A stretch of DNA of 64,000 nucleotides from Lachnospiraceae bacterium (GTDB taxonomy: Bacteria > Bacillota > Clostridia > Lachnospirales > Lachnospiraceae), in the NCBI GenBank assembly GCA_017412055.1, contig JAFQOW010000015.1, positions 77,602 to 141,601 of the forward strand. The letters run 5' to 3'. This document shows, one piece after another, positions 1 to 64,000 of this stretch. Below the pieces are notes generated by a model, which worked only from the letters and a program-made list of their open reading frames with translations, had not been told where the DNA came from and did not search any database. The translations under genes were made by a program, and so were the position numbers. Numbering within the stretch: position 1 is the first letter of the stretch; each line of letters starts with the position of its first letter.

Positions 1-2
1 AT

Positions 3-170
3 ATGGATACAGAAAAAGTTTTAAAAATAATCAGTGAAGCGAAAAGTGTTGGTATTATGCTTGAGAGTGATATGCAGATTAACAAGCAGGATCAAAATAT
101 TATTAATGTAGTCAAGGTAATTAATAATTTGCTTGGAATGGCATTGGATAATTTTTCAAAGGATAAATAA
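3..170 (+). CDS. small hypothetical protein (56 aa)
   Basis: ATG at 3 to TAA at 168-170. Below the 60-aa cutoff of the ORF track. No recognisable motif, so coding status is uncertain. Confidence 0.25.
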   Translation: MDTEKVLKIISEAKSVGIMLESDMQINKQDQNIINVVKVINNLLGMALDNFSKDK

Positions 171-193
171 AAGGTATATGCAGGAGCATATAC

Positions 194-490
194 CTAAGAA
201 ATTGTATCAATGAAATCTTGTAACAATTTGTGCTGGGAAGCGGATAAATTAGATGTATCAATATATGATGAACAGTTAGTTTTATCAAGACCTAATAAAT
301 AATCTGTTGAACAACGATATAAGCCGGCTAGAGCCATTAGACATTCTACACTAGGTGTACGTTCACCACTTTCATAATTTGAAATAATAGAGGGGGATAC
401 ACCGATAGCTTTGGCAACTTCTTTTTGAGATAATTTTGAAAGCTTGCGTTGTTCTTGTAGTCTAATATTTAATTTATTAACCATAAGCAA
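194..490 (-). CDS. XRE-family helix-turn-helix transcriptional regulator
   Basis: Cro/C1-type HTH signature (QEQRKLSKLSQKEVAKAIGVSPSIISNYESGERTPSVECLMALAGLY). GGAGG SD 7 nt upstream of the ATG (rc of 488-490). Divergent from the sigma-factor operon. Confidence 0.8.
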   Translation of the reverse strand: MLMVNKLNIRLQEQRKLSKLSQKEVAKAIGVSPSIISNYESGERTPSVECLMALAGLYRCSTDYLLGLDKTNCSSYIDTSNLSASQHKLLQDFIDTIS

Positions 491-630
491 ATCCTCCTTT
501 TCCTAAAGTCATTATATGATATAAAGTATGACTTTAGGGAATGGCAATTATGCTAAAAGTGTTGATATAAGATGAGAAAAATGGTAAAATAGTTGGAAAA
601 GTGGTGCGTTATAAAAAAGGATTGGTGTAT

Positions 631-798
631 ATGGAAAAGGAAGAGATAAATATTGTTAAAAATTCTAAAGATGATAATAGAATATCGCATAATAATTTAT
701 TGTGGCTAATTTATAGAAGGTTAGCTGAAGAGATAGATATAAGCACATTTGATAATAAACCATTTATTGTAAGATATACGGAGGAAATAGATGAATAA
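631..798 (+). CDS. small hypothetical protein, translationally coupled (ATGA overlap) to the downstream sigma-factor gene
   Basis: The tracked ORF is 601-798; the internal ATG at 631 is the more plausible start. Its stop overlaps the start of the 791 ORF. Confidence 0.4.
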   Translation: MEKEEINIVKNSKDDNRISHNNLLWLIYRRLAEEIDISTFDNKPFIVRYTEEIDE

Positions 799-2818
799 TG
801 AAAAATACGCAAAGCAGGATGAACAGCTTTTCTTTCACATTAGAAATATGCAAGCTGGGAATACGAATAGTTATACAGAAGTATATAATCTTTCATCAAA
901 ATATTTATATAAGATAATTTATGATATTGTTCAGGACTATCATACAACAGAGGATATGCTACAGGAGACATTTTTAAAAATATATAACAATATAGGAAGT
1001 CTTCAAAATCCAGAGGCATACTTTGTGTGGGCAGGCCGAATAGCGACAAATCTTTGTGTAAGATATATACATAAGTATCGCAAGGAAATTCTTAGTACAG
1101 CGACAGAGGATGGCGAAGGCAACGAAGAGTTTATATTTGATACTGTAGCGGATGACAATGAGATGTTTATACCTGAATCTGTGCTTGATAATAAGGAACA
1201 ACAGCGAATGATAGGAGAGGTTATTGATTCATTATCTGTTGAGCAAAAGCTTGCTGTACAGTGCTTTTACTTTGAAGAGATGTCAGTAAAGGAAATTGCT
1301 GCTCTTATGGAGTGTTCTGAGGGTACTATAAAGAGCAGACTCAATTACGCTAGAAAGTCTATAAAGGAATCAGTTTTAAATATAGAAAAAACTCAGGGAA
1401 CAAAGCTTTACAGCTTTGGTGCGATACCTGTATTGCTTTTTGTTTACAAAAGCTTTGCCAGGGCAGCAGTTCCCACAGCAGCGGTTGCAGGCACAGGGGC
1501 AGCACTTGCCGGAGCGTGTGGAACCAGTGGCTCTGTGGTAGGAGCATCGGTTTCTACAGCAGCCACAGCAGGTATATCTGGAAAATTAGTTGCTATCATA
1601 GCATCAGTAGCAATTGGCACAGGAGCAATCGTAGGTGGAACAATTTGGGCAGTTACAGAGGAAAGCAAAAAGGAAGCATATGTAGAAGAGAGTGCCACAA
1701 GTAATCAAGAAACATTGCCTTTGACGGACATAGAGAATATTACGGTGGAAAGTGGAATTGTAGTTGGCGATGAAATTCCAATAGGCGGAAAATATGTTGT
1801 GGCTTCTACTGGAAAAGAATTAAAAGCTGGAGATAAAATGCCAGAAGCACCAGAACAAGATGATTGTTATTATTATGAAGATTATAAATATACATATGAT
1901 TATTTTAATGGTGGCTGGAAAGTTGAGCTAGACAATAAAGAAGAATATAAGCTTCAGACATCTTTTGGAGAAATTATAGAATCTATAGCAGGAGTTAATG
2001 TTGTAGATGTATCAGAACTGTTTTTGGGATGCTCAAATTTAAAAGAAACTCCAAAGCTTCCATCAGGAGTTTTATATATGAATAGAACATTTCAAGAATG
2101 TACTATTCTTGAAAAAGTAACAAATATTCCAGAAGGAGTTGAAAATATAGACGCTGCTTTTAGTTATTGCGAAAATATAAAAGAGATTCCTAGGATACCA
2201 TCTAGTGTAAAAAATATGAATTCTACATTTTATGGATGTAAGAGTTTAATAAAAACTCCAAATATACCAGATGGGGTAATGGAATTGAGAGAAACATTTA
2301 AGAATTGCGAAAGTTTAATAGAAGCGCCAGAATTGCCAGTAGGGATTGTGGATATGTCAGGAACATTTTCTGGGTGTAAGATATTGAAGGAAGCGCCAGA
2401 ATTGCCTAATAGTGTGACAGATTTAAGCCAGACTTTTGAACACTGCACAAGCTTATCAATGCCACCTGATATACCAGAAAATGTAATATATATGTCGGGA
2501 ACATTTGATGAATGTTGGAATTTGGAACAAGCACCACAGATACCGTATGGAGTTACAGATATGAAATTTGTAATTAGAGGTTGCAAATTGATAACTATGG
2601 CACCGGTAATACCTGGTACTGTTGAAGATATGACAGCGGCATTTCAAGATTGTTCCGGACTGACAGGAACAATTATTATTGATGCTAATCCTACATATTA
2701 CGAACAGTGTTTTAGTAGAGTGGATTTTGAAAAGCAAGGTATAGTGCTTGGCGGTTCTTCTAATATGTTAGAAGAACTTAAAGTAACCAGTGAGCTTTAT
2801 GAACCAGATGAAAATTAA
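791..2818 (+). CDS. ECF-type sigma-70 factor (regions 2 and 4) fused to a Gly/Ala-rich transmembrane segment and a C-terminal BspA-type leucine-rich-repeat ectodomain
   Basis: N-terminal region 2 (LQETFLKIYNNIGSL...FVWAGRIATNLCVRYIHKYRK). Region 4 HTH (LSVEQKLAVQCFYFEEMSVKEIAALMECSEGTIKSRLNYARKSIKE). Hydrophobic helix LVAIIASVAIGTGAIVGGTIWAV. About ten ~23-aa repeats of IPxGVxxMxxTFxxCxSLxExPxIP (BspA/LRR_5 type). Confidence 0.75.
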   Translation: MNNEKYAKQDEQLFFHIRNMQAGNTNSYTEVYNLSSKYLYKIIYDIVQDYHTTEDMLQETFLKIYNNIGSLQNPEAYFVWAGRIATNLCVRYIHKYRKEILSTATEDGEGNEEFIFDTVADDNEMFIPESVLDNKEQQRMIGEVIDSLSVEQKLAVQCFYFEEMSVKEIAALMECSEGTIKSRLNYARKSIKESVLNIEKTQGTKLYSFGAIPVLLFVYKSFARAAVPTAAVAGTGAALAGACGTSGSVVGASVSTAATAGISGKLVAIIASVAIGTGAIVGGTIWAVTEESKKEAYVEESATSNQETLPLTDIENITVESGIVVGDEIPIGGKYVVASTGKELKAGDKMPEAPEQDDCYYYEDYKYTYDYFNGGWKVELDNKEEYKLQTSFGEIIESIAGVNVVDVSELFLGCSNLKETPKLPSGVLYMNRTFQECTILEKVTNIPEGVENIDAAFSYCENIKEIPRIPSSVKNMNSTFYGCKSLIKTPNIPDGVMELRETFKNCESLIEAPELPVGIVDMSGTFSGCKILKEAPELPNSVTDLSQTFEHCTSLSMPPDIPENVIYMSGTFDECWNLEQAPQIPYGVTDMKFVIRGCKLITMAPVIPGTVEDMTAAFQDCSGLTGTIIIDANPTYYEQCFSRVDFEKQGIVLGGSSNMLEELKVTSELYEPDEN

Positions 2819-2934
2819 GAAAAATAGAGATGAAATAAAAAAATATAAATTTTTTAAAAAATATAAAACCTATAGATAAGTTCGTGTATCTATATACCAT
2901 AACCGATAAAATTAAATTTAAGGAGGAAATTATT

Positions 2935-3351
2935 ATGGGTTTAGTATTATTATTAATTGCAGCGGTGTTATTTGTACCACCATTTTATCAGAAGAAGTAT
3001 TTTGCAGAGTATAACACAATTACAAAGGGTAAAGCATTTGCATTAGGTTTTGGATATTATACTATATTGATATTTATGGCATTCTTTCCAATTATAATTG
3101 CATCAGAGTATGGAACAGTTGCTACTGTAATTACAACAATTGTTTCACTAGCAGCTACAGGTGGTGTATTATATCTTATCTATAAAAAGAGAATGGCAAA
3201 GTTTGAAGAGGAATATCCAGAGGACAAGCTTTTACCTATAAAAGAAATGGTTGCTTGTATAGGTGCAGTTACATATCCGATAATTTTAGTATTTGGATTT
3301 GTATTTATAATAGTACTTAAAATTTCAGGTGGAAGTAAAAGAAGAGCATAA
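2935..3351 (+). CDS. small integral membrane protein (about 4 TM helices)
   Basis: AGGAGG SD at 2921-2926 then ATG at 2935. The tracked ORF starts upstream at 2884 without an SD. The protein is hydrophobic. Confidence 0.6.
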   Translation: MGLVLLLIAAVLFVPPFYQKKYFAEYNTITKGKAFALGFGYYTILIFMAFFPIIIASEYGTVATVITTIVSLAATGGVLYLIYKKRMAKFEEEYPEDKLLPIKEMVACIGAVTYPIILVFGFVFIIVLKISGGSKRRA

Positions 3352-3378
3352 ATAATAAAAGAAAGAGGAGTTGAGCCT

Positions 3379-4764
3379 ATGAAAAAAGGATTTGCATTTG
3401 TTTTAACTGCAGTAACCATGATGGCGCTGGCAGGATGTGGTGGCAATGTAGAAAGTAAGGATAATAAAACAACAGTGGAAAGTAGTATGGAGATAACATC
3501 AAATGAAGAAGCATCTTTGAACGTAGATGATAATGAAGAAGCTTCATCTGAAGAGAAAACAACTGTAGAAGCAACAAAAGACATTTCTTCAGAAGAAAAT
3601 AAAACTGTTGCAGAGCAGGAGACAACAACTAAGGTAGTTGTGAGTGAAAATACATCCACAACGAAGAAAACCACGGAAACCACGAAAAAGCCGGCTGAAA
3701 CAACTACAAAGAAGCCTGTAGAAACAACAAAGAAACCAATAGAGACAACAACTAAGAAGCCTATACAAAAACCAACAGAGACAACGACTAAGAAACCGGT
3801 GGAAACTGAGGCTCCTATCGTTACAAAGATAGGTAATGTAGATAATACGCAATATAGTAAGGTAGTAAAGGCATTTGAAAGTATTGTAAAAAAGATGCGT
3901 CAGGATGGCATAGTTAAAAAATCGGATGTATGTGTAACTATGGAAGGTACAACTATCAAGGTTGATATAAATTATGCAGATAAGGATTCTGATTTGGTAT
4001 TAATTTATAATGCAAATAGCAAGGTTTATGAATTAGTTGTGGATTATGGATTTCAATGGGCAGATGGATTTGGAACAAAGATTAATGGTAAAGATTCGGC
4101 GCCGTATAATAGAGAATTGATTAAATCTGTATTAAGCGTAATAACAAGTGAAAAGGATGTTGTTTTTGAACGAATAGACTTAGATTGTTATTCAGCGATG
4201 GGACTTTATGCAGATAAGTGGACACAGATAGCTGATTGTTCTATTATGAGTGGACAATTTAAACTGGATGAATATTTTTCATATTTTATCACTATGGAGG
4301 ATGTGGACAGCAGAGATAAGTCATTTACATTACTTGGAAAGAATAGTGCTGGAAAGACTATTGAATGCATATTAGAATATGATTCAAGTGTAGTTAAATA
4401 TGAAGCAATAGAAAATGGCGTACATTTGGAAGGCAATGATACAAATAATATATTTGGAAATGCAGCAGTTAAGACAGGAAGTAGTTCCTATGAGAATTAC
4501 AAAAAAGGATTAATCGATAGCTGGAAGGCAAAGGGAGATTCTAATCCTATGATTGATGAGATGACATCTCATCGTGTAAATGGATATACATATTATTGGT
4601 TTGAATTATTTTATGAAACTGCGGATGCAAAAGGTGATCCAGAAGTGTTATATGTACAGATAGGTGAAAATGAATATCTTGAGTTGTTTGGATTTGAATC
4701 ATGGATTAGATTTGAAGATTTTGTAAATGGAGCTTTGTTTATTAAGGAAGTAAAAGTTAAATAA
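3379..4764 (+). CDS. lipoprotein with T/K-rich linker repeats (TTKKP x about 7) and a C-terminal globular domain
   Basis: Signal peptide plus lipobox MMALAGC. Repeats ETTTKKPVETTKKPIETTTKKPIQKPTETTTKKPVETE at about nt 3660-3815. GAGGAG SD. Confidence 0.7.
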   Translation: MKKGFAFVLTAVTMMALAGCGGNVESKDNKTTVESSMEITSNEEASLNVDDNEEASSEEKTTVEATKDISSEENKTVAEQETTTKVVVSENTSTTKKTTETTKKPAETTTKKPVETTKKPIETTTKKPIQKPTETTTKKPVETEAPIVTKIGNVDNTQYSKVVKAFESIVKKMRQDGIVKKSDVCVTMEGTTIKVDINYADKDSDLVLIYNANSKVYELVVDYGFQWADGFGTKINGKDSAPYNRELIKSVLSVITSEKDVVFERIDLDCYSAMGLYADKWTQIADCSIMSGQFKLDEYFSYFITMEDVDSRDKSFTLLGKNSAGKTIECILEYDSSVVKYEAIENGVHLEGNDTNNIFGNAAVKTGSSSYENYKKGLIDSWKAKGDSNPMIDEMTSHRVNGYTYYWFELFYETADAKGDPEVLYVQIGENEYLELFGFESWIRFEDFVNGALFIKEVKVK

Positions 4765-4811
4765 GGGTGTTAAATATATATTTTATTATAATAAAGAAGG
4801 AGACTAAAATT

Positions 4812-5585
4812 ATGAGAAAGAATTTATTAGTAAAAACATTATTGATTGGAGCTTTATGTGGTACATTGTGTTTATGTGGATGTGGCGGCGATAAGGAAAA
4901 GGATAGTTCTACAGAATCAGTGAAGCAAACAGATGTACAGAATGATAAGGAAGATAATGGTGGAGAGTCAGATAGTGATTCAGGTGTAACTGAATTTACA
5001 CTTACAGAAGATGGTGGATACATAATACCAGGTAAGGTAATAGAAGAAAGTGAGAATGAATATAGAATATATGACACAGGATTTTTTGAGATTTTAGGTG
5101 GCGAAGGTAACGACTTAAGTATGGGTATGTATGCTAGCCAGTATAAATTTATTAAGGAAAAAGGTGCTGATAAGATAGTTATATCGTGTGCAAATATTAA
5201 AAAAATGGCTGGTTATGATAATTTTTCTTATGAGTTATACATAGTTGGAGATACAAAAATATCCGAGGATGCATTTAGAGATAATGATTCGTTAATTAAA
5301 GTATATATTTATTCAAAAGCAGGAGAAATTTCAAATTATGCTTTTTATAGATGCACGAATTTAAGGGAAGCCGTTTTAGGCTCAGGAGTTGAAGTGATTA
5401 ATAGTCTTAGCTTCGGTGAATGCAAAAGCTTGAAGGATATATCATTTTCAGAGGGATTAAAAGAAATAAAAGGGCATGCATTTGATGGATGTACGTCGTT
5501 ATTGTATGTAACAATACCAGCTTCAGCAAAAGATGGTGTAGCAGAAAATGTATTTCCTAACTATACAGAAATAGAGTACAAATAG
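4812..5585 (+). CDS. lipoprotein with BspA-type leucine-rich repeats
   Basis: Start MRKNLLVKTLLIGALCGTLCLCGCGG (lipobox) with AAGGAG SD. C-terminal repeats (AFxxCxxLxxxxLxxGVxxI...). The tracked ORF begins at 4767. Confidence 0.7.
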   Translation: MRKNLLVKTLLIGALCGTLCLCGCGGDKEKDSSTESVKQTDVQNDKEDNGGESDSDSGVTEFTLTEDGGYIIPGKVIEESENEYRIYDTGFFEILGGEGNDLSMGMYASQYKFIKEKGADKIVISCANIKKMAGYDNFSYELYIVGDTKISEDAFRDNDSLIKVYIYSKAGEISNYAFYRCTNLREAVLGSGVEVINSLSFGECKSLKDISFSEGLKEIKGHAFDGCTSLLYVTIPASAKDGVAENVFPNYTEIEYK

Positions 5586-5610
5586 AAGGAAAATAATAAA
5601 ACTATAAAAA

Positions 5611-5656
5611 TTAGCACTTACCACTTGACATTGCTAACGGTAAGTGCTATTTTATA
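5611..5656 (+). terminator. inverted repeat TTAGCACTTACC-N16-GGTAAGTGCTA followed by a T-run. Likely terminator of the upstream gene, with an embedded TTGACA (5625-5630) -N17- TATTTT candidate sigmaA promoter for hrcA
   Basis: Arms 5611-5622 and 5639-5649 are complementary, followed by ATTTTAT. The arms resemble CIRCE half-sites. Confidence 0.45.
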
Positions 5657-5664
5657 TGTAGTTG

Positions 5665-5691
5665 TTAGCACTCAAATCAACGGAGTGCTAA
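5665..5691 (+). promoter_or_regulatory. CIRCE operator (HrcA binding site) of the hrcA-grpE-dnaK-dnaJ operon
   Basis: Exact consensus TTAGCACTC-N9-GAGTGCTAA (TTAGCACTCaaatcaacgGAGTGCTAA), 110 bp upstream of hrcA. Confidence 0.92.
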
Positions 5692-5800
5692 TATAGTTAG
5701 GAGGAAGCCGAAGTCTGAACCGAAGGTTCAAGACAAGGACAGAGGCTCCTAACACAGTTAGGAGGAAGCTTCTAGCAATTATTGAAAAGGAGGTAACCGG

Positions 5801-6850
5801 ATGGAATTAGAAGGAAGAAAACTTAAAATCCTTCAAGCAATTATTCGTAATTACTTAGATACTGGTGAACCTGTAGGTTCACGAACCATTTCAAAGTACA
5901 CCGACTTAAATCTTAGTCCGGCGACTATCCGAAATGAGATGGCTGATTTAGAAGAACTTGGATATATATTCCAGCCACATACATCAGCAGGAAGAATTCC
6001 TTCCGATAAGGGCTACAGATTATATGTAGACAATATGATGAAGGATAAAGAGCAGGAGCTTAAAGCTAGAGAAAAAGAAGTTGACGATATGCGTGAGTTT
6101 CTTAATGATAAGGTAGATAAAGTTGAAACCTTACTTAAGAATATGGCTAAGATGTTAGCGAATAACACTGATTACGCAGCGATGATTTCAGCGCCTCAGG
6201 CTCGAAAGAATAAGGTCAAATTTATTCAGTTATCACAGGTTGAAGATCACAGAATGCTTTGCGTAATAGTTCTTGAAGGTAATATTATTAAAAATAAAAT
6301 AATTAATGTAAAAGAAGACATTGATAATGAGACGTTACTAAAGCTCAACATATTGTTTAATAGTAGCTTGAATGGATTAACCTTAGAAGAGATAAATCTT
6401 GGAATTATTTCAAAGATGAATGGTCAGGCTGGTGAGCAGCTAGAGATTGCAAGAAGCGTGTTGGATGCTGTTGCAGAGGCCATAAGTACAGAAGACAATT
6501 TAGAGATTTATACAAGTGGTGCGACGAATATATTTAAGTACCCAGAGCTAAGTGATAATAATAAAGCCAAGGAGCTTATTAGCACATTCGAGGAAAAACA
6601 GCTCTTAACCACTCTTATAGAGATGGATAATGAGAATATAGAAACTGGTATAAGGGTTTATATCGGTGAAGAGACACCTGTTCATACTATGAAGGATTGT
6701 AGTGTTATAACGGCAACCTACGAATTGGAAGAAGGTGTACATGGTACTATAGGAATTATAGGACCAAAACGAATGGATTATGAGAAGGTTGTTGATACCT
6801 TAAAGAATATCAAGGACCAGTTAGATTCCGTATATAAGAAAAAGGAGTAA
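5801..6850 (+). CDS. hrcA: heat-inducible transcription repressor HrcA
   Basis: N-terminus MELEGRKLKILQAIIRNYLDTGEPVGSRTISK is typical of HrcA. Position is first gene of the dnaK operon behind CIRCE. AAGGAGG SD. Confidence 0.95.
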   Translation: MELEGRKLKILQAIIRNYLDTGEPVGSRTISKYTDLNLSPATIRNEMADLEELGYIFQPHTSAGRIPSDKGYRLYVDNMMKDKEQELKAREKEVDDMREFLNDKVDKVETLLKNMAKMLANNTDYAAMISAPQARKNKVKFIQLSQVEDHRMLCVIVLEGNIIKNKIINVKEDIDNETLLKLNILFNSSLNGLTLEEINLGIISKMNGQAGEQLEIARSVLDAVAEAISTEDNLEIYTSGATNIFKYPELSDNNKAKELISTFEEKQLLTTLIEMDNENIETGIRVYIGEETPVHTMKDCSVITATYELEEGVHGTIGIIGPKRMDYEKVVDTLKNIKDQLDSVYKKKE

Positions 6851-6864
6851 AGGAGGCGTATTAA

Positions 6865-7485
6865 GTGGCTAAGAAAGAAAAGACTAAAGCTGAAGAAGCA
6901 TTAAATCAAGAAGCTACTGTGGAGGATACAGCTACTGAAGCTGTGAGTGATGAGACAGTAGAAGCTACTGAGGAGAGTGCTGAGGATAAGGCAGAGGCAG
7001 AAAATGATGAGGCTGCATCAAATGAAGAACAGCCAGCAGAAAAGGATAAGAAGGATATTCTCATAGAGGAGCTTAATGACAAGTACATGAGAACATTTGC
7101 AGAGTTTGATAACTTCAGAAAGAGAAGTGAAAAGGAAAAGGCTGCAATGTTCGAAGTAGGTGCAAAGAGTATTATTGAGAAAATTCTTCCAATTGTAGAC
7201 AGCTTTGAGCGAGGCCTTGGAACATTAACAGAAGACGAGATTAAAGCTAATCCATTTGCAGACGGAATGGATAAGGTCTACAAACAGATGGTAAAGGCTC
7301 TTGAGGAAGTAGGAGTTACACCGATAGAAGCAGTAGGAAAGGAATTTGATCCAAATCTTCATAATGCAGTAATGCATGGAGATGACGAACAGTATGGTGA
7401 GAACATCATATCAGAAGAATTCCAAAAAGGATATATGTATCGTGACACAGTAGTTAGATATAGCATGGTAAAAGTTATTAATTAA
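6865..7485 (+). CDS. grpE: nucleotide exchange factor GrpE
   Basis: GTG start with AGGAGG SD at 6851-6856. Acidic N-terminus then the conserved GrpE core (FDNFRKRSEKE...ILPIVDSFERGL...GVTPIEAVGKEFDPNLHNAV). Confidence 0.95.
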   Translation: MAKKEKTKAEEALNQEATVEDTATEAVSDETVEATEESAEDKAEAENDEAASNEEQPAEKDKKDILIEELNDKYMRTFAEFDNFRKRSEKEKAAMFEVGAKSIIEKILPIVDSFERGLGTLTEDEIKANPFADGMDKVYKQMVKALEEVGVTPIEAVGKEFDPNLHNAVMHGDDEQYGENIISEEFQKGYMYRDTVVRYSMVKVIN

Positions 7486-7663
7486 GTGTTAAACAATGAG
7501 GAAAGAAATTAAGGCGTATGTGCTTGCACATAAAGAATTAATTTCTCGACGAATGTACAGTTTGAGCAATGTAGAGCGATAGCTCGAAATTGCGAAAGCT
7601 GCGAATGCGAGAGTTTCGAAGAAACGTAGCATTCGGTTAACACAGTTAAAGAGTTAAGAATAA

Positions 7664-9547
<1,884 letters not shown>

Positions 9548-9680
9548 AGTATAGCTAGATGATATAAGATGATATAAAATGTTATAAGGGCATGATTTCA
9601 TGTCCTTATAGCACGTATTACATTACTTATTGGTAGAGTTGTTATATGATAATTTAGTGAATAACAGAACGGAGTAAGAT

Positions 9681-10847
9681 ATGGCAGATAAGAGAGATTA
9701 CTACGAGGTTCTAGGCGTAGATAAGAATGCCGATGATGCAGCAATTAAAAAAGCATATAGACAGTTGGCTAAGAAGTATCATCCAGATACAAATCCTGGC
9801 AATGCAGAGGCAGAGGCTAAGTTTAAAGAGGCTTCTGAGGCTTATGCTATATTAAGTGATGCTGAGAAGAGACGTCAGTACGACCAGTTTGGTCATGCTG
9901 CCTTTCAGGGTGGTGGTGGCCCAGGTGCTGGTGGATTTGATTTCTCAGATATGGGTGATATTTTCGGCGACATATTTGGTGATTTCTTTGGTGGTGGAAG
10001 AAGAAGTTCTTCTAACAATGGTCCAAGAAAGGGTGCAAACATCAGAGTTGGCGTACGTATAACATTTGAGGAAGCTTGCTTTGGTACTGAGAAGGAAATA
10101 GAGGTTACTCTTAAGGAAGACTGTACTACATGTAAGGGAACAGGTGCTAAGGAAGGTTCTTCTCCTGTGACATGTTCTAAATGTGGTGGTAAGGGTCAGG
10201 TTGTATATACACAGCAGTCACTTTTTGGAATGGTTAGAAATGTTCAGACATGTCCAGAATGTAATGGAAAGGGCAAGATTATTAAGGATAAGTGTCCAGA
10301 CTGTCGCGGTACAGGATATACATCAGCAAGAAAGAAAATTCAAGTTACTATACCGGCAGGTATTGATGACGGTCAGAGCATCCGTATTGGATCAAAGGGT
10401 GAGCCAGGTATAAATGGTGGTCCAAGAGGAGATTTACTTGTAGAAGTAACTGTTATGAGACACCCTATCTTCCAGAGAGATGGATATGACTTATTCTCTA
10501 CAGCACCTATCTCATTTGCTCAGGCAGCACTTGGTGGTGACGTAAGAATCAGTACAATAGATGGAGATGTGCTCTTTAACATAAAAGCAGGTACACAGAC
10601 AGATACAAGAATAAGACTTCGTGGCAAGGGTGTGCCATCCCTTAGAAATAAAAATATGCGTGGTGACCAGTACGTTACATTGGTAGTACAGGTACCAGAA
10701 AAGCTGAACAGCGAACAGATAGAGGCATTGAAGGCATTTGATGCAGCTATGGGTGGAACCTTGGAAGAAGGAAAAAATGGCGATGAGCCTGAAAAGAAAG
10801 AAGAAAAAGGTAAAAAGAAGAAAGGGTTAAAGGACCTTTTCTCATAA
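9681..10847 (+). CDS. dnaJ: molecular chaperone DnaJ (Hsp40)
   Basis: J-domain with HPD ([10 protein letters not shown]), G/F-rich region, four CxxCxGxG zinc-finger repeats and a C-terminal domain. Confidence 0.95.
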
Positions 10848-10851
10848 ATAA

Positions 10852-10890
10852 AAAGGCGCGTAGAGATAGTTTCTATGCGTTTTTTTATGG
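10852..10890 (+). terminator. rho-independent terminator after dnaJ
   Basis: GC-rich hairpin GCGCGTAGAGATAGTTTCTATGCGT followed by TTTTTTT. Confidence 0.6.
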
Positions 10891-11035
10891 GGTTCACTAA
10901 ATAAGAGAGTAGTTTGATCTAACAAAGGAGAAGAAACGACATAAGGTGCATATAAATGAATGGTATATTTGGTAAGGATTTTGAGATAACATAATAAAAG
11001 CGATTATTTGTTGACGGTGCAGTTTTGTTAAAAAC

Positions 11036-11064
11036 TTGACAATGAATATATATTTATATACAAT
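11036..11064 (+). promoter_or_regulatory. sigmaA-type promoter TTGACA-N17-TACAAT for the peptide/ABC cluster
   Basis: TTGACAatgaatatatatttataTACAAT, about 45 bp upstream of the first small ORF. Confidence 0.5.
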
Positions 11065-11107
11065 ACAATAGTTAATAAGGATTATATTTAGAGGTGAAAA
11101 AGTTAAA

Positions 11108-11236
11108 ATGAAGAGAAGACGAAACTTATTATTAGTTTTGATATGCACATTAGTAATAATGAATACAGCAGTAATTTATGTTGCAGCGATGCAAACTTTA
11201 GACGTGAGTAGTGATGATTATCAAGGAAACATATAG
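11108..11236 (+). CDS. 42-aa membrane peptide (MKRRRNLLLVLICTLVIMNTAVIYVAAMQTLDVSSDDYQGNI)
   Basis: AGAGGTGA SD 9 nt upstream of the ATG. N-terminal basic segment, a single hydrophobic helix, then an acidic tail. Not in the ORF track because it is under 60 aa. Confidence 0.45.
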   Translation: MKRRRNLLLVLICTLVIMNTAVIYVAAMQTLDVSSDDYQGNI

Positions 11237-11251
11237 GGATATGCAAGTGCT

Positions 11252-11506
11252 ATGATTGTGGAAAGTGGATGGTTTAAGCACCGTGGGCGTTCGTATGTAT
11301 CCTTAATGGGAAGTGACAAAGAACTTTTGAATAAAACATATGATGCATACTCATCAATTGGATCATTATATTGTCTTGGACGTTTAGGAAATTGGAACGC
11401 GGCAGTTGTAACACATGATGAATGTACAAAACATGGTTATTTTTCTAGTGTTAAAACAACTTTAGAAACAGAAAATTCAGAAATATCAGTAACAGCAAAA
11501 GACTAA
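11252..11506 (+). CDS. hypothetical 84-aa protein
   Basis: Tracked ORF. No clear SD and no recognisable domain. Two Cys residues. Only its position between the peptide and the permeases supports it. Confidence 0.3.
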   Translation: MIVESGWFKHRGRSYVSLMGSDKELLNKTYDAYSSIGSLYCLGRLGNWNAAVVTHDECTKHGYFSSVKTTLETENSEISVTAKD

Positions 11507-11563
11507 TTTAAGGGGAAAGGAAAATATAATCTTTATTAACAGTAATTTCAAGGAGTTGGCATA

Positions 11564-12670
11564 ATGTATAGCGTTAAGAAGTTTTTTAGAAATATACCTA
11601 CAGGTATATTGATGATAGTAGGTTTTAGTATTCTGATGTTTATGATATTCAATACTTTAGTATTATTGAATTCTATTAATATGAAATCTAGTAACATTTA
11701 TAAATATAATCAAGAGTTAAGTATTTTTTTAGATTCAACTGAAAATAATTATGAGATTGATAGCTCTGAATTAGTAATTGGCAAAGGAAATATATATATT
11801 AATAATGAATCAGCGTATATTAATGAAATTAATATGGAAACAGTAGTACATGGTCTGGTGCAGTATAAAGAAGATTTAAAGTATGAGTTGAGTTATGGAA
11901 AATATCCCGCTTTGGATATAGAATACAATCAGCCTTCAGTGGTAGTGGGGTATGATATTTATAAAGAGGCAAGTGAAAAAGGAAATGACAGATACATTAC
12001 TATATTAGGAGTAGAATATAAGATAGTTGGTGTCCTACAAAAGAAAGTAGCGGACAATATAGATTACACAGTAATAGCTTTTATTGAATCTTTGCCTGAG
12101 AAAGACAGAAATGAGTATATAAGAAAAAGTACAAATAATTATAAAAATTATTATCTAGATTATCAAAGTGATAATTCTGATTATAGAAATGATGTAGAGA
12201 ATTTGATTGCTAAGTTAAAAAGTGACGAAATAAAAATTTTTTTATTGGAAGAACGTTTGACTGCAGGAGTTCATAGTGTTAACGATGGTATAGGTAGTTT
12301 TAAGAAGAATACTATATATTTGGTAGTAGTATGTTGCTTATTTAATTGTTTTGCAATAACTAATTTGTGGATAAGAAATAGATATATAGAATTGTCTATA
12401 AGAAAAGCTTATGGATATAACACAATTCAGATACTTTTACTATTAGCAAAAGATTTGGTTAAGTATGTGATAATATCAGTAGCGTTGGGTTTTGTAATGC
12501 AGATAATATATAATTTAATTAAAGGAACCAATCTGATAAGTGAAGCGGTGTTAGAGGATGTAATGAAGGTTTTTATTATGGGAATTATTGTGGTTTTTAT
12601 TACTGTAGCATTACAAGTATCAAAAGTAATTAAAATAGCACCTGCAAGTAGTATGAAGGAGGTGTTGTAA
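11564..12670 (+). CDS. FtsX/MacB-type ABC transporter permease
   Basis: TM1, a large extracytoplasmic loop, then 3 C-terminal TM helices (FtsX-like topology). AT-rich. AGGAG SD. Confidence 0.65.
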   Translation: MYSVKKFFRNIPTGILMIVGFSILMFMIFNTLVLLNSINMKSSNIYKYNQELSIFLDSTENNYEIDSSELVIGKGNIYINNESAYINEINMETVVHGLVQYKEDLKYELSYGKYPALDIEYNQPSVVVGYDIYKEASEKGNDRYITILGVEYKIVGVLQKKVADNIDYTVIAFIESLPEKDRNEYIRKSTNNYKNYYLDYQSDNSDYRNDVENLIAKLKSDEIKIFLLEERLTAGVHSVNDGIGSFKKNTIYLVVVCCLFNCFAITNLWIRNRYIELSIRKAYGYNTIQILLLLAKDLVKYVIISVALGFVMQIIYNLIKGTNLISEAVLEDVMKVFIMGIIVVFITVALQVSKVIKIAPASSMKEVL

Positions 12671-13938
12671 TGAGCATAAAGAATATATTTAAGTTTTCGC
12701 TTGATAATATGTCTAGGAGTAAAAAGAAATTAGCAATAGTCGTGCTATTACAGGTTGTTGTTTTTATTTTAGTAGGACAAGTTTTAATAGAATATAATAA
12801 ACAGAAATATATACTTGATAAATGTGAAAATATATTATCTGCTCCTCCAGAAAAGTGTGAGGCAATAGATTTTGAAAGTGCTGATTTGTCAGAAGAGAAG
12901 ACTATAGAATTTGTAAAAGAAATATATAAGACAGAGGGACTTTTGGCAGTTGGTCATGATTGTGCTGGAGTACAAGGTATAGTGAGTACAATCTTTAATG
13001 GAGAACTTCGAAACATACAAAGTAGTAATCCCTACAAAACATATATTGAAATGGATGACAGTTTACGATGTAGAGATACTCAGAAAAGTTTGATACCATA
13101 TTATGAGTTTGATTATGTAGACAAGCTGGATATTTCTAAAAATCAGCCTATGGATACAGCGTATCTGATATTAGGAAATGCCTATAAAGATATTAAGGTT
13201 GGCTCAGAACATATAGAAGTATTAGAGAATGGTATTGAAGTGCATTTTGTTGTAGTGGGAATACTTGAAAAAGGCGAAGAGTTTGTCGAAACAAAACTTG
13301 TAGATCCTCAGGAAATAGAAATTATAAATTGTGATTATGAGATTTTTATTATGTATCCAATGGAGGATTACCAATATTCAAGACCTTATGTTAGCTATGC
13401 GATAGATAAAAAGCATACAGTAGAAGAGATACATAATAAAATAATTGAAACTGCTGAGAAATATGGTCTTGCAAGAGATGATATATCTTTTTTAAATGCA
13501 AAAAAGAGTTTGGAAATATATAATGAACCAATGAATTATGTGGTAGGGATGATTCTGGATATTGCTATAATTATTACGATAGCAACAGTATTAGTGAGTA
13601 TATGTATTCAGTCTGTTACAATAATTGATTCTATGAATGTGTATGGTATTATGTATGCAAATGGTGTAACAAGAAAAGATGTGACACTGATGCTGGTATT
13701 AGAAAATTTAGTTAAATTGATTCTTTCGATAATAACGGCATACGCATTTGCAAGATGTTATTATAGTCTTGCATTTGATGAAACAGTTACCTTTTCAAAT
13801 GAATTAGCAGTGCTTAACAGTATAGTAATATATCAGGTGATAGGAATAGGTTTGCTTGTTATGGTAGCGTCAACGATTGTGCCATTAATAATAATAAATA
13901 GAAATACACCGTCTAAACTAATTAGGGAGATAATGTAG
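12670..13938 (+). CDS. FtsX/MacB-type ABC transporter permease (second subunit)
   Basis: Same topology as the preceding permease. ATGA overlap with the upstream gene. Confidence 0.65.
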   Translation: MSIKNIFKFSLDNMSRSKKKLAIVVLLQVVVFILVGQVLIEYNKQKYILDKCENILSAPPEKCEAIDFESADLSEEKTIEFVKEIYKTEGLLAVGHDCAGVQGIVSTIFNGELRNIQSSNPYKTYIEMDDSLRCRDTQKSLIPYYEFDYVDKLDISKNQPMDTAYLILGNAYKDIKVGSEHIEVLENGIEVHFVVVGILEKGEEFVETKLVDPQEIEIINCDYEIFIMYPMEDYQYSRPYVSYAIDKKHTVEEIHNKIIETAEKYGLARDDISFLNAKKSLEIYNEPMNYVVGMILDIAIIITIATVLVSICIQSVTIIDSMNVYGIMYANGVTRKDVTLMLVLENLVKLILSIITAYAFARCYYSLAFDETVTFSNELAVLNSIVIYQVIGIGLLVMVASTIVPLIIINRNTPSKLIREIM

Positions 13939-13940
13939 AG

Positions 13941-14612
13941 ATGATAAGATTAAATAATGTTACAAAAATATATGAAACACAGGGTATTAAAACAAATGCG
14001 CTTAACGGAATTAGTCTCGAAATAGAAGATGGAGAAATGATTGCGGTAATGGGACCTAGTGGTTCTGGAAAGTCAACGCTACTTAATATTATAGGTTGTA
14101 TGGATACGCTCACAAGTGGTAAATATGAATATAATGAGTGTGAAGTTAGTGCATTAAAACAAGGTCAGTTGAATGCATTTAGAAAAAAACATGTAAGTTT
14201 TGTTTTTCAGAATTTTGCATTAATGAAAGATTACACGGTATATGAAAATGTAGAGTTACCACTTTTACCAAGAAATATATCTAAAAAGGAACGAAAGAAA
14301 ATTGTTAATGAAAAGCTAGAGCTTATGGGTATATCTGAACTTGCAAAAAAGTTTCCTACACAAATTTCAGGAGGACAGCAACAAAGGTGTGCAATAGCAA
14401 GAGCCTTGGTCGCAGAAAATGATATAATCTTGGCAGATGAACCTACAGGCGCATTGGATAGTAAAACTGGCGATGATATTATGGAGATATTTAAACAAGT
14501 AAATAAAATGGGTAAAACTGTTATTATAATAACTCACGACCAGAAAGTTGCGGAAAAGTGTAATAGAATAATTAAAATCGAAGATGGAAAGATTAAGATC
14601 AATGCAAAGTAA
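13941..14612 (+). CDS. ABC transporter ATP-binding protein (MacB/LolD-type)
   Basis: Walker A GPSGSGKST, Q-loop, signature LSGGQQQRCAIARAL, Walker B ILADEPTGALD, H-loop ITHD. Confidence 0.9.
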   Translation: MIRLNNVTKIYETQGIKTNALNGISLEIEDGEMIAVMGPSGSGKSTLLNIIGCMDTLTSGKYEYNECEVSALKQGQLNAFRKKHVSFVFQNFALMKDYTVYENVELPLLPRNISKKERKKIVNEKLELMGISELAKKFPTQISGGQQQRCAIARALVAENDIILADEPTGALDSKTGDDIMEIFKQVNKMGKTVIIITHDQKVAEKCNRIIKIEDGKIKINAK

Positions 14613-15615
14613 AACGATAAAGAAAATAGAGATTATTATAATATTTATTGTGCTAATATATGGTATACAGCTTATATATGTGTGGAATTCGCACCAACAA
14701 TTCTATAAAGAGGGATATATTCTGGCAGAAATAGGTCGGGATGATTTGTCAGTTGGTGAGTATGTTTCGTTTTATATTGATGATTATATAAATAAAGAGA
14801 CACAGACTTATCTAGGTAATGAATATGATATTTATACGGTATTGATAGAGCGAAAAACCAGTGAGCATGAAGATATTTACATACAAGTAATGGCTAAGGA
14901 ACAAGAGACAAAACAGAAATTGAATAATAAGGGGAATAATAAGGTGTATTTTCAAGGGGAAGTGATTAGTGCACCCTTTGGTGGATTTGAATTTAATAAA
15001 GATATACATAAAAACACGGATGAAGTTGATTATTATGATGTTGGTAAACTTATACTTAATGAAGCAATTATAGAGACAGAAGTACCAGATGAAGGGTATA
15101 AACTGTATTTAGGAATTGCGTTAGTAATTCTTTCGCTTGTCGTGTATCGTCTTATAGGAGGAATAGAAAGTTGTGTTCCTGATGTGAAAATAAAATCTAA
15201 TAAATATGATGAATACAACTTTGAATATTATGCTAATACACATAATATGGAAAATGAATTGCTATGTGAGAAGGATAATTTAATAAGCCTTCAAAGGGAG
15301 CAGATTGTTAATAAAAAAGTTAGCAATATATTGTGTGCTATATTTGCTGTGGGATTCTTATTATTTGTAGGAGATGCAACCTATTTTCGAGGAACGATTA
15401 TAGGGGTAATAGCCTTAGTTATAAAAATGTTTGGTTGTATTCTTATGTTTATCAGCATAGGTGGTGTTTGGTCTAGATTTATTAATTCGTCACATAAGTT
15501 GGCAGTTTATATTGCTCATAAATTTGATAAGAGATCTATTCATTTGGAAATAGAAACTTGTAAGAAAAATATAGAATATCTCGAAAGAATAATGGAAGAA
15601 AAAAATATAAATTAG
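14584..15615 (+). CDS. hypothetical membrane protein (last gene of the peptide/ABC cluster)
   Basis: Hydrophobic helices at the N-terminus and around residues 180-280. Overlaps the ATPase stop. No recognisable domain. Confidence 0.5.
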   Translation: MERLRSMQSKTIKKIEIIIIFIVLIYGIQLIYVWNSHQQFYKEGYILAEIGRDDLSVGEYVSFYIDDYINKETQTYLGNEYDIYTVLIERKTSEHEDIYIQVMAKEQETKQKLNNKGNNKVYFQGEVISAPFGGFEFNKDIHKNTDEVDYYDVGKLILNEAIIETEVPDEGYKLYLGIALVILSLVVYRLIGGIESCVPDVKIKSNKYDEYNFEYYANTHNMENELLCEKDNLISLQREQIVNKKVSNILCAIFAVGFLLFVGDATYFRGTIIGVIALVIKMFGCILMFISIGGVWSRFINSSHKLAVYIAHKFDKRSIHLEIETCKKNIEYLERIMEEKNIN

Positions 15616-15659
15616 CAACACGGCTTAAATTATATTATGAAAAGCTGCCAATTGAAGAT

Positions 15660-15690
15660 TGTTAAAAGCCCCCTTTACAGTGGGGCTTTT
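15660..15690 (+). terminator. rho-independent terminator
   Basis: AAAGCCCCctttacagtGGGGCTTTTgtgtt. Confidence 0.65.
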
Positions 15691-15736
15691 GTGTTGTAAA
15701 ATAGACATAGCTATGTTATTTAGGAGGCATTTAAAA

Positions 15737-17395
15737 ATGGAAGAAACAGTAGTTTCAAAAAATTTTATTGAACAGATTATTGAGAAAGATTTAGCGGAAG
15801 GCGTATACGACCATGTGATGACTCGTTTTCCACCTGAACCAAATGGATATCTTCATATAGGACATGCTAAGTCTATATTATTAAATTATGGCTTGGCCAA
15901 GCAGTATGGTGGTAAGTTTAACCTTCGTTTTGATGATACTAATCCTACAAAGGAGAAGACAGAGTTCGTTGAGTCTATTAAGGCTGATGTAGAATGGCTT
16001 GGTGCAGATTTTGAAGACAGATTATTCTATGCATCTGATTATTTTGATAAGATGCATGAGGCTGCCATAGAGCTTATTAAGAAGGGTAAGGCATTTGTAT
16101 GTGACCTTTCAGCAGATGAGATTAGAGAATATAGAGGTACTCTTACAGAGCCAGGTAAGAATAGCCCATACAGAGATAGAAGCATCGAAGAGAACTTAAA
16201 GTTATTCCAGGAGATGACAGATGGAAAGTATGAAGATGGTTCTAAGGTTCTTCGTGCGAAGATTGATATGTCATCACCTAATATCAATATGAGAGATCCG
16301 GTTATCTACAGAGTGGCTAGAATGACTCATCACAATACTGGTGATAAGTGGTGTGTATATCCTATGTATGATTTTGCTCATCCTATCGAGGATGCTATCG
16401 AGGGTATTACACATTCTATTTGTACACTTGAGTTTGAAGATCATAGACCACTTTATGACTGGGTAGTAAAGGAACTTGGCTACGAGCAGCCACCTAAGCA
16501 GATTGAGTTTGCAAAGCTTTACCTTACAAATGTTATCACAGGTAAGAGATATATTAAAAAGCTTGTAGAAGATGGTATCGTAGACGGTTGGGATGACCCA
16601 AGACTTGTATCTATAAGTGCTCTTAGAAGAAGAGGCTTTACACCAGAGTCTATTAAGAAGTTCGTTGAGCTTTGCGGTGTATCTAAGGCTAACAGTTCTG
16701 TAGATTATGCAATGCTTGAGTACTGTATCAGAGAAGACTTAAAGCTTAAGAGACCAAGAGCTATGGCTATTCTTGACCCTATTAAGCTTATAATAGACAA
16801 TTATCCAGAAGGTGAAGTTGAGTATCTTGATGCTGACAATAACCTTGAGAATCCTGAGCTTGGTTCAAGAAAGCTTCCATTTAGCAGAGAGTTATATATT
16901 GAGAGAGATGACTTTATGGAGGAGCCACCTAAGAAATATTTTAGACTCTTTCCAGGTAATGAAGTTCGTCTTATGAATGCGTACTTTGTTAAGTGTGAAA
17001 GCTTTGTAAAGGATGAGAATGGCAATGTAGTAGAAGTACATTGTACATATGATCCTGAGACAAAGAGTGGAAGCGGATTTGAAGGTAGAAAAGTAAAAGG
17101 TACTATTCATTGGGTAAGTGCAAAAGAAGCAATTAAAGCTGAAGTGAGACTTTACGAGAATATCGTTGACGAGGAGAAGGGCAAGCTTAATGAGGATGGA
17201 ACTCTAAATCTTAATCCTAATTCTTTAACAGTACTTAAGGATTGTTATGTTGAACCTAGTCTTGCCAGCGCAAAAGCATATGACAGCTTCCAGTTTGTAA
17301 GACAGGGATTTTTCTGTGTGGACTGTAAGGATAGTACAGAAGACAATCTTGTGTTCAATAGAATTGTTTCTCTTAAGAGCTCATTTAAGTTGTAA
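15737..17395 (+). CDS. glnS: glutamine--tRNA ligase
   Basis: Class I HIGH motif ([14 protein letters not shown]) and GlnRS-type core ([10 protein letters not shown]). AGGAGG SD 9 nt before the ATG at 15737. The tracked ORF starts at 15659, inside the terminator. Confidence 0.9.
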
Positions 17396-17420
17396 AATAC
17401 ACATAGAGAGAAGGTAGCCT

Positions 17421-18263
17421 ATGAGCGATAGTTTATTTTCTGACCTTAGTAAGGTTGGACTAAATATGCTCTCAGATATGGATTTATATGGGAGCGACAG
17501 TAAAGATGATGAAATGGAAAAAAAGGAGAAAGCCGTACCAGCAGGACCTGTAGAGAAGGATTTCTTATTTGATAAGGGCTATAGATGTCCGGTGTGCGAT
17601 TCTGAATTTAAAGCTAAGGCTGTAAGAGTAGGAAAGGCTAAGATGATAGGTGCAGATACTGATTTGCGCCCTAAGTATCAGGGAATAGATTCACTTAAGT
17701 ATGATTGTATCGTGTGTAACAAGTGTGGATATTCTTCTCTTAGCAGATTTTTCAATAATATTACAGCAGGACAGGCAAAGCTTATTAAAACTAATATTTC
17801 ACCTTATTTTAAGGGTGTGGATGATAAGTGTGAGACATATTCCTATGATGAAGCTATTCTTCGTCATCAGTTGGCACTTGCCAATACTGTTGTTAAGAAA
17901 GGTAAGGCCAGTGAAAAGGCATATACTTGCTTGAAATTAGCATGGTTAATAAGAGGACAGATGGAAAATCTTCCATCTGATACTCAGGATAAGGCGAAGG
18001 TTATAGAAGGTCTTAAAGCAAAAGAGAAGGAATACATATCAAAGGCATATGAGGGCTTTGTAGTAGCTATGGCTAAGGAGATGCCACCTATATGTGGAAT
18101 GGATGAGTGGACCTGCGTATATTTAGTAGCTGAGCTTGCAAGACAATGCGAAGATTATGCTAAATCTATGAAACTGTTGTCAGATTTGATTGTTTCAAAG
18201 GCTGCATCTACAAAGCTTAAGGATAAAGCAAGAGAGATGCGTAAGCTTTTACCAAAGGAGTAA
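17421..18263 (+). CDS. hypothetical protein with N-terminal zinc ribbons (DUF2225-like)
   Basis: CPVCDSEF...CIVCNKCGY pairs followed by a helical domain. The family name is from memory and not verified. Confidence 0.55.
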   Translation: MSDSLFSDLSKVGLNMLSDMDLYGSDSKDDEMEKKEKAVPAGPVEKDFLFDKGYRCPVCDSEFKAKAVRVGKAKMIGADTDLRPKYQGIDSLKYDCIVCNKCGYSSLSRFFNNITAGQAKLIKTNISPYFKGVDDKCETYSYDEAILRHQLALANTVVKKGKASEKAYTCLKLAWLIRGQMENLPSDTQDKAKVIEGLKAKEKEYISKAYEGFVVAMAKEMPPICGMDEWTCVYLVAELARQCEDYAKSMKLLSDLIVSKAASTKLKDKAREMRKLLPKE

Positions 18264-18265
18264 TT

Positions 18266-18976
18266 ATGGCAGAAAAACTATATACAATACCAGTTAATGA
18301 TACATTTGATATGGATTGTGAATGTCCAGTATGTGAAATGTATAGAAAGCTGGAAAATGATGCACTGGATTTTACGTTGGGACCTTCCTATATGGAAGAA
18401 GATATTCGTGCTATGACAGATAAGGCAGGTTTTTGTAAGGATCATGTAGCTAAGATGTATGTAAAAGGCAATCGTCTAGGTATGGCACTTATGTACCAGA
18501 CACATACATATGAGTTAATCAAGCAGCTAGAGAAGATTAAGCCAGAGTCAAAGGGCGGATTTTTAAAGAAGGCGGATAATTCTAAGCTTGAATCGTATAT
18601 AAAGGAGCTTAGTGGTTCATGCTTTATTTGTAACAGAATAAATGATGTATTCGAAAGATATATTATTACAATAATGTATCTTTGGAAAAATGATAATGAT
18701 TTCAAAGAAAAGTATAAGAAATCAAAAGGCTTTTGTATTGAGCATTATGGAATGCTTATTGAATATGCTTCAAAGGAATTATCAGGAAAGAATCTTGAAG
18801 AATTTGTGGAAGTAACTAGAAGCTTATTTTTAGATAATATGAAGAGAGTAAAGGAAGATCTCGACTGGTTTATCGATAAGTTTGATTATAGATATAAGGA
18901 TGAACCATGGAAGAACAGTAAGGACGCACTTCCTAGAATGCTTCAGAAGGTAAATGGCTCAGACATAAAAGAGTAG
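18266..18976 (+). CDS. hypothetical Cys-rich protein (CPVCEMY...CFICNRIND...FCIEHYG)
   Basis: Tracked ORF lying 3 nt after the previous stop. Conserved-looking cysteine and histidine pairs. Confidence 0.55.
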   Translation: MAEKLYTIPVNDTFDMDCECPVCEMYRKLENDALDFTLGPSYMEEDIRAMTDKAGFCKDHVAKMYVKGNRLGMALMYQTHTYELIKQLEKIKPESKGGFLKKADNSKLESYIKELSGSCFICNRINDVFERYIITIMYLWKNDNDFKEKYKKSKGFCIEHYGMLIEYASKELSGKNLEEFVEVTRSLFLDNMKRVKEDLDWFIDKFDYRYKDEPWKNSKDALPRMLQKVNGSDIKE

Positions 18977-18977
18977 A

Positions 18978-19016
18978 AAATATCCCACCAGCTATGCTGG
19001 TGGGATTTGTTGTTTT
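18978..19016. terminator. bidirectional rho-independent terminator
   Basis: ATCCCACCAGCatagCTGGTGGGAT flanked by A/T runs. It separates convergent genes. Confidence 0.7.
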
Positions 19017-19027
19017 AGATAATCTAA

Positions 19028-19294
19028 TTATTCTGTAACCTCTGCGTCAGCTGCATCTGTAGCATCAGCATCTTCAGCAGCAGTGTTATCTGTTGTAATA
19101 GATGTGTAATTTCTTGAGTCAACGTCTAAATCTAAATCGTCGAAGTCATCATCGAAATCGTCATCATCGAAATCATCGAAATCGTCATCACAATCAAACT
19201 TGTTCTCTTGAACCTTCTTGTATATTGCAATTCCGCCTGCTACTGCAGCAGCTGTAAGAGCTGTGTAAGTAAGAAATTTCTTAAAACTAGCCAT
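19028..19294 (-). CDS. small membrane-anchored protein with an extremely acidic D/F-repeat tail
   Basis: N-terminal TM helix (LTYTALTAAAVAGGIAIY) then DDDFDDFDDDDFDDDFDDLDLDVD. GGAGG SD. Confidence 0.5.
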   Translation of the reverse strand: MASFKKFLTYTALTAAAVAGGIAIYKKVQENKFDCDDDFDDFDDDDFDDDFDDLDLDVDSRNYTSITTDNTAAEDADATDAADAEVTE

Positions 19295-19467
19295 TTAAAA
19301 CCTCCATTCTGTCGTTTGCACGACACCCTTTTCTTTATAATATATTCTATTGTAATACTTTTTTTGGAAAAAATAAAGTATAAAATTGGTGCAATAAGTA
19401 TTATTTTTTGTTAAAATGAAAAAGCTGAAGAAAAAATACTTAAGGATGAGGTTAACAGTTAAAGTAT

Positions 19468-20292
19468 ATGGAAGAAACGAATAAATTATGTAATACAGAA
19501 GAAAAAAAGGCAATTTTCTTTGATATAGATGGAACACTTCATTGTGCTTCTGTGGGTATTCCTTTATCGGCTAAGGAAGGAATTAAAAAATTAAAAGAAA
19601 AAGGACATTTGGTATTTATTTGTACTGGCAGAACAAAGGCTATGTTGTTTAATGAATTAGATGATATGGGATTTGATGGTATAATAGCAGGTGCTGGAAC
19701 ATATGTTGAATATGAAAAAGAAGTCTTATATCGCTATGATTTGGATGAGGAAACTGCAAGATGTATTGCCACTGATTTTAGAGCTAAAGATATTATACCA
19801 GTTCCAGAAGGACATGATATTTTTTATTTGGAGGATGAAAGTAAATGGTCAGAGGAATATAGGTATGTATATGAAAAATATTATTCTAATGTAGGCGGAC
19901 ACATAGAGAAAATGCCAAAGGATGATAAAGGCATCAAATGTGCAAAGATGAGTGGTATCCTTCATAAGGATTCGCATATAGAAAAGGCTAGAGCTACTTA
20001 TGAAGAGGATTATCACGTAGTATTTCATGGCAATGTGATAATTGAACTTATACCAAAGGGATTTTCAAAGGCTGAAGGTATAAAGCTAATTCTTGATAAG
20101 CTGGGAATAAGTAAAGAGAATACCTACGCTTTTGGCGATAGCATGAATGATTATGAAATGCTTGAGTATGTACAATATGGTGTAGCTATGGGACATTCAG
20201 ATGAGAGACTCCTAAAGGTAGCTTCATATGTGACAGATACAGTGGAAAATGACGGAATATACAAGGCTCTTGAAAAGTATGGTTTGATATAA
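19468..20292 (+). CDS. Cof-type HAD-IIB family hydrolase (sugar-phosphatase-like)
   Basis: Motif I FFDIDGTL, motif II ICTGR, motif IV GDSMNDYEML. Confidence 0.85.
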   Translation: MEETNKLCNTEEKKAIFFDIDGTLHCASVGIPLSAKEGIKKLKEKGHLVFICTGRTKAMLFNELDDMGFDGIIAGAGTYVEYEKEVLYRYDLDEETARCIATDFRAKDIIPVPEGHDIFYLEDESKWSEEYRYVYEKYYSNVGGHIEKMPKDDKGIKCAKMSGILHKDSHIEKARATYEEDYHVVFHGNVIIELIPKGFSKAEGIKLILDKLGISKENTYAFGDSMNDYEMLEYVQYGVAMGHSDERLLKVASYVTDTVENDGIYKALEKYGLI

Positions 20293-20306
20293 ATAAGGGT
20301 GATAAA

Positions 20307-21176
20307 ATGCGTATTGAAGAGAAAAATGGCAATTTAATATTAACTAAAGTTAAGGACTTTAATATTGAACAGATTTTAGAATGTGGACAATGCTTTCATT
20401 TTGTTAAATTAAATGAGATGGAATATGTAACTGTGGCTTATGACAGGGCATTACACATAAAGCAAGAGGCTGACACGGTAATTTTGTATAATACAGATAT
20501 GAAGGAATATGATTCCATATGGAAGCATTATTTTGATATGGATACTGATTATGGTAAGATTAAACAATATCTTATGGATAATTGTGAGGAGCTTAAAGAG
20601 GCTATAAAACAAAAATCAGGAATTAGGATTTTAAGACAGGATTTTACAGAGACATTATTATCCTTTATAATATCTCAAAATAAGCAGATTCCCCATATAA
20701 AGCAAATAGTGGCAAGTATTTCTAAGGAATATGGCAAATTAGCAGGAGTTATTGATGGCGTAGAATTTTATTGTTTTCCCAAGCTTGATGAATTACTTAA
20801 GATTTCAGAGGATGATTTTAGAAGCTTAAAGACTGGATTTAGAGCTCCTTACCTGTGTGATGCTATTAGACATTTAAAGGAATGGGGTGAATTGGAGGGC
20901 TTTGTACAGTTATCCTTTGAAGAAGCTAAAAGCAAGCTAATGACTATAAAGGGAGTGGGGGATAAGGTTGCTAACTGTGTTTTATTATTTGGTTTAGGAT
21001 ATACAAGTGCATTTCCAGTGGATGTATGGATTAAGAGAATTATGGAAAGTATATATTTTAAAGAAGATACACCAAAAGAAAAGATTATGGATTACGCTAA
21101 AGAAAGATTTGGCCAATTCGGGGGATATGCACAACAGTATTTGTTTTATTTTGCAAGAGACGGAAAAATAAGTTAA
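20307..21176 (+). CDS. 8-oxoguanine DNA glycosylase / AP lyase (Ogg1-type HhH-GPD)
   Basis: HhH-GPD element IKGVGDKVANCVLLFGLGYTSAFPVDVWIKR closely parallels the Ogg1 catalytic Lys/Asp motif. Length about 289 aa, as in clostridial Ogg. Confidence 0.7.
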   Translation: MRIEEKNGNLILTKVKDFNIEQILECGQCFHFVKLNEMEYVTVAYDRALHIKQEADTVILYNTDMKEYDSIWKHYFDMDTDYGKIKQYLMDNCEELKEAIKQKSGIRILRQDFTETLLSFIISQNKQIPHIKQIVASISKEYGKLAGVIDGVEFYCFPKLDELLKISEDDFRSLKTGFRAPYLCDAIRHLKEWGELEGFVQLSFEEAKSKLMTIKGVGDKVANCVLLFGLGYTSAFPVDVWIKRIMESIYFKEDTPKEKIMDYAKERFGQFGGYAQQYLFYFARDGKIS

Positions 21177-21182
21177 TACTAT

Positions 21183-21211
21183 TGACATATGTGGGAATGA
21201 GGTATAAAATA
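21183..21211 (+). promoter_or_regulatory. sigmaA promoter of groESL (TTGACA-N17-TAAAAT)
   Basis: TTGACAtatgtgggaatgaggtaTAAAAT, immediately upstream of CIRCE. Confidence 0.6.
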
Positions 21212-21222
21212 CATTTTAGATA

Positions 21223-21249
21223 TTAGCACTCTAATTAAATGAGTGCTAA
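21223..21249 (+). promoter_or_regulatory. CIRCE operator of the groES-groEL operon
   Basis: Exact TTAGCACTCtaattaaatGAGTGCTAA, 49 bp upstream of groES. Confidence 0.92.
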
Positions 21250-21297
21250 CTTATAAAATTATGGTAAATTGAAAATTATTTATAGGAGGAATTAATT

Positions 21298-21561
21298 ATG
21301 AATTTAAAGCCATTAGGTGACAGATTAGTAATCAAGCAGGTTGTAGCAGAAGAGACAACTAAGTCTGGTATCGTTATTCCAGGACAGACAAAGGAAAAGC
21401 CACAGGAGGCAACTGTTGTTGCAATCGGTAGTGAAGTAAAGGAAGATTTAAAGGTTGGAGATACTGTGGTATATTCTAAGTACGCAGGAACTAGCATTAA
21501 GGTTGAGGATGAGGAATACATAATCGTTAAAGAAGAGGATGTATTAGCTGTATTTGAGTAA
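21298..21561 (+). CDS. groES: co-chaperonin GroES
   Basis: MNLKPLGDRLVIK...GIVIPGQTKEKPQEATVVAIG...VKVGDTVVYSKYAGT. AGGAGG SD. Confidence 0.95.
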   Translation: MNLKPLGDRLVIKQVVAEETTKSGIVIPGQTKEKPQEATVVAIGSEVKEDLKVGDTVVYSKYAGTSIKVEDEEYIIVKEEDVLAVFE

Positions 21562-21747
21562 GGTGTAACTAGAATTCTACGGATTGTTACGTGCTACGCA
21601 CTTTCACAATCCTACACAATATTCGTATATCGTGGAGCTAGCGCCCCACTTTTATACTCATATTGTGGCGTGTCAAGACGTCATATAACCACCTATGTGC
21701 AAGCACATGTGGTTAATGAGTTTTTGACACTGAAATCATCATAATAA

Positions 21748-23388
<1,641 letters not shown>

Positions 23389-23415
23389 TAAGACACATAC
23401 AGATAGGAGAAACAA

Positions 23416-23931
23416 ATGAATGATGTATATTGCGAACATATAGTTAAGCGTAAAACAGGCAAATGGGCACTTACTTGTAGATATATGATAGTTGGTGCAA
23501 CTATTCTGGTGACCTACTATGGTATGTTCTTATTGGCGTTTTATGGTTTATTCTTAGGATTATTACTTGCATTTTTATGTGTGTATGTATTTAAGAATAC
23601 AAATATAGAGTACGAATACCAGTTTATAAGTGGTGATTTGGACATTGATGTAATATTCTCAAAGAAGAAAAGAAAGAGAGCTAGAAGATTTAATATCAGA
23701 AATGTAGAGGTGTTTGCACCTGCTGATAGTGATGTGTTTAAACAGTATGAGCATTTCAAAGAAAATAAGGCATATAAGGTTGTAGATTATTCTTCTGGTT
23801 ATCCGGATAGAGAAAAATATGCGTTTGTGGTTTCCATGGGAGAAAATGGAATGGCAAAGGTTATATTTGAGCCAAATAAGAAGATGGTAGATGCTATTAG
23901 GAATTATATTCCAAGCAAAATGCATGCATAA
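23416..23931 (+). CDS. hypothetical membrane protein (2 N-terminal TM helices)
   Basis: Tracked ORF. AGGAGA SD. No recognisable domain. Confidence 0.5.
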   Translation: MNDVYCEHIVKRKTGKWALTCRYMIVGATILVTYYGMFLLAFYGLFLGLLLAFLCVYVFKNTNIEYEYQFISGDLDIDVIFSKKKRKRARRFNIRNVEVFAPADSDVFKQYEHFKENKAYKVVDYSSGYPDREKYAFVVSMGENGMAKVIFEPNKKMVDAIRNYIPSKMHA

Positions 23932-23943
23932 TTAAAAAAAGTG

Positions 23944-23972
23944 TTTGACATTTTGTCGTAAAAAGTTTATAC
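23944..23972 (+). promoter_or_regulatory. sigmaA promoter of guaB (TTGACA-N17-TATACT)
   Basis: TTGACAttttgtcgtaaaaagttTATACT. Confidence 0.6.
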
Positions 23973-23986
23973 TTTAACGAAATTGA

Positions 23987-25504
<1,518 letters not shown>

Positions 25505-25659
25505 ATATTAGTGAATTTAAATAAGGCTGTTAAGTCCAATTGGATTTGACAGCCTTTAACTTTGTTAATTGCGTATTAAAATAGTTGGTTGAGATTTTTT
25601 TAGTAAAGTGATATACTTTATTGCATATTTGGAAAATAATGAAAATGGAGGATAAGATA

Positions 25660-26892
25660 ATGGTTAAAGTTGATATAATCTCAGGATTTTTAGGTGCAGG
25701 AAAGACAACACTTATTAAGCATCTTCTTGCACATGTATATGCAGGTGAAAATGTAGTTTTAATAGAAAATGAATTTGGTGAAATAGGTATTGATGGTGGC
25801 TTCTTAAAGGAGGCTGGTATCGAAATAAGAGAGATGAATTCTGGATGTATCTGTTGCTCTTTAGTAGGTGATTTTGCTACATCTTTAAAAGAGGTTGTAT
25901 CACGCTATAATCCAGACAGAATACTTATCGAGCCATCAGGTGTAGGTAAGCTTTCTGATGTGGTTAAAGCAGTTGAGAATGTAAAAGATGAATTAGAGCT
26001 TGATATCTGTTATAAGGTAGCTGTTATAGATGTGACAAAGTGTAAGATGTATCTTAAGAATTTTGGAGAGTTCTATAAGAATCAGATAGAGAGTGCAAGC
26101 ACAGTTATTTTCTCAAGAACAGATATCGCTAAGGCAGAGAAAGTGGAGGAAGCACTTGAACTTGTAAAGTCTCTTAATAAGGAGGCAGCAGTTATCACAA
26201 CTCCTGTACAGGAATTAGATGACGAGATACTTATCAATGCATTGAAGAATGAAGGTGCAGCTAAGGACCTTATTCATGAAGAAGAGTGCTGCTGTGGTCA
26301 TCACCATGAGCATGGACATCATCATCACCATCATCACGAGGATGGAGAAGAATGTTGCTGTGGCCATCACCATGATGAAGAACATGAGCACCATCATCAC
26401 CATCATCATCACGAGGATGGAGAGGAATGTTGCTGTGGCCATCACCATGATGAAGAACATGAGCACCATCATCATAACCATCATCACGAGGATGGAGAGG
26501 AATGTTGCTGTGGCCATCACCATGATGAAGAACATGAGCACCATCATCACCACCATCATCATGAGGATGGAGAAGAATGCTGCTGTGGTCATCACCATGA
26601 GCATGGACATCATCATGCAGATGAGGTATTTACAAGCTGGGGTATGGAAACTTCTAAGGCATACTCAAAGAATAAGCTTGAAGAAATATTTACAAGATTT
26701 GATAATGAGACAAAGGGAACAATACTTCGTTCAAAGGGTATATTAAAGTCAGAGGAAGGCGATAACTGGTTATACTTTGACTATGTTCCAGGTCAGTTTG
26801 AGATAAGAGAAGGCAACAAGGATTATATCGGTAAGGTGTGTGTAATAGCAGCTGGATATACAGAGGAAGAATTAAAGGAATTTTTTGTATAA
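25660..26892 (+). CDS. COG0523 (CobW/YciC/ZigA-type) metallochaperone GTPase with an internal His/Cys-rich tandem repeat
   Basis: Walker A GFLGAGKTT, metal-binding CxCC (GCICCS), then about 4.5 copies of a 25-aa unit EDGEECCCGHHHDEEHEHHHHHHHH, then a CobW C-terminal-like domain. GGAGG SD before the ATG at 25660. Confidence 0.85.
   Translation: MVKVDIISGFLGAGKTTLIKHLLAHVYAGENVVLIENEFGEIGIDGGFLKEAGIEIREMNSGCICCSLVGDFATSLKEVVSRYNPDRILIEPSGVGKLSDVVKAVENVKDELELDICYKVAVIDVTKCKMYLKNFGEFYKNQIESASTVIFSRTDIAKAEKVEEALELVKSLNKEAAVITTPVQELDDEILINALKNEGAAKDLIHEEECCCGHHHEHGHHHHHHHEDGEECCCGHHHDEEHEHHHHHHHHEDGEECCCGHHHDEEHEHHHHNHHHEDGEECCCGHHHDEEHEHHHHHHHHEDGEECCCGHHHEHGHHHADEVFTSWGMETSKAYSKNKLEEIFTRFDNETKGTILRSKGILKSEEGDNWLYFDYVPGQFEIREGNKDYIGKVCVIAAGYTEEELKEFFV
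26281..26625 (+). repeat. tandem 75-nt repeat (about 4.5 copies) encoding the His/Cys-rich segment
   Basis: Near-identical nucleotide units (gaagaatgttgctgtggccatcaccatgatgaagaacatgagcaccatcatcaccatcatcatcacgaggatgga...). They also generate the spurious overlapping ORFs 26215-26616(-) and 26249-26746(+). Confidence 0.9.
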
Positions 26893-26951
26893 AAAGATTT
26901 AATTCTAACATTAGATATTTATGTTAACATAGAAAGGTATCAGGTGTTGAT

Positions 26952-27899
26952 ATGGAACAGAAAATACAGGTATATATGATATATGGCTTTCTTGAAAGTG
27001 GAAAGACACAGTTTATAGACTTTACCACATCTCAGGATTATTTTAAGCAGGATGAACCAACACTTATTCTTCAGTGTGAAGAGGGAATGGAAGAATATGA
27101 TGTAGATAAATTAAAATCGCTAAATACAACATTGGAGACAATAGAAGAATTTGACGATTTCAATCCGGAAAATCTTGCAGCTATAGCAAAGAAGCATAAT
27201 CCAGATAGAATCATTATAGAATATAATGGAATGTGGAGTGCTAAGGATATAGAAGAAAGAATGCCAGCAAACTTCGAGATACGTCAGCAGATTACAATCG
27301 TGGATGGAGTGACATTTGAAACATATGTAACTAATATGCGATCGCTGTTTGCTGAAATGGTTAGAAATTCAGAGCTTGTAATAATGAATCGCTGTAGGGA
27401 CATAGACAAGCTTCAGGGTTATAAGAGAACAATAATGTCTCTTAATCAAGGAGTAGAAGTAGTATTCGAAGATGAAGAGGGTGAAATCGATTTGCCTATC
27501 ACAGACGAAGATTTACCATATGACCTTAAAGCAAATCCAGTGGAAATAGAGCCAGAGGATTACGGCATTTTTTACTTAGATGTATGGGAAAATCCAGATA
27601 GATACGCAGGTAAAATGTTCCATCTCCAGACAATGGTAATGAAGGAGCCAAGCTTGCCAAAGAATTACTTCGTAGCAGGAAGACCAGCCATGACATGCTG
27701 CGCAGACGATATTGTATTTATGGGATTAATCTGTAAATCAAGAGAAGCGAAAAATTTAGAGAACAAGGATACAGTAGATATGCTAGTATCTGTAGTAAAA
27801 GAATATAGAAGTGATTACAATGGAGAAGGGCCAGTACTCTATGCCGACAAATTAGTGGTAACAGCCCCAATGGAAAATCCAGTCGTAAACATGGTATAA
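26952..27899 (+). CDS. COG0523-family paralog (degenerate P-loop GTPase with CobW C-terminal-like domain)
   Basis: GFLESGKTQF P-loop variant. Lacks the CxCC motif. C-terminal PAMTCCADD. AGGTG SD. Confidence 0.65.
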   Translation: MEQKIQVYMIYGFLESGKTQFIDFTTSQDYFKQDEPTLILQCEEGMEEYDVDKLKSLNTTLETIEEFDDFNPENLAAIAKKHNPDRIIIEYNGMWSAKDIEERMPANFEIRQQITIVDGVTFETYVTNMRSLFAEMVRNSELVIMNRCRDIDKLQGYKRTIMSLNQGVEVVFEDEEGEIDLPITDEDLPYDLKANPVEIEPEDYGIFYLDVWENPDRYAGKMFHLQTMVMKEPSLPKNYFVAGRPAMTCCADDIVFMGLICKSREAKNLENKDTVDMLVSVVKEYRSDYNGEGPVLYADKLVVTAPMENPVVNMV

Positions 27900-27916
27900 A
27901 CAATGAGTCAAATAGA

Positions 27917-27964
27917 AAAGCTAGGATAAGCTTGTGCTCGCACAAAAGCTTATCCTAGCTTTTC
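27917..27964 (+). terminator. long hairpin terminator
   Basis: AAAGCTAGGATAAGCTTGTGctcgCACAAAAGCTTATCCTAGCTTTTc, a stem of about 20 bp. Confidence 0.65.
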
Positions 27965-27987
27965 TATTTGACGAATGTCCTCCATGA

Positions 27988-28124
27988 GTAACGAAGAGCG
28001 AAGCTCGAAGTTACGAATGGAGTCAACTGCGAAGCAGTTGGATTACACCATATGGTAGTAACGAAGAGCGAAGCTCGAAGTTACAAATGGAGGCAACTGC
28101 AAAGCAGTTGGTTTATACCATATG
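27988..28124 (+). repeat. two tandem 67-bp direct repeats (about 90% identical), each with an internal hairpin CAACTGCgaaGCAGTTG
   Basis: Copy 1 at 27988-28054 and copy 2 at 28058-28124. A related ~55-bp segment lies at 7543-7600. Confidence 0.8.
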
Positions 28125-28281
28125 CTATGAAAGATAATAAATTGATAAATAATAAAAAGAAGCTGGTCTTAAAATAGTAAAGAAGATTGTATTTCGACAA
28201 ACGTTGTGTTATCATTTATTTTAGATATATTCAGTGAAGATTGTTTTTAGTTGAATAATGTAGATTTTTGGAGGTTTAGTT

Positions 28282-30717
28282 ATGTCAATGGCGTGTAAAA
28301 CATGTGGTGGTACAGTAATTCGTGAAGGTAATTATTATGTATGTGAATATTGCAGTAATAAATGGGAAATTGATAGCGGAAATGATGTACATGCAGTTGA
28401 TCGTGCAAATGCATGGTCTGCTCTTCGTGATGGTGATTTTGAAAAAGCATCTGAACTTTTTGAAAATATTATTATTAAAGAAGAAAATAATTATGAAGCA
28501 TATTGGGGACGTGCGCTTGCATTTGCTGGAATAGTATATGTTACAGATATGAATGAAAATAAAAAGGTTCCTACTTGTAACAATATCACAGAAGAATCGT
28601 TTGCTAATAATAAAGATGTGCAGAAAGCAATTTCGCTTGCGCCTGTAGATATTGCTGAAGGATATAAGCAACAAGTTGGATATATTGAAAAGGTTCGTAT
28701 TGAATGGTTGGAAAAAGCCAGTAAAGAACCTGCATATGATGTATTTATTAGTTTTAAGGATAGTGATCGTGAGAATGGAATTGAACGAACACAAGATAGT
28801 GTAGATGCACAAGATCTTTATAATGCACTTGTTGATGAGGGTTATAAGGTATTCTTTAGTAGAATTAGTCTTCGTGATAAAATTTCCGAGCAGTATGAGC
28901 CTTATATTTATAATGCAATTAAAACTGCCAAAGTTATGATTGTATTTGGTGAAAAACCAGAATATTTTAGTTCTGCGTGGATTAAGAATGAGTGGAATCG
29001 TTATAAGAATAGAATTGAAAAAGGTGAAAAACATAAGAACTCTCTTGTTGTAGTCTATAAGAATATGGATCCGGGAGAGCTTCCTATAGTTCTTAAATCA
29101 CGCCAGTGCTTGAATGCAGGGGATATGACGTTTCTTTCTGATTTGAATCGTCATATTAAACGTGTTGTAGATGAATCGAAAAAGTATGTTCAACTTGAAA
29201 GAATAGAGATTACAGGTGGTCAGATTGCAAAGAAGGCAACTACCCTTAATATAAATTCTTTAGAAACTAGAGAAGTTGGTCAAGGGGCAATTGCAGAAAC
29301 TGATATTACAGAACAAGAGTCAATAAAGTTGAGTTATGTGTATTTATCAACGGGACAATGGAATGAAGCAAATGCACTTCTAGAAGATGTATTATTTAAT
29401 AATCCGACTTGTGCGGAGGCAATATGGTGTAAATTAATGGTAAAACATAAAAATTCTGAGGATTCAGATTTTGTAAAAAAGGTGAATGTATTAAGTAACG
29501 ATGATTTTATAATGATAGAAAAAGTATTAAATTGCGCTTCTAAAGAGTTCGCAGAGAAAATACTTGAGTTATTGTATAAATCTGAGGAGTATGTTACTGA
29601 TGGAGTTTATAAAAAAGTATTAGAAGTAATTTTACCATTTAAAATAAATAAACGTCAAAATAGAATAAAGGAGGCATTCTGTGGAGTTATAAATAATAGC
29701 AAATATGATAGCTTTGATTTATTATTAAATACGTTAGAGTCAGATGATGTTGAACAATACATAAAATATAATTATGACTATGCAATGAAGACCGCATCTG
29801 TAATTGAGAAAAGAGCATGTTTGAATAATATTATAAGGGTTGATGAAGGGAATTTATCGGCATTACGTTTGATTGTTAAAATAGATTTAGAATTTTCTAA
29901 TACTTTAGATGAAATGATAAAAAGTATTGAACATTTACTTAAATATGCTTCAGATACAGATAAGGAAATAGAAGAGTGCATAAATTGGTTAACTAATAAG
30001 ATAAATAGAGTTATACATTGTTTAATTGCTAAAAAAATGTTGTGTTATTATAAAAAAGATATTTCGCAACTTAAGGAACAGCTTATAATCCTAAGTTATA
30101 AGATGATTGAGAAAAAAATGTTTGCTGAAGTAGAATATTTCTTGAATTTAATTCTTTCATTTGATGCTAATAATGCTGAGGTATATTGGGCAATTTGTCT
30201 TATGAAGCTTGAAGCGACAAATGAAGAAAATATTGTAAACAAGAAAAGATTGTTAAAAGATGTAGCTGAATTTAATAGATATTTAGTATTAGTTAGTGAT
30301 GATAGAAAGAAAAAGTGTATATATATATCAAAAGAGCAAATAGAGAAACAAGAAAGAGTAAAACAACAACAATTAAATAAAATAAAAGAAGAAATACAAA
30401 CTAAAAAACAAATAAATATGCAAATGAATATAGAAATGGAAACTATTAAGCATAAAAAGTATGGTAGTAGATTTTTAATGTATCTATATGTTTTTATTAT
30501 TGTAGTAGGGATTGGGTTGAGTTGCTTAGCTTTTTCGGAAACAGAGTGTAAATCTTTTGGTTATCCAGGTTTAGCTATAATAACTATTGGCTCTTGTGGA
30601 ATATGGAGTGAATATAAAAAAACCAAGGAACAAAAAGAAAAGATAAATGAGATTCAAACAAGGATTTTAGAGGTGGAAAGAGAAATTGAGGAATTAAATA
30701 CGAAACTGACTAATTAA
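28282..30717 (+). CDS. zinc-ribbon + TIR-domain protein with a long helical/TPR-like region and a C-terminal transmembrane anchor
   Basis: N-terminus CKTCGG...CEYCSN. TIR-like block YDVFISFKDSD...LVDEGYKVFFSRISLRDK...KTAKVMIVFGEKPEYFSSAWIKNEWNRY at about nt 28735-29092. Repeated EAYWG/EAIWC/EVYWA helical motifs. Hydrophobic FLMYLYVFIIVVGIGLSCLAF near the C-terminus. GGAGG SD. Confidence 0.75.
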   Translation: MSMACKTCGGTVIREGNYYVCEYCSNKWEIDSGNDVHAVDRANAWSALRDGDFEKASELFENIIIKEENNYEAYWGRALAFAGIVYVTDMNENKKVPTCNNITEESFANNKDVQKAISLAPVDIAEGYKQQVGYIEKVRIEWLEKASKEPAYDVFISFKDSDRENGIERTQDSVDAQDLYNALVDEGYKVFFSRISLRDKISEQYEPYIYNAIKTAKVMIVFGEKPEYFSSAWIKNEWNRYKNRIEKGEKHKNSLVVVYKNMDPGELPIVLKSRQCLNAGDMTFLSDLNRHIKRVVDESKKYVQLERIEITGGQIAKKATTLNINSLETREVGQGAIAETDITEQESIKLSYVYLSTGQWNEANALLEDVLFNNPTCAEAIWCKLMVKHKNSEDSDFVKKVNVLSNDDFIMIEKVLNCASKEFAEKILELLYKSEEYVTDGVYKKVLEVILPFKINKRQNRIKEAFCGVINNSKYDSFDLLLNTLESDDVEQYIKYNYDYAMKTASVIEKRACLNNIIRVDEGNLSALRLIVKIDLEFSNTLDEMIKSIEHLLKYASDTDKEIEECINWLTNKINRVIHCLIAKKMLCYYKKDISQLKEQLIILSYKMIEKKMFAEVEYFLNLILSFDANNAEVYWAICLMKLEATNEENIVNKKRLLKDVAEFNRYLVLVSDDRKKKCIYISKEQIEKQERVKQQQLNKIKEEIQTKKQINMQMNIEMETIKHKKYGSRFLMYLYVFIIVVGIGLSCLAFSETECKSFGYPGLAIITIGSCGIWSEYKKTKEQKEKINEIQTRILEVEREIEELNTKLTN

Positions 30718-30731
30718 CTTGTAACGTGGGA

Positions 30732-30762
30732 AAGATGGTTAGCGATAGCCATCTTTTTAGTT
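30732..30762 (+). terminator. rho-independent terminator after the first TIR gene
   Basis: AGATGGttagcgatagCCATCTTTTTAG. Confidence 0.55.
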
Positions 30763-30814
30763 TGAATTGATAAGAAAATAGTTTGATTGTTATAATTGTC
30801 GTAAATTGTTGAAA

Positions 30815-30850
30815 ATACATTGTATATATGTTAGAATACAATTGTATTCT
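30815..30850 (+). promoter_or_regulatory. tandem palindromic operator-like sites (ATACA-N1-2-TGTAT x2) upstream of the RHH gene
   Basis: AATACATTGTAT at 30814-30825. Perfect 18-bp palindrome AGAATACAATTGTATTCT at 30833-30850. Centres about 21 bp apart. Confidence 0.55.
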
Positions 30851-30912
30851 TTGATGCCATGGTAGGCGTATATTATTATGTGAATATTAAGTAATTTGAT
30901 AGGAGTTGTTAT

Positions 30913-31104
30913 ATGGACGAAGAAAAGAAATTAGTCATTTTACCACTAAAATATAGTGGTGAGACAACGGTAATATCTATGCGAATGCCGAAAGATATGT
31001 TGGCAGATATAGATAAAATAGCTGAAAAAACAGGAAGAACGCGTAATGAAATACTGATGTTGAGTATGGAATTTGCTATAGAACACATAACTACGAAAGA
31101 ATAA
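30913..31104 (+). CDS. ribbon-helix-helix (CopG/Arc-type) DNA-binding protein
   Basis: TVISMRMPKDMLADIDKIAEKTGRTRNEILMLSMEFAIEH fits a beta-strand-helix-helix pattern. 63 aa. Confidence 0.65.
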   Translation: MDEEKKLVILPLKYSGETTVISMRMPKDMLADIDKIAEKTGRTRNEILMLSMEFAIEHITTKE

Positions 31105-31118
31105 GGAGGATTTAGGTT

Positions 31119-32882
31119 ATGGCTAAATTTGCGATTGCATGCCCTGTATGTGGAAAATATGCGGAGGCTAAAACAGGTTTTTTTGCGAGAAAGAAAATTG
31201 ATTGTTCATGTGGAAATGTAATTAATGTTAAGCTGGATAAGCTTGCGTCAAGAGAGTGTCCGCATTGTGGTAATCAAGTTGCATATGATCAGAGTCAAGG
31301 TGAACATGCATTGTGTCCAGTGTGTCATCAAGGCATAAATACTATGGCATTGCAGCAGAAGATAGAAGAGTTTTCATGTTCTCAATGTGGAGTAAGATTG
31401 ATAACCTCTAAAAGTGCGGCAACATATACATGTCCAGTATGTGATTGTGTTAATGATATTCAGGAACGTCTTGTGTCTGAAAATATTAAGAAAGATGGTC
31501 TTGCTAGTATTATTAAGTATGAGGGAAATAACGATACGTTTATATGGAAACATCCAATTGAAGATTTTAATTATGGTTCACAGCTTATTGTACATGAGAG
31601 CCAGGAAGCAATATTTTTCAAGGATGGACAGGCATTAGATATATTTGGACCTGGTAGATATACTCTTGAGACGCAGCAATTACCACTTATAGAGAAAGCT
31701 TATAAGTTGCCAACAGATACAGAAGGTACATTTCATTCGGAAGTTTACTTCATTAACAAGACAGTACAAATGGCAGTTAAATGGGGGACAGCTGAGAAAG
31801 TAAGATTCATAGATCCGCTTACAGGTGTTCCATTGGAACTTGGTGTGTCAGGTGAAATGAATATTCAGGTGTGTAATTCAAAGAAATTATTGGTAAAGCT
31901 TGTAGGTACAATGAGTGGATTATCTTGGGATGAAGAAGCAGAAATGACTAAGTCATTGAAATCGTCTTTTAGACCAATGATAGCAAATGCGGTGAAGACT
32001 AATCTACCATCTGTAATTAAAAATGAAGCAATTGATCTTCTTGAAATTGATGAAAAATTAGATATTATTTCAGAATGTCTTAAGGAAAAGGTGCAAGCAG
32101 GATTTGAAGAATATGGTTTGACTGTGCCGCAGTTTTATGTAACTACTGTAGTTCTTCCAGAAGATGATCCTAATTTTAGGAGAATTCGTGAATTACATAC
32201 AATAACACTTCAGACAAGAATGTTACAAGCTGAAGCTACTATAAAGACAGCACAGGCTCAAAGTGAAACTATGTATAGAACTGCTCAGGAGCAGAGCAAG
32301 GCGGCTATTGAAGTAGCACAACGAGAAGCAGAGTTACAGAGGCAGATAACAGAAACAGAAATTGCAAAAAGAGAGGCTGAAAGAAAAATTATTGCTGCAC
32401 AAGCTGAAGCACAAGCACAGAGAATGGCTGGTTTGACTGAAGCTGAAATTATGCAGGCAAAGGGGTATTCTCAAAAGGATGTACTTCAGGCAGATGTGCA
32501 GAAAGCATATGCAGAAGGTATTGGTAATATGGGACCATCTATAAGTGCAGGTGGAGGAAGTAATATAGTTGGAGATATGCTTGGACTTGGGGTTGGAATG
32601 GCAGCAGCAAATGCGGTTGCACCACAGATAGGTAATATGATACAAGGCTTTACTAATCCTATGAATCAGCCACAGATACAGCCACAGATGCAACCACAGA
32701 TGACAGTTGGAGGTTCATGGGATTGTAGTTGTGGACAGAAAGGAATAGTGGGTAATTTCTGTAGTAACTGCGGAGCAAAGAAGCCACAACCTGCGATGCC
32801 TGAAATGTGGAATTGTACATGTGGACAGGTAGGTATAACAGGAAATTTCTGTAGTAATTGTGGTAAGAAGAGAGGTGAATAG
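31119..32882 (+). CDS. SPFH/band-7-like protein (COG4260-like) with three N-terminal and two C-terminal zinc ribbons and a coiled-coil
   Basis: N-terminal CxxC pairs x6. Central block WKHPIEDFNYGSQLIVHESQEAIFFKDGQALDIFGPGRYTL resembles the SPFH fold. E/A/Q-rich coiled coil. C-terminus CSCGQKGIVGNFCSNCG...CTCGQVGITGNFCSNCG. AAGGAGG SD. Confidence 0.55.
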   Translation: MAKFAIACPVCGKYAEAKTGFFARKKIDCSCGNVINVKLDKLASRECPHCGNQVAYDQSQGEHALCPVCHQGINTMALQQKIEEFSCSQCGVRLITSKSAATYTCPVCDCVNDIQERLVSENIKKDGLASIIKYEGNNDTFIWKHPIEDFNYGSQLIVHESQEAIFFKDGQALDIFGPGRYTLETQQLPLIEKAYKLPTDTEGTFHSEVYFINKTVQMAVKWGTAEKVRFIDPLTGVPLELGVSGEMNIQVCNSKKLLVKLVGTMSGLSWDEEAEMTKSLKSSFRPMIANAVKTNLPSVIKNEAIDLLEIDEKLDIISECLKEKVQAGFEEYGLTVPQFYVTTVVLPEDDPNFRRIRELHTITLQTRMLQAEATIKTAQAQSETMYRTAQEQSKAAIEVAQREAELQRQITETEIAKREAERKIIAAQAEAQAQRMAGLTEAEIMQAKGYSQKDVLQADVQKAYAEGIGNMGPSISAGGGSNIVGDMLGLGVGMAAANAVAPQIGNMIQGFTNPMNQPQIQPQMQPQMTVGGSWDCSCGQKGIVGNFCSNCGAKKPQPAMPEMWNCTCGQVGITGNFCSNCGKKRGE

Positions 32883-32885
32883 TCT

Positions 32886-33572
32886 ATGCATAAAAACAAA
32901 GTAAGAGGATGTATAACATTAGCAGTAATAGCAATTGTATTAAGTGTAATAGCGTTTGTTGCACCATTTTTAATGAATGCTACATTTTGGATAGCATATT
33001 TGTTTTCAGTTATAGCTATAGCATTTCAGATATATATATTTAAGATATCTTTTTCAGAAACAGAAGATGTAAAGAGTAAATTTTATGGTTTTCCTATCGC
33101 TCAGATAGGCGTAATATATCTTGTGGCGCAACTTGTAATAAGTATAGTGGAAATGATTCTTGCTACATTGATTCCAAGCTGGGTTGCAGTTGTGATTAAC
33201 ATAATTGTAACAGCGGCAGCGGTTCTTGGTTGCATTGCCGCAGATACTGTGAGAGACGAGATAGTAAAGCAGGATGATAAATTAAAAAAGAATGTCACAA
33301 ATATGAGAAGCATGCAGTTATTGTCGGCATCTATCGCAGGACAATGTACAAGTGAAATAAAATGTGAATTAGAGAAATTAGCAGAAGAGTTCAAGTATAG
33401 TGATATAGTGTCATCAGAGGCAACTGTTGAATTGGAAAATGAGATAAAACAACAATTAGATGAACTTCAAAGTTCAGTAATAGAAGGAGATATTGAATCA
33501 GCGAAGGTTTTGTGCGCTGGAATTCATGCAAAACTTAACGAGCGTAACAGATTGTGCGCACTAAATAAATAG
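32886..33572 (+). CDS. integral membrane protein (about 4 TM) with a C-terminal coiled-coil
   Basis: Hydrophobic helices, then ELEKLAEEFKYS...LQSSVIEGDIESAK. Lies 4 nt after the previous stop. Confidence 0.5.
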   Translation: MHKNKVRGCITLAVIAIVLSVIAFVAPFLMNATFWIAYLFSVIAIAFQIYIFKISFSETEDVKSKFYGFPIAQIGVIYLVAQLVISIVEMILATLIPSWVAVVINIIVTAAAVLGCIAADTVRDEIVKQDDKLKKNVTNMRSMQLLSASIAGQCTSEIKCELEKLAEEFKYSDIVSSEATVELENEIKQQLDELQSSVIEGDIESAKVLCAGIHAKLNERNRLCALNK

Positions 33573-33599
33573 ATATAAGTAGCTTAGGAGGAATATACA

Positions 33600-36014
33600 A
33601 TGGCAGTAATAAAATGTAAAATGTGTGGTGGTCAACTTAAAATTATTGAAAATTCAAGTGTTTGTGAATGTGAATACTGTGGTACAAAACAGACAATACC
33701 AACAGTAAAGGATGAAAATATACAGTCTTTATTTAATCGTGCCAATCATCTTCGTATGAAGGCAGAGTTTGATAAGGCTTCAGAAATATATGAAAAGATA
33801 ATATCAACTAATGATAAAGAAGCAGAAGCATACTGGGGACTTATATTATGTAAATATGGCATAGAATATGTAGAAGATCCAACAACTTACAAGCGTATTC
33901 CAACTTGTCACAGAGCATCTTATGAAGCTGTCGTTGTAGATGAAGATTATAAATTAGCACTTCAATATGCTGATATGTTTCAGAAGGAAATATATGAAAG
34001 AGAAGCAAAAGCAATTGATGATATTCAAAAAGGTATCGTGCAGATAGCGCAGAAGGAAGAACCTTATGATGTGTTCATATGTTATAAAGAGACTGACGAA
34101 GATGGTAAACGTACACAGGATAGCGTAATAGCTAATGATATTTATTATCAGTTAACACAGGAAGGATATAAGGTATTTTATGCGGCTATAACTCTTGAGG
34201 GCAAGTTAGGACAGGAGTATGAACCATACATATTTTCAGCGCTTAATTCTGCAAAAGTTATGTTGACAATAGGAACAAAAACAGAATATTTTAATGCAGT
34301 GTGGGTAAAAAATGAGTGGAGTCGATTCCTTAAAATATTGAAAAATGATCGTTCTCGTATGCTTATTCCTTGTTATAGAGATATGGATGCATATGATTTA
34401 CCAGAAGAATTTGCACATCTTCAGGCTCAAGATATGAGTAAAATAGGATTTATTAATGATCTTGTAAGGGGAATAAAGAAGATAGTAGGTTTGGAGGAAA
34501 AAGCAGTATCTGAATCACCAGTTGTACAACAGACAGTAGTTGCAATGTCTGGTAATGTAGAAGCGTTGTTAAAAAGAGGAAATTTAGCACTTGAGGATAT
34601 GGAATGGGAAAGAGCAGATGGTTTCTTTGAGGAAGTGCTTAATCACGATGCAGAAAATGCATATGCTTATTTAGGAAAAATGTTGGCAGAGTTGAAGTTG
34701 TCAAGTGCTTCTAAAATATCAACAATTTCACATATTTCATTTACTGAAAATAAGGATTTTATTAAGGCGTTAAGATTTGCTGATGATAAATTGAAAGAAG
34801 AACTAAATGGTTATGTAAAAAAAAGAATGGAGGAAGAAGAAAAGAGAGTATTGAATGAAAAAAGGGTTATGGATGAAATAGAATGGCTTTTGAGTGAAAA
34901 AGAGACAAAAAAAGAAATAGATAGTTTAGTTGCGTGTGGTGATGATTATAGTATAGGCCTGAAAAAAGATGGGACAGTAGTGGCGACAGGAGATAATGAT
35001 AGTAGAAAACGTGAAGTAGAGACATGGCGAGATATAGTAGCGGTTGCGTTTGGTTTTCGTCATAGTATAGGCCTAAAAAAAGATGGGACAGTAGTGGCGA
35101 CAGGAGATAATAAGTATGGTCAATGCAAAATAGAGACATGGCGAGATATAGTAGCGGTTGCGTGTGGTGATGATCATAGTATAGGCCTGAAAAAAGATGG
35201 GACAGTAGTAGCGACAGGAGATAATGGAGAAAGTCAATGCGAAGTAGAGATATGGCGAGATATAGTAGCGGTTGCGTGTGGTGGTTATCATAGTATAGGT
35301 TTAAAAAAAGATGGGACAGTAATGGCAACAGGAGAACATGTGTATGGTCAATGCAAAGTAGAGACATGGCGAGATGTAGTAGCGGTTGCGTGTGGTAATG
35401 CTCATAGTATAGGCCTAAAAAAAGATGGGACAGTAGTGGCAACAGGATATAATTATAATAGTGAATGTGAAGTAGAGACATGGCGAGATATAGCAGCGGT
35501 TGCGTGTGGTCGTAAACATAGTATAGGCCTAAAAAAAAGTGGTACAGTAGTGGCGACAGGAGATAATAAGTATGGTCAATGCAAAATAGAGACATGGCGA
35601 GATATAGTAGCGGTTGCGTGTGGTGATGATCATAGTATAGGCTTAAAAAAAGATGGGACAGTAGTGGCTACAGGAAATAATAAGTATGGTCAATGCAAAG
35701 TAGAGACATGGAAATTATTTGATAATGTTTATAGTTACTTAGAAGAAAAGGATATAGAATGTAAAGCAGAAGAGGAAAAACGTAAAGTAGAAGAGGAAAA
35801 ACGTAAAGCAGAAGAGGAAAAACGTAAAGCAGAAGAGGAAAAACGTAAAGCGGAAGAGGAAAAACGTAAAGCAGAAGAGGAAAAACGTAAAGTAGAAGAG
35901 GAAAAACAAAAATTTGAATGGCGACAATTAGGATGTTGTCAGCATTGTGGTGGCATGCTTAAAGGCTTTTTTATAAAAAAATGTGTATCATGTTGTAGAG
36001 AAAAAGATTATTAA
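33600..36014 (+). CDS. zinc-ribbon + TIR-domain protein fused to an 8-repeat RCC1-like beta-propeller, an E/K-rich single-alpha-helix repeat and a C-terminal zinc ribbon
   Basis: N-terminus CKMCGG...CECEYCG plus EAYWGLIL motif (paralog of 28282). TIR block YDVFICYKETDEDGKRTQDSV...GYKVFYAAITLEGK...SAKVMLTIGTKTEYFNAVWVKNEWSRF at about nt 34065-34410. Eight copies of VACGDDHSIGLKKDGTVVATGDNxxGQCKxETWRDIVA. (EEKRKAEE)x7. CCQHCGG...CVSCC. Confidence 0.8.
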   Translation: MAVIKCKMCGGQLKIIENSSVCECEYCGTKQTIPTVKDENIQSLFNRANHLRMKAEFDKASEIYEKIISTNDKEAEAYWGLILCKYGIEYVEDPTTYKRIPTCHRASYEAVVVDEDYKLALQYADMFQKEIYEREAKAIDDIQKGIVQIAQKEEPYDVFICYKETDEDGKRTQDSVIANDIYYQLTQEGYKVFYAAITLEGKLGQEYEPYIFSALNSAKVMLTIGTKTEYFNAVWVKNEWSRFLKILKNDRSRMLIPCYRDMDAYDLPEEFAHLQAQDMSKIGFINDLVRGIKKIVGLEEKAVSESPVVQQTVVAMSGNVEALLKRGNLALEDMEWERADGFFEEVLNHDAENAYAYLGKMLAELKLSSASKISTISHISFTENKDFIKALRFADDKLKEELNGYVKKRMEEEEKRVLNEKRVMDEIEWLLSEKETKKEIDSLVACGDDYSIGLKKDGTVVATGDNDSRKREVETWRDIVAVAFGFRHSIGLKKDGTVVATGDNKYGQCKIETWRDIVAVACGDDHSIGLKKDGTVVATGDNGESQCEVEIWRDIVAVACGGYHSIGLKKDGTVMATGEHVYGQCKVETWRDVVAVACGNAHSIGLKKDGTVVATGYNYNSECEVETWRDIAAVACGRKHSIGLKKSGTVVATGDNKYGQCKIETWRDIVAVACGDDHSIGLKKDGTVVATGNNKYGQCKVETWKLFDNVYSYLEEKDIECKAEEEKRKVEEEKRKAEEEKRKAEEEKRKAEEEKRKAEEEKRKVEEEKQKFEWRQLGCCQHCGGMLKGFFIKKCVSCCREKDY
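34920..35700 (+). repeat. eight tandem ~153-nt repeats, near-identical at nucleotide level, encoding the RCC1-like blades
   Basis: Repeating ggcctgaaaaaagatgggacagtagtggcgacaggagataat...gagacatggcgagatatagtagcggttgcgtgtggt units. Source of the spurious minus-strand ORF 34867-35595. Confidence 0.9.
35760..35925 (+). repeat. seven tandem 24-nt repeats (gaagaggaaaaacgtaaagcagaa) encoding EEKRKAEE
   Basis: Perfect or near-perfect copies. Source of the spurious minus-strand ORF 35739-35927. Confidence 0.9.
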
Positions 36015-36036
36015 ATTTAGGAAGGGATTTTTACAT

Positions 36037-36972
36037 ATGAGTCAAGTAAAAGAACAAAAGTATCTACAAGTGTTATTGTTAGGGAATGGTATTAATCAAT
36101 TAAATGGCGGTAAGTCATGGAATGAATTTTTGCGAGATATAACCACAAAACAAGAGATTTTAGATGGTATTATCCAGTTGGAAAAACTGCAGTGTCCAGA
36201 ACCATTAAAAGCAATTTTGGTAACAGAAGATCATATTGATGTTGCTATGAAAAATTACTGTAAAAAGATTGCTTTTGAGAAGCAAGCACCACAAATATGT
36301 GAAATATATAAAACTATATTAACTATGGGATTTGACGATATCCTTACTACAAATTACACATATGAATTAGAAGTGGCAGCGGCTACACCAAAAGAAATAA
36401 ATGAATCTAAAGTAAGAGCAATGGCGCGTAATACATTAGGACGCAGGGTTGAGAATAAGTATCTTTTGCATACATATAATTGCTTGAAAGTTCTTGAGTG
36501 TGAAAATAGAGTATGGCATATTCATGGAGAAGCGAGAAAACCAGATAGTACAGTTTTAGGACATTATTACTATGGGAATTTACTTTTTAAAATAAAAAAT
36601 TTTTTGGAAAGAAGAAAATATGCATATATTACAGAAAGTGAATCGTGGATTGATTCGTTCATAATGGGTGATGTTTATATTCTTGGATTTGGATTTGCTT
36701 TTTCTGAAATGGATTTATGGTGGCTTTTAAATCGTAAAGCAAGAGAAAAAAGTGATGTGGGCAAGGTGTATTTTTATGAAGCAAAGCCAGATGGTTTTAA
36801 TGAGAAGCAAGAAATATTACGTATGATGAAATGTGCATCAGATGGAGAACCACTGGTGGAAATCATTGATTGTGGATTTGATGAAAAAGAATTGAAAACA
36901 TTTAATGATAAATATGAAGCTTTTTATAAAGCTGCGATTGAAGATATTTATACTAAAATGAATAAAGGATAG
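36037..36972 (+). CDS. SIR2_2-family (sirtuin-like, predicted NAD+-consuming) protein
   Basis: SIR2_2 motif series LLLGNGINQ (GAG-type Rossmann), DDILTTNYT (TTNYD motif), WHIHGEA (HG motif), YILGFGFAFSEMD (GYS..D motif). Start chosen at MSQVKEQ (36037), 23 nt after the TIR-RCC1 stop. The tracked ORF starts at 35983 inside the upstream gene. Confidence 0.75.
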   Translation: MSQVKEQKYLQVLLLGNGINQLNGGKSWNEFLRDITTKQEILDGIIQLEKLQCPEPLKAILVTEDHIDVAMKNYCKKIAFEKQAPQICEIYKTILTMGFDDILTTNYTYELEVAAATPKEINESKVRAMARNTLGRRVENKYLLHTYNCLKVLECENRVWHIHGEARKPDSTVLGHYYYGNLLFKIKNFLERRKYAYITESESWIDSFIMGDVYILGFGFAFSEMDLWWLLNRKAREKSDVGKVYFYEAKPDGFNEKQEILRMMKCASDGEPLVEIIDCGFDEKELKTFNDKYEAFYKAAIEDIYTKMNKG

Positions 36973-37051
36973 CTATATAGTGTTTTGGAATTAAATGTAT
37001 AAAGTATTAAAAAACACTTTACAAATCCGTTAATCGTGTTAAAATATATAT

Positions 37052-37300
37052 GTGTTTTAAACATAATTTAAAAACTGAAATTAAAACGTTGACGAGGACA
37101 GTAGATTAGCAAAAAGGAATCAAAGAGAGAAGCAGGTGGTGTGATTGCTTCATTCCCGGCTACATTGAAAACCACCTCTGAGTGACTCTAATAAAGTCCG
37201 GTGATTACGTTATAATCATAAGAGTGGTAGCTTTTTTGCTACAATTTGGGTGGAACCGCGATAATATCGTCCCTTGCAGATTTATATCTGTAGGGGATTT
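37052..37300 (+). ncRNA. T-box riboswitch leader (Thr specifier ACC) with terminator/antiterminator
   Basis: Promoter TTTACA-N16-TAAAAT at 37018-37045. AGAGA stem-I start. Specifier-like GAAAACCAC. T-box consensus AATTTGGGTGGAACCGCG at 37243-37260. Terminator CCCTTGCAGATttatATCTGTAGGGGATTTTT. Confidence 0.8.
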
Positions 37301-37378
37301 TTATATTTGTAGAATTACTAAGTTTATCAAACGTAGTAATTCGTATATCATACGGTAGTTAACAGAAAGGAGTTCGTT

Positions 37379-37879
37379 ATGGCTTTTGAACTAGCAAGAA
37401 TATCAAACGATGAACAACTTAATATTTTAGCAGGTGTTGCAAATGAAGTCTGGCATGAATTCTTTCCCTGTATTTTATCTGATGAGCAAATTGACTATAT
37501 GGTTGATAAGTTTCAATCTTACCCTGCCATGAAAAAACAGATGGAAGATGGTTATGAATATTATTTTATAAAGGATAATGATGAAATCTGTGGATATATG
37601 GGTATACATGAAGAAACAGAGGATAATAAAATGTTCCTTAGTAAGCTATATTTAAAGAAGGCACATAGAGGAAAAGGTTATGCTGGTCAAACTCTTAAAG
37701 AACTCTTTAAAATGAGTAGGGAGAGAGGGCTTAATATGGTATGGCTAACGGTTAATAAGCATAATGAACATACTATTGAAGTATACGAGCATATGGGCTT
37801 TGCAAAAGCTCGAACTCAGGTGGCTGATATTGGCAATGGCTTTGTAATGGATGATTACATTATGGAGAAGGTGCTTTAA
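37379..37879 (+). CDS. GNAT-family N-acetyltransferase
   Basis: Acetyl-CoA binding motif region (KAHRGKGYAGQTLKELF). 166 aa. AAAGGAG SD. Confidence 0.85.
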   Translation: MAFELARISNDEQLNILAGVANEVWHEFFPCILSDEQIDYMVDKFQSYPAMKKQMEDGYEYYFIKDNDEICGYMGIHEETEDNKMFLSKLYLKKAHRGKGYAGQTLKELFKMSRERGLNMVWLTVNKHNEHTIEVYEHMGFAKARTQVADIGNGFVMDDYIMEKVL

Positions 37880-37934
37880 AATATATTAAGAAAATAGTAA
37901 ATATCAGATAGGTTTAGAAAGGTTAGGTAACATT

Positions 37935-39893
37935 ATGAAGATTACATTAAAAGACGGTTCAGTAAAAGAATACGCACAGGCAATGTCTGTTATAGATGTT
38001 GCAAATGACATTAGCGAAGGTTTGGGTAGAGCAGCTTGTGCTGGTGAGGTAAATGGAGAAGTTGTAGATTTAAGAACAGTTATAGAAGAGGACTGCAATT
38101 TAAGCATTCTTACATTTAATGATGAGGCAGGTAAGGCTGCATACAGACATACATGTTCACATGTATTGGCAGAGGCTGTTAAGAGACTTTATCCAGAAGC
38201 AAAGCTTGCGATTGGACCATCAATAGACACAGGATTTTATTATGATTTCGAGCATGCTCCATTTTCAAGAGAAGACCTTGATAAAATTGAGGCAGAGATG
38301 AAGAAGGTTATTAAGGAAAATGCTAAAATCGAAAGATTCACAATGCCAAGAGCAGAGGCTATTAAGTTTATGGAGGAGAAGGGCGAGCTATATAAGGTAG
38401 AGCTTATCCGTGATCTTCCAGAGGATGCGGTTATTTCATTCTATAGTCAGGGTGATTTCGTGGACCTTTGTGCAGGACCACACCTTATGAAGACAGGTGC
38501 TATTAAGGCATTTAAGCTTATTTCATCATCTGGTGCATACTGGAGAGGTAAGTCGGAGAATCAGATGCTTGCTAGAATCTACGGTACAGCATTTGCTAAG
38601 AAGGATGAGCTTAATGCATACTTAGAGCATCTTGAGGATATTAAGAAGAGAGACCATAATAAGCTTGGTAGAGAGATGGAAATCTTTACAACAGTAGATG
38701 TAATAGGACAAGGCCTTCCACTTCTTATGCCAAATGGTGTAATTATGCTTCAGGAGCTTCAAAGATGGATTGAGGACGAGGAGACAAAGAGAGGATATGT
38801 TAGAACAAAGACACCTCTTATGGCTAAGTCTGATTTATATAAGATTTCTGGACATTGGGATCACTATAAGGATGGTATGTTCGTTCTTGGTGATGAAGAG
38901 AAGGATGATGAAGTATTTGCCCTTCGTCCTATGACATGTCCATTCCAGTATTATGTATACAAGAATAGTCAGAAGAGCTACAGAGACCTTCCATTGAGAT
39001 ATGGTGAGACATCTACACTTTTCAGAAATGAAGATTCAGGTGAGATGCATGGTCTTACAAGAGTTCGTCAGTTTACAATTTCAGAGGGACACTTAATCGT
39101 TCGCCCAGACCAGATGGTTGAGGAGTTTAAGGGATGTCTCGCACTTGCTAAGTATTGCTTAGAGACACTTGGTGTTCAGAGCGATGTAACATATCATCTT
39201 TCTAAGTGGGACCCAGATAATAGAGCAAAGTATATCGGCGAGCCAGAGGTATGGGAAGAGACAGAGCAGCATATTAGAGATATCTTAAATGAGCTTGAAA
39301 TTCCATTTACAGAGGATGTAGGAGAGGCTGCATTCTATGGACCAAAGGTAGATATCAATGCTAAGAATGTATACGGCAAGGAAGATACAATGATTACAAT
39401 CCAGTGGGATCCATTACTTGCTGAACAGTTTGATATGTACTACATTGACCAGAATGGTGAGAAGGTTAGACCATACATTATCCATAGAACATCTATGGGA
39501 TGTTATGAGAGAACACTTGCTTGGCTTATCGAGCATTACGCAGGACTTTTCCCAACATGGTTATGTCCAGAACAGGTGAGAGTTCTTCCTATTTCGGAGA
39601 AGTATGCTGATTATGCTCACAAGGTAGAAGAAGAGCTTAAAGCAAACGGTATCCGTTGCTCAATGGATAACCGTTCCGAAAAGATTGGTTTCAAGATTAG
39701 AGATGCAAGACTTAAGAGAGTTCCATATATCCTTGTAGTAGGACAGAAGGAAGAGGAAGAAGGAAAGGTATCTGTAAGAAGCCGTTATCTTGGGGATGAA
39801 GGTCAGAAGGAGCTTTCTGTATTCATCGACGAAATCTGCAAGGAGATTCGTACAAAGGAAATCAGAGAGATTAAAGTAGAAGAAAACCAGTAG
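37935..39893 (+). CDS. thrS: threonine--tRNA ligase
   Basis: N-terminal TGS domain, editing domain, class II core (motif 2 FRNEDSGEMHGLTRVRQFT, motif 3) and anticodon-binding domain. Confidence 0.95.
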   Translation: MKITLKDGSVKEYAQAMSVIDVANDISEGLGRAACAGEVNGEVVDLRTVIEEDCNLSILTFNDEAGKAAYRHTCSHVLAEAVKRLYPEAKLAIGPSIDTGFYYDFEHAPFSREDLDKIEAEMKKVIKENAKIERFTMPRAEAIKFMEEKGELYKVELIRDLPEDAVISFYSQGDFVDLCAGPHLMKTGAIKAFKLISSSGAYWRGKSENQMLARIYGTAFAKKDELNAYLEHLEDIKKRDHNKLGREMEIFTTVDVIGQGLPLLMPNGVIMLQELQRWIEDEETKRGYVRTKTPLMAKSDLYKISGHWDHYKDGMFVLGDEEKDDEVFALRPMTCPFQYYVYKNSQKSYRDLPLRYGETSTLFRNEDSGEMHGLTRVRQFTISEGHLIVRPDQMVEEFKGCLALAKYCLETLGVQSDVTYHLSKWDPDNRAKYIGEPEVWEETEQHIRDILNELEIPFTEDVGEAAFYGPKVDINAKNVYGKEDTMITIQWDPLLAEQFDMYYIDQNGEKVRPYIIHRTSMGCYERTLAWLIEHYAGLFPTWLCPEQVRVLPISEKYADYAHKVEEELKANGIRCSMDNRSEKIGFKIRDARLKRVPYILVVGQKEEEEGKVSVRSRYLGDEGQKELSVFIDEICKEIRTKEIREIKVEENQ

Positions 39894-39903
39894 GAGTAAG
39901 TAA

Positions 39904-40860
39904 ATGTTATTAGATAACCTTTTTTTTAGCCTAAATGCTACCATGCCATTATTCTTTGTCATGGTAGTAGGCTGGTTTCTTAAAAATAGAAATTTTATAA
40001 ATGATGAGTTTGTCAAGGTTTCAAATAAGCTTAATTTCAATGTGACATTGCCGTGCTTTTTATTTCTTGATATGAAGAATTGTAATATAAGACAGAATTT
40101 TAATGGTAAGTATGTGTTATATTGCTTTCTAGCTACGTTGACATGTATTTTAGCTACATGGATATATGGGCGAATATTTATAAAGGATAAGTCCGTAATT
40201 GGAGAGTTTGTACAAGGCTCTTATAGAGGAAGTGCAGCGGTGCTTGGCATTGCATTAATCGCTAATGTGGCAGGAGATGTGGGTATGGGACCTATTATGA
40301 TAGTAGGTGCAGTGCCTTTATATAATATATTTGCCGTAATTATACTTGCTGTTGAAAATAGAAATGATGCTGACAGAAATCTTAAGAAATTGATAATGCA
40401 AGCAGTTAAGGGTGTGTGCACAAATCCTATAATTATAAGCTTGTTTGCAGGTTTGTTCTTTTCGTATATAGAAAAAGATTTGCCAGGAGTTGTTAATGAT
40501 ACTATAGGGTGCATAGCAAGGATAACTACACCTTTAGCACTTATTTGTATAGGAGCAAGCTTTAAGGGTACAGCAGCCATAAAAATGTTAGGTCCTACAT
40601 TGACAGCTACACTTATTAAACTTGTCATTCAGCCATTGGTTTTTTTGCCAGTGGCGGCAAAACTTGGATTTGGTGTGGCAGAGATGGCAGCAGTTTTAGT
40701 TATGTTAGGTGCTCCTACTACGCCAAGCTGTTACATAATGGCAAAAAATATGGGACATGAAGGTACGCTTACAGCTAGTATAGTGGCATTGACTACGCTA
40801 TTATCTGCATTTACAGTTACATTTTTCGTGTTTTTTATGAAAAGTGTAGGCTGGATATAA
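39904..40860 (+). CDS. AEC (auxin efflux carrier) family transporter
   Basis: About 10 TM helices. N-terminus MLLDNLFFSLNATMPLFFVMVVGWFL typical of the AEC/malate permease family. Confidence 0.8.
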   Translation: MLLDNLFFSLNATMPLFFVMVVGWFLKNRNFINDEFVKVSNKLNFNVTLPCFLFLDMKNCNIRQNFNGKYVLYCFLATLTCILATWIYGRIFIKDKSVIGEFVQGSYRGSAAVLGIALIANVAGDVGMGPIMIVGAVPLYNIFAVIILAVENRNDADRNLKKLIMQAVKGVCTNPIIISLFAGLFFSYIEKDLPGVVNDTIGCIARITTPLALICIGASFKGTAAIKMLGPTLTATLIKLVIQPLVFLPVAAKLGFGVAEMAAVLVMLGAPTTPSCYIMAKNMGHEGTLTASIVALTTLLSAFTVTFFVFFMKSVGWI

Positions 40861-40905
40861 AAGGGAATATGGGAAAGGTTTTGTTGTAGAAGGTATGGGT
40901 GTGAT

Positions 40906-41910
40906 ATGAAGAAGAAAATACATATTAATTGGAAAGTAATAGCTATTATTATACTGTTTATTTGGGGTATGTATTGTGTGGTAGTAGGCGCAAGCAGATT
41001 CTCTAAATGCGAGAAAGCAGTATCGTTTGATGAATTAGCGTACTCGGACATTGAGGATGGCGCTTATGTGTGCGGATACATTAGTAATTTTGTCATAAGA
41101 AGAGAAATGGTTAATGATACGCCAGTAAAATCAGCTGTTTCTCAAACACTTATAGATTTCAAGGGTGAAAGCGATATATATACGATACCTGTTAAAGAAG
41201 AAAAATATATACAATTGATGGCAAGAAATGATAATACCAAGAAAGAATTGGAAAATATGCTGGAGGATACTTCTGATAAGGCATATTTTGAGGGTATCAT
41301 AGAAAAAAAGAATATTGAGGTAAATGAGGCTTGGTATGGTGCTGTAGATGAACGTGTATACCCAGGGATAAATAATATTATTTCAGGCTATTATATTAGA
41401 GAAATTGATAAAGAGGATTATTGGAATAATATAAGAACTGGCGCTATATTAGTGTTGCTTGCAGTATTATTGTTTATAGATGGAGGTGGATTTGAAAGTC
41501 TTATCGATGAAACAGTAGTACAACCAAAGCTAAGTACTTACAAAACCTTTGAATTTGTTAATGACAAGGATGATGAGCTTGTCAATAGAGAGAATATACT
41601 GAGGCATCTTAAAAGAAGACAGAAGAGAATTAAGAAGAAAAAAACTGGCAGCATTATTATGCTGATTTTGGGTATTGTTAGTATTATTCTATTGCCGAAG
41701 CTAATTCTTGTAGGTATTACCTTGTTATTGTTTGGAGGAAAAGGATGTCTTGAATGGTTTATCAATTCTTCAAATATATATGGAATTAAGCTGGCTAGAA
41801 AGATAGGATATGACTCTTTGTATCTGATGATTGAGCAGTGTAAGAGAGACATAAAAGAATTAGAGGAGCTTGTGTATAATGAGCAGAAAGATCAAGGGAT
41901 TGATTTGTAA
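40906..41910 (+). CDS. hypothetical membrane protein
   Basis: N-terminal TM helix, two TM helices mid-protein, C-terminal basic segment and TM helices. No recognisable domain. Confidence 0.5.
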   Translation: MKKKIHINWKVIAIIILFIWGMYCVVVGASRFSKCEKAVSFDELAYSDIEDGAYVCGYISNFVIRREMVNDTPVKSAVSQTLIDFKGESDIYTIPVKEEKYIQLMARNDNTKKELENMLEDTSDKAYFEGIIEKKNIEVNEAWYGAVDERVYPGINNIISGYYIREIDKEDYWNNIRTGAILVLLAVLLFIDGGGFESLIDETVVQPKLSTYKTFEFVNDKDDELVNRENILRHLKRRQKRIKKKKTGSIIMLILGIVSIILLPKLILVGITLLLFGGKGCLEWFINSSNIYGIKLARKIGYDSLYLMIEQCKRDIKELEELVYNEQKDQGIDL

Positions 41911-41933
41911 TTAAATATATATAGGCAAAATAA

Positions 41934-41975
41934 AAAGCGACGAATAGAAATTAAACTAATTCGTCGCTTTTTTAA
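41934..41975. terminator. bidirectional rho-independent terminator between convergent genes
   Basis: AAAAAGCGACGAATagaaattaaactaATTCGTCGCTTTTTT. Confidence 0.75.
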
Positions 41976-41981
41976 AACCCA

Positions 41982-42866
41982 TTAGGTTTGGTATAACCTT
42001 CTAAATTCACTTGGTGTCATATCATACTTCTTTTTAAATAATCGGTTAAAGTATGATAAGTTATCGAAGCCTGATTCCATGGAAATGGCGATTATGGATG
42101 AAGATGAAGAAATCAATAATCGTGATGCCATAGTCAAGCGATAGTTGTTCAAGTATTCGATAAACGAAACTTCCATATTGTTTTTGAAGAATTTCATAAA
42201 ATGAGACTGGCTGAAATCGCAAAGGTTAGCCATATCTTCGATTGTGATATTGTCTGCATAGTTGTTTTCAACATATTTTACAATCAGCTTCATCTTGTCC
42301 AAGGATTTCTTTTTCTTTGTAGGTGGCTTTTCTTTTGGAAGATTTGTAAATATTACAAAGAACATTTGGAAAAGATAACTCTTAATGGCAAGCTGATAAC
42401 CATGAGGAAATGTTTTGCATATCTCGTCTGCATTATCTATGCAGCGAGCTATATCATGGTAATACTTACATGTTGTCTGATTGAATATTGTTGGGTATTG
42501 GAGAGTTCTCTTTGTTAAAAAACTAAAGTAGTTGTTATAGCAATAATCATTGTGTTTGCTCGCTATAATATCTGCTCCAAATATGATGTTCTCATATTCC
42601 ATAGTCTCTTCATCTTTTTGTTCAATGGAATGGAGTTGACCTGGTACTATGAGGATAATATCACCGGCTTTTACGTTGTGATATTCTAAATCTAGAGAAA
42701 TAACACCCTGTCCCTTTTTAACGTAAATTATTTCGTATTCATTGTGCCAATGAGTTGGGACGATTTTAAAATCAAGAGGAATTGTACATAAATAGGTTAT
42801 GTAAGGAAATTCATCTTCACCATGTGTCTTTTTCTCTTCATAGTTTTCGTATTCAAGTATATTCAT
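41982..42866 (-). CDS. AraC-family transcriptional regulator (cupin sensor + AraC HTH)
   Basis: C-terminal HTH_AraC (ITIEDMANLCDFSQSHFMKFFKN...SIIAISMESGFDNLSYFNRLFKKKYDMTPSEFRR). N-terminal cupin-like domain. Divergent from the alpha-glucosidase gene. Confidence 0.85.
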   Translation of the reverse strand: MNILEYENYEEKKTHGEDEFPYITYLCTIPLDFKIVPTHWHNEYEIIYVKKGQGVISLDLEYHNVKAGDIILIVPGQLHSIEQKDEETMEYENIIFGADIIASKHNDYCYNNYFSFLTKRTLQYPTIFNQTTCKYYHDIARCIDNADEICKTFPHGYQLAIKSYLFQMFFVIFTNLPKEKPPTKKKKSLDKMKLIVKYVENNYADNITIEDMANLCDFSQSHFMKFFKNNMEVSFIEYLNNYRLTMASRLLISSSSSIIAISMESGFDNLSYFNRLFKKKYDMTPSEFRRLYQT

Positions 42867-43061
42867 GTATGCATCCTTTCTTGAAATACCTTATGATAGA
42901 ATTATATCAAATTAAGGCATATTACTAGAAGTATTTACAAAATTACAATAGTATTATATAATAGAAAAAGATATGTGTAAGTATAAAAAAAACCATAATT
43001 ATATCAAATTGGTTAGAAGCATATAAGAAATTTATATTCATATAAGAGTATGGAGGTATAT

Positions 43062-44723
43062 ATGAGCGAGAGACGTTGGTGGAAGGAAGCGGTAATATAT
43101 CAGATTTATCCACGTAGCTTTAATGATAGTGACGGAGATGGTATTGGTGATATTAAAGGTGTCACTGAGAAATTAGATTATTTTAAATGGCTTGGCGTAG
43201 ATGCATTATGGTTAAGTCCAGTATATAAGTCGCCTAATGATGATAATGGTTACGATATTTCCGATTACTATGATATTATGGATGAGTTTGGAACCATGGA
43301 GGATATGGATAATCTTATAGCTGAAGCTAAGAAGCGTGGCATCAAGATTATTATGGATATGGTGTTTAATCATACTTCAGACGAACATCCTTGGTTTATC
43401 GAATCTCGTAAATCTAAAAATAATAAATATAGAGATTACTATGTATGGAGAGATCCTGTGGATGGTAAGGAGCCTAATGATATGGGTTCTGTATTTTCAG
43501 GTAGTGCATGGCAGTTTGATGAGAAGACGGGACAGTATTATCTTCATGTATTTAGTAAGAAACAGCCTGATTTAAATTGGGAAAACGAAAAGGTAAGAAA
43601 AGATATAGCTAAGATAGTAGAATTCTGGCTCGACAAGGGAGTGGAAGGTTTTAGACTTGATGTTATCGAAAATATTGGTAAGATTCCTGATGATATGATA
43701 GTTGCCAATGGACCAAAGCTTCACGATTATATTCATGAATTGTATGAGAAGGGCTTTGATTCTCTCGGTACAGGAAAGGATATAGTGACTATAGGTGAAT
43801 GCTGGTCAGCAAACATTGACATAGCTACACAGTATACTGCACCAGAAAATGAAGAGTTATCTATGGTGTTCCAGTTTGAACATGTCAGCTTAGATGAACA
43901 AAAAGGAAAGGCTAAGTGGGATACAAAGCCATTAGATTTATTAGAGCTTAAGAATGTGTTATTTAAGTGGCAGTTAGAACATACTAAGGGTTGGAATACA
44001 TTGTTCTGGGATAATCATGATTTGCCAAGAATAGTATCTCATTATGGTAATGATACAACATACAGAGTTGAGAGTGCAAAGATGTTTGCGACACTTCTTC
44101 ACGGAATGAAGGGAACACCGTTTATATATCAGGGTGAAGAGATAGGTATGACAAATATAAAGTTTGATGATATTTCAGACTATAGAGATATAGAGACACT
44201 CAATATGTATAAGGAACGTATGGAACAGGGATATGAAGTAGAAGACATAATGAAATCTATCTATATCAAGAGTCGTGATAATGGTAGAACACCTATGCAG
44301 TGGACAAGTGGTAAGAATGGAGGATTTACTACAAGTAATCCTTGGTTGGGTGTAAATCCAAATTATAGAGATATAAATGTTGAGAGCGAATTGGCTGATG
44401 AAAATAGCGTTCTTCATCACTATAAGAAGCTTATTAGCTTAAGAAAAGAAGAAAAAGCATTTGTATATGGAGATTTTAGACCAATTCTTGTTGACGATAA
44501 GGAAATTGTAGCCTATTATAGAGTATATGGTAAGGACAAGTTCTTGGTAATTTGTAATTTCTATGGAAGAGATAGAATTATTGAAATTGCAGATTTTGAT
44601 GGTACAAATGTAAATGTGACAGAAATTATTAGTAATTATTGTGACTCGAGTACAGAACTTGGTAAACTTAAACTTAGACCATATGAATCTGCTATATACA
44701 AAATTGATAGTATTGTACAATAA
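43062..44723 (+). CDS. GH13 alpha-glucosidase / oligo-1,6-glucosidase
   Basis: WWKEAVIYQIYPRSFNDSDGDGIGDIKGV, DMVFNHTSDEHPWF, GFRLDVI, catalytic-region motifs. GGAGG SD before the ATG at 43062. Confidence 0.85.
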   Translation: MSERRWWKEAVIYQIYPRSFNDSDGDGIGDIKGVTEKLDYFKWLGVDALWLSPVYKSPNDDNGYDISDYYDIMDEFGTMEDMDNLIAEAKKRGIKIIMDMVFNHTSDEHPWFIESRKSKNNKYRDYYVWRDPVDGKEPNDMGSVFSGSAWQFDEKTGQYYLHVFSKKQPDLNWENEKVRKDIAKIVEFWLDKGVEGFRLDVIENIGKIPDDMIVANGPKLHDYIHELYEKGFDSLGTGKDIVTIGECWSANIDIATQYTAPENEELSMVFQFEHVSLDEQKGKAKWDTKPLDLLELKNVLFKWQLEHTKGWNTLFWDNHDLPRIVSHYGNDTTYRVESAKMFATLLHGMKGTPFIYQGEEIGMTNIKFDDISDYRDIETLNMYKERMEQGYEVEDIMKSIYIKSRDNGRTPMQWTSGKNGGFTTSNPWLGVNPNYRDINVESELADENSVLHHYKKLISLRKEEKAFVYGDFRPILVDDKEIVAYYRVYGKDKFLVICNFYGRDRIIEIADFDGTNVNVTEIISNYCDSSTELGKLKLRPYESAIYKIDSIVQ

Positions 44724-44878
44724 TCTGTATAAATAATACAAGCAATATCTGGAAAATACTATTATAATTTGTGATACGGTGGGTTAAAATGTTGGGGCTC
44801 ATTAAATATGGAACCTTAAAAACATTATATAAACTAAGATGCGTAGGAGAAGGTTGCATCGAAAAACAGGAGGTAATT

Positions 44879-47134
44879 ATGTTAAAGGAATTTTGTAACA
44901 ACAAGTACGGTAGAGATTTAAGCGCATGCTCTAATGAAGAGATTTATGTAGCACTTCTCGAGATGACAAAGGAACTCTCTAAGAACAGAGTGTCTGAGGA
45001 AGGTAAGAAGAAGATTTACTACATCTCAGCTGAGTTCCTTATCGGTAAGCTTTTATCTAACAACTTAATTAACTTAGGTGTGTTCGCTGAAGTTAAGGCT
45101 GAGTTAGAAGCTGCTGGAAAGAGCATTTATGATATTGAAGAGATCGAGCCAGAACCATCACTTGGTAACGGTGGTCTTGGTAGACTTGCTGCATGTTTCC
45201 TTGATTCTATGGCTAGCATTGGTCTCAACGGTGACGGTATCGGTTTAAATTATCACTTTGGTCTTTTCAAGCAGGTATTCGAGAATAACTTCCAGAAGGA
45301 GACAAAGAATCCTTGGATTGAGAATACAAGCTGGCTTACAAAGACTGATAAGACATACGAAGTTCAGTTCGGTGGATTCTCAGTTAAGTCTGTACTTTAT
45401 GATATAGATGTTACAGGTTATGAGAATAGAACAAATAAGCTTCATTTATTTGATATTGAGTCAATCGATGAGAGCCTTGTTTGGGGTGATGATATTCACT
45501 TCGATAAGACACAGATTGCTAAGAACCTTACATTGTTCTTATATCCAGATGATTCAGATGAAGCTGGTCATATGCTTAGAATTTATCAGCAGTACTTTAT
45601 GGTATCATGTGGTGCTAGATTAATCCTTGATGAAGTTAGAGCTAAGGGCTGCAATCTTCATGATTTACATGAGTATGCTACAATTCAGATTAATGATACA
45701 CATCCTTCAATGGTTATCCCAGAGTTAATTAGACTTCTTACAGCAGAAGGTATCTCACAGGATGAGGCTATTGAAATCGTATCTAAGACTTGTGCATATA
45801 CAAACCACACAATTCTTGCAGAGGCTCTTGAGAAGTGGCCAATCCATTACCTTGAGAGAATCGTACCACAGCTTGTTCCAATCATCAGAGTATTAGATGA
45901 GAGAGTAAAGGCTAAATATAGCGATCCTTCAGTTCATATTATTGATGGACAGGGTAGAGTACACATGGCTCATATGGATATCCACTATGGATATAGCGTA
46001 AATGGTGTTGCTTACCTTCATACAGAAATCTTAAAGAACAGCGAATTAAATAACTTCTACAAGATTTATCCTGAGAAGTTCAATAATAAGACAAACGGTA
46101 TCACATTCAGAAGATGGTTACTTCACTGTAACGAGGACCTTGCAGCTTACATTGAGAAGCTCATCGGACCAGACTTCAAGAAGGATGCTACAAAGCTTGA
46201 AGAATTACTTAAGTTTATCGATGACGAGGAAGTTCTCAATGGAATTCTTGAGACAAAGAAGGCTAGAAAGGTTGTTCTTAAGAACTACTTAAAGGCTACT
46301 CAGAATGTTGACATTGACGAGAACTCAATCTTCGATATCCAGGTTAAGAGACTTCATGAGTATAAGCGTCAGCAGTTAAACGTACTTTATGTAATCCATA
46401 AGTACTTAGAGATTAAGAAGGGCAATAAGCCAGAAACACCTATCACAGTTATCTTCGGTGCTAAGGCTGCTCCAGCTTACCAGATTGCTAAGGATATCAT
46501 TCATGCAATTCTTTGCTTACAGGATATTACAGCTAACGATCCAGAGGTAGCTCCATACCTTAAGGTTGTTATGGTTGAGAACTACAATGTATCTAAGGCT
46601 GCTAAGTTATTCCCAGCTTGTGATATTTCAGAGCAGATTTCACTTGCTTCTAAGGAAGCTTCAGGTACAGGTAACATGAAGTTCATGCTTAATGGTGCTG
46701 TTACACTTGGTACAATGGACGGTGCTAACGTAGAAATCGCTGAGCTCGTTGGTAAGGATAATATCTATACATTCGGTGAGAGCAGTGAACAGGTAATCGA
46801 GCATTACGCTAAGGGTGACTATGTTGCTAAGGATTACTATATCAATGATGCTGATATCAGAGAGTACATCAACTTCCTTATCAGCCCAGAGATGATGAAG
46901 GTTGGTAATGCTTATGTATTATTAAGACTTCATGCAGAGCTTATTCAGAAAGACTGGTTCATGACATTGCTTGATGTTAAGGATTACATCAGAGTTAAGG
47001 AGACAGCTCTTAAGGATTACGCTGATAGAAAGACATGGGCTAAGAAGATGCTTACAAACATCGCTAAGGCAGGATTCTTCTCATCAGATAGAACAATTGA
47101 AGAGTACAACAGAGATATCTGGCACTTATCATAA
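44879..47134 (+). CDS. glgP: glycogen / maltodextrin phosphorylase (GT35)
   Basis: [39 protein letters not shown]-site region [23 protein letters not shown] before the ATG at 44879. The tracked ORF starts at 44771. Confidence 0.9.
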
Positions 47135-47160
47135 TAAGAAATAAAATATTTCACATATTA

Positions 47161-47187
47161 CCCTCGGTCATAAGACCGAGGGTTTTT
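47161..47187 (+). terminator. rho-independent terminator of glgP
   Basis: CCCTCGGTCataaGACCGAGGGTTTTT. Confidence 0.85.
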
Positions 47188-47860
47188 GCATCTATCTCCC
47201 CTGCCATCACATTCCATTATATAATTCATATTATCGGAATTTTATAAATTATATGAAACGATTTTCTGCCATATACGTATATGACTGCGTACGAAGTATC
47301 CATCTATTTTTTACCGCCTCTCGAGGGTTCCGATGATTTGCTTATATGCCCCTCTTGATACTAAGGCTGTGTGTATTTTCGTTAAAAACACAACATAGCT
47401 AGTGGTGTTCACAGGACGCGGACAACGATTCGATTTTCTATTTTCAGTATCCCACACCAAAGAATGCTTATTATCCACCTGCCGCCATAACTCATCAGCT
47501 TGGCCGATTAACTCTCGCGCAGCGAGAGTAGCCAAGCTTCTTCAAACAGTATTCTGGCAGGTGGGCATTATCTTTGATGTGGGATGCTGAAAATTTAACG
47601 AAAATCTCCATATGTTGTCCGCCGTCCTGCGAACATCCACTTAGCTAAGGTTGTGTTTTATCGAAAATATCACACAGTAATAAACTTGTATCAAGAGGGC
47701 ATTTAGCAAATCACGGGTTCATCGAAACAGCGGTAAAAAGTAGATGGATATTCGTAGCAGTATTTTACTGTGTATAAGCAGAAAATCGTTATTTAATACA
47801 CATAATATTCCGATAATATGAATTATGAAAAGACAGATGGTGGCAGGGGGGATAGATGCA
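47188..47860. repeat. ~670-bp imperfect palindrome: inverted arms of ~335 bp each at ~75-80% identity, centred near 47524, relatively GC-rich
   Basis: Three segment pairs were checked by eye. rc(47730-47860) aligns to 47188-47318. rc(47545-47729) aligns to 47319-47490. The central ATAACTCATCAGCTTGGCCGATTAACTCTCGCGCagCGAGAGTAGCCAAGCTTCTTC is partly self-complementary. Confidence 0.8.
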
Positions 47861-47939
47861 AAAAAAGGTTGATATTTTGCCTGAGAAATATTAAAATACA
47901 ATAGTATTAATGTATATTCTGAACATTTGGAGGAAGCTA

Positions 47940-49469
47940 ATGTATAAAATATTAGTTTGTGATGACGAGAAGATAGAAAGAAAAGGAGTTATATTCCTTT
48001 TTAAACAGATGGATATAGACTGTGAAATAGAAGAAATTGTCAATGGCCAGGCTGCTCTAGAGTATTTGGAAACACATGAGGTAGATATATTGCTTACTGA
48101 TGTGAAGATGCCACATATGGATGGAATGGAGCTTATTAAGAAGATTAAGGAAAGAAACCTTAATCCAAATATGAAGATAATTATCGTAAGTGGATACAGT
48201 GATTTTGAGTACGCTAAGCTTGCAGTTAAGCTTGGTGTATCCGATTATATACTTAAGCCTGTAGACCCTAAGGAATTTGAACCTACATTGAGAAAGCTTC
48301 TTGATGAATTAGATAGTCAGAAGTATGAAAAGGATTTAAAAGAGAAGAGTATGTCCTTTATGAAACAGCATTATTTGTATTCTCTCGTAAATGGCTTGAA
48401 TGCAAAAGAGGTTGAAGACCTTGGCTTGTCTAAGGGCGAATTAAATGTTGATTATCATAGACTTATGCTTTTGGAGTTTGAACAGAGCTTTTTTGGTAAG
48501 TCAGATGATGGATTTATGCAGAATTTGCATGAATGTATAGAGGATGCAGAGTTTCAGTATCTTAATTTGAATACGGATCAGTGTGTTATTTTCTTTGACA
48601 AGATGGAAACTGATGAAAGATATTGGAAGGAAATGGCTTCTAAGATTCAGAAGATGATTTTGAATAAATATAAAATGACAGTTTATATTGCTATCTCTAA
48701 GGAATTTGAAGATGTGAGAGATGTAACTGCAGCATTTGAGGAAACAGAAAATCTTATGGAAAATAGATTTTATGTAACTGAGTCTAAAATATATATTTCC
48801 TATGCTGATGATAAAGTAGCCATAGATGAACATGCGGATGATGATACTCTTATGAAGCAGATGAAGCAGGATATTAAGATGAAGGATACAGAAAATCTTA
48901 AGGTTCATTTTGCAAAGCTTTGTGCTAAGTATAAGAAGAAAAATGATTTTTCTCAGGTATATATTAAATTTATATTCTCCAACTTACTTAAGGATTTTTA
49001 TGATAATTTACCAGATGTTGGAGCACGTGATTTGAATAGTGAGATTGAAAGACTTTATAAGTCAGCAGATTTTCAGACAGTTATAGATATTGTTAATGTG
49101 AACATAAAGAGACTTGAGGAAACCTTCCAGTCAAATCCACAGATGATTCACAGAGAAATAGAAAGTGTTAAACAATATATCTATGAGCATTATGGTGAGG
49201 AAATCAGTGTTGAATATCTTGCAGATTTGGTTTATATGGCACCTAGCTACTTAAGCTGCGTGTTTAAGAAGGAAACAGGACAGAATCTTAGTAAGTTTAT
49301 TAAGGCTTATCGAATGGAGAAAGCTAAGGAAATGCTTGAAGAAAGCCATAAGAAAATTGTAACTATTAGTAACGAAGTTGGATATCCAAATGTATCTTAT
49401 TTCTGTCAGAGTTTTAGAGAGTATTTTGGAATAAGTCCTCAGAAATTTAGAAGTCAGGGGGAGAAGTAG
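47940..49469 (+). CDS. two-component response regulator (CheY-like receiver + AraC-type HTH; YesN-like)
   Basis: Receiver MYKILVCDDE...DILLTDVKMPHMDG. C-terminal HTH_AraC. GGAGG SD before 47940. Confidence 0.85.
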   Translation: MYKILVCDDEKIERKGVIFLFKQMDIDCEIEEIVNGQAALEYLETHEVDILLTDVKMPHMDGMELIKKIKERNLNPNMKIIIVSGYSDFEYAKLAVKLGVSDYILKPVDPKEFEPTLRKLLDELDSQKYEKDLKEKSMSFMKQHYLYSLVNGLNAKEVEDLGLSKGELNVDYHRLMLLEFEQSFFGKSDDGFMQNLHECIEDAEFQYLNLNTDQCVIFFDKMETDERYWKEMASKIQKMILNKYKMTVYIAISKEFEDVRDVTAAFEETENLMENRFYVTESKIYISYADDKVAIDEHADDDTLMKQMKQDIKMKDTENLKVHFAKLCAKYKKKNDFSQVYIKFIFSNLLKDFYDNLPDVGARDLNSEIERLYKSADFQTVIDIVNVNIKRLEETFQSNPQMIHREIESVKQYIYEHYGEEISVEYLADLVYMAPSYLSCVFKKETGQNLSKFIKAYRMEKAKEMLEESHKKIVTISNEVGYPNVSYFCQSFREYFGISPQKFRSQGEK

Positions 49470-51191
49470 TTGTTTAAAAAGTATTTTTCATTTTTGAACA
49501 ATATGAAGGTTCGTAATAAGCTTATTATGATTTACTGTGTAATAGGAATTATTCCTATGCTTGTAATTGTTGTTGTATGTGCGTTTCTTTTGTCGGATAT
49601 ATTACGAGAAAGAGAGGAACAAAATTTACAAACATATCTTAAACAAGCTACATATTCGGTTGATTCAGAATTGATAACATATAATAATTTGTCTAGTTAT
49701 ATATCGTTTAATGAGATAATCGGTAAGGTGCTTACTGCGAAATATGACAATACTTATGATATGTACGAACAAATAACAACTATTGTAAAGCCACAGCTAG
49801 AAACTGTGGCTTATTTTGGAGATAGTGTTAAGCAAGCTACATTTTATATGGATTTATATGGTAAAACGATTGGCGATGTTATTGTTCCTTTGTCTGAAAT
49901 AAAAAATGAATATTGGTATAAAGAGGTATGTAAGGATGTAAATCCTCACTGGTATGTGGATATGGAGAATAAACTGGTATTTTCGGTAAGGCGCTCTGCT
50001 ATTTTGAAAAAAAATGGCGTATTAGGTCTTTTGTATATATCAGTGGATTACGATGAATTGTTTAAAGGCCTTACTTATAATATGGGGACGAATTATGGAA
50101 TGTTTATCGTAGATAATAATGATAATGTAGTATATGAAACATGTACTTTTGAAGAGAAGTATGCACAGTATCATCTTGAATACAAAGATTTTAAAAGCTT
50201 AGAAACGAAATCGAAATATAAAGTGTTGAGCGAAGATTTTGAGCAAACCAACTGGACTATATATTTATATAAACCAGATGTTTCTATAATAAGTGACACA
50301 AGACCGATTAAATTATTGGCAACAGTCGTTATAATTGTGGGTATTGCAACATTGTGTCTTGGTATGGTATGGGTTGGAAGATTTATTACAAAGAGACTTT
50401 CGTATTTGAGAAAAGGAATGGTAGCAGCAGAGGAAGGTGATTTTAGCCTGAGACTTGAAGATGAGTATAATGATGAGATTGGTAAAGTTATAAGTGGCTA
50501 CAATACGCTTCTTGGAAAGATACAGACCTTGATAAAGGAAGTATATGAAAGCGAAATTATACAAAAGAAATATGAGATGAAGGCGTTACAGAATCAGATA
50601 AATCCACACTTCTTATACAATACATTATCACTTATTAATTGGAAAGCTATAGAAAATGGTAATAAGGATATAAGTGAAATAACACTTGCACTGTCGCATT
50701 TTTATCGAACGTCATTAAATAAAGGGAAAAATGTATTGCCTATTTCTGATGAAATAAAAAATGTGAAATCATACATTGCAGTACAGCTATTTATGCATGA
50801 TTATGGTTTTGATGTGGAATATGATATAGATGAAGAAATTTTAAAATATGATTCTCTTAATCTTATTCTTCAGCCGATTGTTGAGAATGCCATAGAACAT
50901 GGTTTGGAAGTGATGAATGAGGACAAACGTGGAATTATAACTATAAAAGGTTGGCTAGATAATGATAAAATATATATTAGTGTGACGGATAATGGCGTAG
51001 GAATGGATGAAGAAAAAGCAGCGTCTATAATTACTCAGCATTCAAAAGGCTACGGGATTCGTAATGTAAATGAGAGAATACATCTATTTTATGGCAAAGA
51101 ATATGGTTTGACGGTTCATAGTGAAATAAATATAGGGACTACTATTACTGTATGTATACCGGCTAATTGTGCATTGTGTTTAGAAAAGTAA
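49470..51191 (+). CDS. sensor histidine kinase (YesM-like: 2 TM + HAMP + His_kinase + HATPase_c)
   Basis: H-box NQINPHFLYNTLSLINW. HATPase motifs (ENAIEHG, DNGVGMD, GYGIRNV). TTG start overlapping the RR stop, with AGGGGGAG SD. Confidence 0.85.
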   Translation: MFKKYFSFLNNMKVRNKLIMIYCVIGIIPMLVIVVVCAFLLSDILREREEQNLQTYLKQATYSVDSELITYNNLSSYISFNEIIGKVLTAKYDNTYDMYEQITTIVKPQLETVAYFGDSVKQATFYMDLYGKTIGDVIVPLSEIKNEYWYKEVCKDVNPHWYVDMENKLVFSVRRSAILKKNGVLGLLYISVDYDELFKGLTYNMGTNYGMFIVDNNDNVVYETCTFEEKYAQYHLEYKDFKSLETKSKYKVLSEDFEQTNWTIYLYKPDVSIISDTRPIKLLATVVIIVGIATLCLGMVWVGRFITKRLSYLRKGMVAAEEGDFSLRLEDEYNDEIGKVISGYNTLLGKIQTLIKEVYESEIIQKKYEMKALQNQINPHFLYNTLSLINWKAIENGNKDISEITLALSHFYRTSLNKGKNVLPISDEIKNVKSYIAVQLFMHDYGFDVEYDIDEEILKYDSLNLILQPIVENAIEHGLEVMNEDKRGIITIKGWLDNDKIYISVTDNGVGMDEEKAASIITQHSKGYGIRNVNERIHLFYGKEYGLTVHSEINIGTTITVCIPANCALCLEK

Positions 51192-51388
51192 TATGTAAAA
51201 AAATAATACTTGACAAATATTGTGCAATATGTATAAAAATGTGAATGTTGTAATACTAAAATATTAATATTAAATAATAAAAAAACAACATATTTCTATA
51301 AATTTTAATATATATTTTATATGTATTAAACATTATAATAGTTTCATACGAATTGCCTCGATGATACATCGGAAAGGCAAAAAAAAAT

Positions 51389-51401
51389 TGCATTTAATGC
51401 A
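51389..51401 (+). promoter_or_regulatory. 13-bp palindrome TGCATTtAATGCA immediately upstream of the SD of the sugar-binding protein gene (candidate operator)
   Basis: Perfect odd-length palindrome. Preceded by a TTGACA-N17-TATAAA promoter-like element at 51222-51250. Confidence 0.3.
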
Positions 51402-51416
51402 TATAGGAGGAAAAAA

Positions 51417-52706
51417 ATGAAGATTAAGAAGTTAACAGCACTTGCTATGACTACAGCAATGTGCGCAGCAACAATTTTTGGTTGTGGTGGCTCTGACGAT
51501 AAGAAAGAGACAACTACAGCACCGGGTGCAACAACACAGGAAGGCGGCGAGACAACAACAGCTGCTCAGGAAGAAGCTCTTACAGCTGAGCTTAAGGTAT
51601 GGTGTCCAGCAGAGGATCAGGAGTCTGGTTGGATGAACAAGATGCTTGAGAACTTTAAGGCAGCTCACCCAACATGGAACCTCACATTCACAGTTGAGAC
51701 ATGTTCAGAAGGTGATGCAGGTAAGAATGTAAAACAGGATCCTACAGTTGCAGGTGATGTTTATTTCTTCGCTAACGATCAGTTAATCGACCTTATCAAT
51801 TCAGATGGTATTGCTAAGCTTGGTGGTTCAACAGCTGATTATGTTAAGAGCACAAATAGCGAGAAGCTTGTAGCTACAGTTACACAGAACGGTGATATCT
51901 ATGGTATTCCATTCACAGATAATACATGGTTTATGTATTACAACAAGAGCATCTTCACAGAAGATGATGTAAAGAACCTTGATACAATGCTTTCAAAGGC
52001 TAAGGTAGCATTCCCTCTTACAAACACATGGTACTTCCAGGCATTCTACGCTGCTGTAGGTGGTGTATTCTGTGGTGCTAATGGTGACGATGAGGCTGCT
52101 GGTATTGTTCTTGGTGACAATGCAAAGGCTGCTACAAAGTACATTGTTAACTTAGTAAACAACCCTAACTTCGTAAACGATGCTGACGGTGTTGGTATAG
52201 CAGGTCTTGGTGATGGTTCAATCGGTGCTTTCTTCTCAGGTACATGGGATTACCAGAACGTTGTTAAAGCAATCGGTGAAGAGAATGTTGGTATCTGTCA
52301 GCTTCCTACAATTACTGTAGATGGTAAGGATTACACACTTAAGGCATTTGCTGGTTCAAAGGCTATCGGTGTTAACCCTAACTGTCAGAATCAGAAGGTT
52401 GCTGTTGCTTTAGCTCAGTACTTAGCAAGCGAAGAAGCTCAGTTAGCTCATTATGAGATGAGAGGTATCATCCCATGTAACACAACATTACTTGCTACAG
52501 AAGCTTTACAGAAGGATGCTTTAGCTCAGGCTCAGGCAAACACAGTTGCTAATACATCTATCAACCAGCCAGTTAATACAACATTCAACACATACTGGTG
52601 GTCAGTAGCTGGTACTATGTCTACAAACATCTACAATAAGGAAATCACACTTGATAATGCTGATGCTAAGACAGATGAGTTCCAGAGTGCTCTTAAGGGC
52701 GAATAA
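51417..52706 (+). CDS. ABC transporter substrate-binding lipoprotein (maltodextrin/oligosaccharide-type)
   Basis: Lipobox IFGCGG. Family-1 solute-binding protein. AGGAGG SD. Confidence 0.85.
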   Translation: MKIKKLTALAMTTAMCAATIFGCGGSDDKKETTTAPGATTQEGGETTTAAQEEALTAELKVWCPAEDQESGWMNKMLENFKAAHPTWNLTFTVETCSEGDAGKNVKQDPTVAGDVYFFANDQLIDLINSDGIAKLGGSTADYVKSTNSEKLVATVTQNGDIYGIPFTDNTWFMYYNKSIFTEDDVKNLDTMLSKAKVAFPLTNTWYFQAFYAAVGGVFCGANGDDEAAGIVLGDNAKAATKYIVNLVNNPNFVNDADGVGIAGLGDGSIGAFFSGTWDYQNVVKAIGEENVGICQLPTITVDGKDYTLKAFAGSKAIGVNPNCQNQKVAVALAQYLASEEAQLAHYEMRGIIPCNTTLLATEALQKDALAQAQANTVANTSINQPVNTTFNTYWWSVAGTMSTNIYNKEITLDNADAKTDEFQSALKGE

Positions 52707-52752
52707 TTAATTGGTTCGCATATAAGATAGTTATATCTTGAAAATGTAAAAT

Positions 52753-52797
52753 ATCTCCATGGTATCAGCAATGTACCGATGCCATGGAGATTTTTTT
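52753..52797 (+). terminator. rho-independent terminator/attenuator between the binding-protein and permease genes
   Basis: ATCTCCATGGTATCagcaatgtaccGATGCCATGGAGATTTTTTT. Confidence 0.75.
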
Positions 52798-52816
52798 AAG
52801 ACAGCGAGGTGGAATT

Positions 52817-54202
52817 GTGAAAAATATTTTTAAAAGAAAACCATCAGATTTCCCAACGGAGTATACTGTAAGTAATGCCTTTAAAAAAGGTGATGCACTT
52901 ACAAAGTTATCATTTCTTTTATTAGGTGTTGGCAATGTTGCCAAGAAACAGGTGGTTAAGGGAATTCTCTTTTTAATTACAGAATTAGCTTATATTGGTT
53001 ATATGATATCGTATGGTTTCTATTCATTAAAGGAACTTACGACACTTGGACATTATGAAAAAATAGAAACATGGTCTGAGGAAGATGGATGTTATATATA
53101 TGAACAGGTGGGTATTGAATCAATTCAAGTGCTTCTTTTTGGTGTGTTCACGATTATTTTAACATTACTCTTTATTGCTTTTTGGCGTGAGTGTGTTAAG
53201 AGTGCTTATAAAGCGCAGTGTTTAGCTAAGGAAGGTAAGCATATTAATTCATTTAAGGATGATATTAAAGATTTATTCAATGTAAATTTGCATAAGTTAT
53301 TGCTTACTTTACCACTTGCGGGTATACTTACATTTTCAGTATTGCCGTTGATATTTATGATACTTCAGGCGTTTACAAATTACTCAGATGTAGATAATAA
53401 ATTATTGAAATTTGATTGGACTGGATTTGATGCATTTAAGCAGGTTCTTAGCTTAAAGGGTGATATCGGTAGACAGTTCTGGTCAGTTTTACTTTGGACA
53501 GTTATTTGGGCAATTTTTGCAACAGTATTGAATTATATCTTCGGTATGATTCTTGCTCTTGTTATCAATAGAAAAGGAACTAGATGTAAGGGTATGTGGA
53601 GATTCTTCTTCATCTTATCTATTGCTATACCACAGTTCGTATCGTTACTTATCGTAAGAACAATGCTTAAGGATAACGGTGCTATCAATAACATACTTAT
53701 GGATTGGGGTCTTATTGATACACCATTACCATTCTGGACAAATGCTACATGGGCAAGAGTTACAGTTATCGTTGTAAACTTATGGGTAGGTATACCATAT
53801 ACAATGCTTCAGATGACAGGTATTTTACAGAATATTCCAGCAGATCTTTATGAGGCAGCTAGAGTAGACGGAGCTAATTCATTTGTTGTATTCTTTAAGA
53901 TTACACTTCCATATATGCTCTTCGTAACTATGCCACATCTTATTACAACATTTACAGGAAATATAAATAACTTTAACGTTATTTATCTCTTGTCAGGTGG
54001 TGGACCAGCGTCCGAACATCTAAAAGATACAGCCGGACAGACAGATTTGCTTGTTACATGGTTATATAAGTTAACTATTGATCAAAATGATTTTAACATC
54101 GGTGCAGTTATTGGTATTATGACATTCATAGTACTTGCTATCGTTTCATTAGTAACTTATAGGAATACAAATTCTTATAAGGACGAGGAGGGATTCCAGT
54201 AA
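52817..54202 (+). CDS. sugar ABC transporter permease (MalF-like, extended N-terminus)
   Basis: ABC-TMD signature region (EAARVDGANSFVVFFKITLP). The GTG at 52817 with GAGG SD is the chosen start. The tracked ATG at 52784 lies inside the terminator stem. Confidence 0.8.
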   Translation: MKNIFKRKPSDFPTEYTVSNAFKKGDALTKLSFLLLGVGNVAKKQVVKGILFLITELAYIGYMISYGFYSLKELTTLGHYEKIETWSEEDGCYIYEQVGIESIQVLLFGVFTIILTLLFIAFWRECVKSAYKAQCLAKEGKHINSFKDDIKDLFNVNLHKLLLTLPLAGILTFSVLPLIFMILQAFTNYSDVDNKLLKFDWTGFDAFKQVLSLKGDIGRQFWSVLLWTVIWAIFATVLNYIFGMILALVINRKGTRCKGMWRFFFILSIAIPQFVSLLIVRTMLKDNGAINNILMDWGLIDTPLPFWTNATWARVTVIVVNLWVGIPYTMLQMTGILQNIPADLYEAARVDGANSFVVFFKITLPYMLFVTMPHLITTFTGNINNFNVIYLLSGGGPASEHLKDTAGQTDLLVTWLYKLTIDQNDFNIGAVIGIMTFIVLAIVSLVTYRNTNSYKDEEGFQ

Positions 54203-54203
54203 A

Positions 54204-55100
54204 ATGAGTACAGGTAATTTAGCAAAAAAACAATCAAATAGTGCTAAGACATGGAAAACTGTTAAGAACAGTTTAGTACACGTTGGCTTGGCAATTATGT
54301 CAGCAATCTGGTTATTCCCTATTTTCTGGGTTGTAATGACAAGTTTAAGAGTTGAGAATGGCGGTGTAGGTTCATATACTAGCTATTTCTTCCCTAAGGA
54401 GCTTGGTTTTGATAACTACGTTAAGTTATTTACTGATACAAAGCTTCTTAACTTCCCTAAGATGTTTATGAATACATTGATAGTAGCTATATTTTCATGT
54501 ATAGTAGCTACATTCTTTACAATTTCAGTTGCTTACTGTATGTCAAGACTTAGATTTAAGGTTAGAAAGACATTTATGAACATTGCCATGATTATGGGTC
54601 TTTTCCCAGGCTTTATGTCAATGATTGCTATCTATTATATCTTAAAAACAGTAGGTTTAACAGAAGGTTCTAACATTCGTATAGCAATGGTACTTGTATA
54701 TTCAGGTGGTGCTGGTTTAGGTTTCTTGGTAGCAAAGGGCTTCTTTGATACTATTCCAAAGACACTTGATGAGGCAGCTCTTATCGATGGTGCTACAAAG
54801 TGGCAGGTATTTACAAAGATTATTATGCCTCTTAGTAAACCAACAATCGTTTATACAGTATTAGGTGCTTTCATGGGACCTTGGGTAGATTTCATCTTTG
54901 CTAAGGTTTTATGTGGTGTAAAGAAAGATTATTATACTGTATCAATCGGTTTGTGGAATATGCTTGAGAAGGAATATGTACATCAGTACTTCACAAGATT
55001 CTGTGCTGGTGCGGTATGTATTTCTATTCCAATTTCTATAGTATTCTTAAGTATGCAGGGATGCTACAAGGAAGGTATGTCAGGTGCCGTAAAGGGTTAA
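54204..55100 (+). CDS. sugar ABC transporter permease (MalG-like)
   Basis: EAA motif DEAALIDGATKWQVFTKIIMP. 6 TM helices. Confidence 0.85.
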   Translation: MSTGNLAKKQSNSAKTWKTVKNSLVHVGLAIMSAIWLFPIFWVVMTSLRVENGGVGSYTSYFFPKELGFDNYVKLFTDTKLLNFPKMFMNTLIVAIFSCIVATFFTISVAYCMSRLRFKVRKTFMNIAMIMGLFPGFMSMIAIYYILKTVGLTEGSNIRIAMVLVYSGGAGLGFLVAKGFFDTIPKTLDEAALIDGATKWQVFTKIIMPLSKPTIVYTVLGAFMGPWVDFIFAKVLCGVKKDYYTVSIGLWNMLEKEYVHQYFTRFCAGAVCISIPISIVFLSMQGCYKEGMSGAVKG

Positions 55101-55220
55101 TAGACAAATCAAATATTAAAAAATTGACAACAAAATATTGCAATCTTAGATTGCAGTATTTTGTTGTTTTAGGTTATAATCATAGTAATAAAGTTATTAT
55201 GATTATAAATAGGTGACAGA

Positions 55221-56891
55221 ATGAAAAGAATTACAGGTTTAATATTATTTGTAAGTATAATTGTTGTGTTGAGCACCAGTTGTGAGAAGAAAAAAGTGCA
55301 ATCGGTAAATAATGTGGTTAGCAATGAAGAACAAATGAAGCTTGCTTCGACGACTTCATTTGAAAAGTATCCAGAGCTTATAACTTACACGCTGGGAAAA
55401 GAGATAAGTACCAATAATTCTAACATGCCAAGTGAAGATACTTACGAGGATAATGCATATACAAGGTATCTATTAGAAAAGCTTAATGTACAAAATGTTA
55501 ATGAATTTGAAGCAATGGGAGATTTGTACAATACAGAGGTATCAATGTCAATTGCCATGAGTGATATACCAGATATTATGGTTGTTAATAATTATAGTGA
55601 TGTTGCGTTGATGTATAAGATGGGATTGCTAGCTGACCTTTCAGAGAGCTATGAGAATTGTGCCAGCGATGCTATAAAGGAAATGTATGAAAGTTATGGA
55701 AGTGAATTGCTGGATAGTGTGACGATTGATGGAAAGATTATAGCTATTCCTGAAACAAATATTGCAGAAGGACCAAATCTTGTGTGGTTAAGAAAAGATT
55801 GGATGGATGAGCTGCAATTGTCAGAACCTAAAACCCTCGAGGATGTAGAGTATATAATATCAAAATTTATAGAAGCTGATTCTAATAGGGTTGGACTGGT
55901 AACTACAGCAGTTCTTTGTGGTGAAAGTGGTTATAGTAGCCAATATCTTACAGATATAATATTTGCGAATTTTGGGGCATATCCAAAGCAGTGGATTCAA
56001 AAAGAAGATGGAAGTGTTGTGTACGGTTCTGTACAACCAGAGGTAAAAGAAGCATTAAGACACTTAAATATGTTATATGAAAAGGGAATTTTGGATAAGG
56101 ACTTTTTATTTAGAACAACATCTAACATAATAAGTTTAATAGAAGATGGAAAGTGTGGCTCATTCTTTGGACCATGGTGGTCACCAAATAATCCTCTAAT
56201 GTATACAGTAGAAGAAGATGAGAATGTGGAGTGGAAGGCATATCTTATTTCAACTAATGATGAAGGTGTTACAGTATATCCGTCTACCAGTCCTACTAGC
56301 TATAAATATGTAGTGGTTAGCAAGGAATGTGAGCATCCGGAGATTGCATGGAAAATTATAAGTACGCTATTTGATTATGCAAGATATCAGGATAAGGAGA
56401 ATACTGCAGAACTGGAAGAATATGATAAAAATGCGGTTGACCCAACAGCGAGACCGTTTGTTATAAATGTAGATTACAAGGATGCATTGAAAAGAAGCTA
56501 TTCAAATATAAGTATGGCAGTTAATGGCGAAAAAGATATAAACGATATAAATTCATTGGAAAAATCATACGCAGAGCAATGCATAGAATATTTGAATAGT
56601 GATGGAGAATTTTCAGCCCAGCAATGGGCAGCATATGAATCGCGAATCAGCGCGTGTTCACTTATAACAGGTGAGAATGTAAAAGAGATTAAGTCGTTAT
56701 TTTTTACAGCTACACCTACTATGGAACTGTATTGGTGGAAGTTAAAGGAACTAGAAAGTAATGTGTATTTACGAATTATTACAGGTGAAGTAAGTGTAGA
56801 TTATTTTGATAATTTTGTTAGTGAATGGGAGAACCAAGGCGGTGAAACCATTTCGAAAGAGGTTGAAGAATTAATCAACCAAAATAAATAA
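55221..56891 (+). CDS. large extracellular solute-binding lipoprotein (about 550-aa family-1 type)
   Basis: Signal peptide plus LSTSC lipobox. Size and composition typical of polysaccharide-ABC binding proteins. Confidence 0.7.
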   Translation: MKRITGLILFVSIIVVLSTSCEKKKVQSVNNVVSNEEQMKLASTTSFEKYPELITYTLGKEISTNNSNMPSEDTYEDNAYTRYLLEKLNVQNVNEFEAMGDLYNTEVSMSIAMSDIPDIMVVNNYSDVALMYKMGLLADLSESYENCASDAIKEMYESYGSELLDSVTIDGKIIAIPETNIAEGPNLVWLRKDWMDELQLSEPKTLEDVEYIISKFIEADSNRVGLVTTAVLCGESGYSSQYLTDIIFANFGAYPKQWIQKEDGSVVYGSVQPEVKEALRHLNMLYEKGILDKDFLFRTTSNIISLIEDGKCGSFFGPWWSPNNPLMYTVEEDENVEWKAYLISTNDEGVTVYPSTSPTSYKYVVVSKECEHPEIAWKIISTLFDYARYQDKENTAELEEYDKNAVDPTARPFVINVDYKDALKRSYSNISMAVNGEKDINDINSLEKSYAEQCIEYLNSDGEFSAQQWAAYESRISACSLITGENVKEIKSLFFTATPTMELYWWKLKELESNVYLRIITGEVSVDYFDNFVSEWENQGGETISKEVEELINQNK

Positions 56892-56912
56892 AAGTCTGAA
56901 AGGAGATAAGAC

Positions 56913-58592
56913 ATGAAGAAATTTAAAAAGATAGCATCGTTATTTTTTTCGATAGTTATGGTATGTTCTGTATTTACAGGATGCAGTAAAGGAAATGGTG
57001 ATGATGGAGCAACTACTGAACCAACTACAGTAGATAAGGCTAGTATGACACCAGAGGAGTATTACAATATAGATAGTTGGGAAAGCAGCGAGAATGTAAT
57101 TGATGATAATTATAGAAATTATTATCATATATTTGTGTATTCTTTTGCTGATAGTGATGGTGATGGTGTAGGTGATTTAAATGGTATTACATCTAAGCTT
57201 GATTACATTGAAGAGATGGGATTCAATGGTATCTGGCTTTCACCAATTCATCAGTCTACAACATATCATAAGTATGATGTAGTTGATTATTATAGTATTG
57301 ATGAAGAATATGGTACTATGGAAGACTTTGAAAAGTTTATGGAAGAGTGTGAGAAAAGAGGAATTAAGGTTATTCTTGATTTAGTATTCAATCATACTTC
57401 TACAAAGCATGAGTGGTTTAAAGAAGCTTCTGAGTATTTAAAAGGTTTAGAGTCAGGTGAAGAAGTAAATCTTGAAGAGTGCCCATATGTTGATTATTAT
57501 CATATAATGAAGAGCGATGAAGTGACAACTGGAAAGTATTATAAGATTACAGGCTCTGATTATAGTTATGAGGGTCAGTTCTGGGATCAGATGCCAGACT
57601 TAAATCTTGCTAGCAGTGAAGTTAGAAAGCAGATTGAAAAGGTTGCACAGTTTTGGGTAGATAAAGGTGTAGGCGGATTTAGATTAGATGCTGCTAAAGA
57701 ATTTTATACAGGACAAACAGAAAAGAATATTGAAGTGCTTAGCTGGTTTACAGATTATTGTAAGAGTTTAGATGAAGATTTATATTTGGTAGCAGAGGTT
57801 TGGGATAGCTTTTCAACTATTTCAAAATATTACACAAGTGGAATTACAAGTATATTTGACTATGCATATGGAGATTCTTCGGGGCATATTATTAGAGCAA
57901 TTCAATCAGCAGGTGATGGTAAAACAGGTAAGAGTTTAGCATCTACATTTGTAAAGACACAGGATGCATATTTAAATAGCAATCCTAATATGATTAATGC
58001 ACCATTCTTAAGTAATCATGACTGTGGTAGAATAGCTGGATTTTCTTCTGGTAAGCAGGAGAGAATAAAGATGGCAGGTGCTCTTAACGCGTTTATGAGT
58101 GGTAGTTCATTCACATACTATGGTGAAGAGCTTGGTATGAGTGGTTCTGGTAAGGATGAGAATAAGAGAGCGCCAATGTATTGGAGTGATTTTGGACAGA
58201 TGGATGGAGTATGTGCAGGTCCTTCAGCAATGGATGAAGTAAAGCAGAAGTTTGGTTCACTTGAGACACAGAAGCAGGATAAGTATTCAATTTACTGGTA
58301 TTACAGAAATATTTATCATATCAAAAATATGTTCCCTGAGATAGCAAGAGGTAAGGTTGCAGTTATGGATGCTATCGAAGATGGAAATGTATGTGCAATC
58401 AGCAAAACATATAATGACGAGACAATTTATATCTTATTTAACATCAATAAGGAAGCTACAACTGTTAAGGTTCCAACAGACAAATATAGCTATGAAGGTC
58501 TTGTAGCAAGTCTTGCAATTGATGAAAATGAAGTATCAATGGAAGGAGATACAGTTACACTTCCAGCATATGGAATAGCTGTGATAAAATAA
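56913..58592 (+). CDS. GH13 alpha-amylase-family lipoprotein
   Basis: Lipobox FTGCSKG. GH13 regions YYHIFVYSFADSDGDGVGDLNGI, DLVFNHTS, GFRLDAAKE, FLSNHD. Confidence 0.8.
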   Translation: MKKFKKIASLFFSIVMVCSVFTGCSKGNGDDGATTEPTTVDKASMTPEEYYNIDSWESSENVIDDNYRNYYHIFVYSFADSDGDGVGDLNGITSKLDYIEEMGFNGIWLSPIHQSTTYHKYDVVDYYSIDEEYGTMEDFEKFMEECEKRGIKVILDLVFNHTSTKHEWFKEASEYLKGLESGEEVNLEECPYVDYYHIMKSDEVTTGKYYKITGSDYSYEGQFWDQMPDLNLASSEVRKQIEKVAQFWVDKGVGGFRLDAAKEFYTGQTEKNIEVLSWFTDYCKSLDEDLYLVAEVWDSFSTISKYYTSGITSIFDYAYGDSSGHIIRAIQSAGDGKTGKSLASTFVKTQDAYLNSNPNMINAPFLSNHDCGRIAGFSSGKQERIKMAGALNAFMSGSSFTYYGEELGMSGSGKDENKRAPMYWSDFGQMDGVCAGPSAMDEVKQKFGSLETQKQDKYSIYWYYRNIYHIKNMFPEIARGKVAVMDAIEDGNVCAISKTYNDETIYILFNINKEATTVKVPTDKYSYEGLVASLAIDENEVSMEGDTVTLPAYGIAVIK

Positions 58593-60544
58593 TGAAATTT
58601 GTATATAACAAGAATGATTTAAGAACTCTAGCAAGAGCTGAGGAGAATTGTTACCTTATAACAAATGGTTTAGGTGGATTTTCATCATTAACTATAGGTG
58701 GTTCGTGTGCCAGAGGAGACCAGACTCTCCTCATGGCTGCACTTACTGCACCAAATAAGAGATATCAGCTCATAGCTAACACAATTGAAAAGCTTTATAT
58801 AGATGGTAAAGAATATCTATTGTCAGCTCAGCGTTTCTTAAAGGACGAAGATGAGTGGCAGGGCTTTAAGTATTTAAATGGATTTTCTTATGAGTATTTA
58901 CCTGAATATGTTTACAAGGTAGGTGCTGTAGAGGTTGTAAAATCTGTTGTGATGAAGCAGGGAGTTAATACGCTTGGTGTTAAGTATGAGATTATTAATT
59001 ATGGCGACGAGAAGGTTAGCTTAGAGGTTACACCTCTTCTTAATTTCTCACCTAAGGGTAAGATGCCAGCAAAGGACCAGAAGTTTGAATTTGCTGATAA
59101 CACAATTAAGAGTGAAGGTATAACCCTTAAGTTTACAACAGATGGAAAAGTTTCTTCATATCCAACAAAGAAAATAGAAGATTTTTATTATGCGTATGAT
59201 GAGAGAGATGGTAGAAATAGTGAGGGCTATGCTTTTTATAACCATACACTCACATTTGAAGGTGCTAAAGAGCATTATGTTATCTATAGCACAGATAATG
59301 CAGATGAGAATATTGATGAATTATTTGCAGGTGAAATAGATAGACAGGAGGAGCTTATTAAGACAGCTGGTTTAAAGAATGAGACAGCAAAGTGCTTAGT
59401 AAGAGGAGCAGATGCCTATATTACTTACAGAGAGTCTACAAAGGGTAAGTCAATCTTAGCTGGTTTCCCATTCTTTGAGGATTGGGGAAGAGATACTATG
59501 ATAGCTCTTGGCGGTTGTACTATATCTACAAAGCAGTATGACACTGCAAAGAGTATTCTCAGAACATTTATGAAGTATTGTAGAAAGGGTATTATGCCAA
59601 ATCTTTTCCCAGAGGGAGAGGATGCTCCTATGTACAATACTGTAGATGCTGCATTATTATTTATTAATGCTGTGTATGAATACTACAAGGCTAGCAAGGA
59701 TGTGGAATTTGTTAAGGAAGCTATGCCAACTATCAATGAGATTATTCATTGGTATAAGGAAGGTACAGATTTCCATATTAAGATGGATACAGACGGACTT
59801 ATTATGGCAGGAAGTGATTTAGAGCAGCTTACATGGATGGATGTTCGTGTAAATGATATACTTCCAACACCTCGTCATGGAAAGCCAGTAGAGATTAATG
59901 CATATTGGTATAATGGACTTATGATAGCTGAGGAGTTTTCAAAGCTTCTTAAGCTTTCAGATGAGGAAAAGGTAGCTGATTACAAGACACTTGCTGCACA
60001 GGTTAAAGAAAGCTTTATTAAGGAATTCTGGAATGAGAAGGAAAATTGTCTTAAGGATTTAGCATCTGGTACAAAGGCTGATTGTCAGATAAGATGTAAT
60101 CAGATATGGGCTGCATCTATGCCATATTCTATGCTAAATAAGGAGCAGGCAGATGGTGTTATAAGAAAGGTATTTGAAGAGCTTTACACACCAGTTGGTT
60201 TAAGAAGCTTATCACCAAAGGATGAAGAATTCCATCCTGTATATGTTGGTCCGATGGTAGAGCGAGATATGGCATATCATCAGGGAACTGTATGGGGATT
60301 CCCATTAGGAGGATATTATATAGCATATCTTAAGTGGGCAGAGGATAAAAAATACGCTGCCAAGGTATTGTATCGTCAATTAGAGGGTATTACAGCTACA
60401 CTTAGAGAGGGCTGTATCGGACATATTGCTGAGATATATGATGGTCTCAATCCAACAGATTCTAAGGGATGCTTTGCACAGGCATGGAGTGTTGGGGAGA
60501 TTTTAAGAGTATACGAAGCGTTAGAGGTTATAGAAAACAACTAA
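58592..60544 (+). CDS. amylo-alpha-1,6-glucosidase-family protein (glycogen debranching, GDE_C type)
   Basis: GFPFFEDWGRDTMIALGG and a downstream (alpha/alpha)6-barrel-like region typical of GDE_C. Confidence 0.7.
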   Translation: MKFVYNKNDLRTLARAEENCYLITNGLGGFSSLTIGGSCARGDQTLLMAALTAPNKRYQLIANTIEKLYIDGKEYLLSAQRFLKDEDEWQGFKYLNGFSYEYLPEYVYKVGAVEVVKSVVMKQGVNTLGVKYEIINYGDEKVSLEVTPLLNFSPKGKMPAKDQKFEFADNTIKSEGITLKFTTDGKVSSYPTKKIEDFYYAYDERDGRNSEGYAFYNHTLTFEGAKEHYVIYSTDNADENIDELFAGEIDRQEELIKTAGLKNETAKCLVRGADAYITYRESTKGKSILAGFPFFEDWGRDTMIALGGCTISTKQYDTAKSILRTFMKYCRKGIMPNLFPEGEDAPMYNTVDAALLFINAVYEYYKASKDVEFVKEAMPTINEIIHWYKEGTDFHIKMDTDGLIMAGSDLEQLTWMDVRVNDILPTPRHGKPVEINAYWYNGLMIAEEFSKLLKLSDEEKVADYKTLAAQVKESFIKEFWNEKENCLKDLASGTKADCQIRCNQIWAASMPYSMLNKEQADGVIRKVFEELYTPVGLRSLSPKDEEFHPVYVGPMVERDMAYHQGTVWGFPLGGYYIAYLKWAEDKKYAAKVLYRQLEGITATLREGCIGHIAEIYDGLNPTDSKGCFAQAWSVGEILRVYEALEVIENN

Positions 60545-60633
60545 GCTATAATTATTCAGAGCTATTAAAAAGGGTTTTGAATAGTTAGTTAAAAGGACTA
60601 CAACTATGAAAAAAGATAAGGAGTTTAGCTTGT

Positions 60634-62499
60634 ATGAAGAGTAGTTTAAAATTAAAGAAGCTGTATGAATCAGCAGAATTTAAGAGTCACCATATATATG
60701 ATGGCAATGATCTTGGTGCAACTTATAAGGACGGAAATGCTATATTTAAAGTATGGGCACCGATTGCAGATAAGATTAGTGTAAATATATATGAAAAAGG
60801 AACTCCTAAGGAAGAGGGAGATAAGTTATTAGCTACAAAGCCTATGACAAAGGGCGATAAGAGTGTATATCAGTGTGTAGTAGATAATTTAGGTGACCTT
60901 CACGGAAAATTTTACACATACGTTATCGAAACTGATGGTGAATCTGTAGAGACAGCAGATCCATACTGTGTGGCTTGCGGTGCTAACAGTATGCGTTCAA
61001 TGGTAGTTGATTTATCAAAAACAAATCCAGAAGGCTGGGAAAATGATAAGAAGCCTTCTATTCCACTTGAGGAAGCTGTAATATATGAAACTCATGTTAA
61101 GGATTTTTCATATGATGAGAATTCGGGTGTGTCAGAAGAAAAGCGTGGAAAGTATATTGCATTTACAGAGGATGACACTTATTATACAGCAGAAAATGGA
61201 GATAAATATCCAACATGTGTCAATTATTTAAAGCAATTAGGTGTAACATATGTACATTTGCTTCCTATAGCAGATTCTGGCTCAGTAGATGAGGCAGAGG
61301 CATATTATAATCCTGGTGACCAGTTTAACTGGGGATATGACCCTATGTTATACAATGTTCCTGAAGGATATTATTCTACAAACCCTTTTGATGGAACTGT
61401 TCGTATCAATGAGATGAAGCAGCTTGTCATGGCACTTCATAAGGCTGGAATCGGTGTAGTTATGGATGTGGTTTACAATCACACATATCACACAGATAAT
61501 CCACTTCATCACACAGCGCCATACTATTATCATAGAATAGATGAGAATGGTAATTTTTCAAATGCTTCAGGCTGTGGTAATGAAACAGCCAGTGAGCATG
61601 AGATGTATAGAAACTTTATGGTAAATTCTATTCTTTATTGGGCTAAGGAATACCATATTGATGGATTTAGATTTGATTTAATGGGTATTCATGATACAGA
61701 GACAATGAATGCTATTAGAACTGCATTAAATAAGCTTCCAAATGGAGAAAAAATTCTTCTCTACGGTGAGCCTTGGACAGCAGGTCCTACAGCTATGGCA
61801 GAAGGCTTTATTAGCTCTGTAACAGCCAATGCAGAGCATCTTATGGATGGTATATTTATATTCAGTGATACTATAAGAGATGCTGTAAAGGGTAGCGTAT
61901 TCGAGGCAGATGAGCCAGCGTATATTAACAGTACAGTGGAGGGCGCTAAAGCATTTGTTGATGAATTAAAGAAGGCTATTACATTGCCAAATCGTATAAC
62001 TTATGTATCAGCACATGATAATTTTACATTATATGATAAGCTTCTTATGTCAGTGGAATCAGAAAAAGAAGAGACTGTGGAAGCTGTGAAGAAGTATGGT
62101 AAGGGCACACCAAATGATGCATTTGCTCGCAAGGAAAATATCGCTAAAATCAATAAGATGGCGGCAGGTATTTATATGACAGCAGCAGGCATTCCATTCT
62201 TTCAGGCAGGAGAAGAGTTCTTAAGAACAAAGTATGGTGAAGATGACAGCTATAAGTCATCAGCTAAAATAAATATGCTTGATTGGAAGAGAGCATATGA
62301 GAATAAAGATATAGTAGAGTATTATGCTAATCTTATTAAAATTAGAAAAGAGCACAAGGAATTATTCCATATGTCAGATAATGGCGGTGCATCAGTTGAG
62401 TTTAAAGCAGCTGATGAACCTAAAGTTGAATTTGTAGTGGATAAAAAGGTGGAGGTGGTGTATAATCCATCTGAGGCTTGTGTCGAGATTAAAGCATAA
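60634..62499 (+). CDS. type I pullulanase (GH13_14-like)
   Basis: N-terminal CBM48-like region (GATYKDGNAIFKVWAP). Catalytic regions GVVMDVVYNHTY, GFRFDLMG, YVSAHDN. AAGGAG SD. Confidence 0.8.
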   Translation: MKSSLKLKKLYESAEFKSHHIYDGNDLGATYKDGNAIFKVWAPIADKISVNIYEKGTPKEEGDKLLATKPMTKGDKSVYQCVVDNLGDLHGKFYTYVIETDGESVETADPYCVACGANSMRSMVVDLSKTNPEGWENDKKPSIPLEEAVIYETHVKDFSYDENSGVSEEKRGKYIAFTEDDTYYTAENGDKYPTCVNYLKQLGVTYVHLLPIADSGSVDEAEAYYNPGDQFNWGYDPMLYNVPEGYYSTNPFDGTVRINEMKQLVMALHKAGIGVVMDVVYNHTYHTDNPLHHTAPYYYHRIDENGNFSNASGCGNETASEHEMYRNFMVNSILYWAKEYHIDGFRFDLMGIHDTETMNAIRTALNKLPNGEKILLYGEPWTAGPTAMAEGFISSVTANAEHLMDGIFIFSDTIRDAVKGSVFEADEPAYINSTVEGAKAFVDELKKAITLPNRITYVSAHDNFTLYDKLLMSVESEKEETVEAVKKYGKGTPNDAFARKENIAKINKMAAGIYMTAAGIPFFQAGEEFLRTKYGEDDSYKSSAKINMLDWKRAYENKDIVEYYANLIKIRKEHKELFHMSDNGGASVEFKAADEPKVEFVVDKKVEVVYNPSEACVEIKA

Positions 62500-62507
62500 T
62501 GTAGGTT

Positions 62508-62535
62508 TAAACCCTCGCCCTGTCGGCGAGGGTTT
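62508..62535 (+). terminator. rho-independent terminator after the pullulanase gene
   Basis: AAACCCTCGCCctgtcGGCGAGGGTTTT. Confidence 0.85.
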
Positions 62536-62900
62536 TATATGTGTTGGATAAGAATTTCAGAATCAAACGCTTTGTTAATTATATTTAGTCATTTTATAAG
62601 CTCTATGCTGTCTTTTCACATGCTACAAATATATGATTTTCTAAATACTTTGATTTAGGTTAATAATATAGAACGTGACCGGCGCCTATTCGCCATCCAT
62701 GGCTCAGAGACGCCTTATTCCAACATCGTGTTGGAATATCACTAGTTGAGAGCAAAGTATTAAGAAAATCTATATATTCTTCGCTATCGTGAAAGTGACA
62801 GCATAAAGTTATAAAATAACTAATTAAAACTTTTTATAAAGCGTTTGATTCTGAAATTCTTAATGGAATATATAAAACCCTGCCGACAGAGCTAGGGTTT
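62508..62900. repeat. ~390-bp imperfect palindrome with a terminator-like hairpin at each end
   Basis: AAGAATTTCAGAATCAAACGCTTT (62551-62574) is perfectly inverted at 62840-62863. The inner arms are inverted at ~75% identity. A second hairpin AAAACCCTgccgacagagcTAGGGTTTT at 62873-62900 is roughly the reverse complement of the 62508 terminator. Confidence 0.8.
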
Positions 62901-62912
62901 TAAGAAGTGAGT

Positions 62913-64000
62913 AGGAGTGCAGGATGAGACAGATTTGGATGTATATGAAAAATTATAAAAAGGAGACGGTGCTGGCACCTTTATTTAAGATGCTTGAGGC
63001 GTGCTTTGAGCTTTGTGTACCTCTTGTTATAGCTGGTCTTACAGATGTAGGTATTAGGAATGGTGACAAGGGATATATCGCAAAGATGGGACTTGTGCTT
63101 TTTGTACTTGCGGCTATAGGTTTTTGCTGCTCAGTGGTGGCACAGTTTTTCTCTGCAAGAGCAGCTGTAGGTGTGGCTACAAAGCTTAGACATAATCTAT
63201 TTAAGCATATTGAGAGCTTTTCATTTACTGAGATTGATAAGGTGGGAACATCTACGCTTATTACCAGAATGACCAGTGACGTTAATCAGGTTCAGTCTGG
63301 TGTAAATATGCTTCTTAGACTGTTCCTTCGTTCGCCGTTTATTGTATTTGGTGCTATGGTTATGGCATTTACTATAGATGTGAAATCAGCACTTATATTT
63401 GTGGTAACTATAATTGTATTGTTGATAGTTGTATTTGCCATTATTTTGTATACGATTCCAATGTATAAGAGAGTACAGAGCGCACTTGATAGAGTACTTG
63501 GAATTACGAGAGAGAATCTTACTGGTGCCAGAGTCATCAGAGCCTTTGGTATGGAAGATGAGGAGATAGAAGAATATGATAACAGGACTTCGCTTTTATT
63601 TAAGCTTCAGGTAGCTGTAGGTAGAATATCAGCACTGATGAATCCTGTTACTTTATTTATAATAAATTTAGCAACTATAATTTTGATTTGGACTGGTGGT
63701 ATTCAGGTAAATGATGGAAGACTTAGCCAGGGTGAGGTTATAGCCCTTGTTAACTATATGTCACAGATTTTGGTAGAGCTTGTAAAGCTTGCGAACTTGA
63801 TTGTAACCCTTACTAAGGCAGTAGCTTGTGGCAATAGAATAGAGGGTATCTTTGACATTCAGTCTACATTGGAATTAAAGGATATTATTGAAAATGAAAC
63901 TAAAGATAATAAGGATATATCGTCAAGTGAATATGCCATAGAATATGATAATGTATCTATAAAGTATAGTGGTTCACAAGAGGAAGCAATGAAGGATGTA
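62913..64000 (+). CDS. ABC transporter permease/ATP-binding protein (type I exporter, MsbA-like), 5' portion; runs off the window
   Basis: ATG at 62913 with GGAG SD. Six TM helices of an ABC exporter TMD. The ORF is open to the window end. Confidence 0.8.

Follow-up and report, generated by a model that had tools for sequence, protein, structure and literature searches.

An ECF sigma core and an LRR ectodomain in one gene

In bacteria, ECF sigma factors form the third major mode of signal transduction. To our knowledge, those extended by a transmembrane (TM) segment are few, all carry an anti-sigma domain and all come from Proteobacteria or Actinobacteria. Does a single gene of this Lachnospiraceae locus encode an ECF sigma factor, a membrane anchor and a leucine-rich repeat (LRR) ectodomain and, if so, how could such a sigma factor be silenced, released and directed to a promoter? 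The gene lies in a 64,000-nucleotide window, which is the whole stretch of DNA that was analysed, and is made up as follows.

791-2818, + strand: complete gene; its product of 675 amino acids joins an ECF-type sigma factor to an LRR ectodomain by a membrane tether
797-1396, + strand: ECF sigma core, made up of sigma-2 (residues 3-100) and sigma-4 (129-202) with a flexible linker (101-128) in between
1397-1465, + strand: hydrophobic motif GTKLYSFGAIPVLLFVYKSFARA following sigma-4; family consensus GTKLYSLxxLPxFxxxFR
1466-1582, + strand: low-complexity linker rich in Ala, Gly, Thr and Ser, predicted cytoplasmic; residues 226-264
1583-1654, + strand: single TM segment KLVAIIASVAIGTGAIVGGTIWAV, rich in small residues; residues 265-288, KD score up to 2.03
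1757-2785, + strand: extracytoplasmic domain, residues 323-665; beta-rich N-terminal cap followed by ten BspA-type LRRs

A preliminary description of this DNA had placed sigma-70 regions 2 and 4 in one polypeptide, and profile searches bore this out. Pfam Sigma70_r2 matched residues 37-97 (30.8 bits, cutoff 24), Sigma70_r4_2 matched residues 139-190 (42.2 bits, cutoff 25.7) and Sigma70_ECF scored 25.3 bits against a cutoff of 21.1. The NCBIfam sigma70-ECF model TIGR02937 scored 85.1 bits (cutoff 42.9). No Sigma70_r3 or Sigma70_r1 match was listed by Pfam, so the protein is without sigma-3 and sigma-1.1. The AlphaFold model contained two helical sigma domains, with a pLDDT mostly of 85-95 for sigma-2 and of ~76-84 for sigma-4, joined by residues 101-128 at low pLDDT. 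Foldseek matched this core to SigW (5wuq, E 6.5e-7), AlgU (8z6g), RpoE (1or7), SigK, SigH and SigL. The 675-residue protein thus has the domains and fold of an ECF (group 4) sigma-70 factor. Among the numbered ECF groups, the main text of PMC7826278 describes none from Firmicutes with a single-TM extension. Among solved sigma structures SigW-RsiW of Bacillus subtilis (5wuq) was the nearest, and SigW was also the best match among the NCBIfam models, although the SigW equivalog models NF007223 and TIGR02948 were not reached (92.7 bits against a cutoff of 209, and 79 against 243.1, respectively). SigW is a free 187-residue protein with a separate zinc-binding anti-sigma factor, whereas the protein described here is one tethered chain.

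The about ten BspA-like repeats of the preliminary description proved to be ten, each of exactly 23 residues (F..C..L...P.IP.gV; residues 411-640, nucleotides 2021-2710), and Pfam LRR_5 (PF13306) scored 53.4 bits over a cutoff of 27.7. The ectodomain was modelled at a pLDDT of 97-98, and its Foldseek matches, 4fs7 (E 3.9e-9), TpLRR (6mlx), 4gt6 and PcpA, were all BspA-type LRR surface proteins with an LRR solenoid fold. The alignment to 4fs7 spanned 361 columns, which is consistent with one BspA-type LRR protein. Residues 289-322, just after the TM segment, were disordered in the model. A SEA-like fold was absent among the Foldseek matches listed from this general fold search. BspA-type surface proteins of the LRR_5/DUF285 kind (BACOVA_04585, 4fs7; TpLRR, 6mlx; the Faecalibacterium prausnitzii protein 4gt6; PcpA, 4cp6) share the fold, the repeat type and the extracytoplasmic site, but they have a signal peptide and are secreted or anchored to lipid or wall, whereas here the LRRs form the C-terminus of a type-II membrane protein. 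The repeat type is a generic module (126,886 representatives at E ≤ 1e-3), and the ectodomain appears to bear no mark of a dedicated sensor.

Distribution of the fusion

The fusion architecture was found in 544 database proteins at E ≤ 1e-5, and at least 529 stretches of species-representative genomes encoded relatives. The closest homologs were full-length, shared 50-78% identity and came from independent assemblies; an identical protein (P0001) was also present in an independent assembly. Isolate genomes encoding the fusion included those of Lachnospiraceae bacterium YSB2008, Anaerosporobacter mobilis DSM 15930, Enterocloster lavalensis and Intestinimonas massiliensis, and the relatives ranged over Lachnospiraceae, Oscillospiraceae, Acutalibacteraceae and other Clostridia. 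A frameshift or assembly error that joined a sigma gene to an LRR gene, which the preliminary description had named as a finding that would undo it, had nothing in its favour and is refuted and has practically no chance of being correct, because the architecture is conserved across many independent assemblies, isolates included, and is continuous in all of these proteins and genome stretches. The plan common to the family ran from a sigma domain through a conserved GTKLYSxxxLPxF motif and a linker of low complexity to a single TM segment and a variable ectodomain. Judged by these sequences, the family appears to be large, uncharacterised and Clostridial, with a constant sigma module and tether on which the ectodomain is swapped.

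The tether and its topology

Hydropathy analysis showed one strong TM segment after a stretch rich in Ala, Gly, Thr and Ser, in agreement with the Gly/Ala-rich linker and TM helix first described. The motif that follows sigma-4 is below a standard TM helix in both length and hydrophobicity, its top 19-residue KD score reaching 2.0 in 1% of family members only. Within it L206, S208 and P213 were each conserved in at least 90% of 116 sequences, and AlphaFold gave it a pLDDT of ~50. The distance from sigma-4 to the TM segment varied between 36 and 206 residues across the family, with a conserved linker composition (A 29%, G 18%, T 13%, S 10%) and an Ala/Gly-rich linker of 40-100 residues; in the 675-residue protein this distance is only ~60 residues, mostly of low complexity. 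The TM segments of the family were composed of A 24%, V 22%, I 16% and G 15%. The TM segment is rich in Gly, Ala and Ser; helix-destabilising residues of this kind typify the substrates of site-2 proteases such as RseP and RasP.

Among 187 family members, the net charge flanking the TM segment was +1.6 on the N side and -1.1 on the C side, and the charge of the N-side flank was the higher of the two in 156 members and the lower in 9. By the positive-inside rule this supports a predicted N-in/C-out topology with a cytoplasmic sigma domain, one TM segment and an outward LRR domain, and so upholds the extracellular placement of the LRRs that had been proposed. The AlphaFold model is uninformative on the tether because its confidence was low for residues 206-316, TM segment included.

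No anti-sigma domain of the FecR N-terminal, zf-HC2 or RskA type matched residues 204-323 in Pfam at E ≤ 1, and none was present in the precomputed Pfam lists for the 120 homologs listed. As sigma region 4 and the TM segment have no such domain between them, the protein is tethered rather than anti-sigma-fused, and silence of the sigma factor would therefore have to come from tethering alone. IutY of Pseudomonas putida (ECF243), together with ECF48, ECF52 (SCO4117) and ECF53, which are predicted groups from Actinobacteria, likewise combine an N-terminal ECF core, a TM segment and an extracytoplasmic C-terminus in one chain, and likewise need no separate anti-sigma gene (PMC8999054, PMC5826349). 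They occur in Proteobacteria and Actinobacteria and have a FecR-type or zinc-finger anti-sigma domain between sigma-4 and the membrane, and ectodomains that are a FecR C-terminus or carbohydrate-binding. The Clostridial family, by contrast, has no detectable anti-sigma domain but a conserved hydrophobic motif of ~20 residues and then the Ala/Gly-rich linker, and its ectodomains are BspA LRRs and many others. Regulated proteolysis has been demonstrated to activate IutY, which sets the precedent for proteolytic release of a TM-extended sigma factor, and it has been proposed or predicted for ECF48, ECF52 and ECF53 (PMC8999054, PMC5826349).

The SigI-RsgI systems of Bacillus and cellulolytic Clostridia are similar in other respects. 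They too belong to Firmicutes, occur as several paralogs per genome and have a constant cytoplasmic part (PMC10556640, PMC10575876), with one TM segment followed by extracellular modules that can be swapped, local targets, positive feedback and a proposed RasP-type site-2 release after the ectodomain is engaged or pulled. RasP-dependent signalling through modular ectodomains in Clostridia has been described for this pair (PMC10556640). SigI-RsgI, however, is a two-protein system, in which an RsgI_N anti-sigma domain is accompanied by an autoproteolytic SEAL domain, and uses sigma-I, whereas the protein of this locus is one chain with an ECF-like core that best matches SigW; no RsgI_N or SigI model was among the Pfam and NCBIfam matches listed for it.

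The best explanation, and one that we hold to have a slightly better than even chance of being correct, is a one-chain tethered ECF sigma factor that would be released by proteolysis and would read the family motif described below. Several points count against it: inactivity would have to come from tethering alone, the locus has no conserved protease gene, the sigma operon shows only a sigma-A promoter within the window, some orthologs lack the small LW ORF, and the ectodomain is built of a generic repeat. It is unlikely that the sigma factor is instead active while tethered, with the Ala/Gly linker permitting binding of RNA polymerase and DNA at the membrane and the ectodomain tuning activity through oligomerisation or conformation without proteolysis. 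Transcription factors of the ToxR/CadC type do act membrane-bound. The absence of an anti-sigma domain leaves no obvious inhibitory element, the linker is long and variable with a conserved composition, and the locus has no conserved protease gene (a trypsin-like gene lies under the motif in locus L009 only). In the window and in most relatives examined, moreover, the genes predicted to be driven by the motif lie adjacent, and their products are membrane-bound, secreted or small. Against activity at the membrane, the literature searched gave no precedent for a functional membrane-anchored sigma factor, the TM segments at 15% Gly and 24% Ala are like those generally known from intramembrane-protease substrates, and IutY, the sole characterised TM-fused sigma factor, needs regulated proteolysis (PMC8999054). 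Were the sigma factor active in place, transcription of the envelope genes next to it might occur at the membrane.

The region upstream of the sigma gene

The features between the left part of the window and the sigma gene were as follows.

194-490, - strand: XRE/HTH_3 transcriptional regulator of 98 amino acids, divergent from the sigma operon
496-544, no strand: inverted repeat CCTTTTCCTAAAGTCAT / ATGACTTTAGGGAATGG with CCTAAAGTCAT / ATGACTTTAGG as its core arms; it separates the start codon of the XRE gene from the sigma-A promoter
562-590, + strand: predicted sigma-A (housekeeping) promoter with extended -10 (TTGATA, 17 nt, TGgTAAAAT), driving the LW ORF and the sigma gene
631-798, + strand: 55-residue small protein, designated LW (MEKEE...NLLWLIYRRLAEE...), co-transcribed with the sigma gene

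The site at 562-590 was the top promoter-like site between positions 1 and 6000 (10/12 matches plus TG), and its layout was kept in L001 (TTGCGG-17-TGtTAAAAT) and L010 (TTGAAA-17-TGgTAAAAT). The promoter of the sigma operon, the only one within the visible window, therefore looks to be of the sigma-A and not the ECF type. As this conserved promoter lies at 562-590, the ATG at 631 (55 residues) is a likelier start of the LW ORF than the GTG at 601. The ORF ends at 798 and shares 8 nt with the sigma gene, whose ATG is at 791. Of the translational coupling first proposed for it, the overlap holds in the window and the ORF is conserved; the coupling is not, because in relatives the two ORFs can be up to ~190 nt apart. 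The motif [LIVM]LWx[LIVMF][FYW]R (short form LWxx[FY]R) was encoded upstream of the sigma gene in ~11 sequence-distinct loci with L, W and R invariant, and codon changes at conserved residues were largely synonymous. This pattern indicates that the ORF is a conserved, translated partner under purifying selection at the protein level. Its homologs formed 29 clusters annotated only as hypothetical, and no Pfam domain or known family was matched. The ORF was absent from orthologs L003 and L008, and thus cannot be essential; the motif pattern found none in more distant loci, though the sigma-TM-ectodomain design is kept there.

The LW protein could nevertheless be the true on/off switch, as a minimal soluble anti-sigma factor (NepR/CnrY-like) or a co-factor that binds the sigma core or the GTKLYS...LPxF motif, with the TM segment and LRRs serving to localise or adhere. 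Its co-transcription with the sigma gene, its purifying selection and its position outside known families would fit this role, as would its conservation in loci that include four long paralogs (892-952 amino acids) matching the query in the N-terminal module only. The post-sigma-4 motif, too, is conserved far beyond the need of a plain anchor. The loci that lack the ORF and the lack of detectable similarity to known anti-sigma structures speak against it, and we regard such a switch as improbable.

The divergent XRE neighbour that had been described is present (Pfam HTH_3, 62.2 bits, cutoff 23) but is not a conserved partner: of 80 family loci, 10 had a divergent XRE gene no more than 600 nt upstream, a recurrent minority, and it was absent from orthologous loci L001, L003, L008 and L010. 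A terminator-like palindromic hairpin (172-195) lies 3' of the gene on the minus strand. The inverted repeat at 496-544 has 17-nt arms that are 15 nt apart and 88% complementary, and may serve as an operator for XRE or as a hairpin in the 5'-UTR.

A promoter-like motif and the genes that follow it

The following features bear on the family motif, the general form of which is ATAAAACC-N15-GTATCTAT.

3-170, + strand: conserved 55-residue small ORF; no Pfam family
2865-2893, + strand: family motif AAAACC-N15-GTATCTAT; extended form ATAAAACCnAnn-N11-tGTATCTATATAcc
2935-3351, + strand: 138-residue protein with four hydrophobic segments, encoded next after the motif; no known family
3379-4764, + strand: 461-residue lipoprotein, lipobox LAGC; disordered stalk rich in Thr, Lys, Pro and Glu, then an alpha/beta domain
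4812-5585, + strand: 257-residue lipoprotein, lipobox LCGC, with BspA-type LRR_5; last gene ahead of the hrcA promoter

The motif begins 47 nt past the sigma stop codon and ends 42 nt ahead of the next start codon. It had one exact match in the 64-kb window, and a PWM scored 41.2 at this site and -2.5 at the runner-up. A promoter motif had been envisaged upstream of the genes at 2935, 3379 and 4812; the single site in the window lies before 2935. The motif was conserved in the intergenic DNA of all orthologs, where the flanks had diverged, and was present 27 times on the sigma strand and never on the other by the strict pattern (38 to 4 by PWM). In each instance measured it was 29-50 nt upstream of a start codon. 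Its occurrence was confined to the neighbourhood of sigma genes from the closest clade, and 58 more distant loci had none. In L001, L009, L010, L019 and L024 it preceded the LW-ORF/sigma operon, and in L012 the sigma gene directly. Homologs of the ORF at 3-170 directly follow motif copies in L006 (5213-5380, motif at 5152) and L007 (695-853, motif at 634), from which a motif copy for this ORF would be predicted ~60 nt past the left edge of the window.

ECF sigma factors typically read a bipartite promoter with an AAC-type -35 and a GT/CGT-type -10 element, and often their own. The SigW promoter consensus is TGAAAC-N16-CGTA, and the AAAC-N16-GTAT geometry of the predicted motif is near that of SigW-type ECF promoters as generally known. 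We predict that the motif, with its ECF-promoter geometry, is the cognate promoter of the downstream operon; its link to the sigma factor is suggested by co-occurrence and geometry. The proposal that the sigma factor controls a surface-protein regulon gains support from this family-specific motif, the sole such site in 64 kb, ahead of neighbouring envelope genes. That another factor, a different sigma factor or a repressor, reads the motif and is linked to these loci by chance is very unlikely. Near-identical copies do accompany sigma fusions that differ in length, several of them matching the query N-terminally only, and sharing among paralogs would be unusual if each needed insulation. The fixed 15-nt spacer, the strand bias and the distances to start codons are, however, promoter properties, the motif is limited to the clade whose sigma domains are the most similar, AAC-N16-GTAT is near SigW-type ECF geometry, and no Rfam family matched the motif region.

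No terminator-like site was found on the plus strand between 2818 and 5585. The 138-residue four-TM protein matched no Pfam family above cutoff; its gene is conserved, lying immediately downstream in the window and in L001, L006 and L010, and a short way off in L007. It separates the sigma gene from the first lipoprotein gene. The preliminary description had read 3379-5585 as BspA-LRR lipoproteins: both products are lipoproteins, but LRR_5 is confined to the one at 4812-5585 (69.9 bits), and the 461-residue protein had no LRR and no Pfam match. The latter has a stalk up to residue ~140 and a pLDDT above 90 for residues ~140-461, where its globular domain showed a weak PsbP/DcrB/LpqN-like fold (E 9e-4, TM-score 0.39). 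It was conserved downstream in 7 orthologous loci and had 41 homologs, most without Pfam matches. The 257-residue lipoprotein shared only repeat-level similarity with the sigma ectodomain (E 3e-5).

Proposed working and significance

For the tethered sigma factor released by proteolysis, the following order of events is proposed. The sigma-A promoter would give basal amounts of the 55-residue LW protein and the sigma factor, and in the lineage of the window the divergent XRE regulator may gate this promoter. The tether would hold the sigma factor, unproductive, at the membrane until the LRR ectodomain is engaged, pulled or damaged, which may lead to its shedding. A RasP/RseP-type site-2 protease could then cut inside the TM segment and free the sigma domain, which would take RNA polymerase to the family motif. 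In the window the genes under this promoter (2935-5585) would be those of the four-TM protein, the 461-residue lipoprotein and the LRR lipoprotein; the LW-ORF/sigma operon of relatives would be driven by it as well, giving positive feedback. We infer the release by intramembrane proteolysis, the reading of this motif by this sigma factor and the roles of the LW protein and the XRE regulator.

More tentatively, and with less than an even chance, these proteins may represent an undescribed large class in gut Clostridia, in which the tether and a conserved, hydrophobic GTKLYS...LPxF latch would silence the sigma factor without an anti-sigma domain, the linker would serve during release as a spacer or to stop processing, the LW protein of 45-60 residues would be a new sigma modulator, and swappable ectodomains would share one promoter type. 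If this is true, each paralog would tie a different surface cue to a small local regulon through its ectodomain, be it LRR, DUF285, solute-binding or of unknown fold, and the family would do in one chain what the SigI-RsgI sensor arrays do in two.

The family is a widespread Clostridial version of the TM-extended ECF sigma factor, without an anti-sigma domain, in abundant gut families, and it opens the question of sigma control by tethering alone. The promoter motif, the predicted local regulon of envelope proteins and the conserved small partner protein offer handles for its study. For Lachnospiraceae synthetic biology it may supply a compact, possibly orthogonal sensor-promoter pair, and it bears on how gut anaerobes couple surface domains of the LRR/adhesin type to gene expression.

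Gene organisation and domain structure of the sigma fusion

The sigma fusion, an ECF-type sigma core joined through a linker and a transmembrane (TM) segment to a BspA-type LRR ectodomain, was located among the following features of the window.

3–170, plus strand: small ORF encoding 55 amino acids, convergent with the next gene
194–490, divergent from the sigma operon: HTH_3/XRE protein gene (Pfam)
562–590: sigma-A-type promoter
631–798, plus strand: small ORF encoding the 55 amino acid LW protein (favoured start)
791–2818, plus strand: sigma fusion, 675 amino acids
2865–2893: family motif, a bipartite promoter-like element
2935–3351, plus strand: 138 amino acid protein with four hydrophobic segments (4-TM protein), directly after the sigma gene
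3379–4764, plus strand: 461 amino acid lipoprotein
4812–5585, plus strand: LRR lipoprotein

Pfam matches to Sigma70_r2 (residues 37–97), Sigma70_r4_2 (residues 139–190) and LRR_5 all exceeded the gathering cutoffs, and the ECF superfamily model TIGR02937 (NCBIfam) scored 85 bits (cutoff 42.9), which bears out the preliminary description of sigma regions 2 and 4 in one polypeptide. The best specific model was SigW; as its score of 92.7 bits was far under the cutoff of 209, the protein was classed as ECF-type and not as SigW. Ten repeats of exactly 23 residues spanned residues 411–640 and, with the LRR_5 match and the fold matches below, agreed with the roughly ten BspA-like LRRs first proposed.

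An AlphaFold2 model built with a 116-sequence alignment showed confidently modelled sigma-2 (residues 3–100) and sigma-4 (residues 129–202) domains and an ectodomain (residues 323–665) with a pLDDT of 97–98; residues 206–316 were of low confidence. In a Foldseek comparison with the PDB, the N-terminal part resembled SigW, AlgU, RpoE and mycobacterial ECF sigma factors, and the C-terminal part resembled surface proteins of the BspA LRR type (4fs7, TpLRR 6mlx, 4gt6 and PcpA). The LRR repeat type was very frequent: 126,886 representatives passed E ≤ 1e-3, the top matches being mostly giant repeat proteins of 1,000–6,400 amino acids, so the ectodomain was taken to be a generic repeat module of which a copy had been recruited here. 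An exhaustive search with the ectodomain only, for kindred sensor architectures, was uninformative as these giant proteins swamped the results.

Distribution of the family

A search of 5.8 billion proteins revealed 544 relatives at E ≤ 1e-5, one of them identical and about twenty full-length at 50–78% identity. Nearly all of the 120 relatives listed were 400–1150 amino acids long with N-terminal sigma domains, and when one genome per species was scanned, at least 529 stretches encoding relatives came up. In nearly all of the 80 loci fetched from other genomes (numbered with the prefix L), the ORF had a hydrophobic segment around residue 245–390 and carried on into a long C-terminal region. The joining of two genes by a frameshift or assembly error, which had been raised as a way in which the continuous sigma-LRR ORF could be false, was rejected on this conservation of architecture across relatives and encoding stretches.

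All loci kept were from Clostridia, isolate genomes included, except one MAG labelled Paludibacteraceae; Lachnospiraceae, Oscillospiraceae, Acutalibacteraceae, Faecousia, Enterocloster, Intestinimonas and Anaerosporobacter were represented. Tandem paralogs were present in L003 and L086. In region 1152–13533 of L086 these paralogs, sigma fusions of 593 and 563 amino acids, came last in a cluster with genes for a PP2C phosphatase, FHA and VWA-FHA proteins, a transglutaminase-SH3 protein and two Ser/Thr kinases, which hints that some family members are linked to Ser/Thr-kinase signalling.

Membrane topology and tether

Hydropathy analysis revealed one strong hydrophobic segment (residues 265–288) preceded by an Ala/Gly/Thr/Ser-rich stretch, matching the Gly/Ala-rich linker with a TM helix described previously, and a second, weaker segment at residues 209–227. 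Across 187 family members the 15-residue flanks of the main TM had net charges of +1.6 (N side) and −1.1 (C side); the charge of the N side exceeded that of the C side in 156 members and fell below it in nine. The hydrophobic stretch following sigma-4 reached a KD of at least 2.0 in 1% of these members, had only about 11–14 apolar residues and contained Lys and Arg. A two-TM topology with a cytoplasmic LRR domain was rejected, as this stretch was not TM-like and the charge bias was N-in/C-out. Together these features support a single-pass protein in which the sigma domains would lie inside and the LRR domain outside.

The 116-sequence alignment showed that the conserved module extends beyond sigma-4 into the motif GTKLYS(L/F)xxLPxFxxxFR, at residues 203–222 here, with L206, S208 and P213 at least 90% conserved. 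The motif had a pLDDT of about 50, and AlphaFold was therefore dropped as a guide to its docking on the sigma core. The linker after it was poorly conserved in sequence and kept its composition (A 29%, G 18%, T 13%, S 10%). The TM segment was built mainly from A, V, I and G, and the C-terminus beyond it was variable across the family.

Linker and TM together (1466–1654 in the window) formed an A/G/V/T-rich low-complexity tract family-wide, conserved in composition and not in sequence or length, with a sigma-4-to-TM distance of 36–206 residues; the tract could matter for partial proteolysis or reach. The linker matched no known family or structure. Neither the Pfam search of the window protein nor the precomputed Pfam annotations of its homologs revealed an anti-sigma domain; in the C-terminal parts of the homologs these annotations gave LRR_5, DUF285, SBP_bac_8 or nothing.

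A putative family promoter motif and its predicted regulon

A bipartite element, ATAAAACC-15 nt-GTATCTATATA, was present downstream of the sigma stop codon in all orthologs, with diverged flanks. Across the fetched loci the strict pattern matched 27 times in the sigma orientation and never in the opposite one, and a PWM at a relaxed threshold gave 38 copies on the sigma strand versus four. In the instances measured, the motif was 29–50 nt upstream of a start codon. Copies were confined to the loci whose sigma domain was closest to the query (L001–L031), with none in 58 more distant loci; those in L026 (Lachnospiraceae bacterium YSB2008, a cultured member of the clade) were weaker. The geometry was that of an ECF promoter (AAC-type −35, about 16 nt, GT-rich −10), and we infer that the motif is the cognate promoter of the closest sigma clade. 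A known structured RNA as its origin was rejected, as no known RNA family matched the region.

The preliminary description proposed looking for a promoter motif ahead of 2935, 3379 and 4812. A single site, before 2935, was found in the 64-kb window (PWM 41.2; next best −2.5). It preceded, in order, the genes for the 4-TM protein, the 461 amino acid lipoprotein and the LRR lipoprotein, which were separated by gaps of 27 and 47 nt, with no terminator-like site on their strand before 5585. The first two genes were kept downstream of sigma across the ortholog group. The 4-TM protein had no known-family or structure match. The designation of 3379–5585 as BspA-LRR lipoproteins held for the LRR lipoprotein, which has LRR_5, and not for the 461 amino acid lipoprotein, which lacks it. 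The latter comprised a disordered stalk and a confidently modelled globular domain with a PsbP/DcrB/LpqN-like fold match too weak to assign a function. Close paralogy between the LRR lipoprotein and the sigma ectodomain was rejected, the similarity being at repeat level alone.

In relatives the motif also lay before the small-ORF/sigma operon (L001, L009, L010, L019 and L024) or directly before sigma (L012), which implies, from motif position, positive autoregulation of the sigma operon there. Other genes following motif copies encoded lipoproteins, a trypsin-like protease, zinc-ribbon proteins and a 52–55 amino acid ORF of the same type as ORF 3–170. The protease (246 amino acids, Trypsin_2 serine type, hydrophobic segment at the N-terminus) was encoded directly downstream of sigma under the motif in L009 (= L005; 8108–8906), where the sigma-LRR relative was 38% identical; it is a site-1 protease candidate for that lineage. 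In L012 (4967–5707) and L021 (3437–3985), the first gene after a motif copy encoded a zinc-ribbon protein with CxxC...CPFC close to its N-terminus, and proteins of this kind may also recur in the regulon.

The sigma-A promoter and the LW small ORF

The promoter upstream of the small ORF, TTGATA-17-TGgTAAAAT with an extended −10, was the best promoter-like site within the first 6 kb, and its layout was common to the window, L001 and L010. The conserved block was first read as an ECF promoter; this was dropped in favour of sigma-A following the promoter scan. The promoter position favours ATG 631 (55 amino acids) as the small-ORF start. The ORF overlapped the sigma ATG by 8 nt, in keeping with the coupled upstream ORF reported initially.

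The pattern [LIVM]LWx[LIVMF][FYW]R, in which L, W and R were invariant, occurred at about 11 sequence-distinct loci, in a 43–60 amino acid ORF immediately preceding the sigma gene; by our own estimate from rough residue frequencies, chance alone would yield about 0.01 matches. Four of these loci (L012, L016, L017 and L019) encoded sigma fusions of 892–952 amino acids that matched the query in the N-terminal module only. Codon changes at conserved positions were mostly synonymous, so the ORF was considered to be under selection as a translated gene. Profile searching gave 29 clusters, none with a Pfam domain and, where named, annotated only as hypothetical protein; the LW protein resembled no known family (Pfam) or solved structure. 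As the ORF was missing from orthologs L003 and L008, and the pattern from all more distant loci, the LW protein was treated as an accessory partner.

The XRE gene and the left-edge ORF

The divergent XRE gene noted at the outset was confirmed by its HTH_3 match. It was shared with L006 and L007 and absent from L001, L003, L008 and L010, and was therefore rejected as an obligate partner; of 80 family loci, 10 from several clades had a divergent HTH_3 gene no more than 600 nt upstream. The interval from the XRE start to the sigma-A promoter contained an inverted repeat (496–544), and it is plausible that XRE gates operon transcription.

ORF 3–170 belonged to a second conserved type of small ORF, without a known family or structure match.

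Second conserved small ORF (52–55 amino acids; consensus MDTEKV..ISEAKS..ML..D....KQD...IN.VKVI..LL)
Window 3–170, plus strand
L006 5213–5380
L007 695–853

In L006 and L007 this ORF follows a copy of the family motif, about 60 nt before the ORF in L006; the corresponding window copy is predicted to sit just past the left edge. A perfect palindromic hairpin, AGGTATATGC-TCCT-GCATATACCT, was found between ORF 3–170 and the XRE gene (172–195). As it was terminator-like on the minus strand only, a transcript from an upstream motif copy might run antisense through XRE.

Other features of the window

The region upstream of hrcA (5597–5700) contained a sigma-A promoter at 5625–5653 (TTGACA-17-TATTTT with TG), a long palindrome (5597–5666) that gave spurious miRNA Rfam matches, and a CIRCE-like inverted repeat, TTAGCACTC-N9-GAGTGCTAA. 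The direct repeat AGTTAGGAGGAAGC occurred twice farther downstream. Additionally, two large TIR-domain proteins, which could be defence or NADase-type, were encoded about 3 kb apart.

28282–30717, plus strand: 811 amino acids, TPR_16 and TIR_2
33600–36014, plus strand: 804 amino acids, TIR_2 and RCC1 repeats (RCC1_2, 221.7 bits)

Comparison with known systems and proposed mechanism

Sigma factors with a TM-containing C-terminal extension are known (IutY/ECF243) or predicted (ECF48/52/53 and ECF263) (PMC8999054, PMC7826278). Unlike these, the present family lacks an anti-sigma domain, has the GTKLYS...LPxF motif and the Ala/Gly linker, combines modular ectodomains with a small partner protein, and occurs in Clostridia. 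The literature searched contained nothing specific on membrane-tethered sigma factors in Firmicutes and no description of the family. Candidate roles for the post-sigma-4 motif are those of a latch, an anchor or a recognition site.

Bearing on membrane retention and release are the TM rich in small residues and the lack of a detectable anti-sigma domain. Sigma release by proteolysis has precedents in IutY (PMC8999054) and RsgI-SigI (PMC10556640); the main rival is that the sigma factor is active while still tethered. In the best-supported model, with release by proteolysis, the sigma-A promoter would give basal expression of the operon and the sigma factor would be kept at the membrane. Engagement of the ectodomain would lead to its shedding and to cleavage by a RasP/RseP-type site-2 protease, and the freed sigma factor would then transcribe from the family motif.

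Follow-up and report, generated by a model that had tools for sequence, protein, structure and literature searches.

The window analyzed here, a stretch of 64,000 nucleotides from a gut Lachnospiraceae genome, contains an island of six + strand genes at positions 28282-36972, and ORF calling recovered all six of the consecutive same-strand genes that a first-pass annotation of the sequence had listed. The genes, designated g1 to g6, and the elements that accompany them are given below with the evidence on which each description rests.

27904-28126, + strand: left junction of the island, made up of a hairpin with a 30-bp stem (27907-27972) and, after it, two 70-nt direct repeats
28282-30717, + strand: g1, 811 aa, zinc ribbon-TPR-TIR protein with membrane anchor (Pfam TIR_2 and TPR, hydropathy)
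30729-30758, + strand: terminator-like hairpin after g1
30767-30849, + strand: promoter/operator region of the g2-g6 operon (two promoter-like sites and two inverted repeats)
30913-31104, + strand: g2, 63 aa, ribbon-helix-helix (RHH) protein of CopG/Arc type (Pfam RHH_1, PHROG CopG-like repressor)
31119-32882, + strand: g3, 587 aa, SPFH/Band_7_1 protein with zinc ribbons (Pfam Band_7_1, alignment, hydropathy)
32886-33572, + strand: g4, 228 aa, 4-TM protein (four predicted TM helices, family alignment)
33600-36014, + strand: g5, 804 aa, zinc ribbon-TPR-TIR-RCC1 protein (Pfam TIR_2 and RCC1_2, repeat analysis, hydropathy)
36037-36972, + strand: g6, 311 aa, stand-alone SIR2-fold protein of the AbiH family (Pfam AbiH, alignment, AF2 model with Foldseek)
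37080-37277, + strand: T-box leader, the right boundary, outside the system (Rfam T-box, 109 bits)

Boundaries, regulation, and variability of the island

The boundaries are broadly those first described, with corrections of detail. On the left, the hairpin and the two direct repeats are present, but the repeats (27987-28056 and 28057-28126) are 70 nt each and not 67 bp long; the interval 27904-28047 matches the Rfam Clostridiales-1 RNA (RF01699) with 61 bits against a cut-off of 48, and an element of this type was not found in strains with other cargo at the site, nor at six other loci of the system. The T-box does form the right boundary, but it does not directly precede thrS, as had been stated; a GNAT gene (37379-37879) comes first and then thrS (37935-39893). 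The reported AT-richness of the block holds in direction, although the difference is modest (GC 0.335 versus 0.353); GC3 is 0.20-0.25 in the island genes as against 0.28-0.34 in the genes that flank them.

The terminator-like hairpin that comes after g1 indicates that this gene is probably a separate transcription unit. The region that follows, upstream of g2, contains a promoter-like TTGATA-18-TATAAT at 30767-30796 (11/12 matches, with TG) and a second, TTGAAA-17-TAGAAT, at 30809-30837, together with an inverted repeat, ATACA-T-TGTAT, at 30815-30825 and a perfect 16-mer palindrome, GAATACAATTGTATTC, at 30834-30849, which overlaps the -10 box of the second promoter. These palindromes, and an RHH_1 score for g2 of 22.8 bits against a cut-off of 20.5, bear out the proposal of an RHH regulator with its own palindromic sites. 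Similar TACA-N2-4-TGTA palindromes also lie upstream of the RHH genes in L008, L017, L093, and L151. The g2 protein is likely an autorepressor of the g2-g6 operon, and its binding to the promoter palindromes would hold a toxic operon at low expression.

Contigs bearing an identical flanking 315-aa CobW-like protein carry differing cargo at the island site. The island is present in L171-L173, and L174 and L175 have DUF3990, HTH, and MNT/HEPN genes instead, with the T-box-GNAT-thrS unit also ending this alternative cargo. The presence/absence polymorphism beside an identical flank agrees with the earlier view of the block as an insertion, and the site is a strain-variable hotspot, or defense island, with other defense/toxin cargo in its alternative alleles. 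In L183 the system lies on a mobile element along with an integrase fragment, a reverse transcriptase, transposases, TnpV, and an AbiH gene.

Architecture of the encoded proteins

Residues 1-430 of g1 and g5 align as paralogues with 33% identity (E 1e-59), and Pfam, alignment, and hydropathy agree with the description of the two as zinc ribbon-TIR proteins, one anchored in the membrane and one fused to an RCC1 propeller, for which we count 7 repeats and not the eight blades proposed. In g1, an N-terminal zinc ribbon is followed by one TPR-like repeat, the TIR domain (about 150-300), a long helical/TPR-like region, a hydrophobic anchor at 727-778 predicted from hydropathy, and a short coiled-coil tail; Pfam reports TPR and, with an E value of 4e-9, TIR_2 (37.4 bits, cut-off 28). 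In g5, the zinc ribbon, TPR, and TIR domain (150-300; TIR_2 E 1.9e-11, 44.9 bits against the same cut-off) lead into the RCC1-like propeller at about 440-710 (RCC1_2 E 2e-67, in 7 stretches), whose DNA at 34929-35711 consists of 6.9 copies of a 114-nt repeat, then into an EEKRK low-complexity coil encoded by a 21-nt repeat present 7 times (35761-35907), and finally into a C-terminal Cys cluster. Hydropathy predicts no TM helix in g5, which would thus be a soluble subtype.

Judged by sequence, both proteins are members of TIR_2, scoring above the gathering threshold and retaining the conserved Glu at the catalytic position (E237 of g1, in WIKNEW, and E239 of g5, in WVKNEW), a residue of the W(V/I)KNEW motif that is invariant in 22/22 aligned homologues; the family profile also matches the structures of Toll-like receptor and bacterial TIR domains. 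The TIR proteins of a locus have an almost identical N-terminal module in common, and their C-terminal parts are diverse, being made of RCC1, LRR_5, DUF6273, TPR, or a TM anchor, and tandem paralogues in L011, L062, and L002 have identical N termini and different C termini. Most homologues are predicted to be single-pass membrane receptors with the TIR domain inside and RCC1, LRR, or DUF6273 repeats outside. The coupling of a repeat sensor to a TIR domain, in most homologues as ectodomain, TM segment, and cytoplasmic TIR, resembles Toll-like receptors and plant TIR-NLRs as an architectural analogy only, because the present family is inverted (TIR N-terminal, N-in/C-out, with repeats of RCC1, LRR_5, or DUF6273 type), has no NB-ARC or death-domain partner, and in g5 includes a soluble protein.

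The g3 protein has a Band_7_1 domain at 149-349 (E 1.4e-34), three N-terminal and two C-terminal zinc ribbons (W-x-C-x-C-G), and, between domains, an Ala/Glu/Gln-rich helical region and a conserved Gly-rich hydrophobic segment (about 485-510). The Cys pairs are invariant in the family alignment, as are G485, D486, G491, and A496, and neither a TM helix nor a hydrophobic 19-mer is predicted from hydropathy. With Band_7_1, C-terminal zinc ribbons, and no TM segment, g3 is an SPFH/Band_7_1 protein of the COG4260, YdjI-like type, and the original reading of an SPFH protein rich in zinc ribbons stands. The four TM helices assigned to g4 are likewise predicted here, together with a cytoplasmic four-helix domain in which YSD(P)VS and ERNR are invariant. 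Clustering at 50% identity leaves 2035 representatives of the g4 family, for which no Pfam model or structural match was found; each is about 230 aa long, and the g4 gene is always directly 3' of the SPFH gene.

Beginning 22 nt past g5, g6 had been assigned to the SIR2_2 family. Its SIR2_2 score of 21.4 bits falls under the cut-off of 24.5, whereas AbiH (PF14253) is matched with 32.4 bits against 30.9, over profile positions 114-245 of 260 only, so that membership in AbiH by score is based on a partial match; many g6 homologues have precomputed PF14253 and/or PF13289 matches. The SIR2 fold itself is supported by the AF2 model (pLDDT 86, pTM 0.88), whose top Foldseek matches, at just 15-18% sequence identity, come from DSR2 and ThsA and are in both cases the SIR2 NADase domain (E 1e-8 to 1e-6, TM about 0.55). 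The motifs GNG, TTNY(T/S)YE, and WHIHGE are invariant in the family, with N106 and H163 present in 29/29 sequences, and the catalytic-type His anticipated earlier is accordingly found. As modeled, then, g6 belongs to the SIR2 superfamily, having a Rossmann-type SIR2 fold with the active-site Asn and His. Neither Pfam nor the model reveals a second domain (SLOG, Macro, or other ligand sensor), and the SIR2 fold fills the 311 aa, in line with the account of a short protein lacking such a sensor. It thus differs from DSR2, with its large controlling sensor region, and from ThsA, with its SLOG region. AbiH of Lactococcus, a single-gene Abi system with a sirtuin-like fold (PMC13064643), is similar in being about 300 aa, stand-alone, and located in variable or mobile DNA, but g6 is operonic with a TIR-RCC1 gene.

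Conservation of the gene set

We compared 160 related loci, 80 of them SPFH-anchored and metagenomic and 80 SIR2-anchored at species level. Zinc ribbon-TIR genes adjoin the SPFH gene in 60/80 of the SPFH-anchored loci, most of the remaining 20 being on contigs that end near the SPFH gene; the 4-TM gene is present in 68/80, where most exceptions are again contigs ending beside the SPFH gene, and an RHH gene, mostly first in the cluster, in 46/80. The SIR2-like gene occurs in just 6/80 and is missing from 74/80. Among the SIR2-anchored loci, only 17/80 contain any TIR, SPFH, or 4-TM gene, and the neighbors in the other 63 are unrelated (e.g. Suv3 helicase, GGT, ABC transporter, histidine kinase, and giant surface proteins). 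The TIR-linked SIR2-like copies are dispersed across the family tree and polyphyletic. Of the 17 linked loci, 12 have the SIR2-like gene directly 3' of a same-strand TIR gene, mostly after a short intergenic gap, and elsewhere this slot is filled by HNH (HNH_2), HEPN (pEK499_p136), DUF2971 (PADLOC candidate PDC-S31), HipA-like (PDC-M03A), or different SIR2 genes, or in L160 by an IS transposase. In most loci the slot is inside the operon (RHH-TIR-X-SPFH-4TM).

Because of these counts, the scattered tree, and the varied slot genes, the conserved core is RHH, zinc ribbon-TPR-TIR (1-3 copies), SPFH, and 4-TM, and the SIR2-like gene is facultative and interchangeable. The expectation that the genes would be conserved as a block therefore holds for TIR, SPFH, 4-TM, and RHH but not for SIR2. 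The core set is also found in Chloroflexi MAGs (the Flexilinea locus L008, and L017) with differing gene order and strand arrangement; among 2.9 million viral contigs just 2 have the TIR module, giving no phage-borne signal. Apart from a weak LmuA match of g6, no PADLOC 2.0 defense model is matched by any component, and no description of the gene set was found in PADLOC 2.0, NCBIfam 20.0, or the searchable literature. The gene set appears to be widespread and undescribed; the first-pass annotation had likewise supposed its gene combination to be undescribed.

Competing readings and a proposed role in defense

The island looks Thoeris-like because the SIR2-like gene is present, and TIR plus SIR2 had been put forward as its defining pair. 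The 6/80 and 17/80 counts do not sustain that pairing, and we rejected Thoeris as a classification given a facultative SIR2 gene, the lack of a SLOG or Macro sensor, and the lack of a ThsA or ThsB model match: in PADLOC 2.0, g1 and g5 are unmatched and neither ThsA nor ThsB is hit, and the sole Thoeris model matched in NCBIfam is ThcB4, where the proteins score 18-21 bits and the cut-off is 220 bits. A two-step mechanism of this kind, in which the TIR proteins, as analogues of ThsB, produce an NAD-derived signal on which g6, as the analogue of ThsA, depletes NAD+, would fit the adjacency of g5 and g6, the several TIR paralogues per locus (as in multi-ThsB Thoeris loci), the fold matches of g6, and the finding of at least one core gene at 17/80 g6-family loci, far above random-placement expectation. 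We nevertheless consider it unlikely, as g6 is a bare SIR2 fold, most SPFH-anchored loci do without it, and unrelated genes take its slot. Type I Thoeris, moreover, fuses SIR2 to SLOG, whereas here SPFH, 4-TM, and RHH genes form the core, and the TIR proteins of the present family are multidomain (zinc ribbon, TPR, repeat or TM parts) and 600-1600 aa long. Thoeris types V-XI, newly proposed by Yirmiya et al. 2025 (bioRxiv 10.64898/2025.12.03.692087), and other predicted TIR-effector pairs likewise combine TIR with a wide choice of effectors, TM proteins among them, but their TIR proteins are mostly small and single-domain; the terms SPFH, Band-7, zinc ribbon, and RCC1 are absent from the text of that study, and the TIR motifs of the present family were not found among the entries covered of its Table S1.

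The opposite possibility, that independent units merely lie side by side, is somewhat less doubtful but still improbable in our estimation. Here g6 would be a self-sufficient AbiH-type Abi gene lodged in a hotspot, as the single-gene action of AbiH, the 63/80 relatives without core genes, the scattered linked copies, and the L160 transposase would suggest; the core would work without it, and the HNH, HEPN, and HipA genes at other loci would be explained likewise by insertion. Against this, the g6-family gene is directly 3' of a same-strand TIR gene in most linked loci, no promoter-like site scoring at least 10/12 lies between g5 and g6, and the slot is within the operon in most loci, so that co-expression is favored. 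Least probable of all, in our judgment, is an envelope-stress or environmental signaling module, not immunity, comparable with B. subtilis PspA-YdjGHI (SamGHI), in which the TIR enzymes would be second-messenger generators under surface receptors. The parallel lies in a soluble Band_7_1 protein with a C-terminal zinc ribbon (the YdjI family) beside recruiting membrane proteins and zinc ribbon-bearing partners, and the predicted large ectodomains of most TIR homologues and the RHH regulator would suit it; that the Bacillus SPFH/Band_7_1 relatives serve envelope-stress physiology and not immunity also counts against a defensive role. However, no PspA or TPM Pfam match occurs in the window genes or in the called genes of annotated related loci, g4 is from another, unannotated family and, judged by its lack of a Pfam hit, unrelated to the TPM-domain protein YdjH, g3 has extra N-terminal zinc ribbons, and the locus is strain-variable, mobile, and no core gene set, coupled to TIR proteins and to toxin/nuclease-type genes in the slot.

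The slot genes have typical defense/toxin domains, the site is variable, and the system is part of a mobile element in L183, all of which suggests a defense context for the core. We regard the block as one copy of a widespread, uncharacterized, mobile system of gut and rumen anaerobes, and hold the chances to be about evenly balanced that it is, as the likeliest of the readings, a TIR-based, membrane-associated, abortive-infection-type defense with plug-in effectors. Such a system would act against phage or other invaders, its TIR proteins sensing through their variable C-terminal repeats. By analogy with B. subtilis, where membrane-protein partners can recruit the soluble Band_7_1 protein YdjI/SamI to the membrane (PMC8581546; bioRxiv 10.64898/2026.02.06.704340; PMC11237479), an SPFH oligomer that the 4-TM protein tethers there may cluster or restrain the TIR proteins. 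Once triggered, the TIR domains would assemble and cleave NAD+, leading to its depletion or to an ADPR-derived signal. Several points weigh against this reading: the components match no PADLOC defense model, the viral contigs give no phage-borne signal, no recognizable nucleotide-sensor domain (SLOG, Macro, SAVED, or CARF) was found in the slot proteins, and the slot genes could alternatively be independent hitch-hikers and not effectors. In the defense system that we propose, the slot cargo, a SIR2-like putative NADase here and HNH, HEPN, HipA-like, or DUF2971 proteins elsewhere, would serve as a plug-in effector and strengthen growth arrest.

Gene content and borders of the island

The island had been proposed from the window sequence alone as a candidate defense island of six same-strand genes combining TIR and SIR2 proteins, either a Thoeris-like variant or a distinct NAD-depletion system, and six open reading frames were indeed found on the + strand. 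These genes (g1 to g6, with Pfam matches) and the flanking features are as follows.

27904-28126: left flank; hairpin with a 30-bp stem and two 70-nt direct repeats; Clostridiales-1 RNA (Rfam, 61 bits)
28282-30717, + strand: g1, 811 aa; zinc ribbon-TPR-TIR protein (TIR_2, E 4e-9, above the cut-off, plus TPR)
30913-31104, + strand: g2, 63 aa; RHH protein (RHH_1, 22.8 bits vs 20.5)
31119-32882, + strand: g3, 587 aa; SPFH protein (Band_7_1, E 1.4e-34)
32886-33572, + strand: g4, 228 aa; 4-TM protein without Pfam match
33600-36014, + strand: g5, 804 aa; TIR-RCC1 protein (TIR_2, E 1.9e-11; RCC1_2, E 2e-67, seven stretches)
ATG at 36037, + strand: g6, 311 aa; SIR2-fold protein (AbiH, 32.4 bits vs 30.9; SIR2_2, 21.4 vs 24.5, below the cut-off)
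37080-37277: right flank; T-box (Rfam), with a GNAT gene and, after it, thrS (to 39893) downstream

The two TIR proteins are paralogues, as the first-pass annotation had it (33% identity over the first ∼430 residues, E 1e-59), and the five zinc ribbons predicted for g3 are present as Cys-pair ribbons, three N-terminal and two C-terminal, all kept in homologues. The RCC1 array contains 6.9 copies of a 114-nt unit and hence seven blades rather than the eight first counted, the direct repeats at the left border measure 70 nt instead of 67, and the T-box placed in front of thrS is separated from it by the GNAT gene. The AT-richness noted for the island is modest: its GC content is only slightly below that of the rest of the window (0.335 vs 0.353), with GC3 clearly below that of the flanking housekeeping genes. 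NCBI labels for the island genes in this Lachnospiraceae MAG are limited to TIR domain-containing, SPFH domain-containing and hypothetical protein, and when the six proteins were scanned against PADLOC and PHROGs, nothing informative came up apart from RHH and RCC1.

The flanks have features of their own. Upstream lies a COG0523/CobW-type GTPase gene (25621-26892) with an internal His/Cys-rich repeat expansion, HHHEDGEECCCGHHHDEEHEHHHH in several copies, which is presumably metal-binding, followed by another CobW-like gene (26952-27899), whose product contains a DUF1980_C domain. The Clostridiales-1 RNA at the left junction is absent from strains carrying other cargo at the same site and, when sought as a companion of the system, was not found in ten other loci. 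On the right, the order of Thr T-box leader, GNAT gene (a 166-aa acetyltransferase) and thrS (37080-39893) is such that the GNAT gene and thrS appear to be under joint T-box control.

A terminator-like hairpin (30729-30758) stands 3′ of g1, and directly after it are two promoter-like sites, the better of which reads TTGATA-18-TATAAT with an extended TG. Two palindromes, candidates for the RHH operators noted at first pass, lie in this promoter region preceding g2: the inverted repeat ATACA-T-TGTAT (30815-30825) lies inside the spacer of the second promoter-like site, and the −10 box of that site is overlapped by a perfect 16-bp palindrome, GAATACAATTGTATTC (30834-30849). Such an arrangement is what one would expect if the RHH protein, whose gene comes next, were an autorepressor. 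The gaps between g2 and g6 are only 3-27 nt, so these five genes probably form one operon, with g1 separate. The ATACA(0-2)TGTAT motif occurs in just 4 of 48 upstream regions and is no general feature, and looser TACA-N2-4-TGTA palindromes precede RHH genes in only a few related loci.

That the genes form an insertion island is borne out by comparison between strains, since contigs with an identical 315-aa CobW-like flanking protein divide into those that carry the island and those that carry different cargo, with the T-box-GNAT-thrS unit downstream as in the window. The alternative cargo (L174:1354-5363 and L175:1684-3603) comprises a DUF3990 gene with an HTH_3 gene, a Pol-beta nucleotidyltransferase/HEPN (MNT-HEPN) pair, and small unknown genes. 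One island variant (L171:14168-18958) has its SPFH gene split into open reading frames of 272 and 312 aa, probably by a frameshift, and encodes a TIR-RCC1 protein of 769 aa compared with 804 aa in the window, indicating that the island sequence varies between strains. A scan of viral contigs with the TIR module returned just two loci, and there is thus no evidence for phage carriage.

Core gene set and variable slot

The system was surveyed from two anchors, g6 homologues in 80 species-representative genomes and SPFH homologues in the best 80 metagenomic loci. TIR genes were present in 60 and the 4-TM gene in 68 of the SPFH-anchored loci, most exceptions being contigs that end beside the SPFH gene, so these genes are co-conserved. 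The recurrent layout is RHH, one to three zinc ribbon-TPR-TIR genes, a variable gene X, SPFH and 4-TM. A g6-type SIR2 gene was found in only 6 of these 80 loci, and conversely only 17 of the 80 g6-anchored loci had zinc ribbon-TIR, SPFH or 4-TM genes; in 12 of those 17, the g6 homologue lies immediately downstream of the TIR gene, with mostly short intergenic gaps. TIR plus SIR2 can therefore not be upheld as the defining pair. From both surveys together, the conserved system is RHH + TIR + SPFH + 4-TM, with the SIR2-like gene as one among several modules that can replace each other.

Position X in the SPFH-anchored loci is filled by at least five families, with singletons besides: HNH_2, DUF2971 (PADLOC candidate PDC-S31), HipA-like (PDC-M03A) and HEPN pEK499_p136 proteins, a different SIR2, TIR-less zinc ribbon-TPR-TM proteins, an IS transposase, and unknowns. 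Two Chloroflexi MAGs (L008, L017) have the complete gene set as well, split into two divergent units, and it recurs in a part of a 2.25-Mb contig that is rich in mobile elements (L183:3200-16779; GCA_964261755). The latter is a short system of an SPFH protein (412 aa), a 4-TM protein (232 aa), an HTH_17 protein, a TIR protein (498 aa) and a TPR/DUF6273 protein; an AbiH gene adjoins, and with an integrase fragment, reverse transcriptase, transposases and TnpV, Cys_rich_VLP and ALP_N genes around it, it probably resides on an integrative mobile element.

The other 63 g6-anchored loci have unrelated neighbors, namely Suv3 helicase, GGT, histidine kinase, ABC transporter, and giant secreted LRR_5/Big_2/Flg_new proteins. 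A search for cryptic TIR-like sensors among the large genes that precede unlinked g6 homologues was negative: these genes encode the Suv3 helicases, GGT, histidine kinase and ABC transporter just named, or surface proteins with signal peptides. Such surface proteins, of 900-3000 aa with LRR_5, Big_2, Flg_new or DUF285 repeats, often adjoin unlinked homologues (L005, L044, L051, L059, L060, L069, L083); DUF6273 and LRR_5 also serve as C-terminal domains of TIR proteins. A single clade of TIR-linked SIR2-like genes was likewise rejected, because linked and unlinked copies are interspersed in a distance tree.

The encoded proteins

The TIR proteins share a conserved N-terminal 300 residues consisting of a zinc ribbon (1-35), one TPR-like repeat (∼40-80), a helical linker and the TIR domain (150-300), which contains an invariant W-V-K-N-E-W segment with a catalytic-type glutamate (Glu-239 in g5, Glu-237 in g1). 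Among known structures, the family profile hits those of TLR and of bacterial TIR domains, and the family numbers at least 3950 clusters at 90% identity, named only as TIR or TPR proteins. Tandem paralogues can have identical N termini and differing downstream parts (L011, L062), and among 92 non-redundant C-terminal regions we counted RCC1 (38), TPR (∼30), DUF6273 (17), LRR_5 (4) and Lipocalin_3 (4).

In most family members the TIR module is followed by one strongly hydrophobic helix, which in 39 of 57 TIR-RCC1 proteins separates the TIR domain from the propeller (examples of the TM type are L008:4860-7970, L062:6572-9940, L113, L135 and L140). The 15 residues before the helix hold on average 5.2 Lys+Arg vs 1.65 after it, with the excess on the N-terminal side in 60 of 63 proteins and the opposite bias in none; by the positive-inside rule, the zinc ribbon-TPR-TIR part is predicted to be cytoplasmic and the RCC1, LRR or DUF6273 part to lie outside. 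This predicted layout resembles that of Toll-like receptors, but with inverted polarity. In the window, g5 represents a soluble subtype with no hydrophobic segment, and g1 has only a C-terminal anchor (727-778). The C terminus of g5 (35761-36014) has EEKRKAE units, encoded by a 21-nt × 7 tandem repeat, and after them a Cys cluster, CCQHCGG...CVSCC, so that the protein is flanked at both ends by zinc-ribbon-like motifs.

Hydropathy analysis of g3 revealed no TM helix. Between its terminal zinc ribbons is a conserved Gly-rich hydrophobic stretch (residues ∼485-510, window 32570-32650) of the form G-D-x4-G-L-G-V-x-L-G-A-M-G, in which Gly-485, Asp-486, Gly-491 and Ala-496 are invariant in the alignment of SPFH homologues and which resembles, in sequence, a glycine-zipper, membrane-interacting motif. 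The 4-TM gene always directly follows the SPFH gene. In the model of its product (pLDDT 81), a cytoplasmic four-helix domain accompanies four TM helices; Foldseek gave no significant match in the PDB, and the protein has no Pfam family. A representative-library search with the single g4 sequence as query gave 2035 representatives of clusters at 50% identity, each ∼230 aa long. The closest studied analogue of g3 is YdjI/SamI of Bacillus subtilis, a soluble Band_7_1 protein that YdjG, which has zinc ribbons and a TM helix, and YdjH recruit to the membrane (PMC8581546; bioRxiv 10.64898/2026.02.06.704340; PMC11237479). However, the window cluster lacks PspA, and g4, as judged by its lack of a Pfam match, is not of the YdjH type.

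The g6 family (∼1900 clusters at 90% identity, all of ∼310 aa) has the invariant motifs GNG, TTNY(T/S)YE (Asn-106) and WHIHGE, the last containing the conserved SIR2 histidine (His-163) whose confirmation had been suggested. Against PDB sequences, the family profile reached only KomC (E about 0.1), and a fold search was needed to place the family: the AF2 model (pLDDT 86, pTM 0.88) has its best matches in DSR2 and ThsA, to their SIR2 NADase domains (E 1e-8 to 1e-6, TM about 0.55). The earlier SIR2_2 assignment thus stands for the fold but not for the Pfam family, for which AbiH alone passes its cut-off. Nothing in the model is left over for a SLOG or Macro domain, in agreement with the sensor's reported absence, and the NCBIfam scan registered Thoeris only as ThcB4 matches far below threshold.

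Possible mechanism and significance

We think that the cluster is a TIR-based, membrane-associated defense system of the abortive-infection type. The analysis established the domain identities, the conserved catalytic-type residues, the linkage of the genes, the variable slot and the polymorphism of the hotspot; the defense role, NADase activity, scaffolding and a coupling of the slot gene to the core are inferred. Sensing would fall to the variable C-terminal parts of the TIR proteins, and SPFH oligomers, anchored via the 4-TM protein, may organize or restrain the shared zinc ribbon-TPR-TIR modules. Upon activation the TIR domains would cleave NAD+, as depletion or as signaling, while the slot gene, in the window a putative SIR2-like NADase, would supply a second toxic activity and the RHH protein would repress the operon.

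True Thoeris-like signaling to g6, which its resemblance to the SIR2 domain of ThsA might evoke, is unlikely given that g6 has no sensor domain and is only facultatively present. That g6 is instead an independent AbiH-type gene lodged in the hotspot is plausible; AbiH, the nearest named family, is a lactococcal single-gene Abi system predicted to be sirtuin-like (PMC13064643). For the cluster as a whole, a non-immune role in envelope stress or signaling is less likely than defense, because the locus is mobile and its cargo is of the toxin type. A more ambitious version of the defense reading, to which we give rather low credence, is a receptor-type TIR immune or signaling system, in which single-pass proteins with extracellular RCC1, LRR or DUF6273 sensors and cytoplasmic zinc ribbon-TPR-TIR modules, organized at the membrane by the SPFH scaffold and its 4-TM partner, would relay an outside signal (e.g. 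phage adsorption or the envelope) to NAD+-cleaving TIR assemblies and plug-in toxic effectors. If true, this would be a functional analogue of raft-organized Toll-like receptors and the first defense system built around an SPFH scaffold.

The system is not recognized by PADLOC 2.0 or NCBIfam 20.0, and a search for SPFH/Band-7 proteins with TIR or in anti-phage roles yielded nothing relevant in the openly searchable, as distinct from subscription, literature. The text of a 2025 survey of TIR signaling mentions none of SPFH, Band-7, zinc ribbons or RCC1, and our TIR family's motifs are absent among the listed rows of its Table S1 (bioRxiv 10.64898/2025.12.03.692087). We rate the cluster as a putative TIR-based defense with an unusual SPFH/4-TM core and cargo slot that has no prior description in PADLOC 2.0, NCBIfam or the openly searchable literature.

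TIR-based immunity is common to bacteria, plants and animals; what stands out here is that TIR enzymes are consistently coupled to an SPFH scaffold, to a 4-TM protein dedicated to it and to a slot for exchangeable effectors, the last of which offers a ready catalogue of candidate effectors. If the predicted ectodomain-TM-TIR topology of most members is real, the homologues would provide a tractable bacterial model of outside-in TIR signaling, and SPFH proteins would gain a first immune role. The TIR-module and 4-TM families are large, and Clostridia of gut and rumen have many of their members, so that the defensome of human and animal microbiota could include this system as a common component that has been overlooked.

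Follow-up and report, generated by a model that had tools for sequence, protein, structure and literature searches.

Two features of this locus pose a question: a bacterial gene joins a TIR domain to tandem DNA repeats, and those repeats could either tune what an immune sensor recognizes by their number or carry that specificity in their sequence. The gene lies in the window, a 64,000-nucleotide stretch of a Lachnospiraceae bacterium assembly (GCA_017412055.1, contig JAFQOW010000015.1), as a complete and uninterrupted reading frame with Pfam matches (33600..36014, forward strand, as are all features below unless stated). It encodes 804 amino acids, identical to NCBI MBQ2981458.1, 'MAG: TIR domain-containing protein [Lachnospiraceae bacterium]', and an exact-sequence look-up finds this sequence on seven contigs. 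A full-length structure prediction (mean pLDDT 86.7) accompanies a domain order of zinc ribbon, helical domain, TIR domain, TPR-like region with a long helix, propeller, charged helix and second zinc ribbon. An earlier sequence-only reading had described a TIR protein joined to an RCC1-superfamily propeller, with a zinc ribbon at either terminus, and this architecture stands, with Pfam TIR_2, RCC1_2 in seven stretches and a Cys4 motif at each end. The gene probably encodes an NAD-cleaving TIR immune protein that carries a BLIP-II-type binding propeller of recently copied repeats.

The N-terminal Cys4 zinc ribbon (aa 1-35; 33600..33704; C6, C9, C24 and C27) is modelled as short beta-hairpins, and in alignments of 32 and 39 homologs C9, C24 and C27 are invariant and C6 nearly so. 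Next comes a conserved domain, helical and TPR-like, that includes a beta-hairpin (aa 36-152; 33705..34055; pLDDT 82-96), delimited by invariant columns and the model and bearing the invariant motif YWGL.LC.YGIEYV.DP...PTCHR, for which Foldseek returned only weak TPR matches and no solved relative. The TIR domain (aa 155-297; 34062..34490) matches Pfam TIR_2 over aa 158-281 at E 1.9e-11 and 44.9 bits, against a cut-off of 28. Its top Foldseek match is the TIR domain of AbTir (7uxu_A, TM 0.77, rmsd 3.3 A), with MyD88, plant TIRs and SPARTA ranking next, and AbTir and SPARTA (rmsd 2.2-2.7 A) are the closest solved TIR folds, although sequence identity to solved TIRs is at most 24%. The candidate catalytic residue, Glu239, lies within the invariant motif W-V-K-N-E-W, is itself invariant in 39 sequences, and aligns with the Glu of 'WCLMEL' in the flax L6 TIR, in pairwise alignments that are weak (E 0.05-0.3). 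TPR-like helices and a long helix (aa 319-441; 34554..34922) join the TIR domain to the propeller; helices 320-441 are confidently modelled, the preceding linker (aa 298-318) is disordered with residues 299-318 below pLDDT 50, and precomputed Pfam hits place TPRs in homologs, in the paralogs at about aa 320-360.

The propeller consists of seven tandem 114-nt (38-aa) RCC1_2 blades (aa 443-708; 34926..35723), recognized by Pfam in seven stretches (E 2.3e-67) and by TRF as an array of period 114, 6.9 copies, 85% matches and score 1142. The predicted structure is closed and confident (pLDDT about 95), with 21 strands in seven sets of three, and its top Foldseek match is BLIP-II (1jtd_B: E 1.7e-25, rmsd 2.4 A, TM 0.79, 34% identity over 255 columns), which is also the best true sequence match of the propeller in the PDB (E 1e-21). 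A propeller had thus been rightly read from the letters, but with eight blades rather than seven and a repeat of about 153 nt rather than 114. Nor are the repeats almost identical in DNA, as had been supposed, since pairwise identity is only 76-92% (mean 84%); at the protein level blades average 73% identity, and synonymous divergence is about 0.15-0.19. The proposal of recent expansion or ongoing recombination fares better, because the blades resemble one another (0.74) more than they do any blade of a non-allelic homolog (0.57), and because a 99-nt stretch (35088..35186) recurs exactly at 35544-35642, four blades away, in an array otherwise about 81% identical, where the chance expectation is about 2e-7. 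This exact repeat marks a recent exchange between blades, and the propeller as a whole would have been amplified from one or two blades, a history reflected in the DNA-level repeats.

Beyond the propeller runs a long charged helix (aa 709-776; 35724..35927), recognized by TRF, composition and model, in which 48 of the 68 residues are E, K or R and which is modelled as unbroken over residues 710-776 (pLDDT 83-95). Its coding sequence contains a second array (35761-35907; TRF period 21, 7.0 copies, 96%, score 273), and both arrays, with TRF scores of 1142 and 273, far exceed chance. Seven copies had been counted correctly here, but as 24-nt units encoding EEKRKAEE, whereas the period is 21 nt and the unit a heptad, EEKRKAE/V; four of the units are identical, three differ by one base, and each heptad has a single apolar residue, Ala or Val. 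The segment is most likely a stable single alpha-helix serving as a spacer, and as such would hold the propeller rigidly apart from the C-terminal Cys4 zinc ribbon (35928..36011; C780, C783, C795 and C798), whose motif C-Q-H/Y-C-G-G...K-K-C-x-x-C-G-K-x-K-D-Y is found in 10 of 31 homologs. The repeats also account, as had been suggested, for minus-strand reading frames at 34867..35595 (242 aa), 35073..35291 and 35739..35927, which are judged spurious because they lie wholly within the arrays of a gene with strong domain matches and their translations share the array period.

Whether repeat number varies in nature is a harder matter. Among near-identical, almost SNP-free strains there are versions with five blades, three blades or two heptads, but every one of them was assembled from short metagenome reads (MEGAHIT k141 contigs and SPAdes-style scaffolds), and for that reason they may be assembly collapses. 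The earlier reading's warning about misassembly was apt. The variants break exactly at the longest internal exact repeats. Each deletion removes exact whole units with breakpoints inside such repeats: the four-blade loss at the 99-nt repeat, the longest in the blade array, the two-blade loss at a 34-nt exact repeat, and the five-heptad loss at a 42-nt repeat, the longest in the heptad array, which at 147 nt approaches a typical short-read length. Breakpoint position does not discriminate, however, because genuine recombination would use the same exact repeats. The 804-aa form is found on seven contigs and the three variants on two, two and one, which favours collapse, as does the recovery of the 804-aa and a 652-aa form from different samples by a single assembly pipeline; against it, two of the variants each recur on two contigs. 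Counts of three and five with this protein's own blade sequence occur only as allelic variants; no other family member has three blades, which could not close a propeller, and five are seen in 2 of 117 unrelated homologs, with seven as the mode. Yet the 99-nt repeat shows real past exchange between blades in this lineage, blade-number variants are documented in other nearly identical propeller proteins (PMC9218822), and a final-stage MEGAHIT collapse of blades is not expected, because a k of 141 exceeds both the 34-nt and the 99-nt repeat. The arguments for a gene fixed at seven blades and at least seven heptads, with assembler collapses as the source of all three variants and no meaningful variation in number, are evenly balanced against those for true variation.

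The variation that looks selected lies elsewhere, in loop residues. Within this protein the hypervariable blade positions are 6-7 and 23-30, and family-wide they are 6, 7, 14, 23, 25, 26, 32, 33 and 35. When the hypervariable columns are selected on 287 blades taken from other proteins, the blades of this gene have in them a pN of 0.329 against a pS of 0.097, a contrast drawn from few synonymous sites and from blade pairs that are not independent; only 0.15% of random nine-column sets reach that pN, and the remaining columns have a dN/dS ratio of 0.4-0.55. As deduced from strand topology, the hypervariable residues lie on one face of the propeller. Seven is the commonest blade count among 120 homologs; a smaller group has 14, several of them arranged as seven blades, a linker and seven more. 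Repetitiveness like that of this protein is common in the family, since in 29 of 42 seven-blade homologs blade identity is at least about 70%. Because the family mode is 7 or 7+7 blades and its loops are hypervariable, loop sequence is a likelier determinant of specificity than blade number, contrary to the suggestion that repeat number tunes it. Exchange between blades may be continuing, with the framework under purifying selection and the loops diversifying.

The protein belongs to a very large Clostridia family with a constant N-terminal module of about 300 residues (zinc ribbon, helical domain and TIR) and an exchangeable C-terminal binding domain. Its first 300 residues match 4135 clusters (50% identity) at E <= 1e-30, and among the best 150 of these the match begins at or near the protein N-terminus (in two, at residues 16 and 19), with total lengths from 405 to 1591 aa. 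Non-allelic homologs of the whole protein are at most 57% identical. The C-termini of TIR paralogs are propellers, DUF6273 or unknown domains, of which DUF6273 is a C-type-lectin-like domain hypermutated by diversity-generating retroelements (DGRs) in phage receptor-binding proteins (PMC10743442). Relatives consisting of the propeller only, 291-308 aa long, are found in Paenibacillus.

The gene does not stand alone, being part of a cassette made up of a ribbon-helix-helix (RHH) protein, a zinc-ribbon SPFH protein, a four-transmembrane (4-TM) protein, one to five TIR paralogs that differ in their C-terminal domains and, at some loci, a SIR2-like AbiH protein. In the window its first gene encodes a 63-aa RHH protein (30913..31104; Pfam RHH_1, E 8e-5), a probable regulator that again heads the cassette at other loci, and the best promoter-like site (30767-30796) is immediately upstream of it. 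Next is a 587-aa SPFH protein (31119..32882; Pfam Band_7_1, E 1.4e-34) with several N- and C-terminal zinc ribbons, the most conserved partner, whose homologs are 74-80% identical across species; two assemblies carry a nonsense allele, and the SPFH gene is therefore dispensable. The 228-aa 4-TM protein (32886..33572), with four membrane helices predicted from the translation and a helical C-terminal half, has no family match in Pfam or NCBIfam, and its gene, which follows the SPFH gene, adjoins it in 48 of 54 loci. Successive genes lie 3-27 nt apart, with no terminator-like site between 30913 and 36972. Upstream, before a terminator-like hairpin at 30729-30758, is a second TIR paralog of 811 aa (28282..30717; Pfam TIR_2, E 4e-9; phmmer E 1.9e-59 to the TIR-propeller protein), with the same zinc ribbon-helical-TIR-TPR module and a different, helical C-terminus that ends in two membrane helices. 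In a search from the SPFH side, all 22 well-flanked loci, representing at least 13 distinct SPFH clusters, have TIR-module genes (mean 1.9, up to 5), with the propeller type in 11 and an AbiH-like gene in 6, and the linkage is repeated in four of four separately sampled contexts and in 10 genome loci. Some cassettes adjoin resolvase, transposase, LlaJI restriction system, PBECR4 or tRNA genes; that of the window lies between cobW-like genes and thrS, and the remainder of the window is housekeeping.

Directly downstream of the TIR-propeller gene is a 311-aa AbiH-family SIR2-like protein (36037..36972), whose true start is the ATG at 36037, preceded by the ribosome-binding site AGGAAGGG. It matches Pfam AbiH at 32.5 bits (cut-off 30.9) and SIR2_2 at E 2.5e-4, keeps the SIR2 motifs, with GNG, TTNY (N106) and HxHG (H163) invariant, and as a profile finds Thoeris ThsA (6lhx, E 0.001) as its top PDB match. 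At the seven further loci examined for gene order, an AbiH-like gene is directly downstream of, or slightly overlaps, a TIR-module or propeller gene. In lactococci, the sirtuin-like AbiH has been validated as an abortive-infection gene (PMC13064643).

Of the known systems, Thoeris, which joins ThsB to the SIR2-SLOG protein ThsA, offers the nearest comparison. In both, the candidate catalytic Glu of a TIR protein is conserved and several divergent TIR paralogs per locus lie beside conserved non-TIR partners, and about a quarter of cassette loci have an adjacent SIR2-like protein, with GxG, TTNY and HG motifs matching those of ThsA. That protein, however, lacks SLOG and any other domain known to bind a signal, the cassette's TIR proteins are about 600-1500 aa long and bring zinc ribbons, TPRs and C-terminal binding domains of their own, and its constant partners are the SPFH and 4-TM proteins, words absent from the main text of a 2025 survey of 29 putative Thoeris types. 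Nor does the cassette match any ThsB or effector model: it is absent from PADLOC-DB v2.0.0, where the TIR-propeller protein has no match, and its proteins fall below every NCBIfam cut-off, the TIR-propeller protein scoring 18 bits to a Thoeris type III model against a cut-off of 220. Like plant TIR-LRR receptors, the protein fuses a repeat-domain sensor to a TIR, and its candidate Glu aligns, if weakly, with that of L6, but, set beside AbTir, the SPARTA TIR-APAZ protein and plant TIR-NLRs, it has no Argonaute, nucleotide-binding switch domain or LRR. The propeller shares with BLIP-II of Streptomyces exfoliatus (1jtd, 3qhy; TM 0.79-0.80) seven three-stranded blades that are short, at about 38-40 aa. 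With loops on one face, BLIP-II holds its protein target in a very tight complex; it is, however, a secreted stand-alone inhibitor of 28 kDa, whereas the propeller here is internal to a cytoplasmic TIR protein. RCC1/BLIP-II propellers are the third largest group (10%) of highly repetitive propellers (Pereira and Lupas 2022, PMC9218822), a study that already described blade-number variants in near-identical proteins and proposed a link to innate immunity. As in those recently amplified propellers, blades within the protein are closer to each other than to relatives' blades, but they are moderately diverged (84% DNA identity) rather than near-identical, and in contrast to the cyanobacterial WRAP WD40 proteins of TIR/STAND operons (PMC9218822) the fusion to TIR is direct, with no STAND ATPase.

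How might such a protein work? We lean, by a modest measure, towards a cytoplasmic sensor-enzyme, in which a ligand of the propeller would trigger NAD+ cleavage by the TIR domain and so engage the cassette partners. A foreign protein, most likely from phage, would bind the variable face, and binding would gather TIR domains through the TPR and long-helix region; from AbTir, SPARTA and plant TIR-NLR receptors we infer activation by assembly. The assembled domains would then form an active NAD+-cleaving site around Glu239 and either drain NAD+ or produce an ADP-ribose-derived signal, which may act on the SIR2-like AbiH protein, on the membrane-associated SPFH and 4-TM pair, or on both, although neither of the latter contains a recognized binding domain for a signal of TIR origin.

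The SPFH and 4-TM partners, whose domain content fits a non-immune role equally well, would in another explanation make the cassette a module of membrane stress or envelope homeostasis, with the TIR proteins as NAD-linked regulators or adaptors. The model is the phage-shock-associated B. subtilis PspA-YdjGHI, where YdjG supplies a zinc ribbon and membrane segments, YdjH a membrane protein and YdjI a cytoplasmic band-7/SPFH protein (PMC9239133, PMC8581546). The conservation of the SPFH protein is more housekeeping-like, the second TIR paralog is membrane-anchored, the window's cassette has housekeeping neighbours, and among 144 neighbours of distant homologs defence genes are not clearly enriched, the matches being to generic kinases, ABC-ATPases and helicases only. 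The parallel with PspA-YdjGHI is one of domain content. The cassette fuses its zinc ribbons to the SPFH protein, lacks a PspA gene and always includes TIR genes. The TIR paralogs, moreover, are multi-copy, fast-evolving (non-allelic identity at most 57%) and equipped with exchangeable hypervariable binding domains, a pattern typical of conflict systems rather than homeostasis; an AbiH-family gene recurs, some cassettes lie beside mobile-element, restriction or tRNA genes, and the SPFH gene is dispensable, all of which makes a homeostatic role unlikely.

It is also conceivable that the TIR-propeller protein depletes NAD in abortive infection by itself, its neighbours being independent genes of an island. 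Many bacterial TIR proteins are stand-alone NAD-depleting effectors (bioRxiv 10.64898/2025.12.03.692087), AbiH alone gives abortive infection in Lactococcus (PMC13064643), and the more distant Lachnospiraceae relatives (36-41% identity) lack an SPFH gene within 10 kb of their tandem TIR genes. The complete linkage on the SPFH side (22/22), the short gaps and the lack of a terminator-like site from 30913 to 36972, and the fixed position of the AbiH-like gene directly after a TIR gene leave this decidedly doubtful. An exported, host-directed protein, whether a BLIP-II-like binder or inhibitor or a TIR mimic, is highly improbable. TIR mimics that interfere with host Toll-like receptor signalling occur in some pathogens, the organism belongs to the Lachnospiraceae of gut or rumen, Paenibacillus has propeller-only relatives, and the best-matching solved fold belongs to a secreted inhibitor (PMC9218822). 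But no signal peptide is visible in the protein, a Cys4 ribbon at each end fits a reducing cytoplasm, the candidate catalytic Glu is invariant, and the tight linkage of the gene is with cytoplasmic and membrane proteins, not with a secretion system.

The sequence, the models and the comparisons show how the protein is built and folded, that its candidate catalytic residue is conserved, how its blades vary and which genes it is linked to. On the sensor-enzyme reading, what we infer for the TIR-propeller protein extends from ligand binding through activation and enzymatic output to an anti-phage role, and a part in sensing phage is plausible. Gut Clostridia, for their part, possess a conserved and so far undescribed cassette that pairs TIR proteins with a membrane-associated SPFH protein.

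The TIR-propeller gene at 33600-36014 on the forward strand is an intact open reading frame encoding a protein of 804 amino acids, deposited at NCBI as MBQ2981458.1 from a Lachnospiraceae metagenome-assembled genome, and this exact sequence occurs on seven contigs. Two tandem arrays lie within the gene. The first, at 34929-35711, was reported by TRF with a period of 114 nt, 6.9 copies, 85% matches and a score of 1142, and when anchored on the motif SIGLKK it resolves into seven blades at exact 38-aa spacing over residues 443-708 (34926-35723), in place of the eight repeats of ~153 nt counted in an earlier sequence-only reading. The second, at 35761-35907, has a TRF period of 21 nt (7.0 copies, 96% matches, score 273), not the 24 nt of that reading. 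The near-identity ascribed to both arrays holds for the 21-nt units, four of which are identical and three of which carry a one-base difference. It does not hold for the blades, whose pairwise DNA identity is 76-92% (mean 84%), with a mean protein identity of 73% and a synonymous divergence of 0.15-0.19. The translations of the minus-strand ORFs within the arrays are periodic, and these ORFs are the repeat by-products that they had been taken for. Cys4 motifs are present at both ends of the protein, where zinc ribbons had been proposed, and the N-terminal Cys4 zinc ribbon is conserved throughout the family.

Several lines of evidence define the fold built by the blades. Pfam finds seven stretches of RCC1_2 (E 2.3e-67) and an RCC1-like domain at 151.5 bits against a cut-off of 150. 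A structure prediction, proposed in the sequence-only reading as a check, returned a confident closed propeller: the full-length AlphaFold2 model, made from 32 homologs, has a mean pLDDT of 86.7 and a pLDDT of ~95 in the propeller, where DSSP assigns 21 strands as seven sets of three. In a Foldseek search the modelled propeller covers 255 of the 273 residues of BLIP-II at a TM score of 0.79, with BLIP-II far ahead of UVR8, HERC2 and RCC1. Propellers of the BLIP-II subtype have short blades of ~40 aa with three strands, and those of RCC1 proper have blades of 50-60 aa with four; each 38-aa blade of the model has three. Because BLIP-II leads both the structure search and the genuine PDB sequence matches, the domain is predicted to be a seven-blade propeller of BLIP-II type, and spacing, model and Foldseek agree in setting aside the eight-blade RCC1 propeller first suggested. 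The top PDB sequence match of the propeller (34905-35735), ahead of BLIP-II, was the TAL effector 3ugm (E 1e-38), which was rejected as an artefact of periodicity: its score sums alignments of 25-33 bits in which blades of 38 aa are paired with helical repeats of 34 aa, and it is at odds with the Pfam result, the model and Foldseek. Blades and TAL repeats have a loose pattern in common (VVA..N..G.Q..ET...V.C), and the case is a warning against summed scores on repeat proteins.

The 21-nt units encode heptads of a charged segment, residues 709-776, in which 48 of 68 residues (71%) are Glu, Lys or Arg and each heptad has a single Ala or Val. In the model, residues 710-776 form one unbroken helix, lacking a hydrophobic heptad core. 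ER/K helices are rigid single-helix spacers rather than coiled coils, and from its composition and model the segment likewise reads as a probable rigid spacer, not a coiled coil.

Stand-alone relatives of the propeller are encoded in Paenibacillus (loci L025, L027, L028, L030, L031, L033, L034, L047 and L048); these seven-blade proteins of 291-308 aa are BLIP-II-sized, lack a TIR domain and are 47-51% identical to the window propeller. A search of the phage collection gave RCC1-like propellers (25-50% identity) but no TIR-propeller protein.

The recent expansion of repeats that had been claimed is borne out for the blades, which are closer to each other than to the blades of other proteins: identity within the protein is 0.74 versus 0.57 for the best same-position identity elsewhere, and blade DNA identity is 84% in this gene versus 53-71% in the relatives sampled. 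An ungapped comparison had made this protein the most repetitive of its family; that view was rejected, as a register-aware analysis shows it to be typical, with within-protein blade identity at or above ~0.70 in 29 of 42 seven-blade homologs and, in 22 of the 42, higher than the best same-position match with a different protein. Repeated amplification from single blades is a pattern described by Pereira and Lupas, in whose account RCC1/BLIP-II is the third largest group of such amplified propellers (PMC9218822). The present propeller belongs to that group and to the recently amplified propellers, both of them already described.

Internal exchange has left its mark on the array. An exact repeat of 99 nt, at 35088 and 35544, joins positions four blades apart within an alignment whose surrounding sequence is 81% identical, and the chance expectation of such a repeat is ~2e-7. 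Over 34926-35609, blades 1, 3 and 5 resemble one another, as do blades 2, 4 and 6, at 86-92% DNA identity, against 79-86% between odd and even blades. The exact repeat and the parity pattern together show internal exchange, and the parity of the DNA sequence further suggests a two-blade amplification unit, that is, a putative higher-order repeat of 228 nt unreported by TRF. Variation among the blades is concentrated at particular positions. To avoid circularity, variable columns were set from 287 blades of other proteins (columns 6, 7, 14, 23, 25, 26, 32, 33 and 35); in the window blades these columns have a pN of 0.329 versus a pS of 0.097, a pN attained by only 0.15% of random nine-column sets, and the remaining columns have a dN/dS ratio of 0.4-0.55. 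Judged by the topology of the strands, the turn that joins strands 1 and 2 would share a face of the propeller with the first part of the loop that follows strand 3.

Assembled contigs of this locus also differ in the copy number of both arrays. Beside the window form (P0121; 804 aa, seven blades, seven heptads, seven contigs) there are allelic forms with seven blades and two heptads (P0001; 769 aa, two contigs), five blades and two heptads (P0003; 693 aa, two contigs) and three blades and seven heptads (P0004; 652 aa, one contig). The variant contigs are 99.4-99.98% identical and their flanks all but match the window, with no SNP across 11.3 kb upstream in contig L003. Each variant lacks whole units, and the breakpoints fall in exact repeats internal to the arrays (99, 34 and 42 nt), of which those of 99 and 42 nt are the longest in their respective arrays. 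All contigs with the locus are short-read metagenome assemblies, in which real recombination and assembler collapse predict identical junctions; for annotation, the caution is that repeat counts of such genes differ among short-read assemblies of near-identical strains. Every repeat unit has a length divisible by 3 nt, which rules out a frameshift switch. The sequence-only reading had further proposed that repeat number tunes specificity, and the family data argue against this: among 120 homologs the blade count peaks at seven (43 proteins), eight have 14 blades, several of them arranged as seven, a linker and seven, three blades occur only in the allelic variant, and five are shared by the allelic variant with two unrelated homologs. 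The observation in that reading is confirmed in part, and its interpretation supported in part.

Residues 158-281 of the protein score 44.9 bits with TIR_2 (Pfam PF13676; cut-off 28, E 1.9e-11), and a separate model of residues 1-316 (pLDDT 87.5) has the flavodoxin-like alpha/beta TIR fold, with AbTir (7uxu_A) as the best Foldseek match (TM 0.77, rmsd 3.3 A), followed by MyD88, plant TIRs and SPARTA, whose TIR-APAZ matches at an rmsd of 2.2-2.7 A. Structure search with this model found no solved relative of residues 1-150. Glu239, in the motif WVKNEW, aligns at a weak E-value with the Glu of WCLMEL in the flax L6 TIR, which we take to be the catalytic residue, as in plant and SARM1 TIRs. The motif is invariant and Glu239 is conserved in 39 of 39 sequences, making it a candidate catalytic glutamate. 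The first 300 residues are matched by 4135 clusters (50% identity) at E <= 1e-30; in the best 150 of these the match begins right at the N-terminus or a few residues into the protein, apart from two that begin at residues 16 and 19, and total protein lengths range from 405 to 1591 aa. The N-terminal module defines a large family. TIR paralogs of the cassette have the first ~300-400 residues in common and differ in their C-termini, which are propellers, DUF6273 domains or unassigned regions.

DUF6273 is a C-type-lectin-like domain that is hypermutated by diversity-generating retroelements (DGRs) in phage receptor-binding proteins (PMC10743442). Paralogs ending in DUF6273 occur in cassettes at L052 (12245-14716), L050, L008 and L010, and in L052 a gene for the DGR accessory protein bAvd lies directly 3' of the DUF6273-type gene. 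Judged from gene content, DGRs may act on some of the cassette sensors.

The window cassette forms an island of ~8.7 kb (28282-36972), with cobW-like genes on one side and a T-box/GNAT/thrS unit on the other. A second TIR paralog (28282-30717, +) comes first, followed by genes for an RHH protein, a zinc-ribbon-rich SPFH protein (Band_7_1), a 4-TM protein, the TIR-propeller protein and an AbiH-family protein, the last five genes being separated by gaps of 3-27 nt. Consensus scans placed a terminator-like hairpin and the best promoter-like site just 5' of the RHH gene and no terminator-like site among the last five genes; these scans show no enrichment over shuffled sequence and lend weak support to a single transcription unit. 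The second paralog appears to be transcribed as a unit of its own, a terminator-like hairpin lying at 30729-30758. Its 811-aa product has the same module of zinc ribbon, helical region, TIR and TPR, a candidate catalytic Glu in WIKNEW, and a different helical region at its C-terminus that ends in two predicted membrane helices, a membrane hairpin.

Searches from both sides tie the TIR genes to the SPFH gene. At 37 genome loci found through the TIR protein, with up to five TIR paralogs per locus, the only recurrent neighbours are the SPFH gene (10 loci) and the 4-TM gene (8 loci). The reverse test is decisive: of 80 metagenome loci found with the SPFH profile, the 22 with at least 3 kb upstream and at least 4 kb downstream were scored, and all 22 have TIR-module genes (mean 1.9), 11 have the propeller type and 6 an AbiH-like gene. 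These loci represent at least 13 distinct SPFH clusters, and four separately sampled contexts agree. A substitution in the SPFH gene (31119-32882), 31935 G>T, turns Glu273 into a stop and leaves ORFs of 272 and 312 aa; the allele is found in L001 and L002, contigs from different studies that both have variant TIR-propeller repeat counts, and it perhaps represents a natural loss of cassette function.

At seven further loci with gene order examined, the AbiH-like gene lies directly 3' of, or slightly overlaps, a TIR-module or propeller gene. The window protein matches AbiH at 32.5 bits against a cut-off of 30.9, and SIR2 motifs GNG, TTNY (N106) and HxHG (H163) are invariant in nine AbiH-like sequences. 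In the PDB, the AbiH-like protein is matched best by the SIR2 domain of Thoeris ThsA (6lhx, E 0.001), where the motifs align with TTNYD and MHGD, which contain the catalytic Asn and His of ThsA. AbiH has been likened to sirtuins before (PMC13064643).

Other features of the surroundings are recorded here in their own right. Clostridiales-1 RNA, an orphan small RNA (27904-28047, +; Rfam 61 bits, gathering score 48), occupies precisely the gap that separates the cobW-like gene from the first TIR gene, at the left island edge; it was rejected as a cassette element, being absent from eight other cassettes. Beyond the island, a T-box leader (37080-37277, +; 109 bits) with its terminator hairpin (37269-37298) is separated from thrS (37935-39893) by a GNAT acetyltransferase gene (37379-37879). 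A 675-aa protein encoded at 791-2818 (+) combines sigma-70 region 4 with BspA-type leucine-rich repeats, and a related sigma-factor gene is near another cassette, at the start of L051. Elsewhere the cassette adjoins tRNA genes, resolvase and transposase genes and an LlaJI-type restriction system (L094 5384-5457; L097 9996-10068; L050 220-828; L052 625-2925 and 17804-19001), settings which suggest that it may move within genomic islands. The window cassette itself is flanked by housekeeping genes.

Among known systems the cassette would, by analogy, work most like Thoeris, in that several TIR sensors stand beside conserved partners and sometimes a SIR2-like enzyme, yet it falls outside Thoeris on both the ThsB model and the signal-binding partner. 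The TIR-propeller protein has no match to the ThsB model and none in PADLOC at E <= 0.01, and the NCBIfam model for Thoeris type III ThcB4 gives only 18.1 bits against a cut-off of 220. The AbiH-like neighbour has a SIR2-like domain only, with no SLOG, Macro or similar domain, and in the SPFH and 4-TM proteins Pfam, PADLOC and NCBIfam scans recognised no signal-binding domain. Scanning the TIR-propeller protein and its neighbours with PADLOC and NCBIfam yielded nothing usable; PADLOC-DB v2.0.0 (2023) has no entry for the cassette, whose proteins also stay below every cut-off in NCBIfam release 20.0. Run on all 43 window genes, PADLOC gave generic matches only, with mad3, AbiLi and PtuA all on one ABC ATPase (13941-14609). 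SPFH, propeller, zinc and related words are absent from the main text of a 2025 survey of TIR systems, and the literature searched contained no description of the TIR-propeller family or the cassette.

Beyond the architecture, fold, residue conservation, pattern of variation and gene linkage observed here, we infer a mode of binding, activation and chemistry, and an anti-phage role. In the reading with the best support, the TIR-propeller protein would be a cytoplasmic sensor fused to an enzyme: its hypervariable propeller face would bind a foreign protein, binding would assemble the TIR domains into an active NAD-cleaving enzyme, and this enzyme would either deplete NAD or give rise to a signal to which the SIR2-like neighbour, the SPFH/4-TM pair, or both respond. 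A defence role draws indirect support from a fixed enzyme module with exchangeable binding domains, from multi-copy, fast-evolving paralogs, from the recurrent AbiH-family gene and from mobile-element, restriction or tRNA neighbours at some loci. Against it stand the missing PADLOC match, the housekeeping setting in the window and the lack of defence enrichment near distant homologs, 144 of whose neighbours matched only kinase, ABC and helicase models in PADLOC, with no defence-island signal. A possible parallel with YdjG/H/I of B. subtilis, which are membrane-stress proteins (PMC9239133), would also count against defence. The broadest reading, which we advance tentatively and consider somewhat doubtful, is that the cassette constitutes a TIR-based immune system, new and very abundant among gut and rumen Clostridia, in which exchangeable TIR sensors, one to five per cassette, each recognise a different phage protein. 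Those sensors would be BLIP-II-type propellers rebuilt from single blades, DUF6273 forms possibly hypermutated by DGRs, or membrane-anchored forms, all reporting to a common membrane SPFH/4-TM effector.

Immunity in bacteria, plants and animals relies centrally on TIR proteins, and to our knowledge the ligands of bacterial TIR sensors are mostly unknown. The TIR-propeller family offers a readable sensor, a small propeller with a protein-binding fold and mapped variable positions, and the BLIP-II-type fold is known for very tight protein binding. The family occurs mainly in Clostridia of the gut and rumen, whose defence systems have been little mapped and are difficult to test. The strict SPFH/4-TM link points to a membrane-based output, undescribed for TIR systems, and defines a concrete cassette of five to six genes to clone and test. 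If the immune reading is true, the cassette would be a Thoeris-like system with built-in, fast-evolving receptors.

Follow-up and report, generated by a model that had tools for sequence, protein, structure and literature searches.

A dispersed quasi-palindromic DNA cassette, found in both orientations, upstream of a two-component operon in rumen Lachnospiraceae

What occupies the gap between glgP and the following two-component operon in this Lachnospiraceae genome, where almost 700 nt of intergenic DNA read nearly the same on both strands? The window (the whole stretch of DNA that was analysed, 64 kb) contains an imperfect palindrome at 47183-47866, the left arm of which matches the reverse complement of the right with 77.8% identity over 302 columns (E = 1.5e-47); aligned with its own minus strand, the full intergenic region is 73.9% identical over 727 columns. 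Arms of ~335 bp surround a short GC-rich hairpin, and the symmetry centre, 47523.5, is the midpoint of two perfect 20-bp repeats (Table 1). A preliminary description had placed the centre near 47524 and seen no credible open reading frame (ORF), and both observations hold, as does the palindrome itself: five orthologous copies have their longest ORFs at different places and with different sequences, and no ORF is conserved. Its edges, 47188-47860, also agree with those set by L030, a relative with an empty site, in which homology to the window ends at 47187 and restarts at 47860. The same description took the palindrome to be the entire intergenic region, which is too wide, as the glgP terminator and the promoter and leader of the response regulator (47860-47939) lie outside it, and its estimate of ~50% GC is too high: GC content is 39.4% in the cassette, 43.1% in the inner 410 bp and at most 45.5% per 200 nt, compared with a window average of 35.1% and 19-39% in other intergenic regions. 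The cassette sits between the T-run of the glgP terminator, which forms its left insertion boundary, and an A-run before the promoter of a YesN/YesM-like operon composed of a response regulator gene, a His_kinase gene and then a sugar ABC transporter. Every orthologous locus has the terminator hairpin, even that of L030, where the cassette site is empty.

Table 1. Coordinates of the cassette, its internal parts and flanking signals in the window
Feature	Position	Strand	Basis or remark
glgP intrinsic terminator: 10-bp stem, 4-nt loop, T-run	47160-47187	+	terminator scan; flank, outside cassette
Quasi-palindromic cassette, 672 bp: arm A, central hairpin, arm B	47188-47859	.	empty-site relative L030; arm identity
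Outer left stub of arm A, outside the recombination site, non-inverting	47188-47220	.	L021/L026 stubs collinear
IR-L ATAATTCATATTATCGGAAT, left perfect 20-bp inverted repeat, crossover site ('block B')	47221-47240	.	longest perfect run; L021/L026 breakpoints
Invertible segment, 566 bp, order A then B here	47241-47806	.	L021/L026 and L018 comparisons
Block D, left copy TATCCATCTATTTTTTACCGC	47297-47317	.	right copy 47730-47750; repeat I4, 95% complementary
Arm A-specific block GAGGGTTCCGATGATTTGCTTATATGC	47323-47349	.	25/27 positions invariant in alignment A3, six lineages
Central hairpin GCTTGGCC / GATTA bulge / ACTCTCGC-GCA-GCGAGAGT / A / GCCAAGC	47498-47537	.	
Arm B-specific 5-nt insertion, AACTT on window strand	47683-47687		just upstream of arm B block
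Arm B-specific block AGAGGGCATTTAGCAAATCACGGGTTC	47694-47720	.	25/27 positions invariant in alignment A3, six lineages
IR-R ATTCCGATAATATGAATTAT, right 20-bp inverted repeat	47807-47826	.	mate of IR-L
Outer right stub of arm B, non-inverting	47827-47859	.	repeat I1; collinear stubs
Promoter-like site of response-regulator operon, TTGATA-17-TAAAAT	47869-47897	+	flank, outside cassette
YesN-like response regulator (Response_reg and AraC HTH)	47940-49469	+	Pfam annotation of identical contig

The interior of the cassette is inverted between near-identical strains. In contigs L021 and L026 it is 99.6% identical as the reverse complement versus 74.3% when aligned collinearly, with collinear flanks (99.2% on the left, 97.3% on the right) and outer stubs that are 97% identical in place versus 69% when swapped and were thus not exchanged. 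The breakpoints fall inside the repeat equivalent to the perfect 20-bp inverted repeat, which sits about 38 bp inside each cassette end. The interior of the window copy matches that of its nearest relative, L018, with 79.2% identity as the reverse complement versus 65.5% collinearly, and hence lies in the opposite orientation. Arm orientation was tabulated over 17 loci; among nine contigs that encode an identical response regulator (P0010), seven have the order B..A and two the order A..B, the latter being that of the window copy, in which arm B faces the response-regulator gene. Placed on the identity of the response-regulator gene, without a tree, the orientations point to three flips or more within seven lineages. 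An assembly artefact was considered as the source of the two orientations and rejected, because several samples and two assemblers yielded each orientation independently, and the two arms are no more than ~75% alike. Contig L029 begins exactly at the first base of the 20-bp repeat, as expected of a branch in an assembly graph. The comparisons, made between strains and samples on assembled contigs, show that the inner 566 bp occurs in both orientations in nature, with a crossover that maps inside the 20-bp repeat. As in invertons, inverted repeats bound the segment, both orientations occur, the breakpoints lie within the repeats and the flanks are collinear; 'recombination site', one of several possibilities raised in the preliminary description, is consequently apt.

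Relatives also differ in whether the site is occupied. In L030, where the 3' end of glgP is 94.6% identical to that of the window, the place of the cassette is taken by 78 nt of sequence that is unrelated and looks ancestral; L013 has a spacer of only 143 nt, and L014-L017 carry 350 nt with no homology. Copies are found in at least four unrelated contexts in other Lachnospiraceae contigs. The metagenome-assembled contig L005 has one between purL and a GGDEF gene and a second next to DegV, the L006 copy lies upstream of an ABC ATPase gene, the L007 copy adjoins an IS110 fragment, and in L010 a DegV-side copy is joined to a response-regulator-side copy; the 64-kb window holds no further copy. 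Genome and metagenome scans, which used patterns for block D and CTTGATAC later found to contain variable positions, gave L005, L006 and L007 only and underestimate the family size. This dispersal, with presence or absence between relatives, is that of a miniature inverted-repeat transposable element (MITE), as is the combination of terminal inverted repeats, in arms that pair from end to end, with no coding capacity. Neither the window copy nor the L005 copy shows a target-site duplication; they are bordered by a T-run and, at the opposite end, an A-run, and the empty site already has both runs. The termini differ between subfamilies (GCATC... in glgP-locus copies, CTTCAATT... in those of L005 and L006), and internal blocks are shared. 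No parent element with a transposase was found in plasmid and phage collections (blastn, distant mode) or in five pattern scans of viral contigs. Judged by these contig comparisons, the cassette is a discrete, dispersed, insertion-polymorphic, non-coding DNA element of uncultured rumen Lachnospiraceae. Its dispersal, insertion polymorphism and flipping had escaped the preliminary description.

Every copy found has one arm of type A (left in the window) and one of type B (right), so the inverted duplication is evidently older than the divergence of the cassette-bearing lineages, in keeping with the 'ancient inverted duplication' proposed earlier. The invariant parts are GAGGGCTCCGATGATTTGCTTATATGC, GGGCATTTAGCAAATCACGGGTTC and the 20-bp repeat. 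In all five lineages no perfect arm-to-arm run is longer than the last of these (20-25 bp), which is kept between unrelated loci whereas the adjoining outer-arm sequence is not. Block D, the second-best conserved inverted repeat, forms the end of a short form of the element adjoining DegV, in that L010 and L005:1-83 begin at the equivalent block, and several contigs break there (ends of L003, L004 and L018). In the central hairpin, the outer stem GCTYGGC..GCCRAGC is present in all copies and the apical part has two forms. The A-specific and B-specific blocks and indels of 5-6 nt stay fixed while the arms change jointly, as exemplified by the arm A-specific block, around which the sequence co-varies.

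The cassette is probably an inverton-like foldback DNA element upstream of a two-component operon. Because the 20-bp repeat is the sole outer-arm part conserved between unrelated loci, and is perfect in every lineage, the flip would be catalysed by a site-specific recombinase encoded elsewhere. Arm symmetry would be maintained by arm-to-arm copying, through template switching or gene conversion within the quasi-palindrome, which large loops and selected motifs would escape. A flip would turn the other of the two asymmetric arms towards the signalling operon downstream, and the cassette would thereby work as an inverton-type switch. If the flip is programmed, the copies would constitute an inverton family of uncultured rumen Lachnospiraceae placed before signalling operons (a two-component system, a GGDEF gene).

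This reading has precedents in Clostridia, where invertible sites mostly adjoin signalling genes and recombinases are often encoded elsewhere (PMC5903667); the cmr switch of C. difficile lies upstream of an operon with two response regulators and a kinase (PMC6837544). Clostridial invertons (the cmr switch Cdi6 before cmrRST; flgB and cwpV; PMC6837544, PMC5903667, PMC2784873) are likewise intergenic segments with short inverted repeats and two orientations, placed immediately before a signal-transduction operon (response regulator and kinase here, a GGDEF gene in L005), with no recombinase beside the site and with no obvious promoter flip behind any effect on expression. The cassette differs from them in that its 566-bp interior forms a quasi-palindrome of its own, the arms of which co-evolve, in being dispersed and insertion-polymorphic, in following a terminator with no upstream promoter, and in being known here from contigs of different strains. 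The invertible promoters of Bacteroidales and other gut bacteria (PhaseFinder-type surveys; PMC11892184, PMC11602134) also form families in which one inverted-repeat motif recurs at many loci per genome and is flipped in trans, but they hold a recognisable promoter motif in a non-palindromic interior, whereas the cassette has no conserved promoter.

Several observations weigh against an inverton. Both orientations are known only between strains or samples; no orientation variant of the window's own strain was seen, and contigs of that strain break at 47381, 47499 and 47733 rather than at the 20-bp repeat. No recombinase domain was found among the scanned ORFs of the 64-kb window or in genes adjoining the copies in L005, L006 and L010. 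The response-regulator operon appears to have its own promoter outside the cassette, with 10/12 matches in the window, L011, L019 and L021 and 9/12 (TTGCTA) in L012, and inspection by eye finds its hexamers again in the empty sites of L030 and L013. As the interior is nearly palindromic, a flip alters little sequence, which is odd for a switch. Rare recombinase-independent inversion through the perfect 20-bp repeat could also produce the two orientations. Candidate outputs of a switch were rejected: the hexamer of the best of them, a putative arm B promoter, TTGATA-17-GATATT (spacer 5 nt shorter in arm A), co-varies in both arms and is absent from L012, L019 and L021, and a hybrid promoter spanning the 20-bp repeat looks good in L005 (TTCATA-17-TATAAT) and passable in the window but is by eye not conserved. 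Inspection by eye of the conserved blocks for DnaA boxes, cre sites and sigma-54 or ECF-type motifs gave nothing convincing.

It is possible, though on balance doubtful, that the cassette is instead a selfish or neutral MITE-like foldback repeat with no regulatory role, which spread by some mechanism into terminator-promoter gaps, flips occasionally via RecA or replication template switching at its longest identical stretch, and has arms kept alike by the same template switching. Its dispersal, lack of coding capacity and presence or absence among relatives would all follow, and the copies in the window and L005 occupy 'safe' gaps directly after intrinsic terminators. The absence of a nearby recombinase gene and of a conserved regulatory signal, the position of the crossover, in the longest perfect run, where homology-driven exchange would put it, and the involvement of copies in larger rearrangements (L010 versus L011; L007) point the same way, and template switching at quasi-palindromes is well established as a source of mutation (PMC7202029). 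Against a merely selfish repeat stand the missing target-site duplication, termini that vary between two subfamilies while internal blocks of 24-27 nt are kept where the flanking genes are 82-90% identical, and a constant length (683-707 bp in five lineages, with the T and A runs at the flanks included). Unrelated loci share the 20-bp repeat and not its neighbouring sequence; a repeat of this length also seems short for efficient homologous exchange, yet the orientations suggest repeated flips. MITEs and foldback repeats such as ERIC and Correia elements are 100-200 bp long, with conserved termini and usually target-site duplications. They share with the cassette a non-coding, palindromic, dispersed intergenic nature, strain-variable presence and a role as substrates of rearrangement, but the cassette is 672 bp long, has ends that differ by subfamily and no duplication, and contains an internal inversion site.

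We would put forward only as a long shot the idea that the cassette belongs to an undescribed class of self-symmetrising, invertible foldback cassettes, in which the 0.67-kb quasi-palindrome with its fixed asymmetric bulges would be the functional unit, either as the structured-DNA substrate of a dedicated recombinase or as a phase-variable insulator or switch between terminators and signalling-operon promoters in Lachnospiraceae. The searchable inverton literature reports no such architecture, a long quasi-palindrome whose arms co-evolve and whose asymmetries are fixed.

What keeps the arms alike bears on the remaining alternatives. Covariation between the arms, which the preliminary description had proposed to analyse across orthologous loci, is strong: 95% of cells in the arm pairs are paired, 72 of 193 pairs have changed on both sides and 8 vary on one side only, and the covariation score is 0.320, compared with 0.126 in shuffles (0/500 reach 0.320) and 0.05-0.06 when partners are slid. 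There is no tolerance of G:U. Over the union of pairs predicted on both strands, G:T and A:C account for 49 and 47 cells, and the 177 pairs common to both strands comprise 969 Watson-Crick, 12 G:T, 10 A:C and 40 other cells; G:T is thus as rare as A:C, and neither exceeds the other mismatches in frequency. The two strands have nearly equal consensus folding energies (-208.96 versus -207.91 kcal/mol). Missing wobble pairs and strand symmetry together argue that the constraint acts on DNA and not in RNA. The alignments therefore show arms that change together at the DNA level, in a cassette that does not behave as an RNA gene. Mismatches between arms are mostly transversions, and whole segments have been replaced on both arms, for example CAGTATCCCACACCAAAGA versus CACCAGTCTGCCCTATAAT. 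Template-switch mutagenesis at quasi-palindromes in E. coli (PMC7202029, PMC6357072), in which one arm of an imperfect inverted repeat serves as the template for the other, fits co-varying arms with no wobble pairs, although it is described for hairpins of tens of bases and as a mutational hotspot rather than as the long-term upkeep of a 670-bp element.

Very unlikely, too, is a structured-DNA recombination site, in which symmetry would be selected for a DNA hairpin or cruciform (an attC-like single strand) and bulges would mark the strand or orientation for a recombinase. Integron attC sites are 57-141 bp long, act as folded single strands with the integron integrase in cassette arrays, and characteristically diverge in sequence while their symmetry stays. 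The cassette resembles them as an imperfect palindrome with drifting sequence, conserved symmetry and a few fixed asymmetric bulges and loops, in its strict Watson-Crick complementarity at the DNA level and, on the evidence of the inverted contigs, as a proven recombination substrate. However, it is five to ten times the length of any attC site and has neither an integrase gene nor a cassette array, the observed exchange took place near the ends, in a 20-bp repeat of duplex type, rather than at the base of a folded structure, and the segment-wise replacements on both arms (CAGTATCCCACACCAAAGA versus CACCAGTCTGCCCTATAAT) resemble copying more than stepwise compensation.

A long hairpin non-coding RNA or a pair of convergent small-RNA genes, both entertained in the preliminary description, with covariation reflecting selection on RNA pairing, is highly improbable: the fold is predicted to be very stable (-355 kcal/mol, z = -35), compensatory changes are many, bulges are conserved and weak promoter-like hexamers point inward at both ends, but G:T pairs and folding show neither wobble tolerance nor strand asymmetry, pairs varying on both sides far outnumber those varying on one, transversions predominate among mismatches, and orientation relative to the flanking genes differs between strains. 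Two self-folding RNA genes were rejected because no single arm folds better than its shuffles (z = -0.1 to +1.3). No promoter or terminator within the cassette is conserved across the window, L011, L012, L019 and L021. A search of the whole window against Rfam at the gathering threshold gave no match in the cassette, and one of 47000-48000 against Rfam 15 at E <= 10 returned terminator-like noise only (E > 1). The case is a caution for RNA discovery, as covariation statistics can be overwhelming while the constraint lies on DNA; covariation screens that ignore wobble and strand symmetry would call the cassette a giant structured RNA. Such cassettes also break metagenome assemblies and seed larger rearrangements.

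A second palindrome in the same window had been taken as a sign of a recurring phenomenon. It does exist, at 62506-62903 (72.5% identity over 418 columns), and like the cassette is a quasi-palindrome (~400 bp) between a terminator and the next gene; recurrence in the stricter sense fails, as the two are unrelated in sequence. No orientation variants of the second palindrome were seen in four contigs. Repeats of 30 bp (62549-62578 and 62833-62862) flank its exact centre, which is occupied by a member of a curated Rfam family, the TwoAYGGAY RNA (RF01731; 62620-62786, 129.8 bits).

The quasi-palindrome between glgP and the response-regulator operon is firmly shown to be a real, discrete, dispersed, non-coding element (the cassette) with an interior that is inverted at a 20-bp repeat. 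By BLASTN against the window, its left arm matches its own reverse complement at 47864-47571 (77.8% identity, 302 columns, E=1.5e-47) and nothing further in the 64 kb, and the intergenic region aligns with itself on the minus strand at 73.9% over 727 columns. The symmetry centre, placed near 47524 in the preliminary description, lies at 47523.5, and the view that no credible ORF is present also holds, the longest ORFs varying in place and sequence across five orthologous copies. The earlier GC figure of about 50% was overstated: the element has 39.4% and its inner 410 bp 43.1%, compared with 35.1% for the whole window and 19-39% for other intergenic regions. Likewise, the gap contains the palindrome but is not palindromic throughout, as the glgP terminator and a promoter-like site lie outside it (Table).

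Table. Positions of the cassette and other features in the window
Feature	Position	Strand	Detail
glgP terminator	47160-47187		outside palindrome
Imperfect palindrome	47183-47866
Cassette	47188-47859		672 bp
20-bp repeat	47221-47240 / 47807-47826		bounds 566-bp invertible segment 47241-47806
Block D	47297-47317 / 47730-47750		second-best conserved inverted repeat
A-specific block	47323-47349
B-specific block	47694-47720
Response-regulator promoter-like site	47869-47897		TTGATA-17-TAAAAT; outside palindrome
Second palindrome	62506-62903		72.5%, 418 columns
30-bp inverted repeat	62549-62578 / 62833-62862		93%
TwoAYGGAY RNA (RF01731)	62620-62786	-	129.8 bits
Clostridiales-1 RNA (RF01699)	7485-7644	+	84.8 bits
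Clostridiales-1 RNA (RF01699)	21571-21738	-	127.9 bits
Clostridiales-1 RNA (RF01699)	27904-28047	+	61 bits
Probable defence island	28282-36972
T-box leader	37080-37277		109.3 bits
Sigma-70/BspA-type ORF	791-2818

Nine contigs encode an identical response regulator (P0010), and the arms, termed A (left in the window) and B (right), run B..A in seven and A..B in two. Contigs L021 and L026 are 99.2% and 97.3% identical in their left and right flanks; their interiors align at 99.6% as reverse complements (565 of 567 columns) versus 74.3% collinearly, and the outer stubs (~40 bp) are collinear at 97%, swapping them giving only 69% and no match. The switch point lies inside a perfect 20-bp repeat, ATAATTTACATTACCAGAAC, whose window counterpart is ATAATTCATATTATCGGAAT; the recombination site proposed earlier as one possibility is thereby supported. 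The window (A..B) has the opposite orientation to L018, its nearest relative (79.2% as reverse complement, 65.5% collinear), and to L011, and is collinear with L012; placing the orientations on response-regulator gene identity points to at least three independent flips. Perfect arm-to-arm runs reach their greatest length, 20-25 bp, at this repeat in all five lineages, and no other part of the outer arms is recognisably conserved between unrelated loci. Contig L029 starts at the exact first base of the repeat, which would match the assembly-graph branch expected if that sample contained both orientations. Misassembly is an unlikely source of the two orientations, because each comes from several samples with both assemblers represented (as read from contig names), and because arm likeness is no more than ~75%.

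Among contigs encoding the same or related response regulators, palindromes of conserved length (683-707 bp) occupy the same place in lineages that share 82-90% DNA identity in the response-regulator gene. Other relatives have empty sites, in which the terminator T-run and the A-run are both already there. The glgP 3' end of L030 is 94.6% identical to that of the window, but homology ends at 47187 and restarts at 47860, the 78 nt between being unrelated and resembling the spacer of L014, a more distant relative; the terminator-promoter spacer of L013 is 143 nt only. By sequence comparison, this homology gap and the short L013 spacer indicate that 47188-47859 was inserted, or took the place of other sequence, between the T-run and the A-run.

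Pattern scans of public collections recovered copies in other contexts. The Lachnospiraceae MAG contig L005 carries one between purL and a GGDEF gene, with a ~215-nt deletion in one arm, and a partial one adjoining DegV; another copy lies upstream of an ABC ATPase gene (L006), and a truncated one adjoins a Flavodoxin_2::IS110-transposase fusion (L007). Plasmid, phage and viral collections gave no cassette match. The window belongs to an uncultured Lachnospiraceae bacterium, its GroEL being identical to NCBI protein MBQ2981449.1, and sample names point to rumen metagenomes as the apparent source. The L007 fusion ORF (2462-3385 of that locus) has an azoreductase-like N-terminus (Flavodoxin_2) fused to an IS110-family transposase C-terminal domain, and the cassette arm (3535-3898), ~150 nt past it, is truncated at CTTGATAC; the region is rearranged, and an IS110 element seems to have hit the palindrome. 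Cassette copies also appear to mediate larger rearrangements, since L010 and L011 encode an identical response regulator (P0008) with GGDEF...DegV upstream in L010 and glgP in L011, and the L010 joint sits inside the left arm, at block D. The DegV-side copy begins at block D, which probably explains several contig breaks there (L003, L004 and L018). We note that metagenome contigs very often end inside both palindromes (L002, L003, L004 and L009, from the window's strain; L018, L029 and L033). Ends fall at 47381, 47499 (centre), 47733 (block D) and, in the second palindrome, 62715; among these contigs, the 20-bp repeat is the end point of L029 alone. These ends probably reflect multi-copy sequence together with inversion, though not every break point is accounted for.

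When all arms are aligned from outer end to centre, they sort into two types that are constant in every genome. Type A carries GAGGGYTCCGATGATTTGCTTATATGC and CTTGATAC with TAAGG directly after, and type B carries GAACCCGTGATTTGCTAAATGC, additional AAGTT and CGTTAA, and a distinct centre-proximal stretch. This constancy supports the ancient inverted duplication proposed earlier, which is older than all these lineages. Arm A of L012 has an extra insert of ~33 nt, CTACAAATTGCAGTTGCTTTGCAACTACAATTAA (approximately 3370-3402 in locus coordinates), itself a small hairpin and absent from every other copy.

Covariation between arms was scored on six copies, all turned A-first, using an RNAalifold structure. 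Changes on both sides affected 72 of the 193 predicted pairs, 95.0% of cells were paired versus 84.9% in shuffles, and the covariation score was 0.320 versus 0.126 shuffled (reached by 0 of 500 shuffles) and 0.05-0.06 with partners slid 1-3 columns. Arm likeness within a genome (61-70%) exceeds that of A versus B arms across genomes (51-64%). The structured RNA proposed in the preliminary description is nonetheless unlikely, and arm co-evolution acts at the DNA level, because G:T and A:C mismatch cells are similarly frequent in the union of both strands' predicted pairs (49 and 47), wobble pairs are no commoner than any other mismatch in the 177 pairs common to both strands (969 Watson-Crick cells, 12 G:T, 10 A:C and 40 other mismatches), the strands have equal consensus energies (-208.96 versus -207.91 kcal/mol) and single arms fold no better than their own shuffles. 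Whole stretches of 15-20 nt have been replaced on the two arms together (for example, CAGTATCCCACACCAAAGA in the window versus CACCAGTCTGCCCTATAAT in L012), which looks like arm-to-arm copying rather than stepwise compensation; one such mechanism, template switching in quasi-palindromes, is already known (PMC7202029). Despite this changing background, 5-6-nt indels, the A- and B-specific blocks and motifs common to both arms (TGATTTGCT, GATTTTC, GGACA, CCTGYC and GCTYGGC) are conserved, which argues for purifying selection on parts of the cassette.

We infer that the cassette is a programmed, recombinase-driven switch affecting the two-component operon. Its setting agrees with that of published clostridial invertons, which mostly adjoin signalling genes and whose recombinases are often encoded elsewhere (PMC5903667), and, like the Clostridioides difficile cmr switch, it precedes a response-regulator and kinase operon (PMC6837544). 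Clonal switching and a recombinase are two features that define invertons. Neither Pfam scans of the larger ORFs in the window nor the identical contig's precomputed annotations from glgP to the transporter genes showed a recombinase, and none adjoins the other cassette copies. The chief alternative is a selfish foldback repeat in which flipping is incidental. The downstream operon has its own promoter, outside the cassette, and no promoter-like or terminator-like site inside is conserved across five lineages; the best internal promoter candidate, in arm B, was rejected as the output of the flip, as it co-varies in both arms.

A second palindrome, described earlier at 62508-62900, is real, spans 62506-62903 (Table) and is unrelated in sequence to the cassette. 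A full-length TwoAYGGAY RNA occupies its exact centre, flanked by a 30-bp inverted repeat, with mirror-image terminator-like hairpins at both ends of the palindrome. Orientation variants were not seen in four contigs. Given this arrangement, one may ask if TwoAYGGAY loci, too, might be invertible or DNA-level elements.

Three copies of Clostridiales-1 RNA are found elsewhere in the window: one between grpE and dnaK, one just upstream of groEL on the opposite strand and one before a TIR-domain gene. In the probable defence island, a pair of TIR-domain proteins, one of them bearing RCC1 repeats, is accompanied by an SPFH/Band-7 protein and a weak AbiH-like match. The T-box leader precedes a GNAT acetyltransferase ORF and the threonyl-tRNA synthetase gene, and one ORF is unusual in that sigma-70 regions 2 and 4 occur in it alongside BspA-type leucine-rich repeats.
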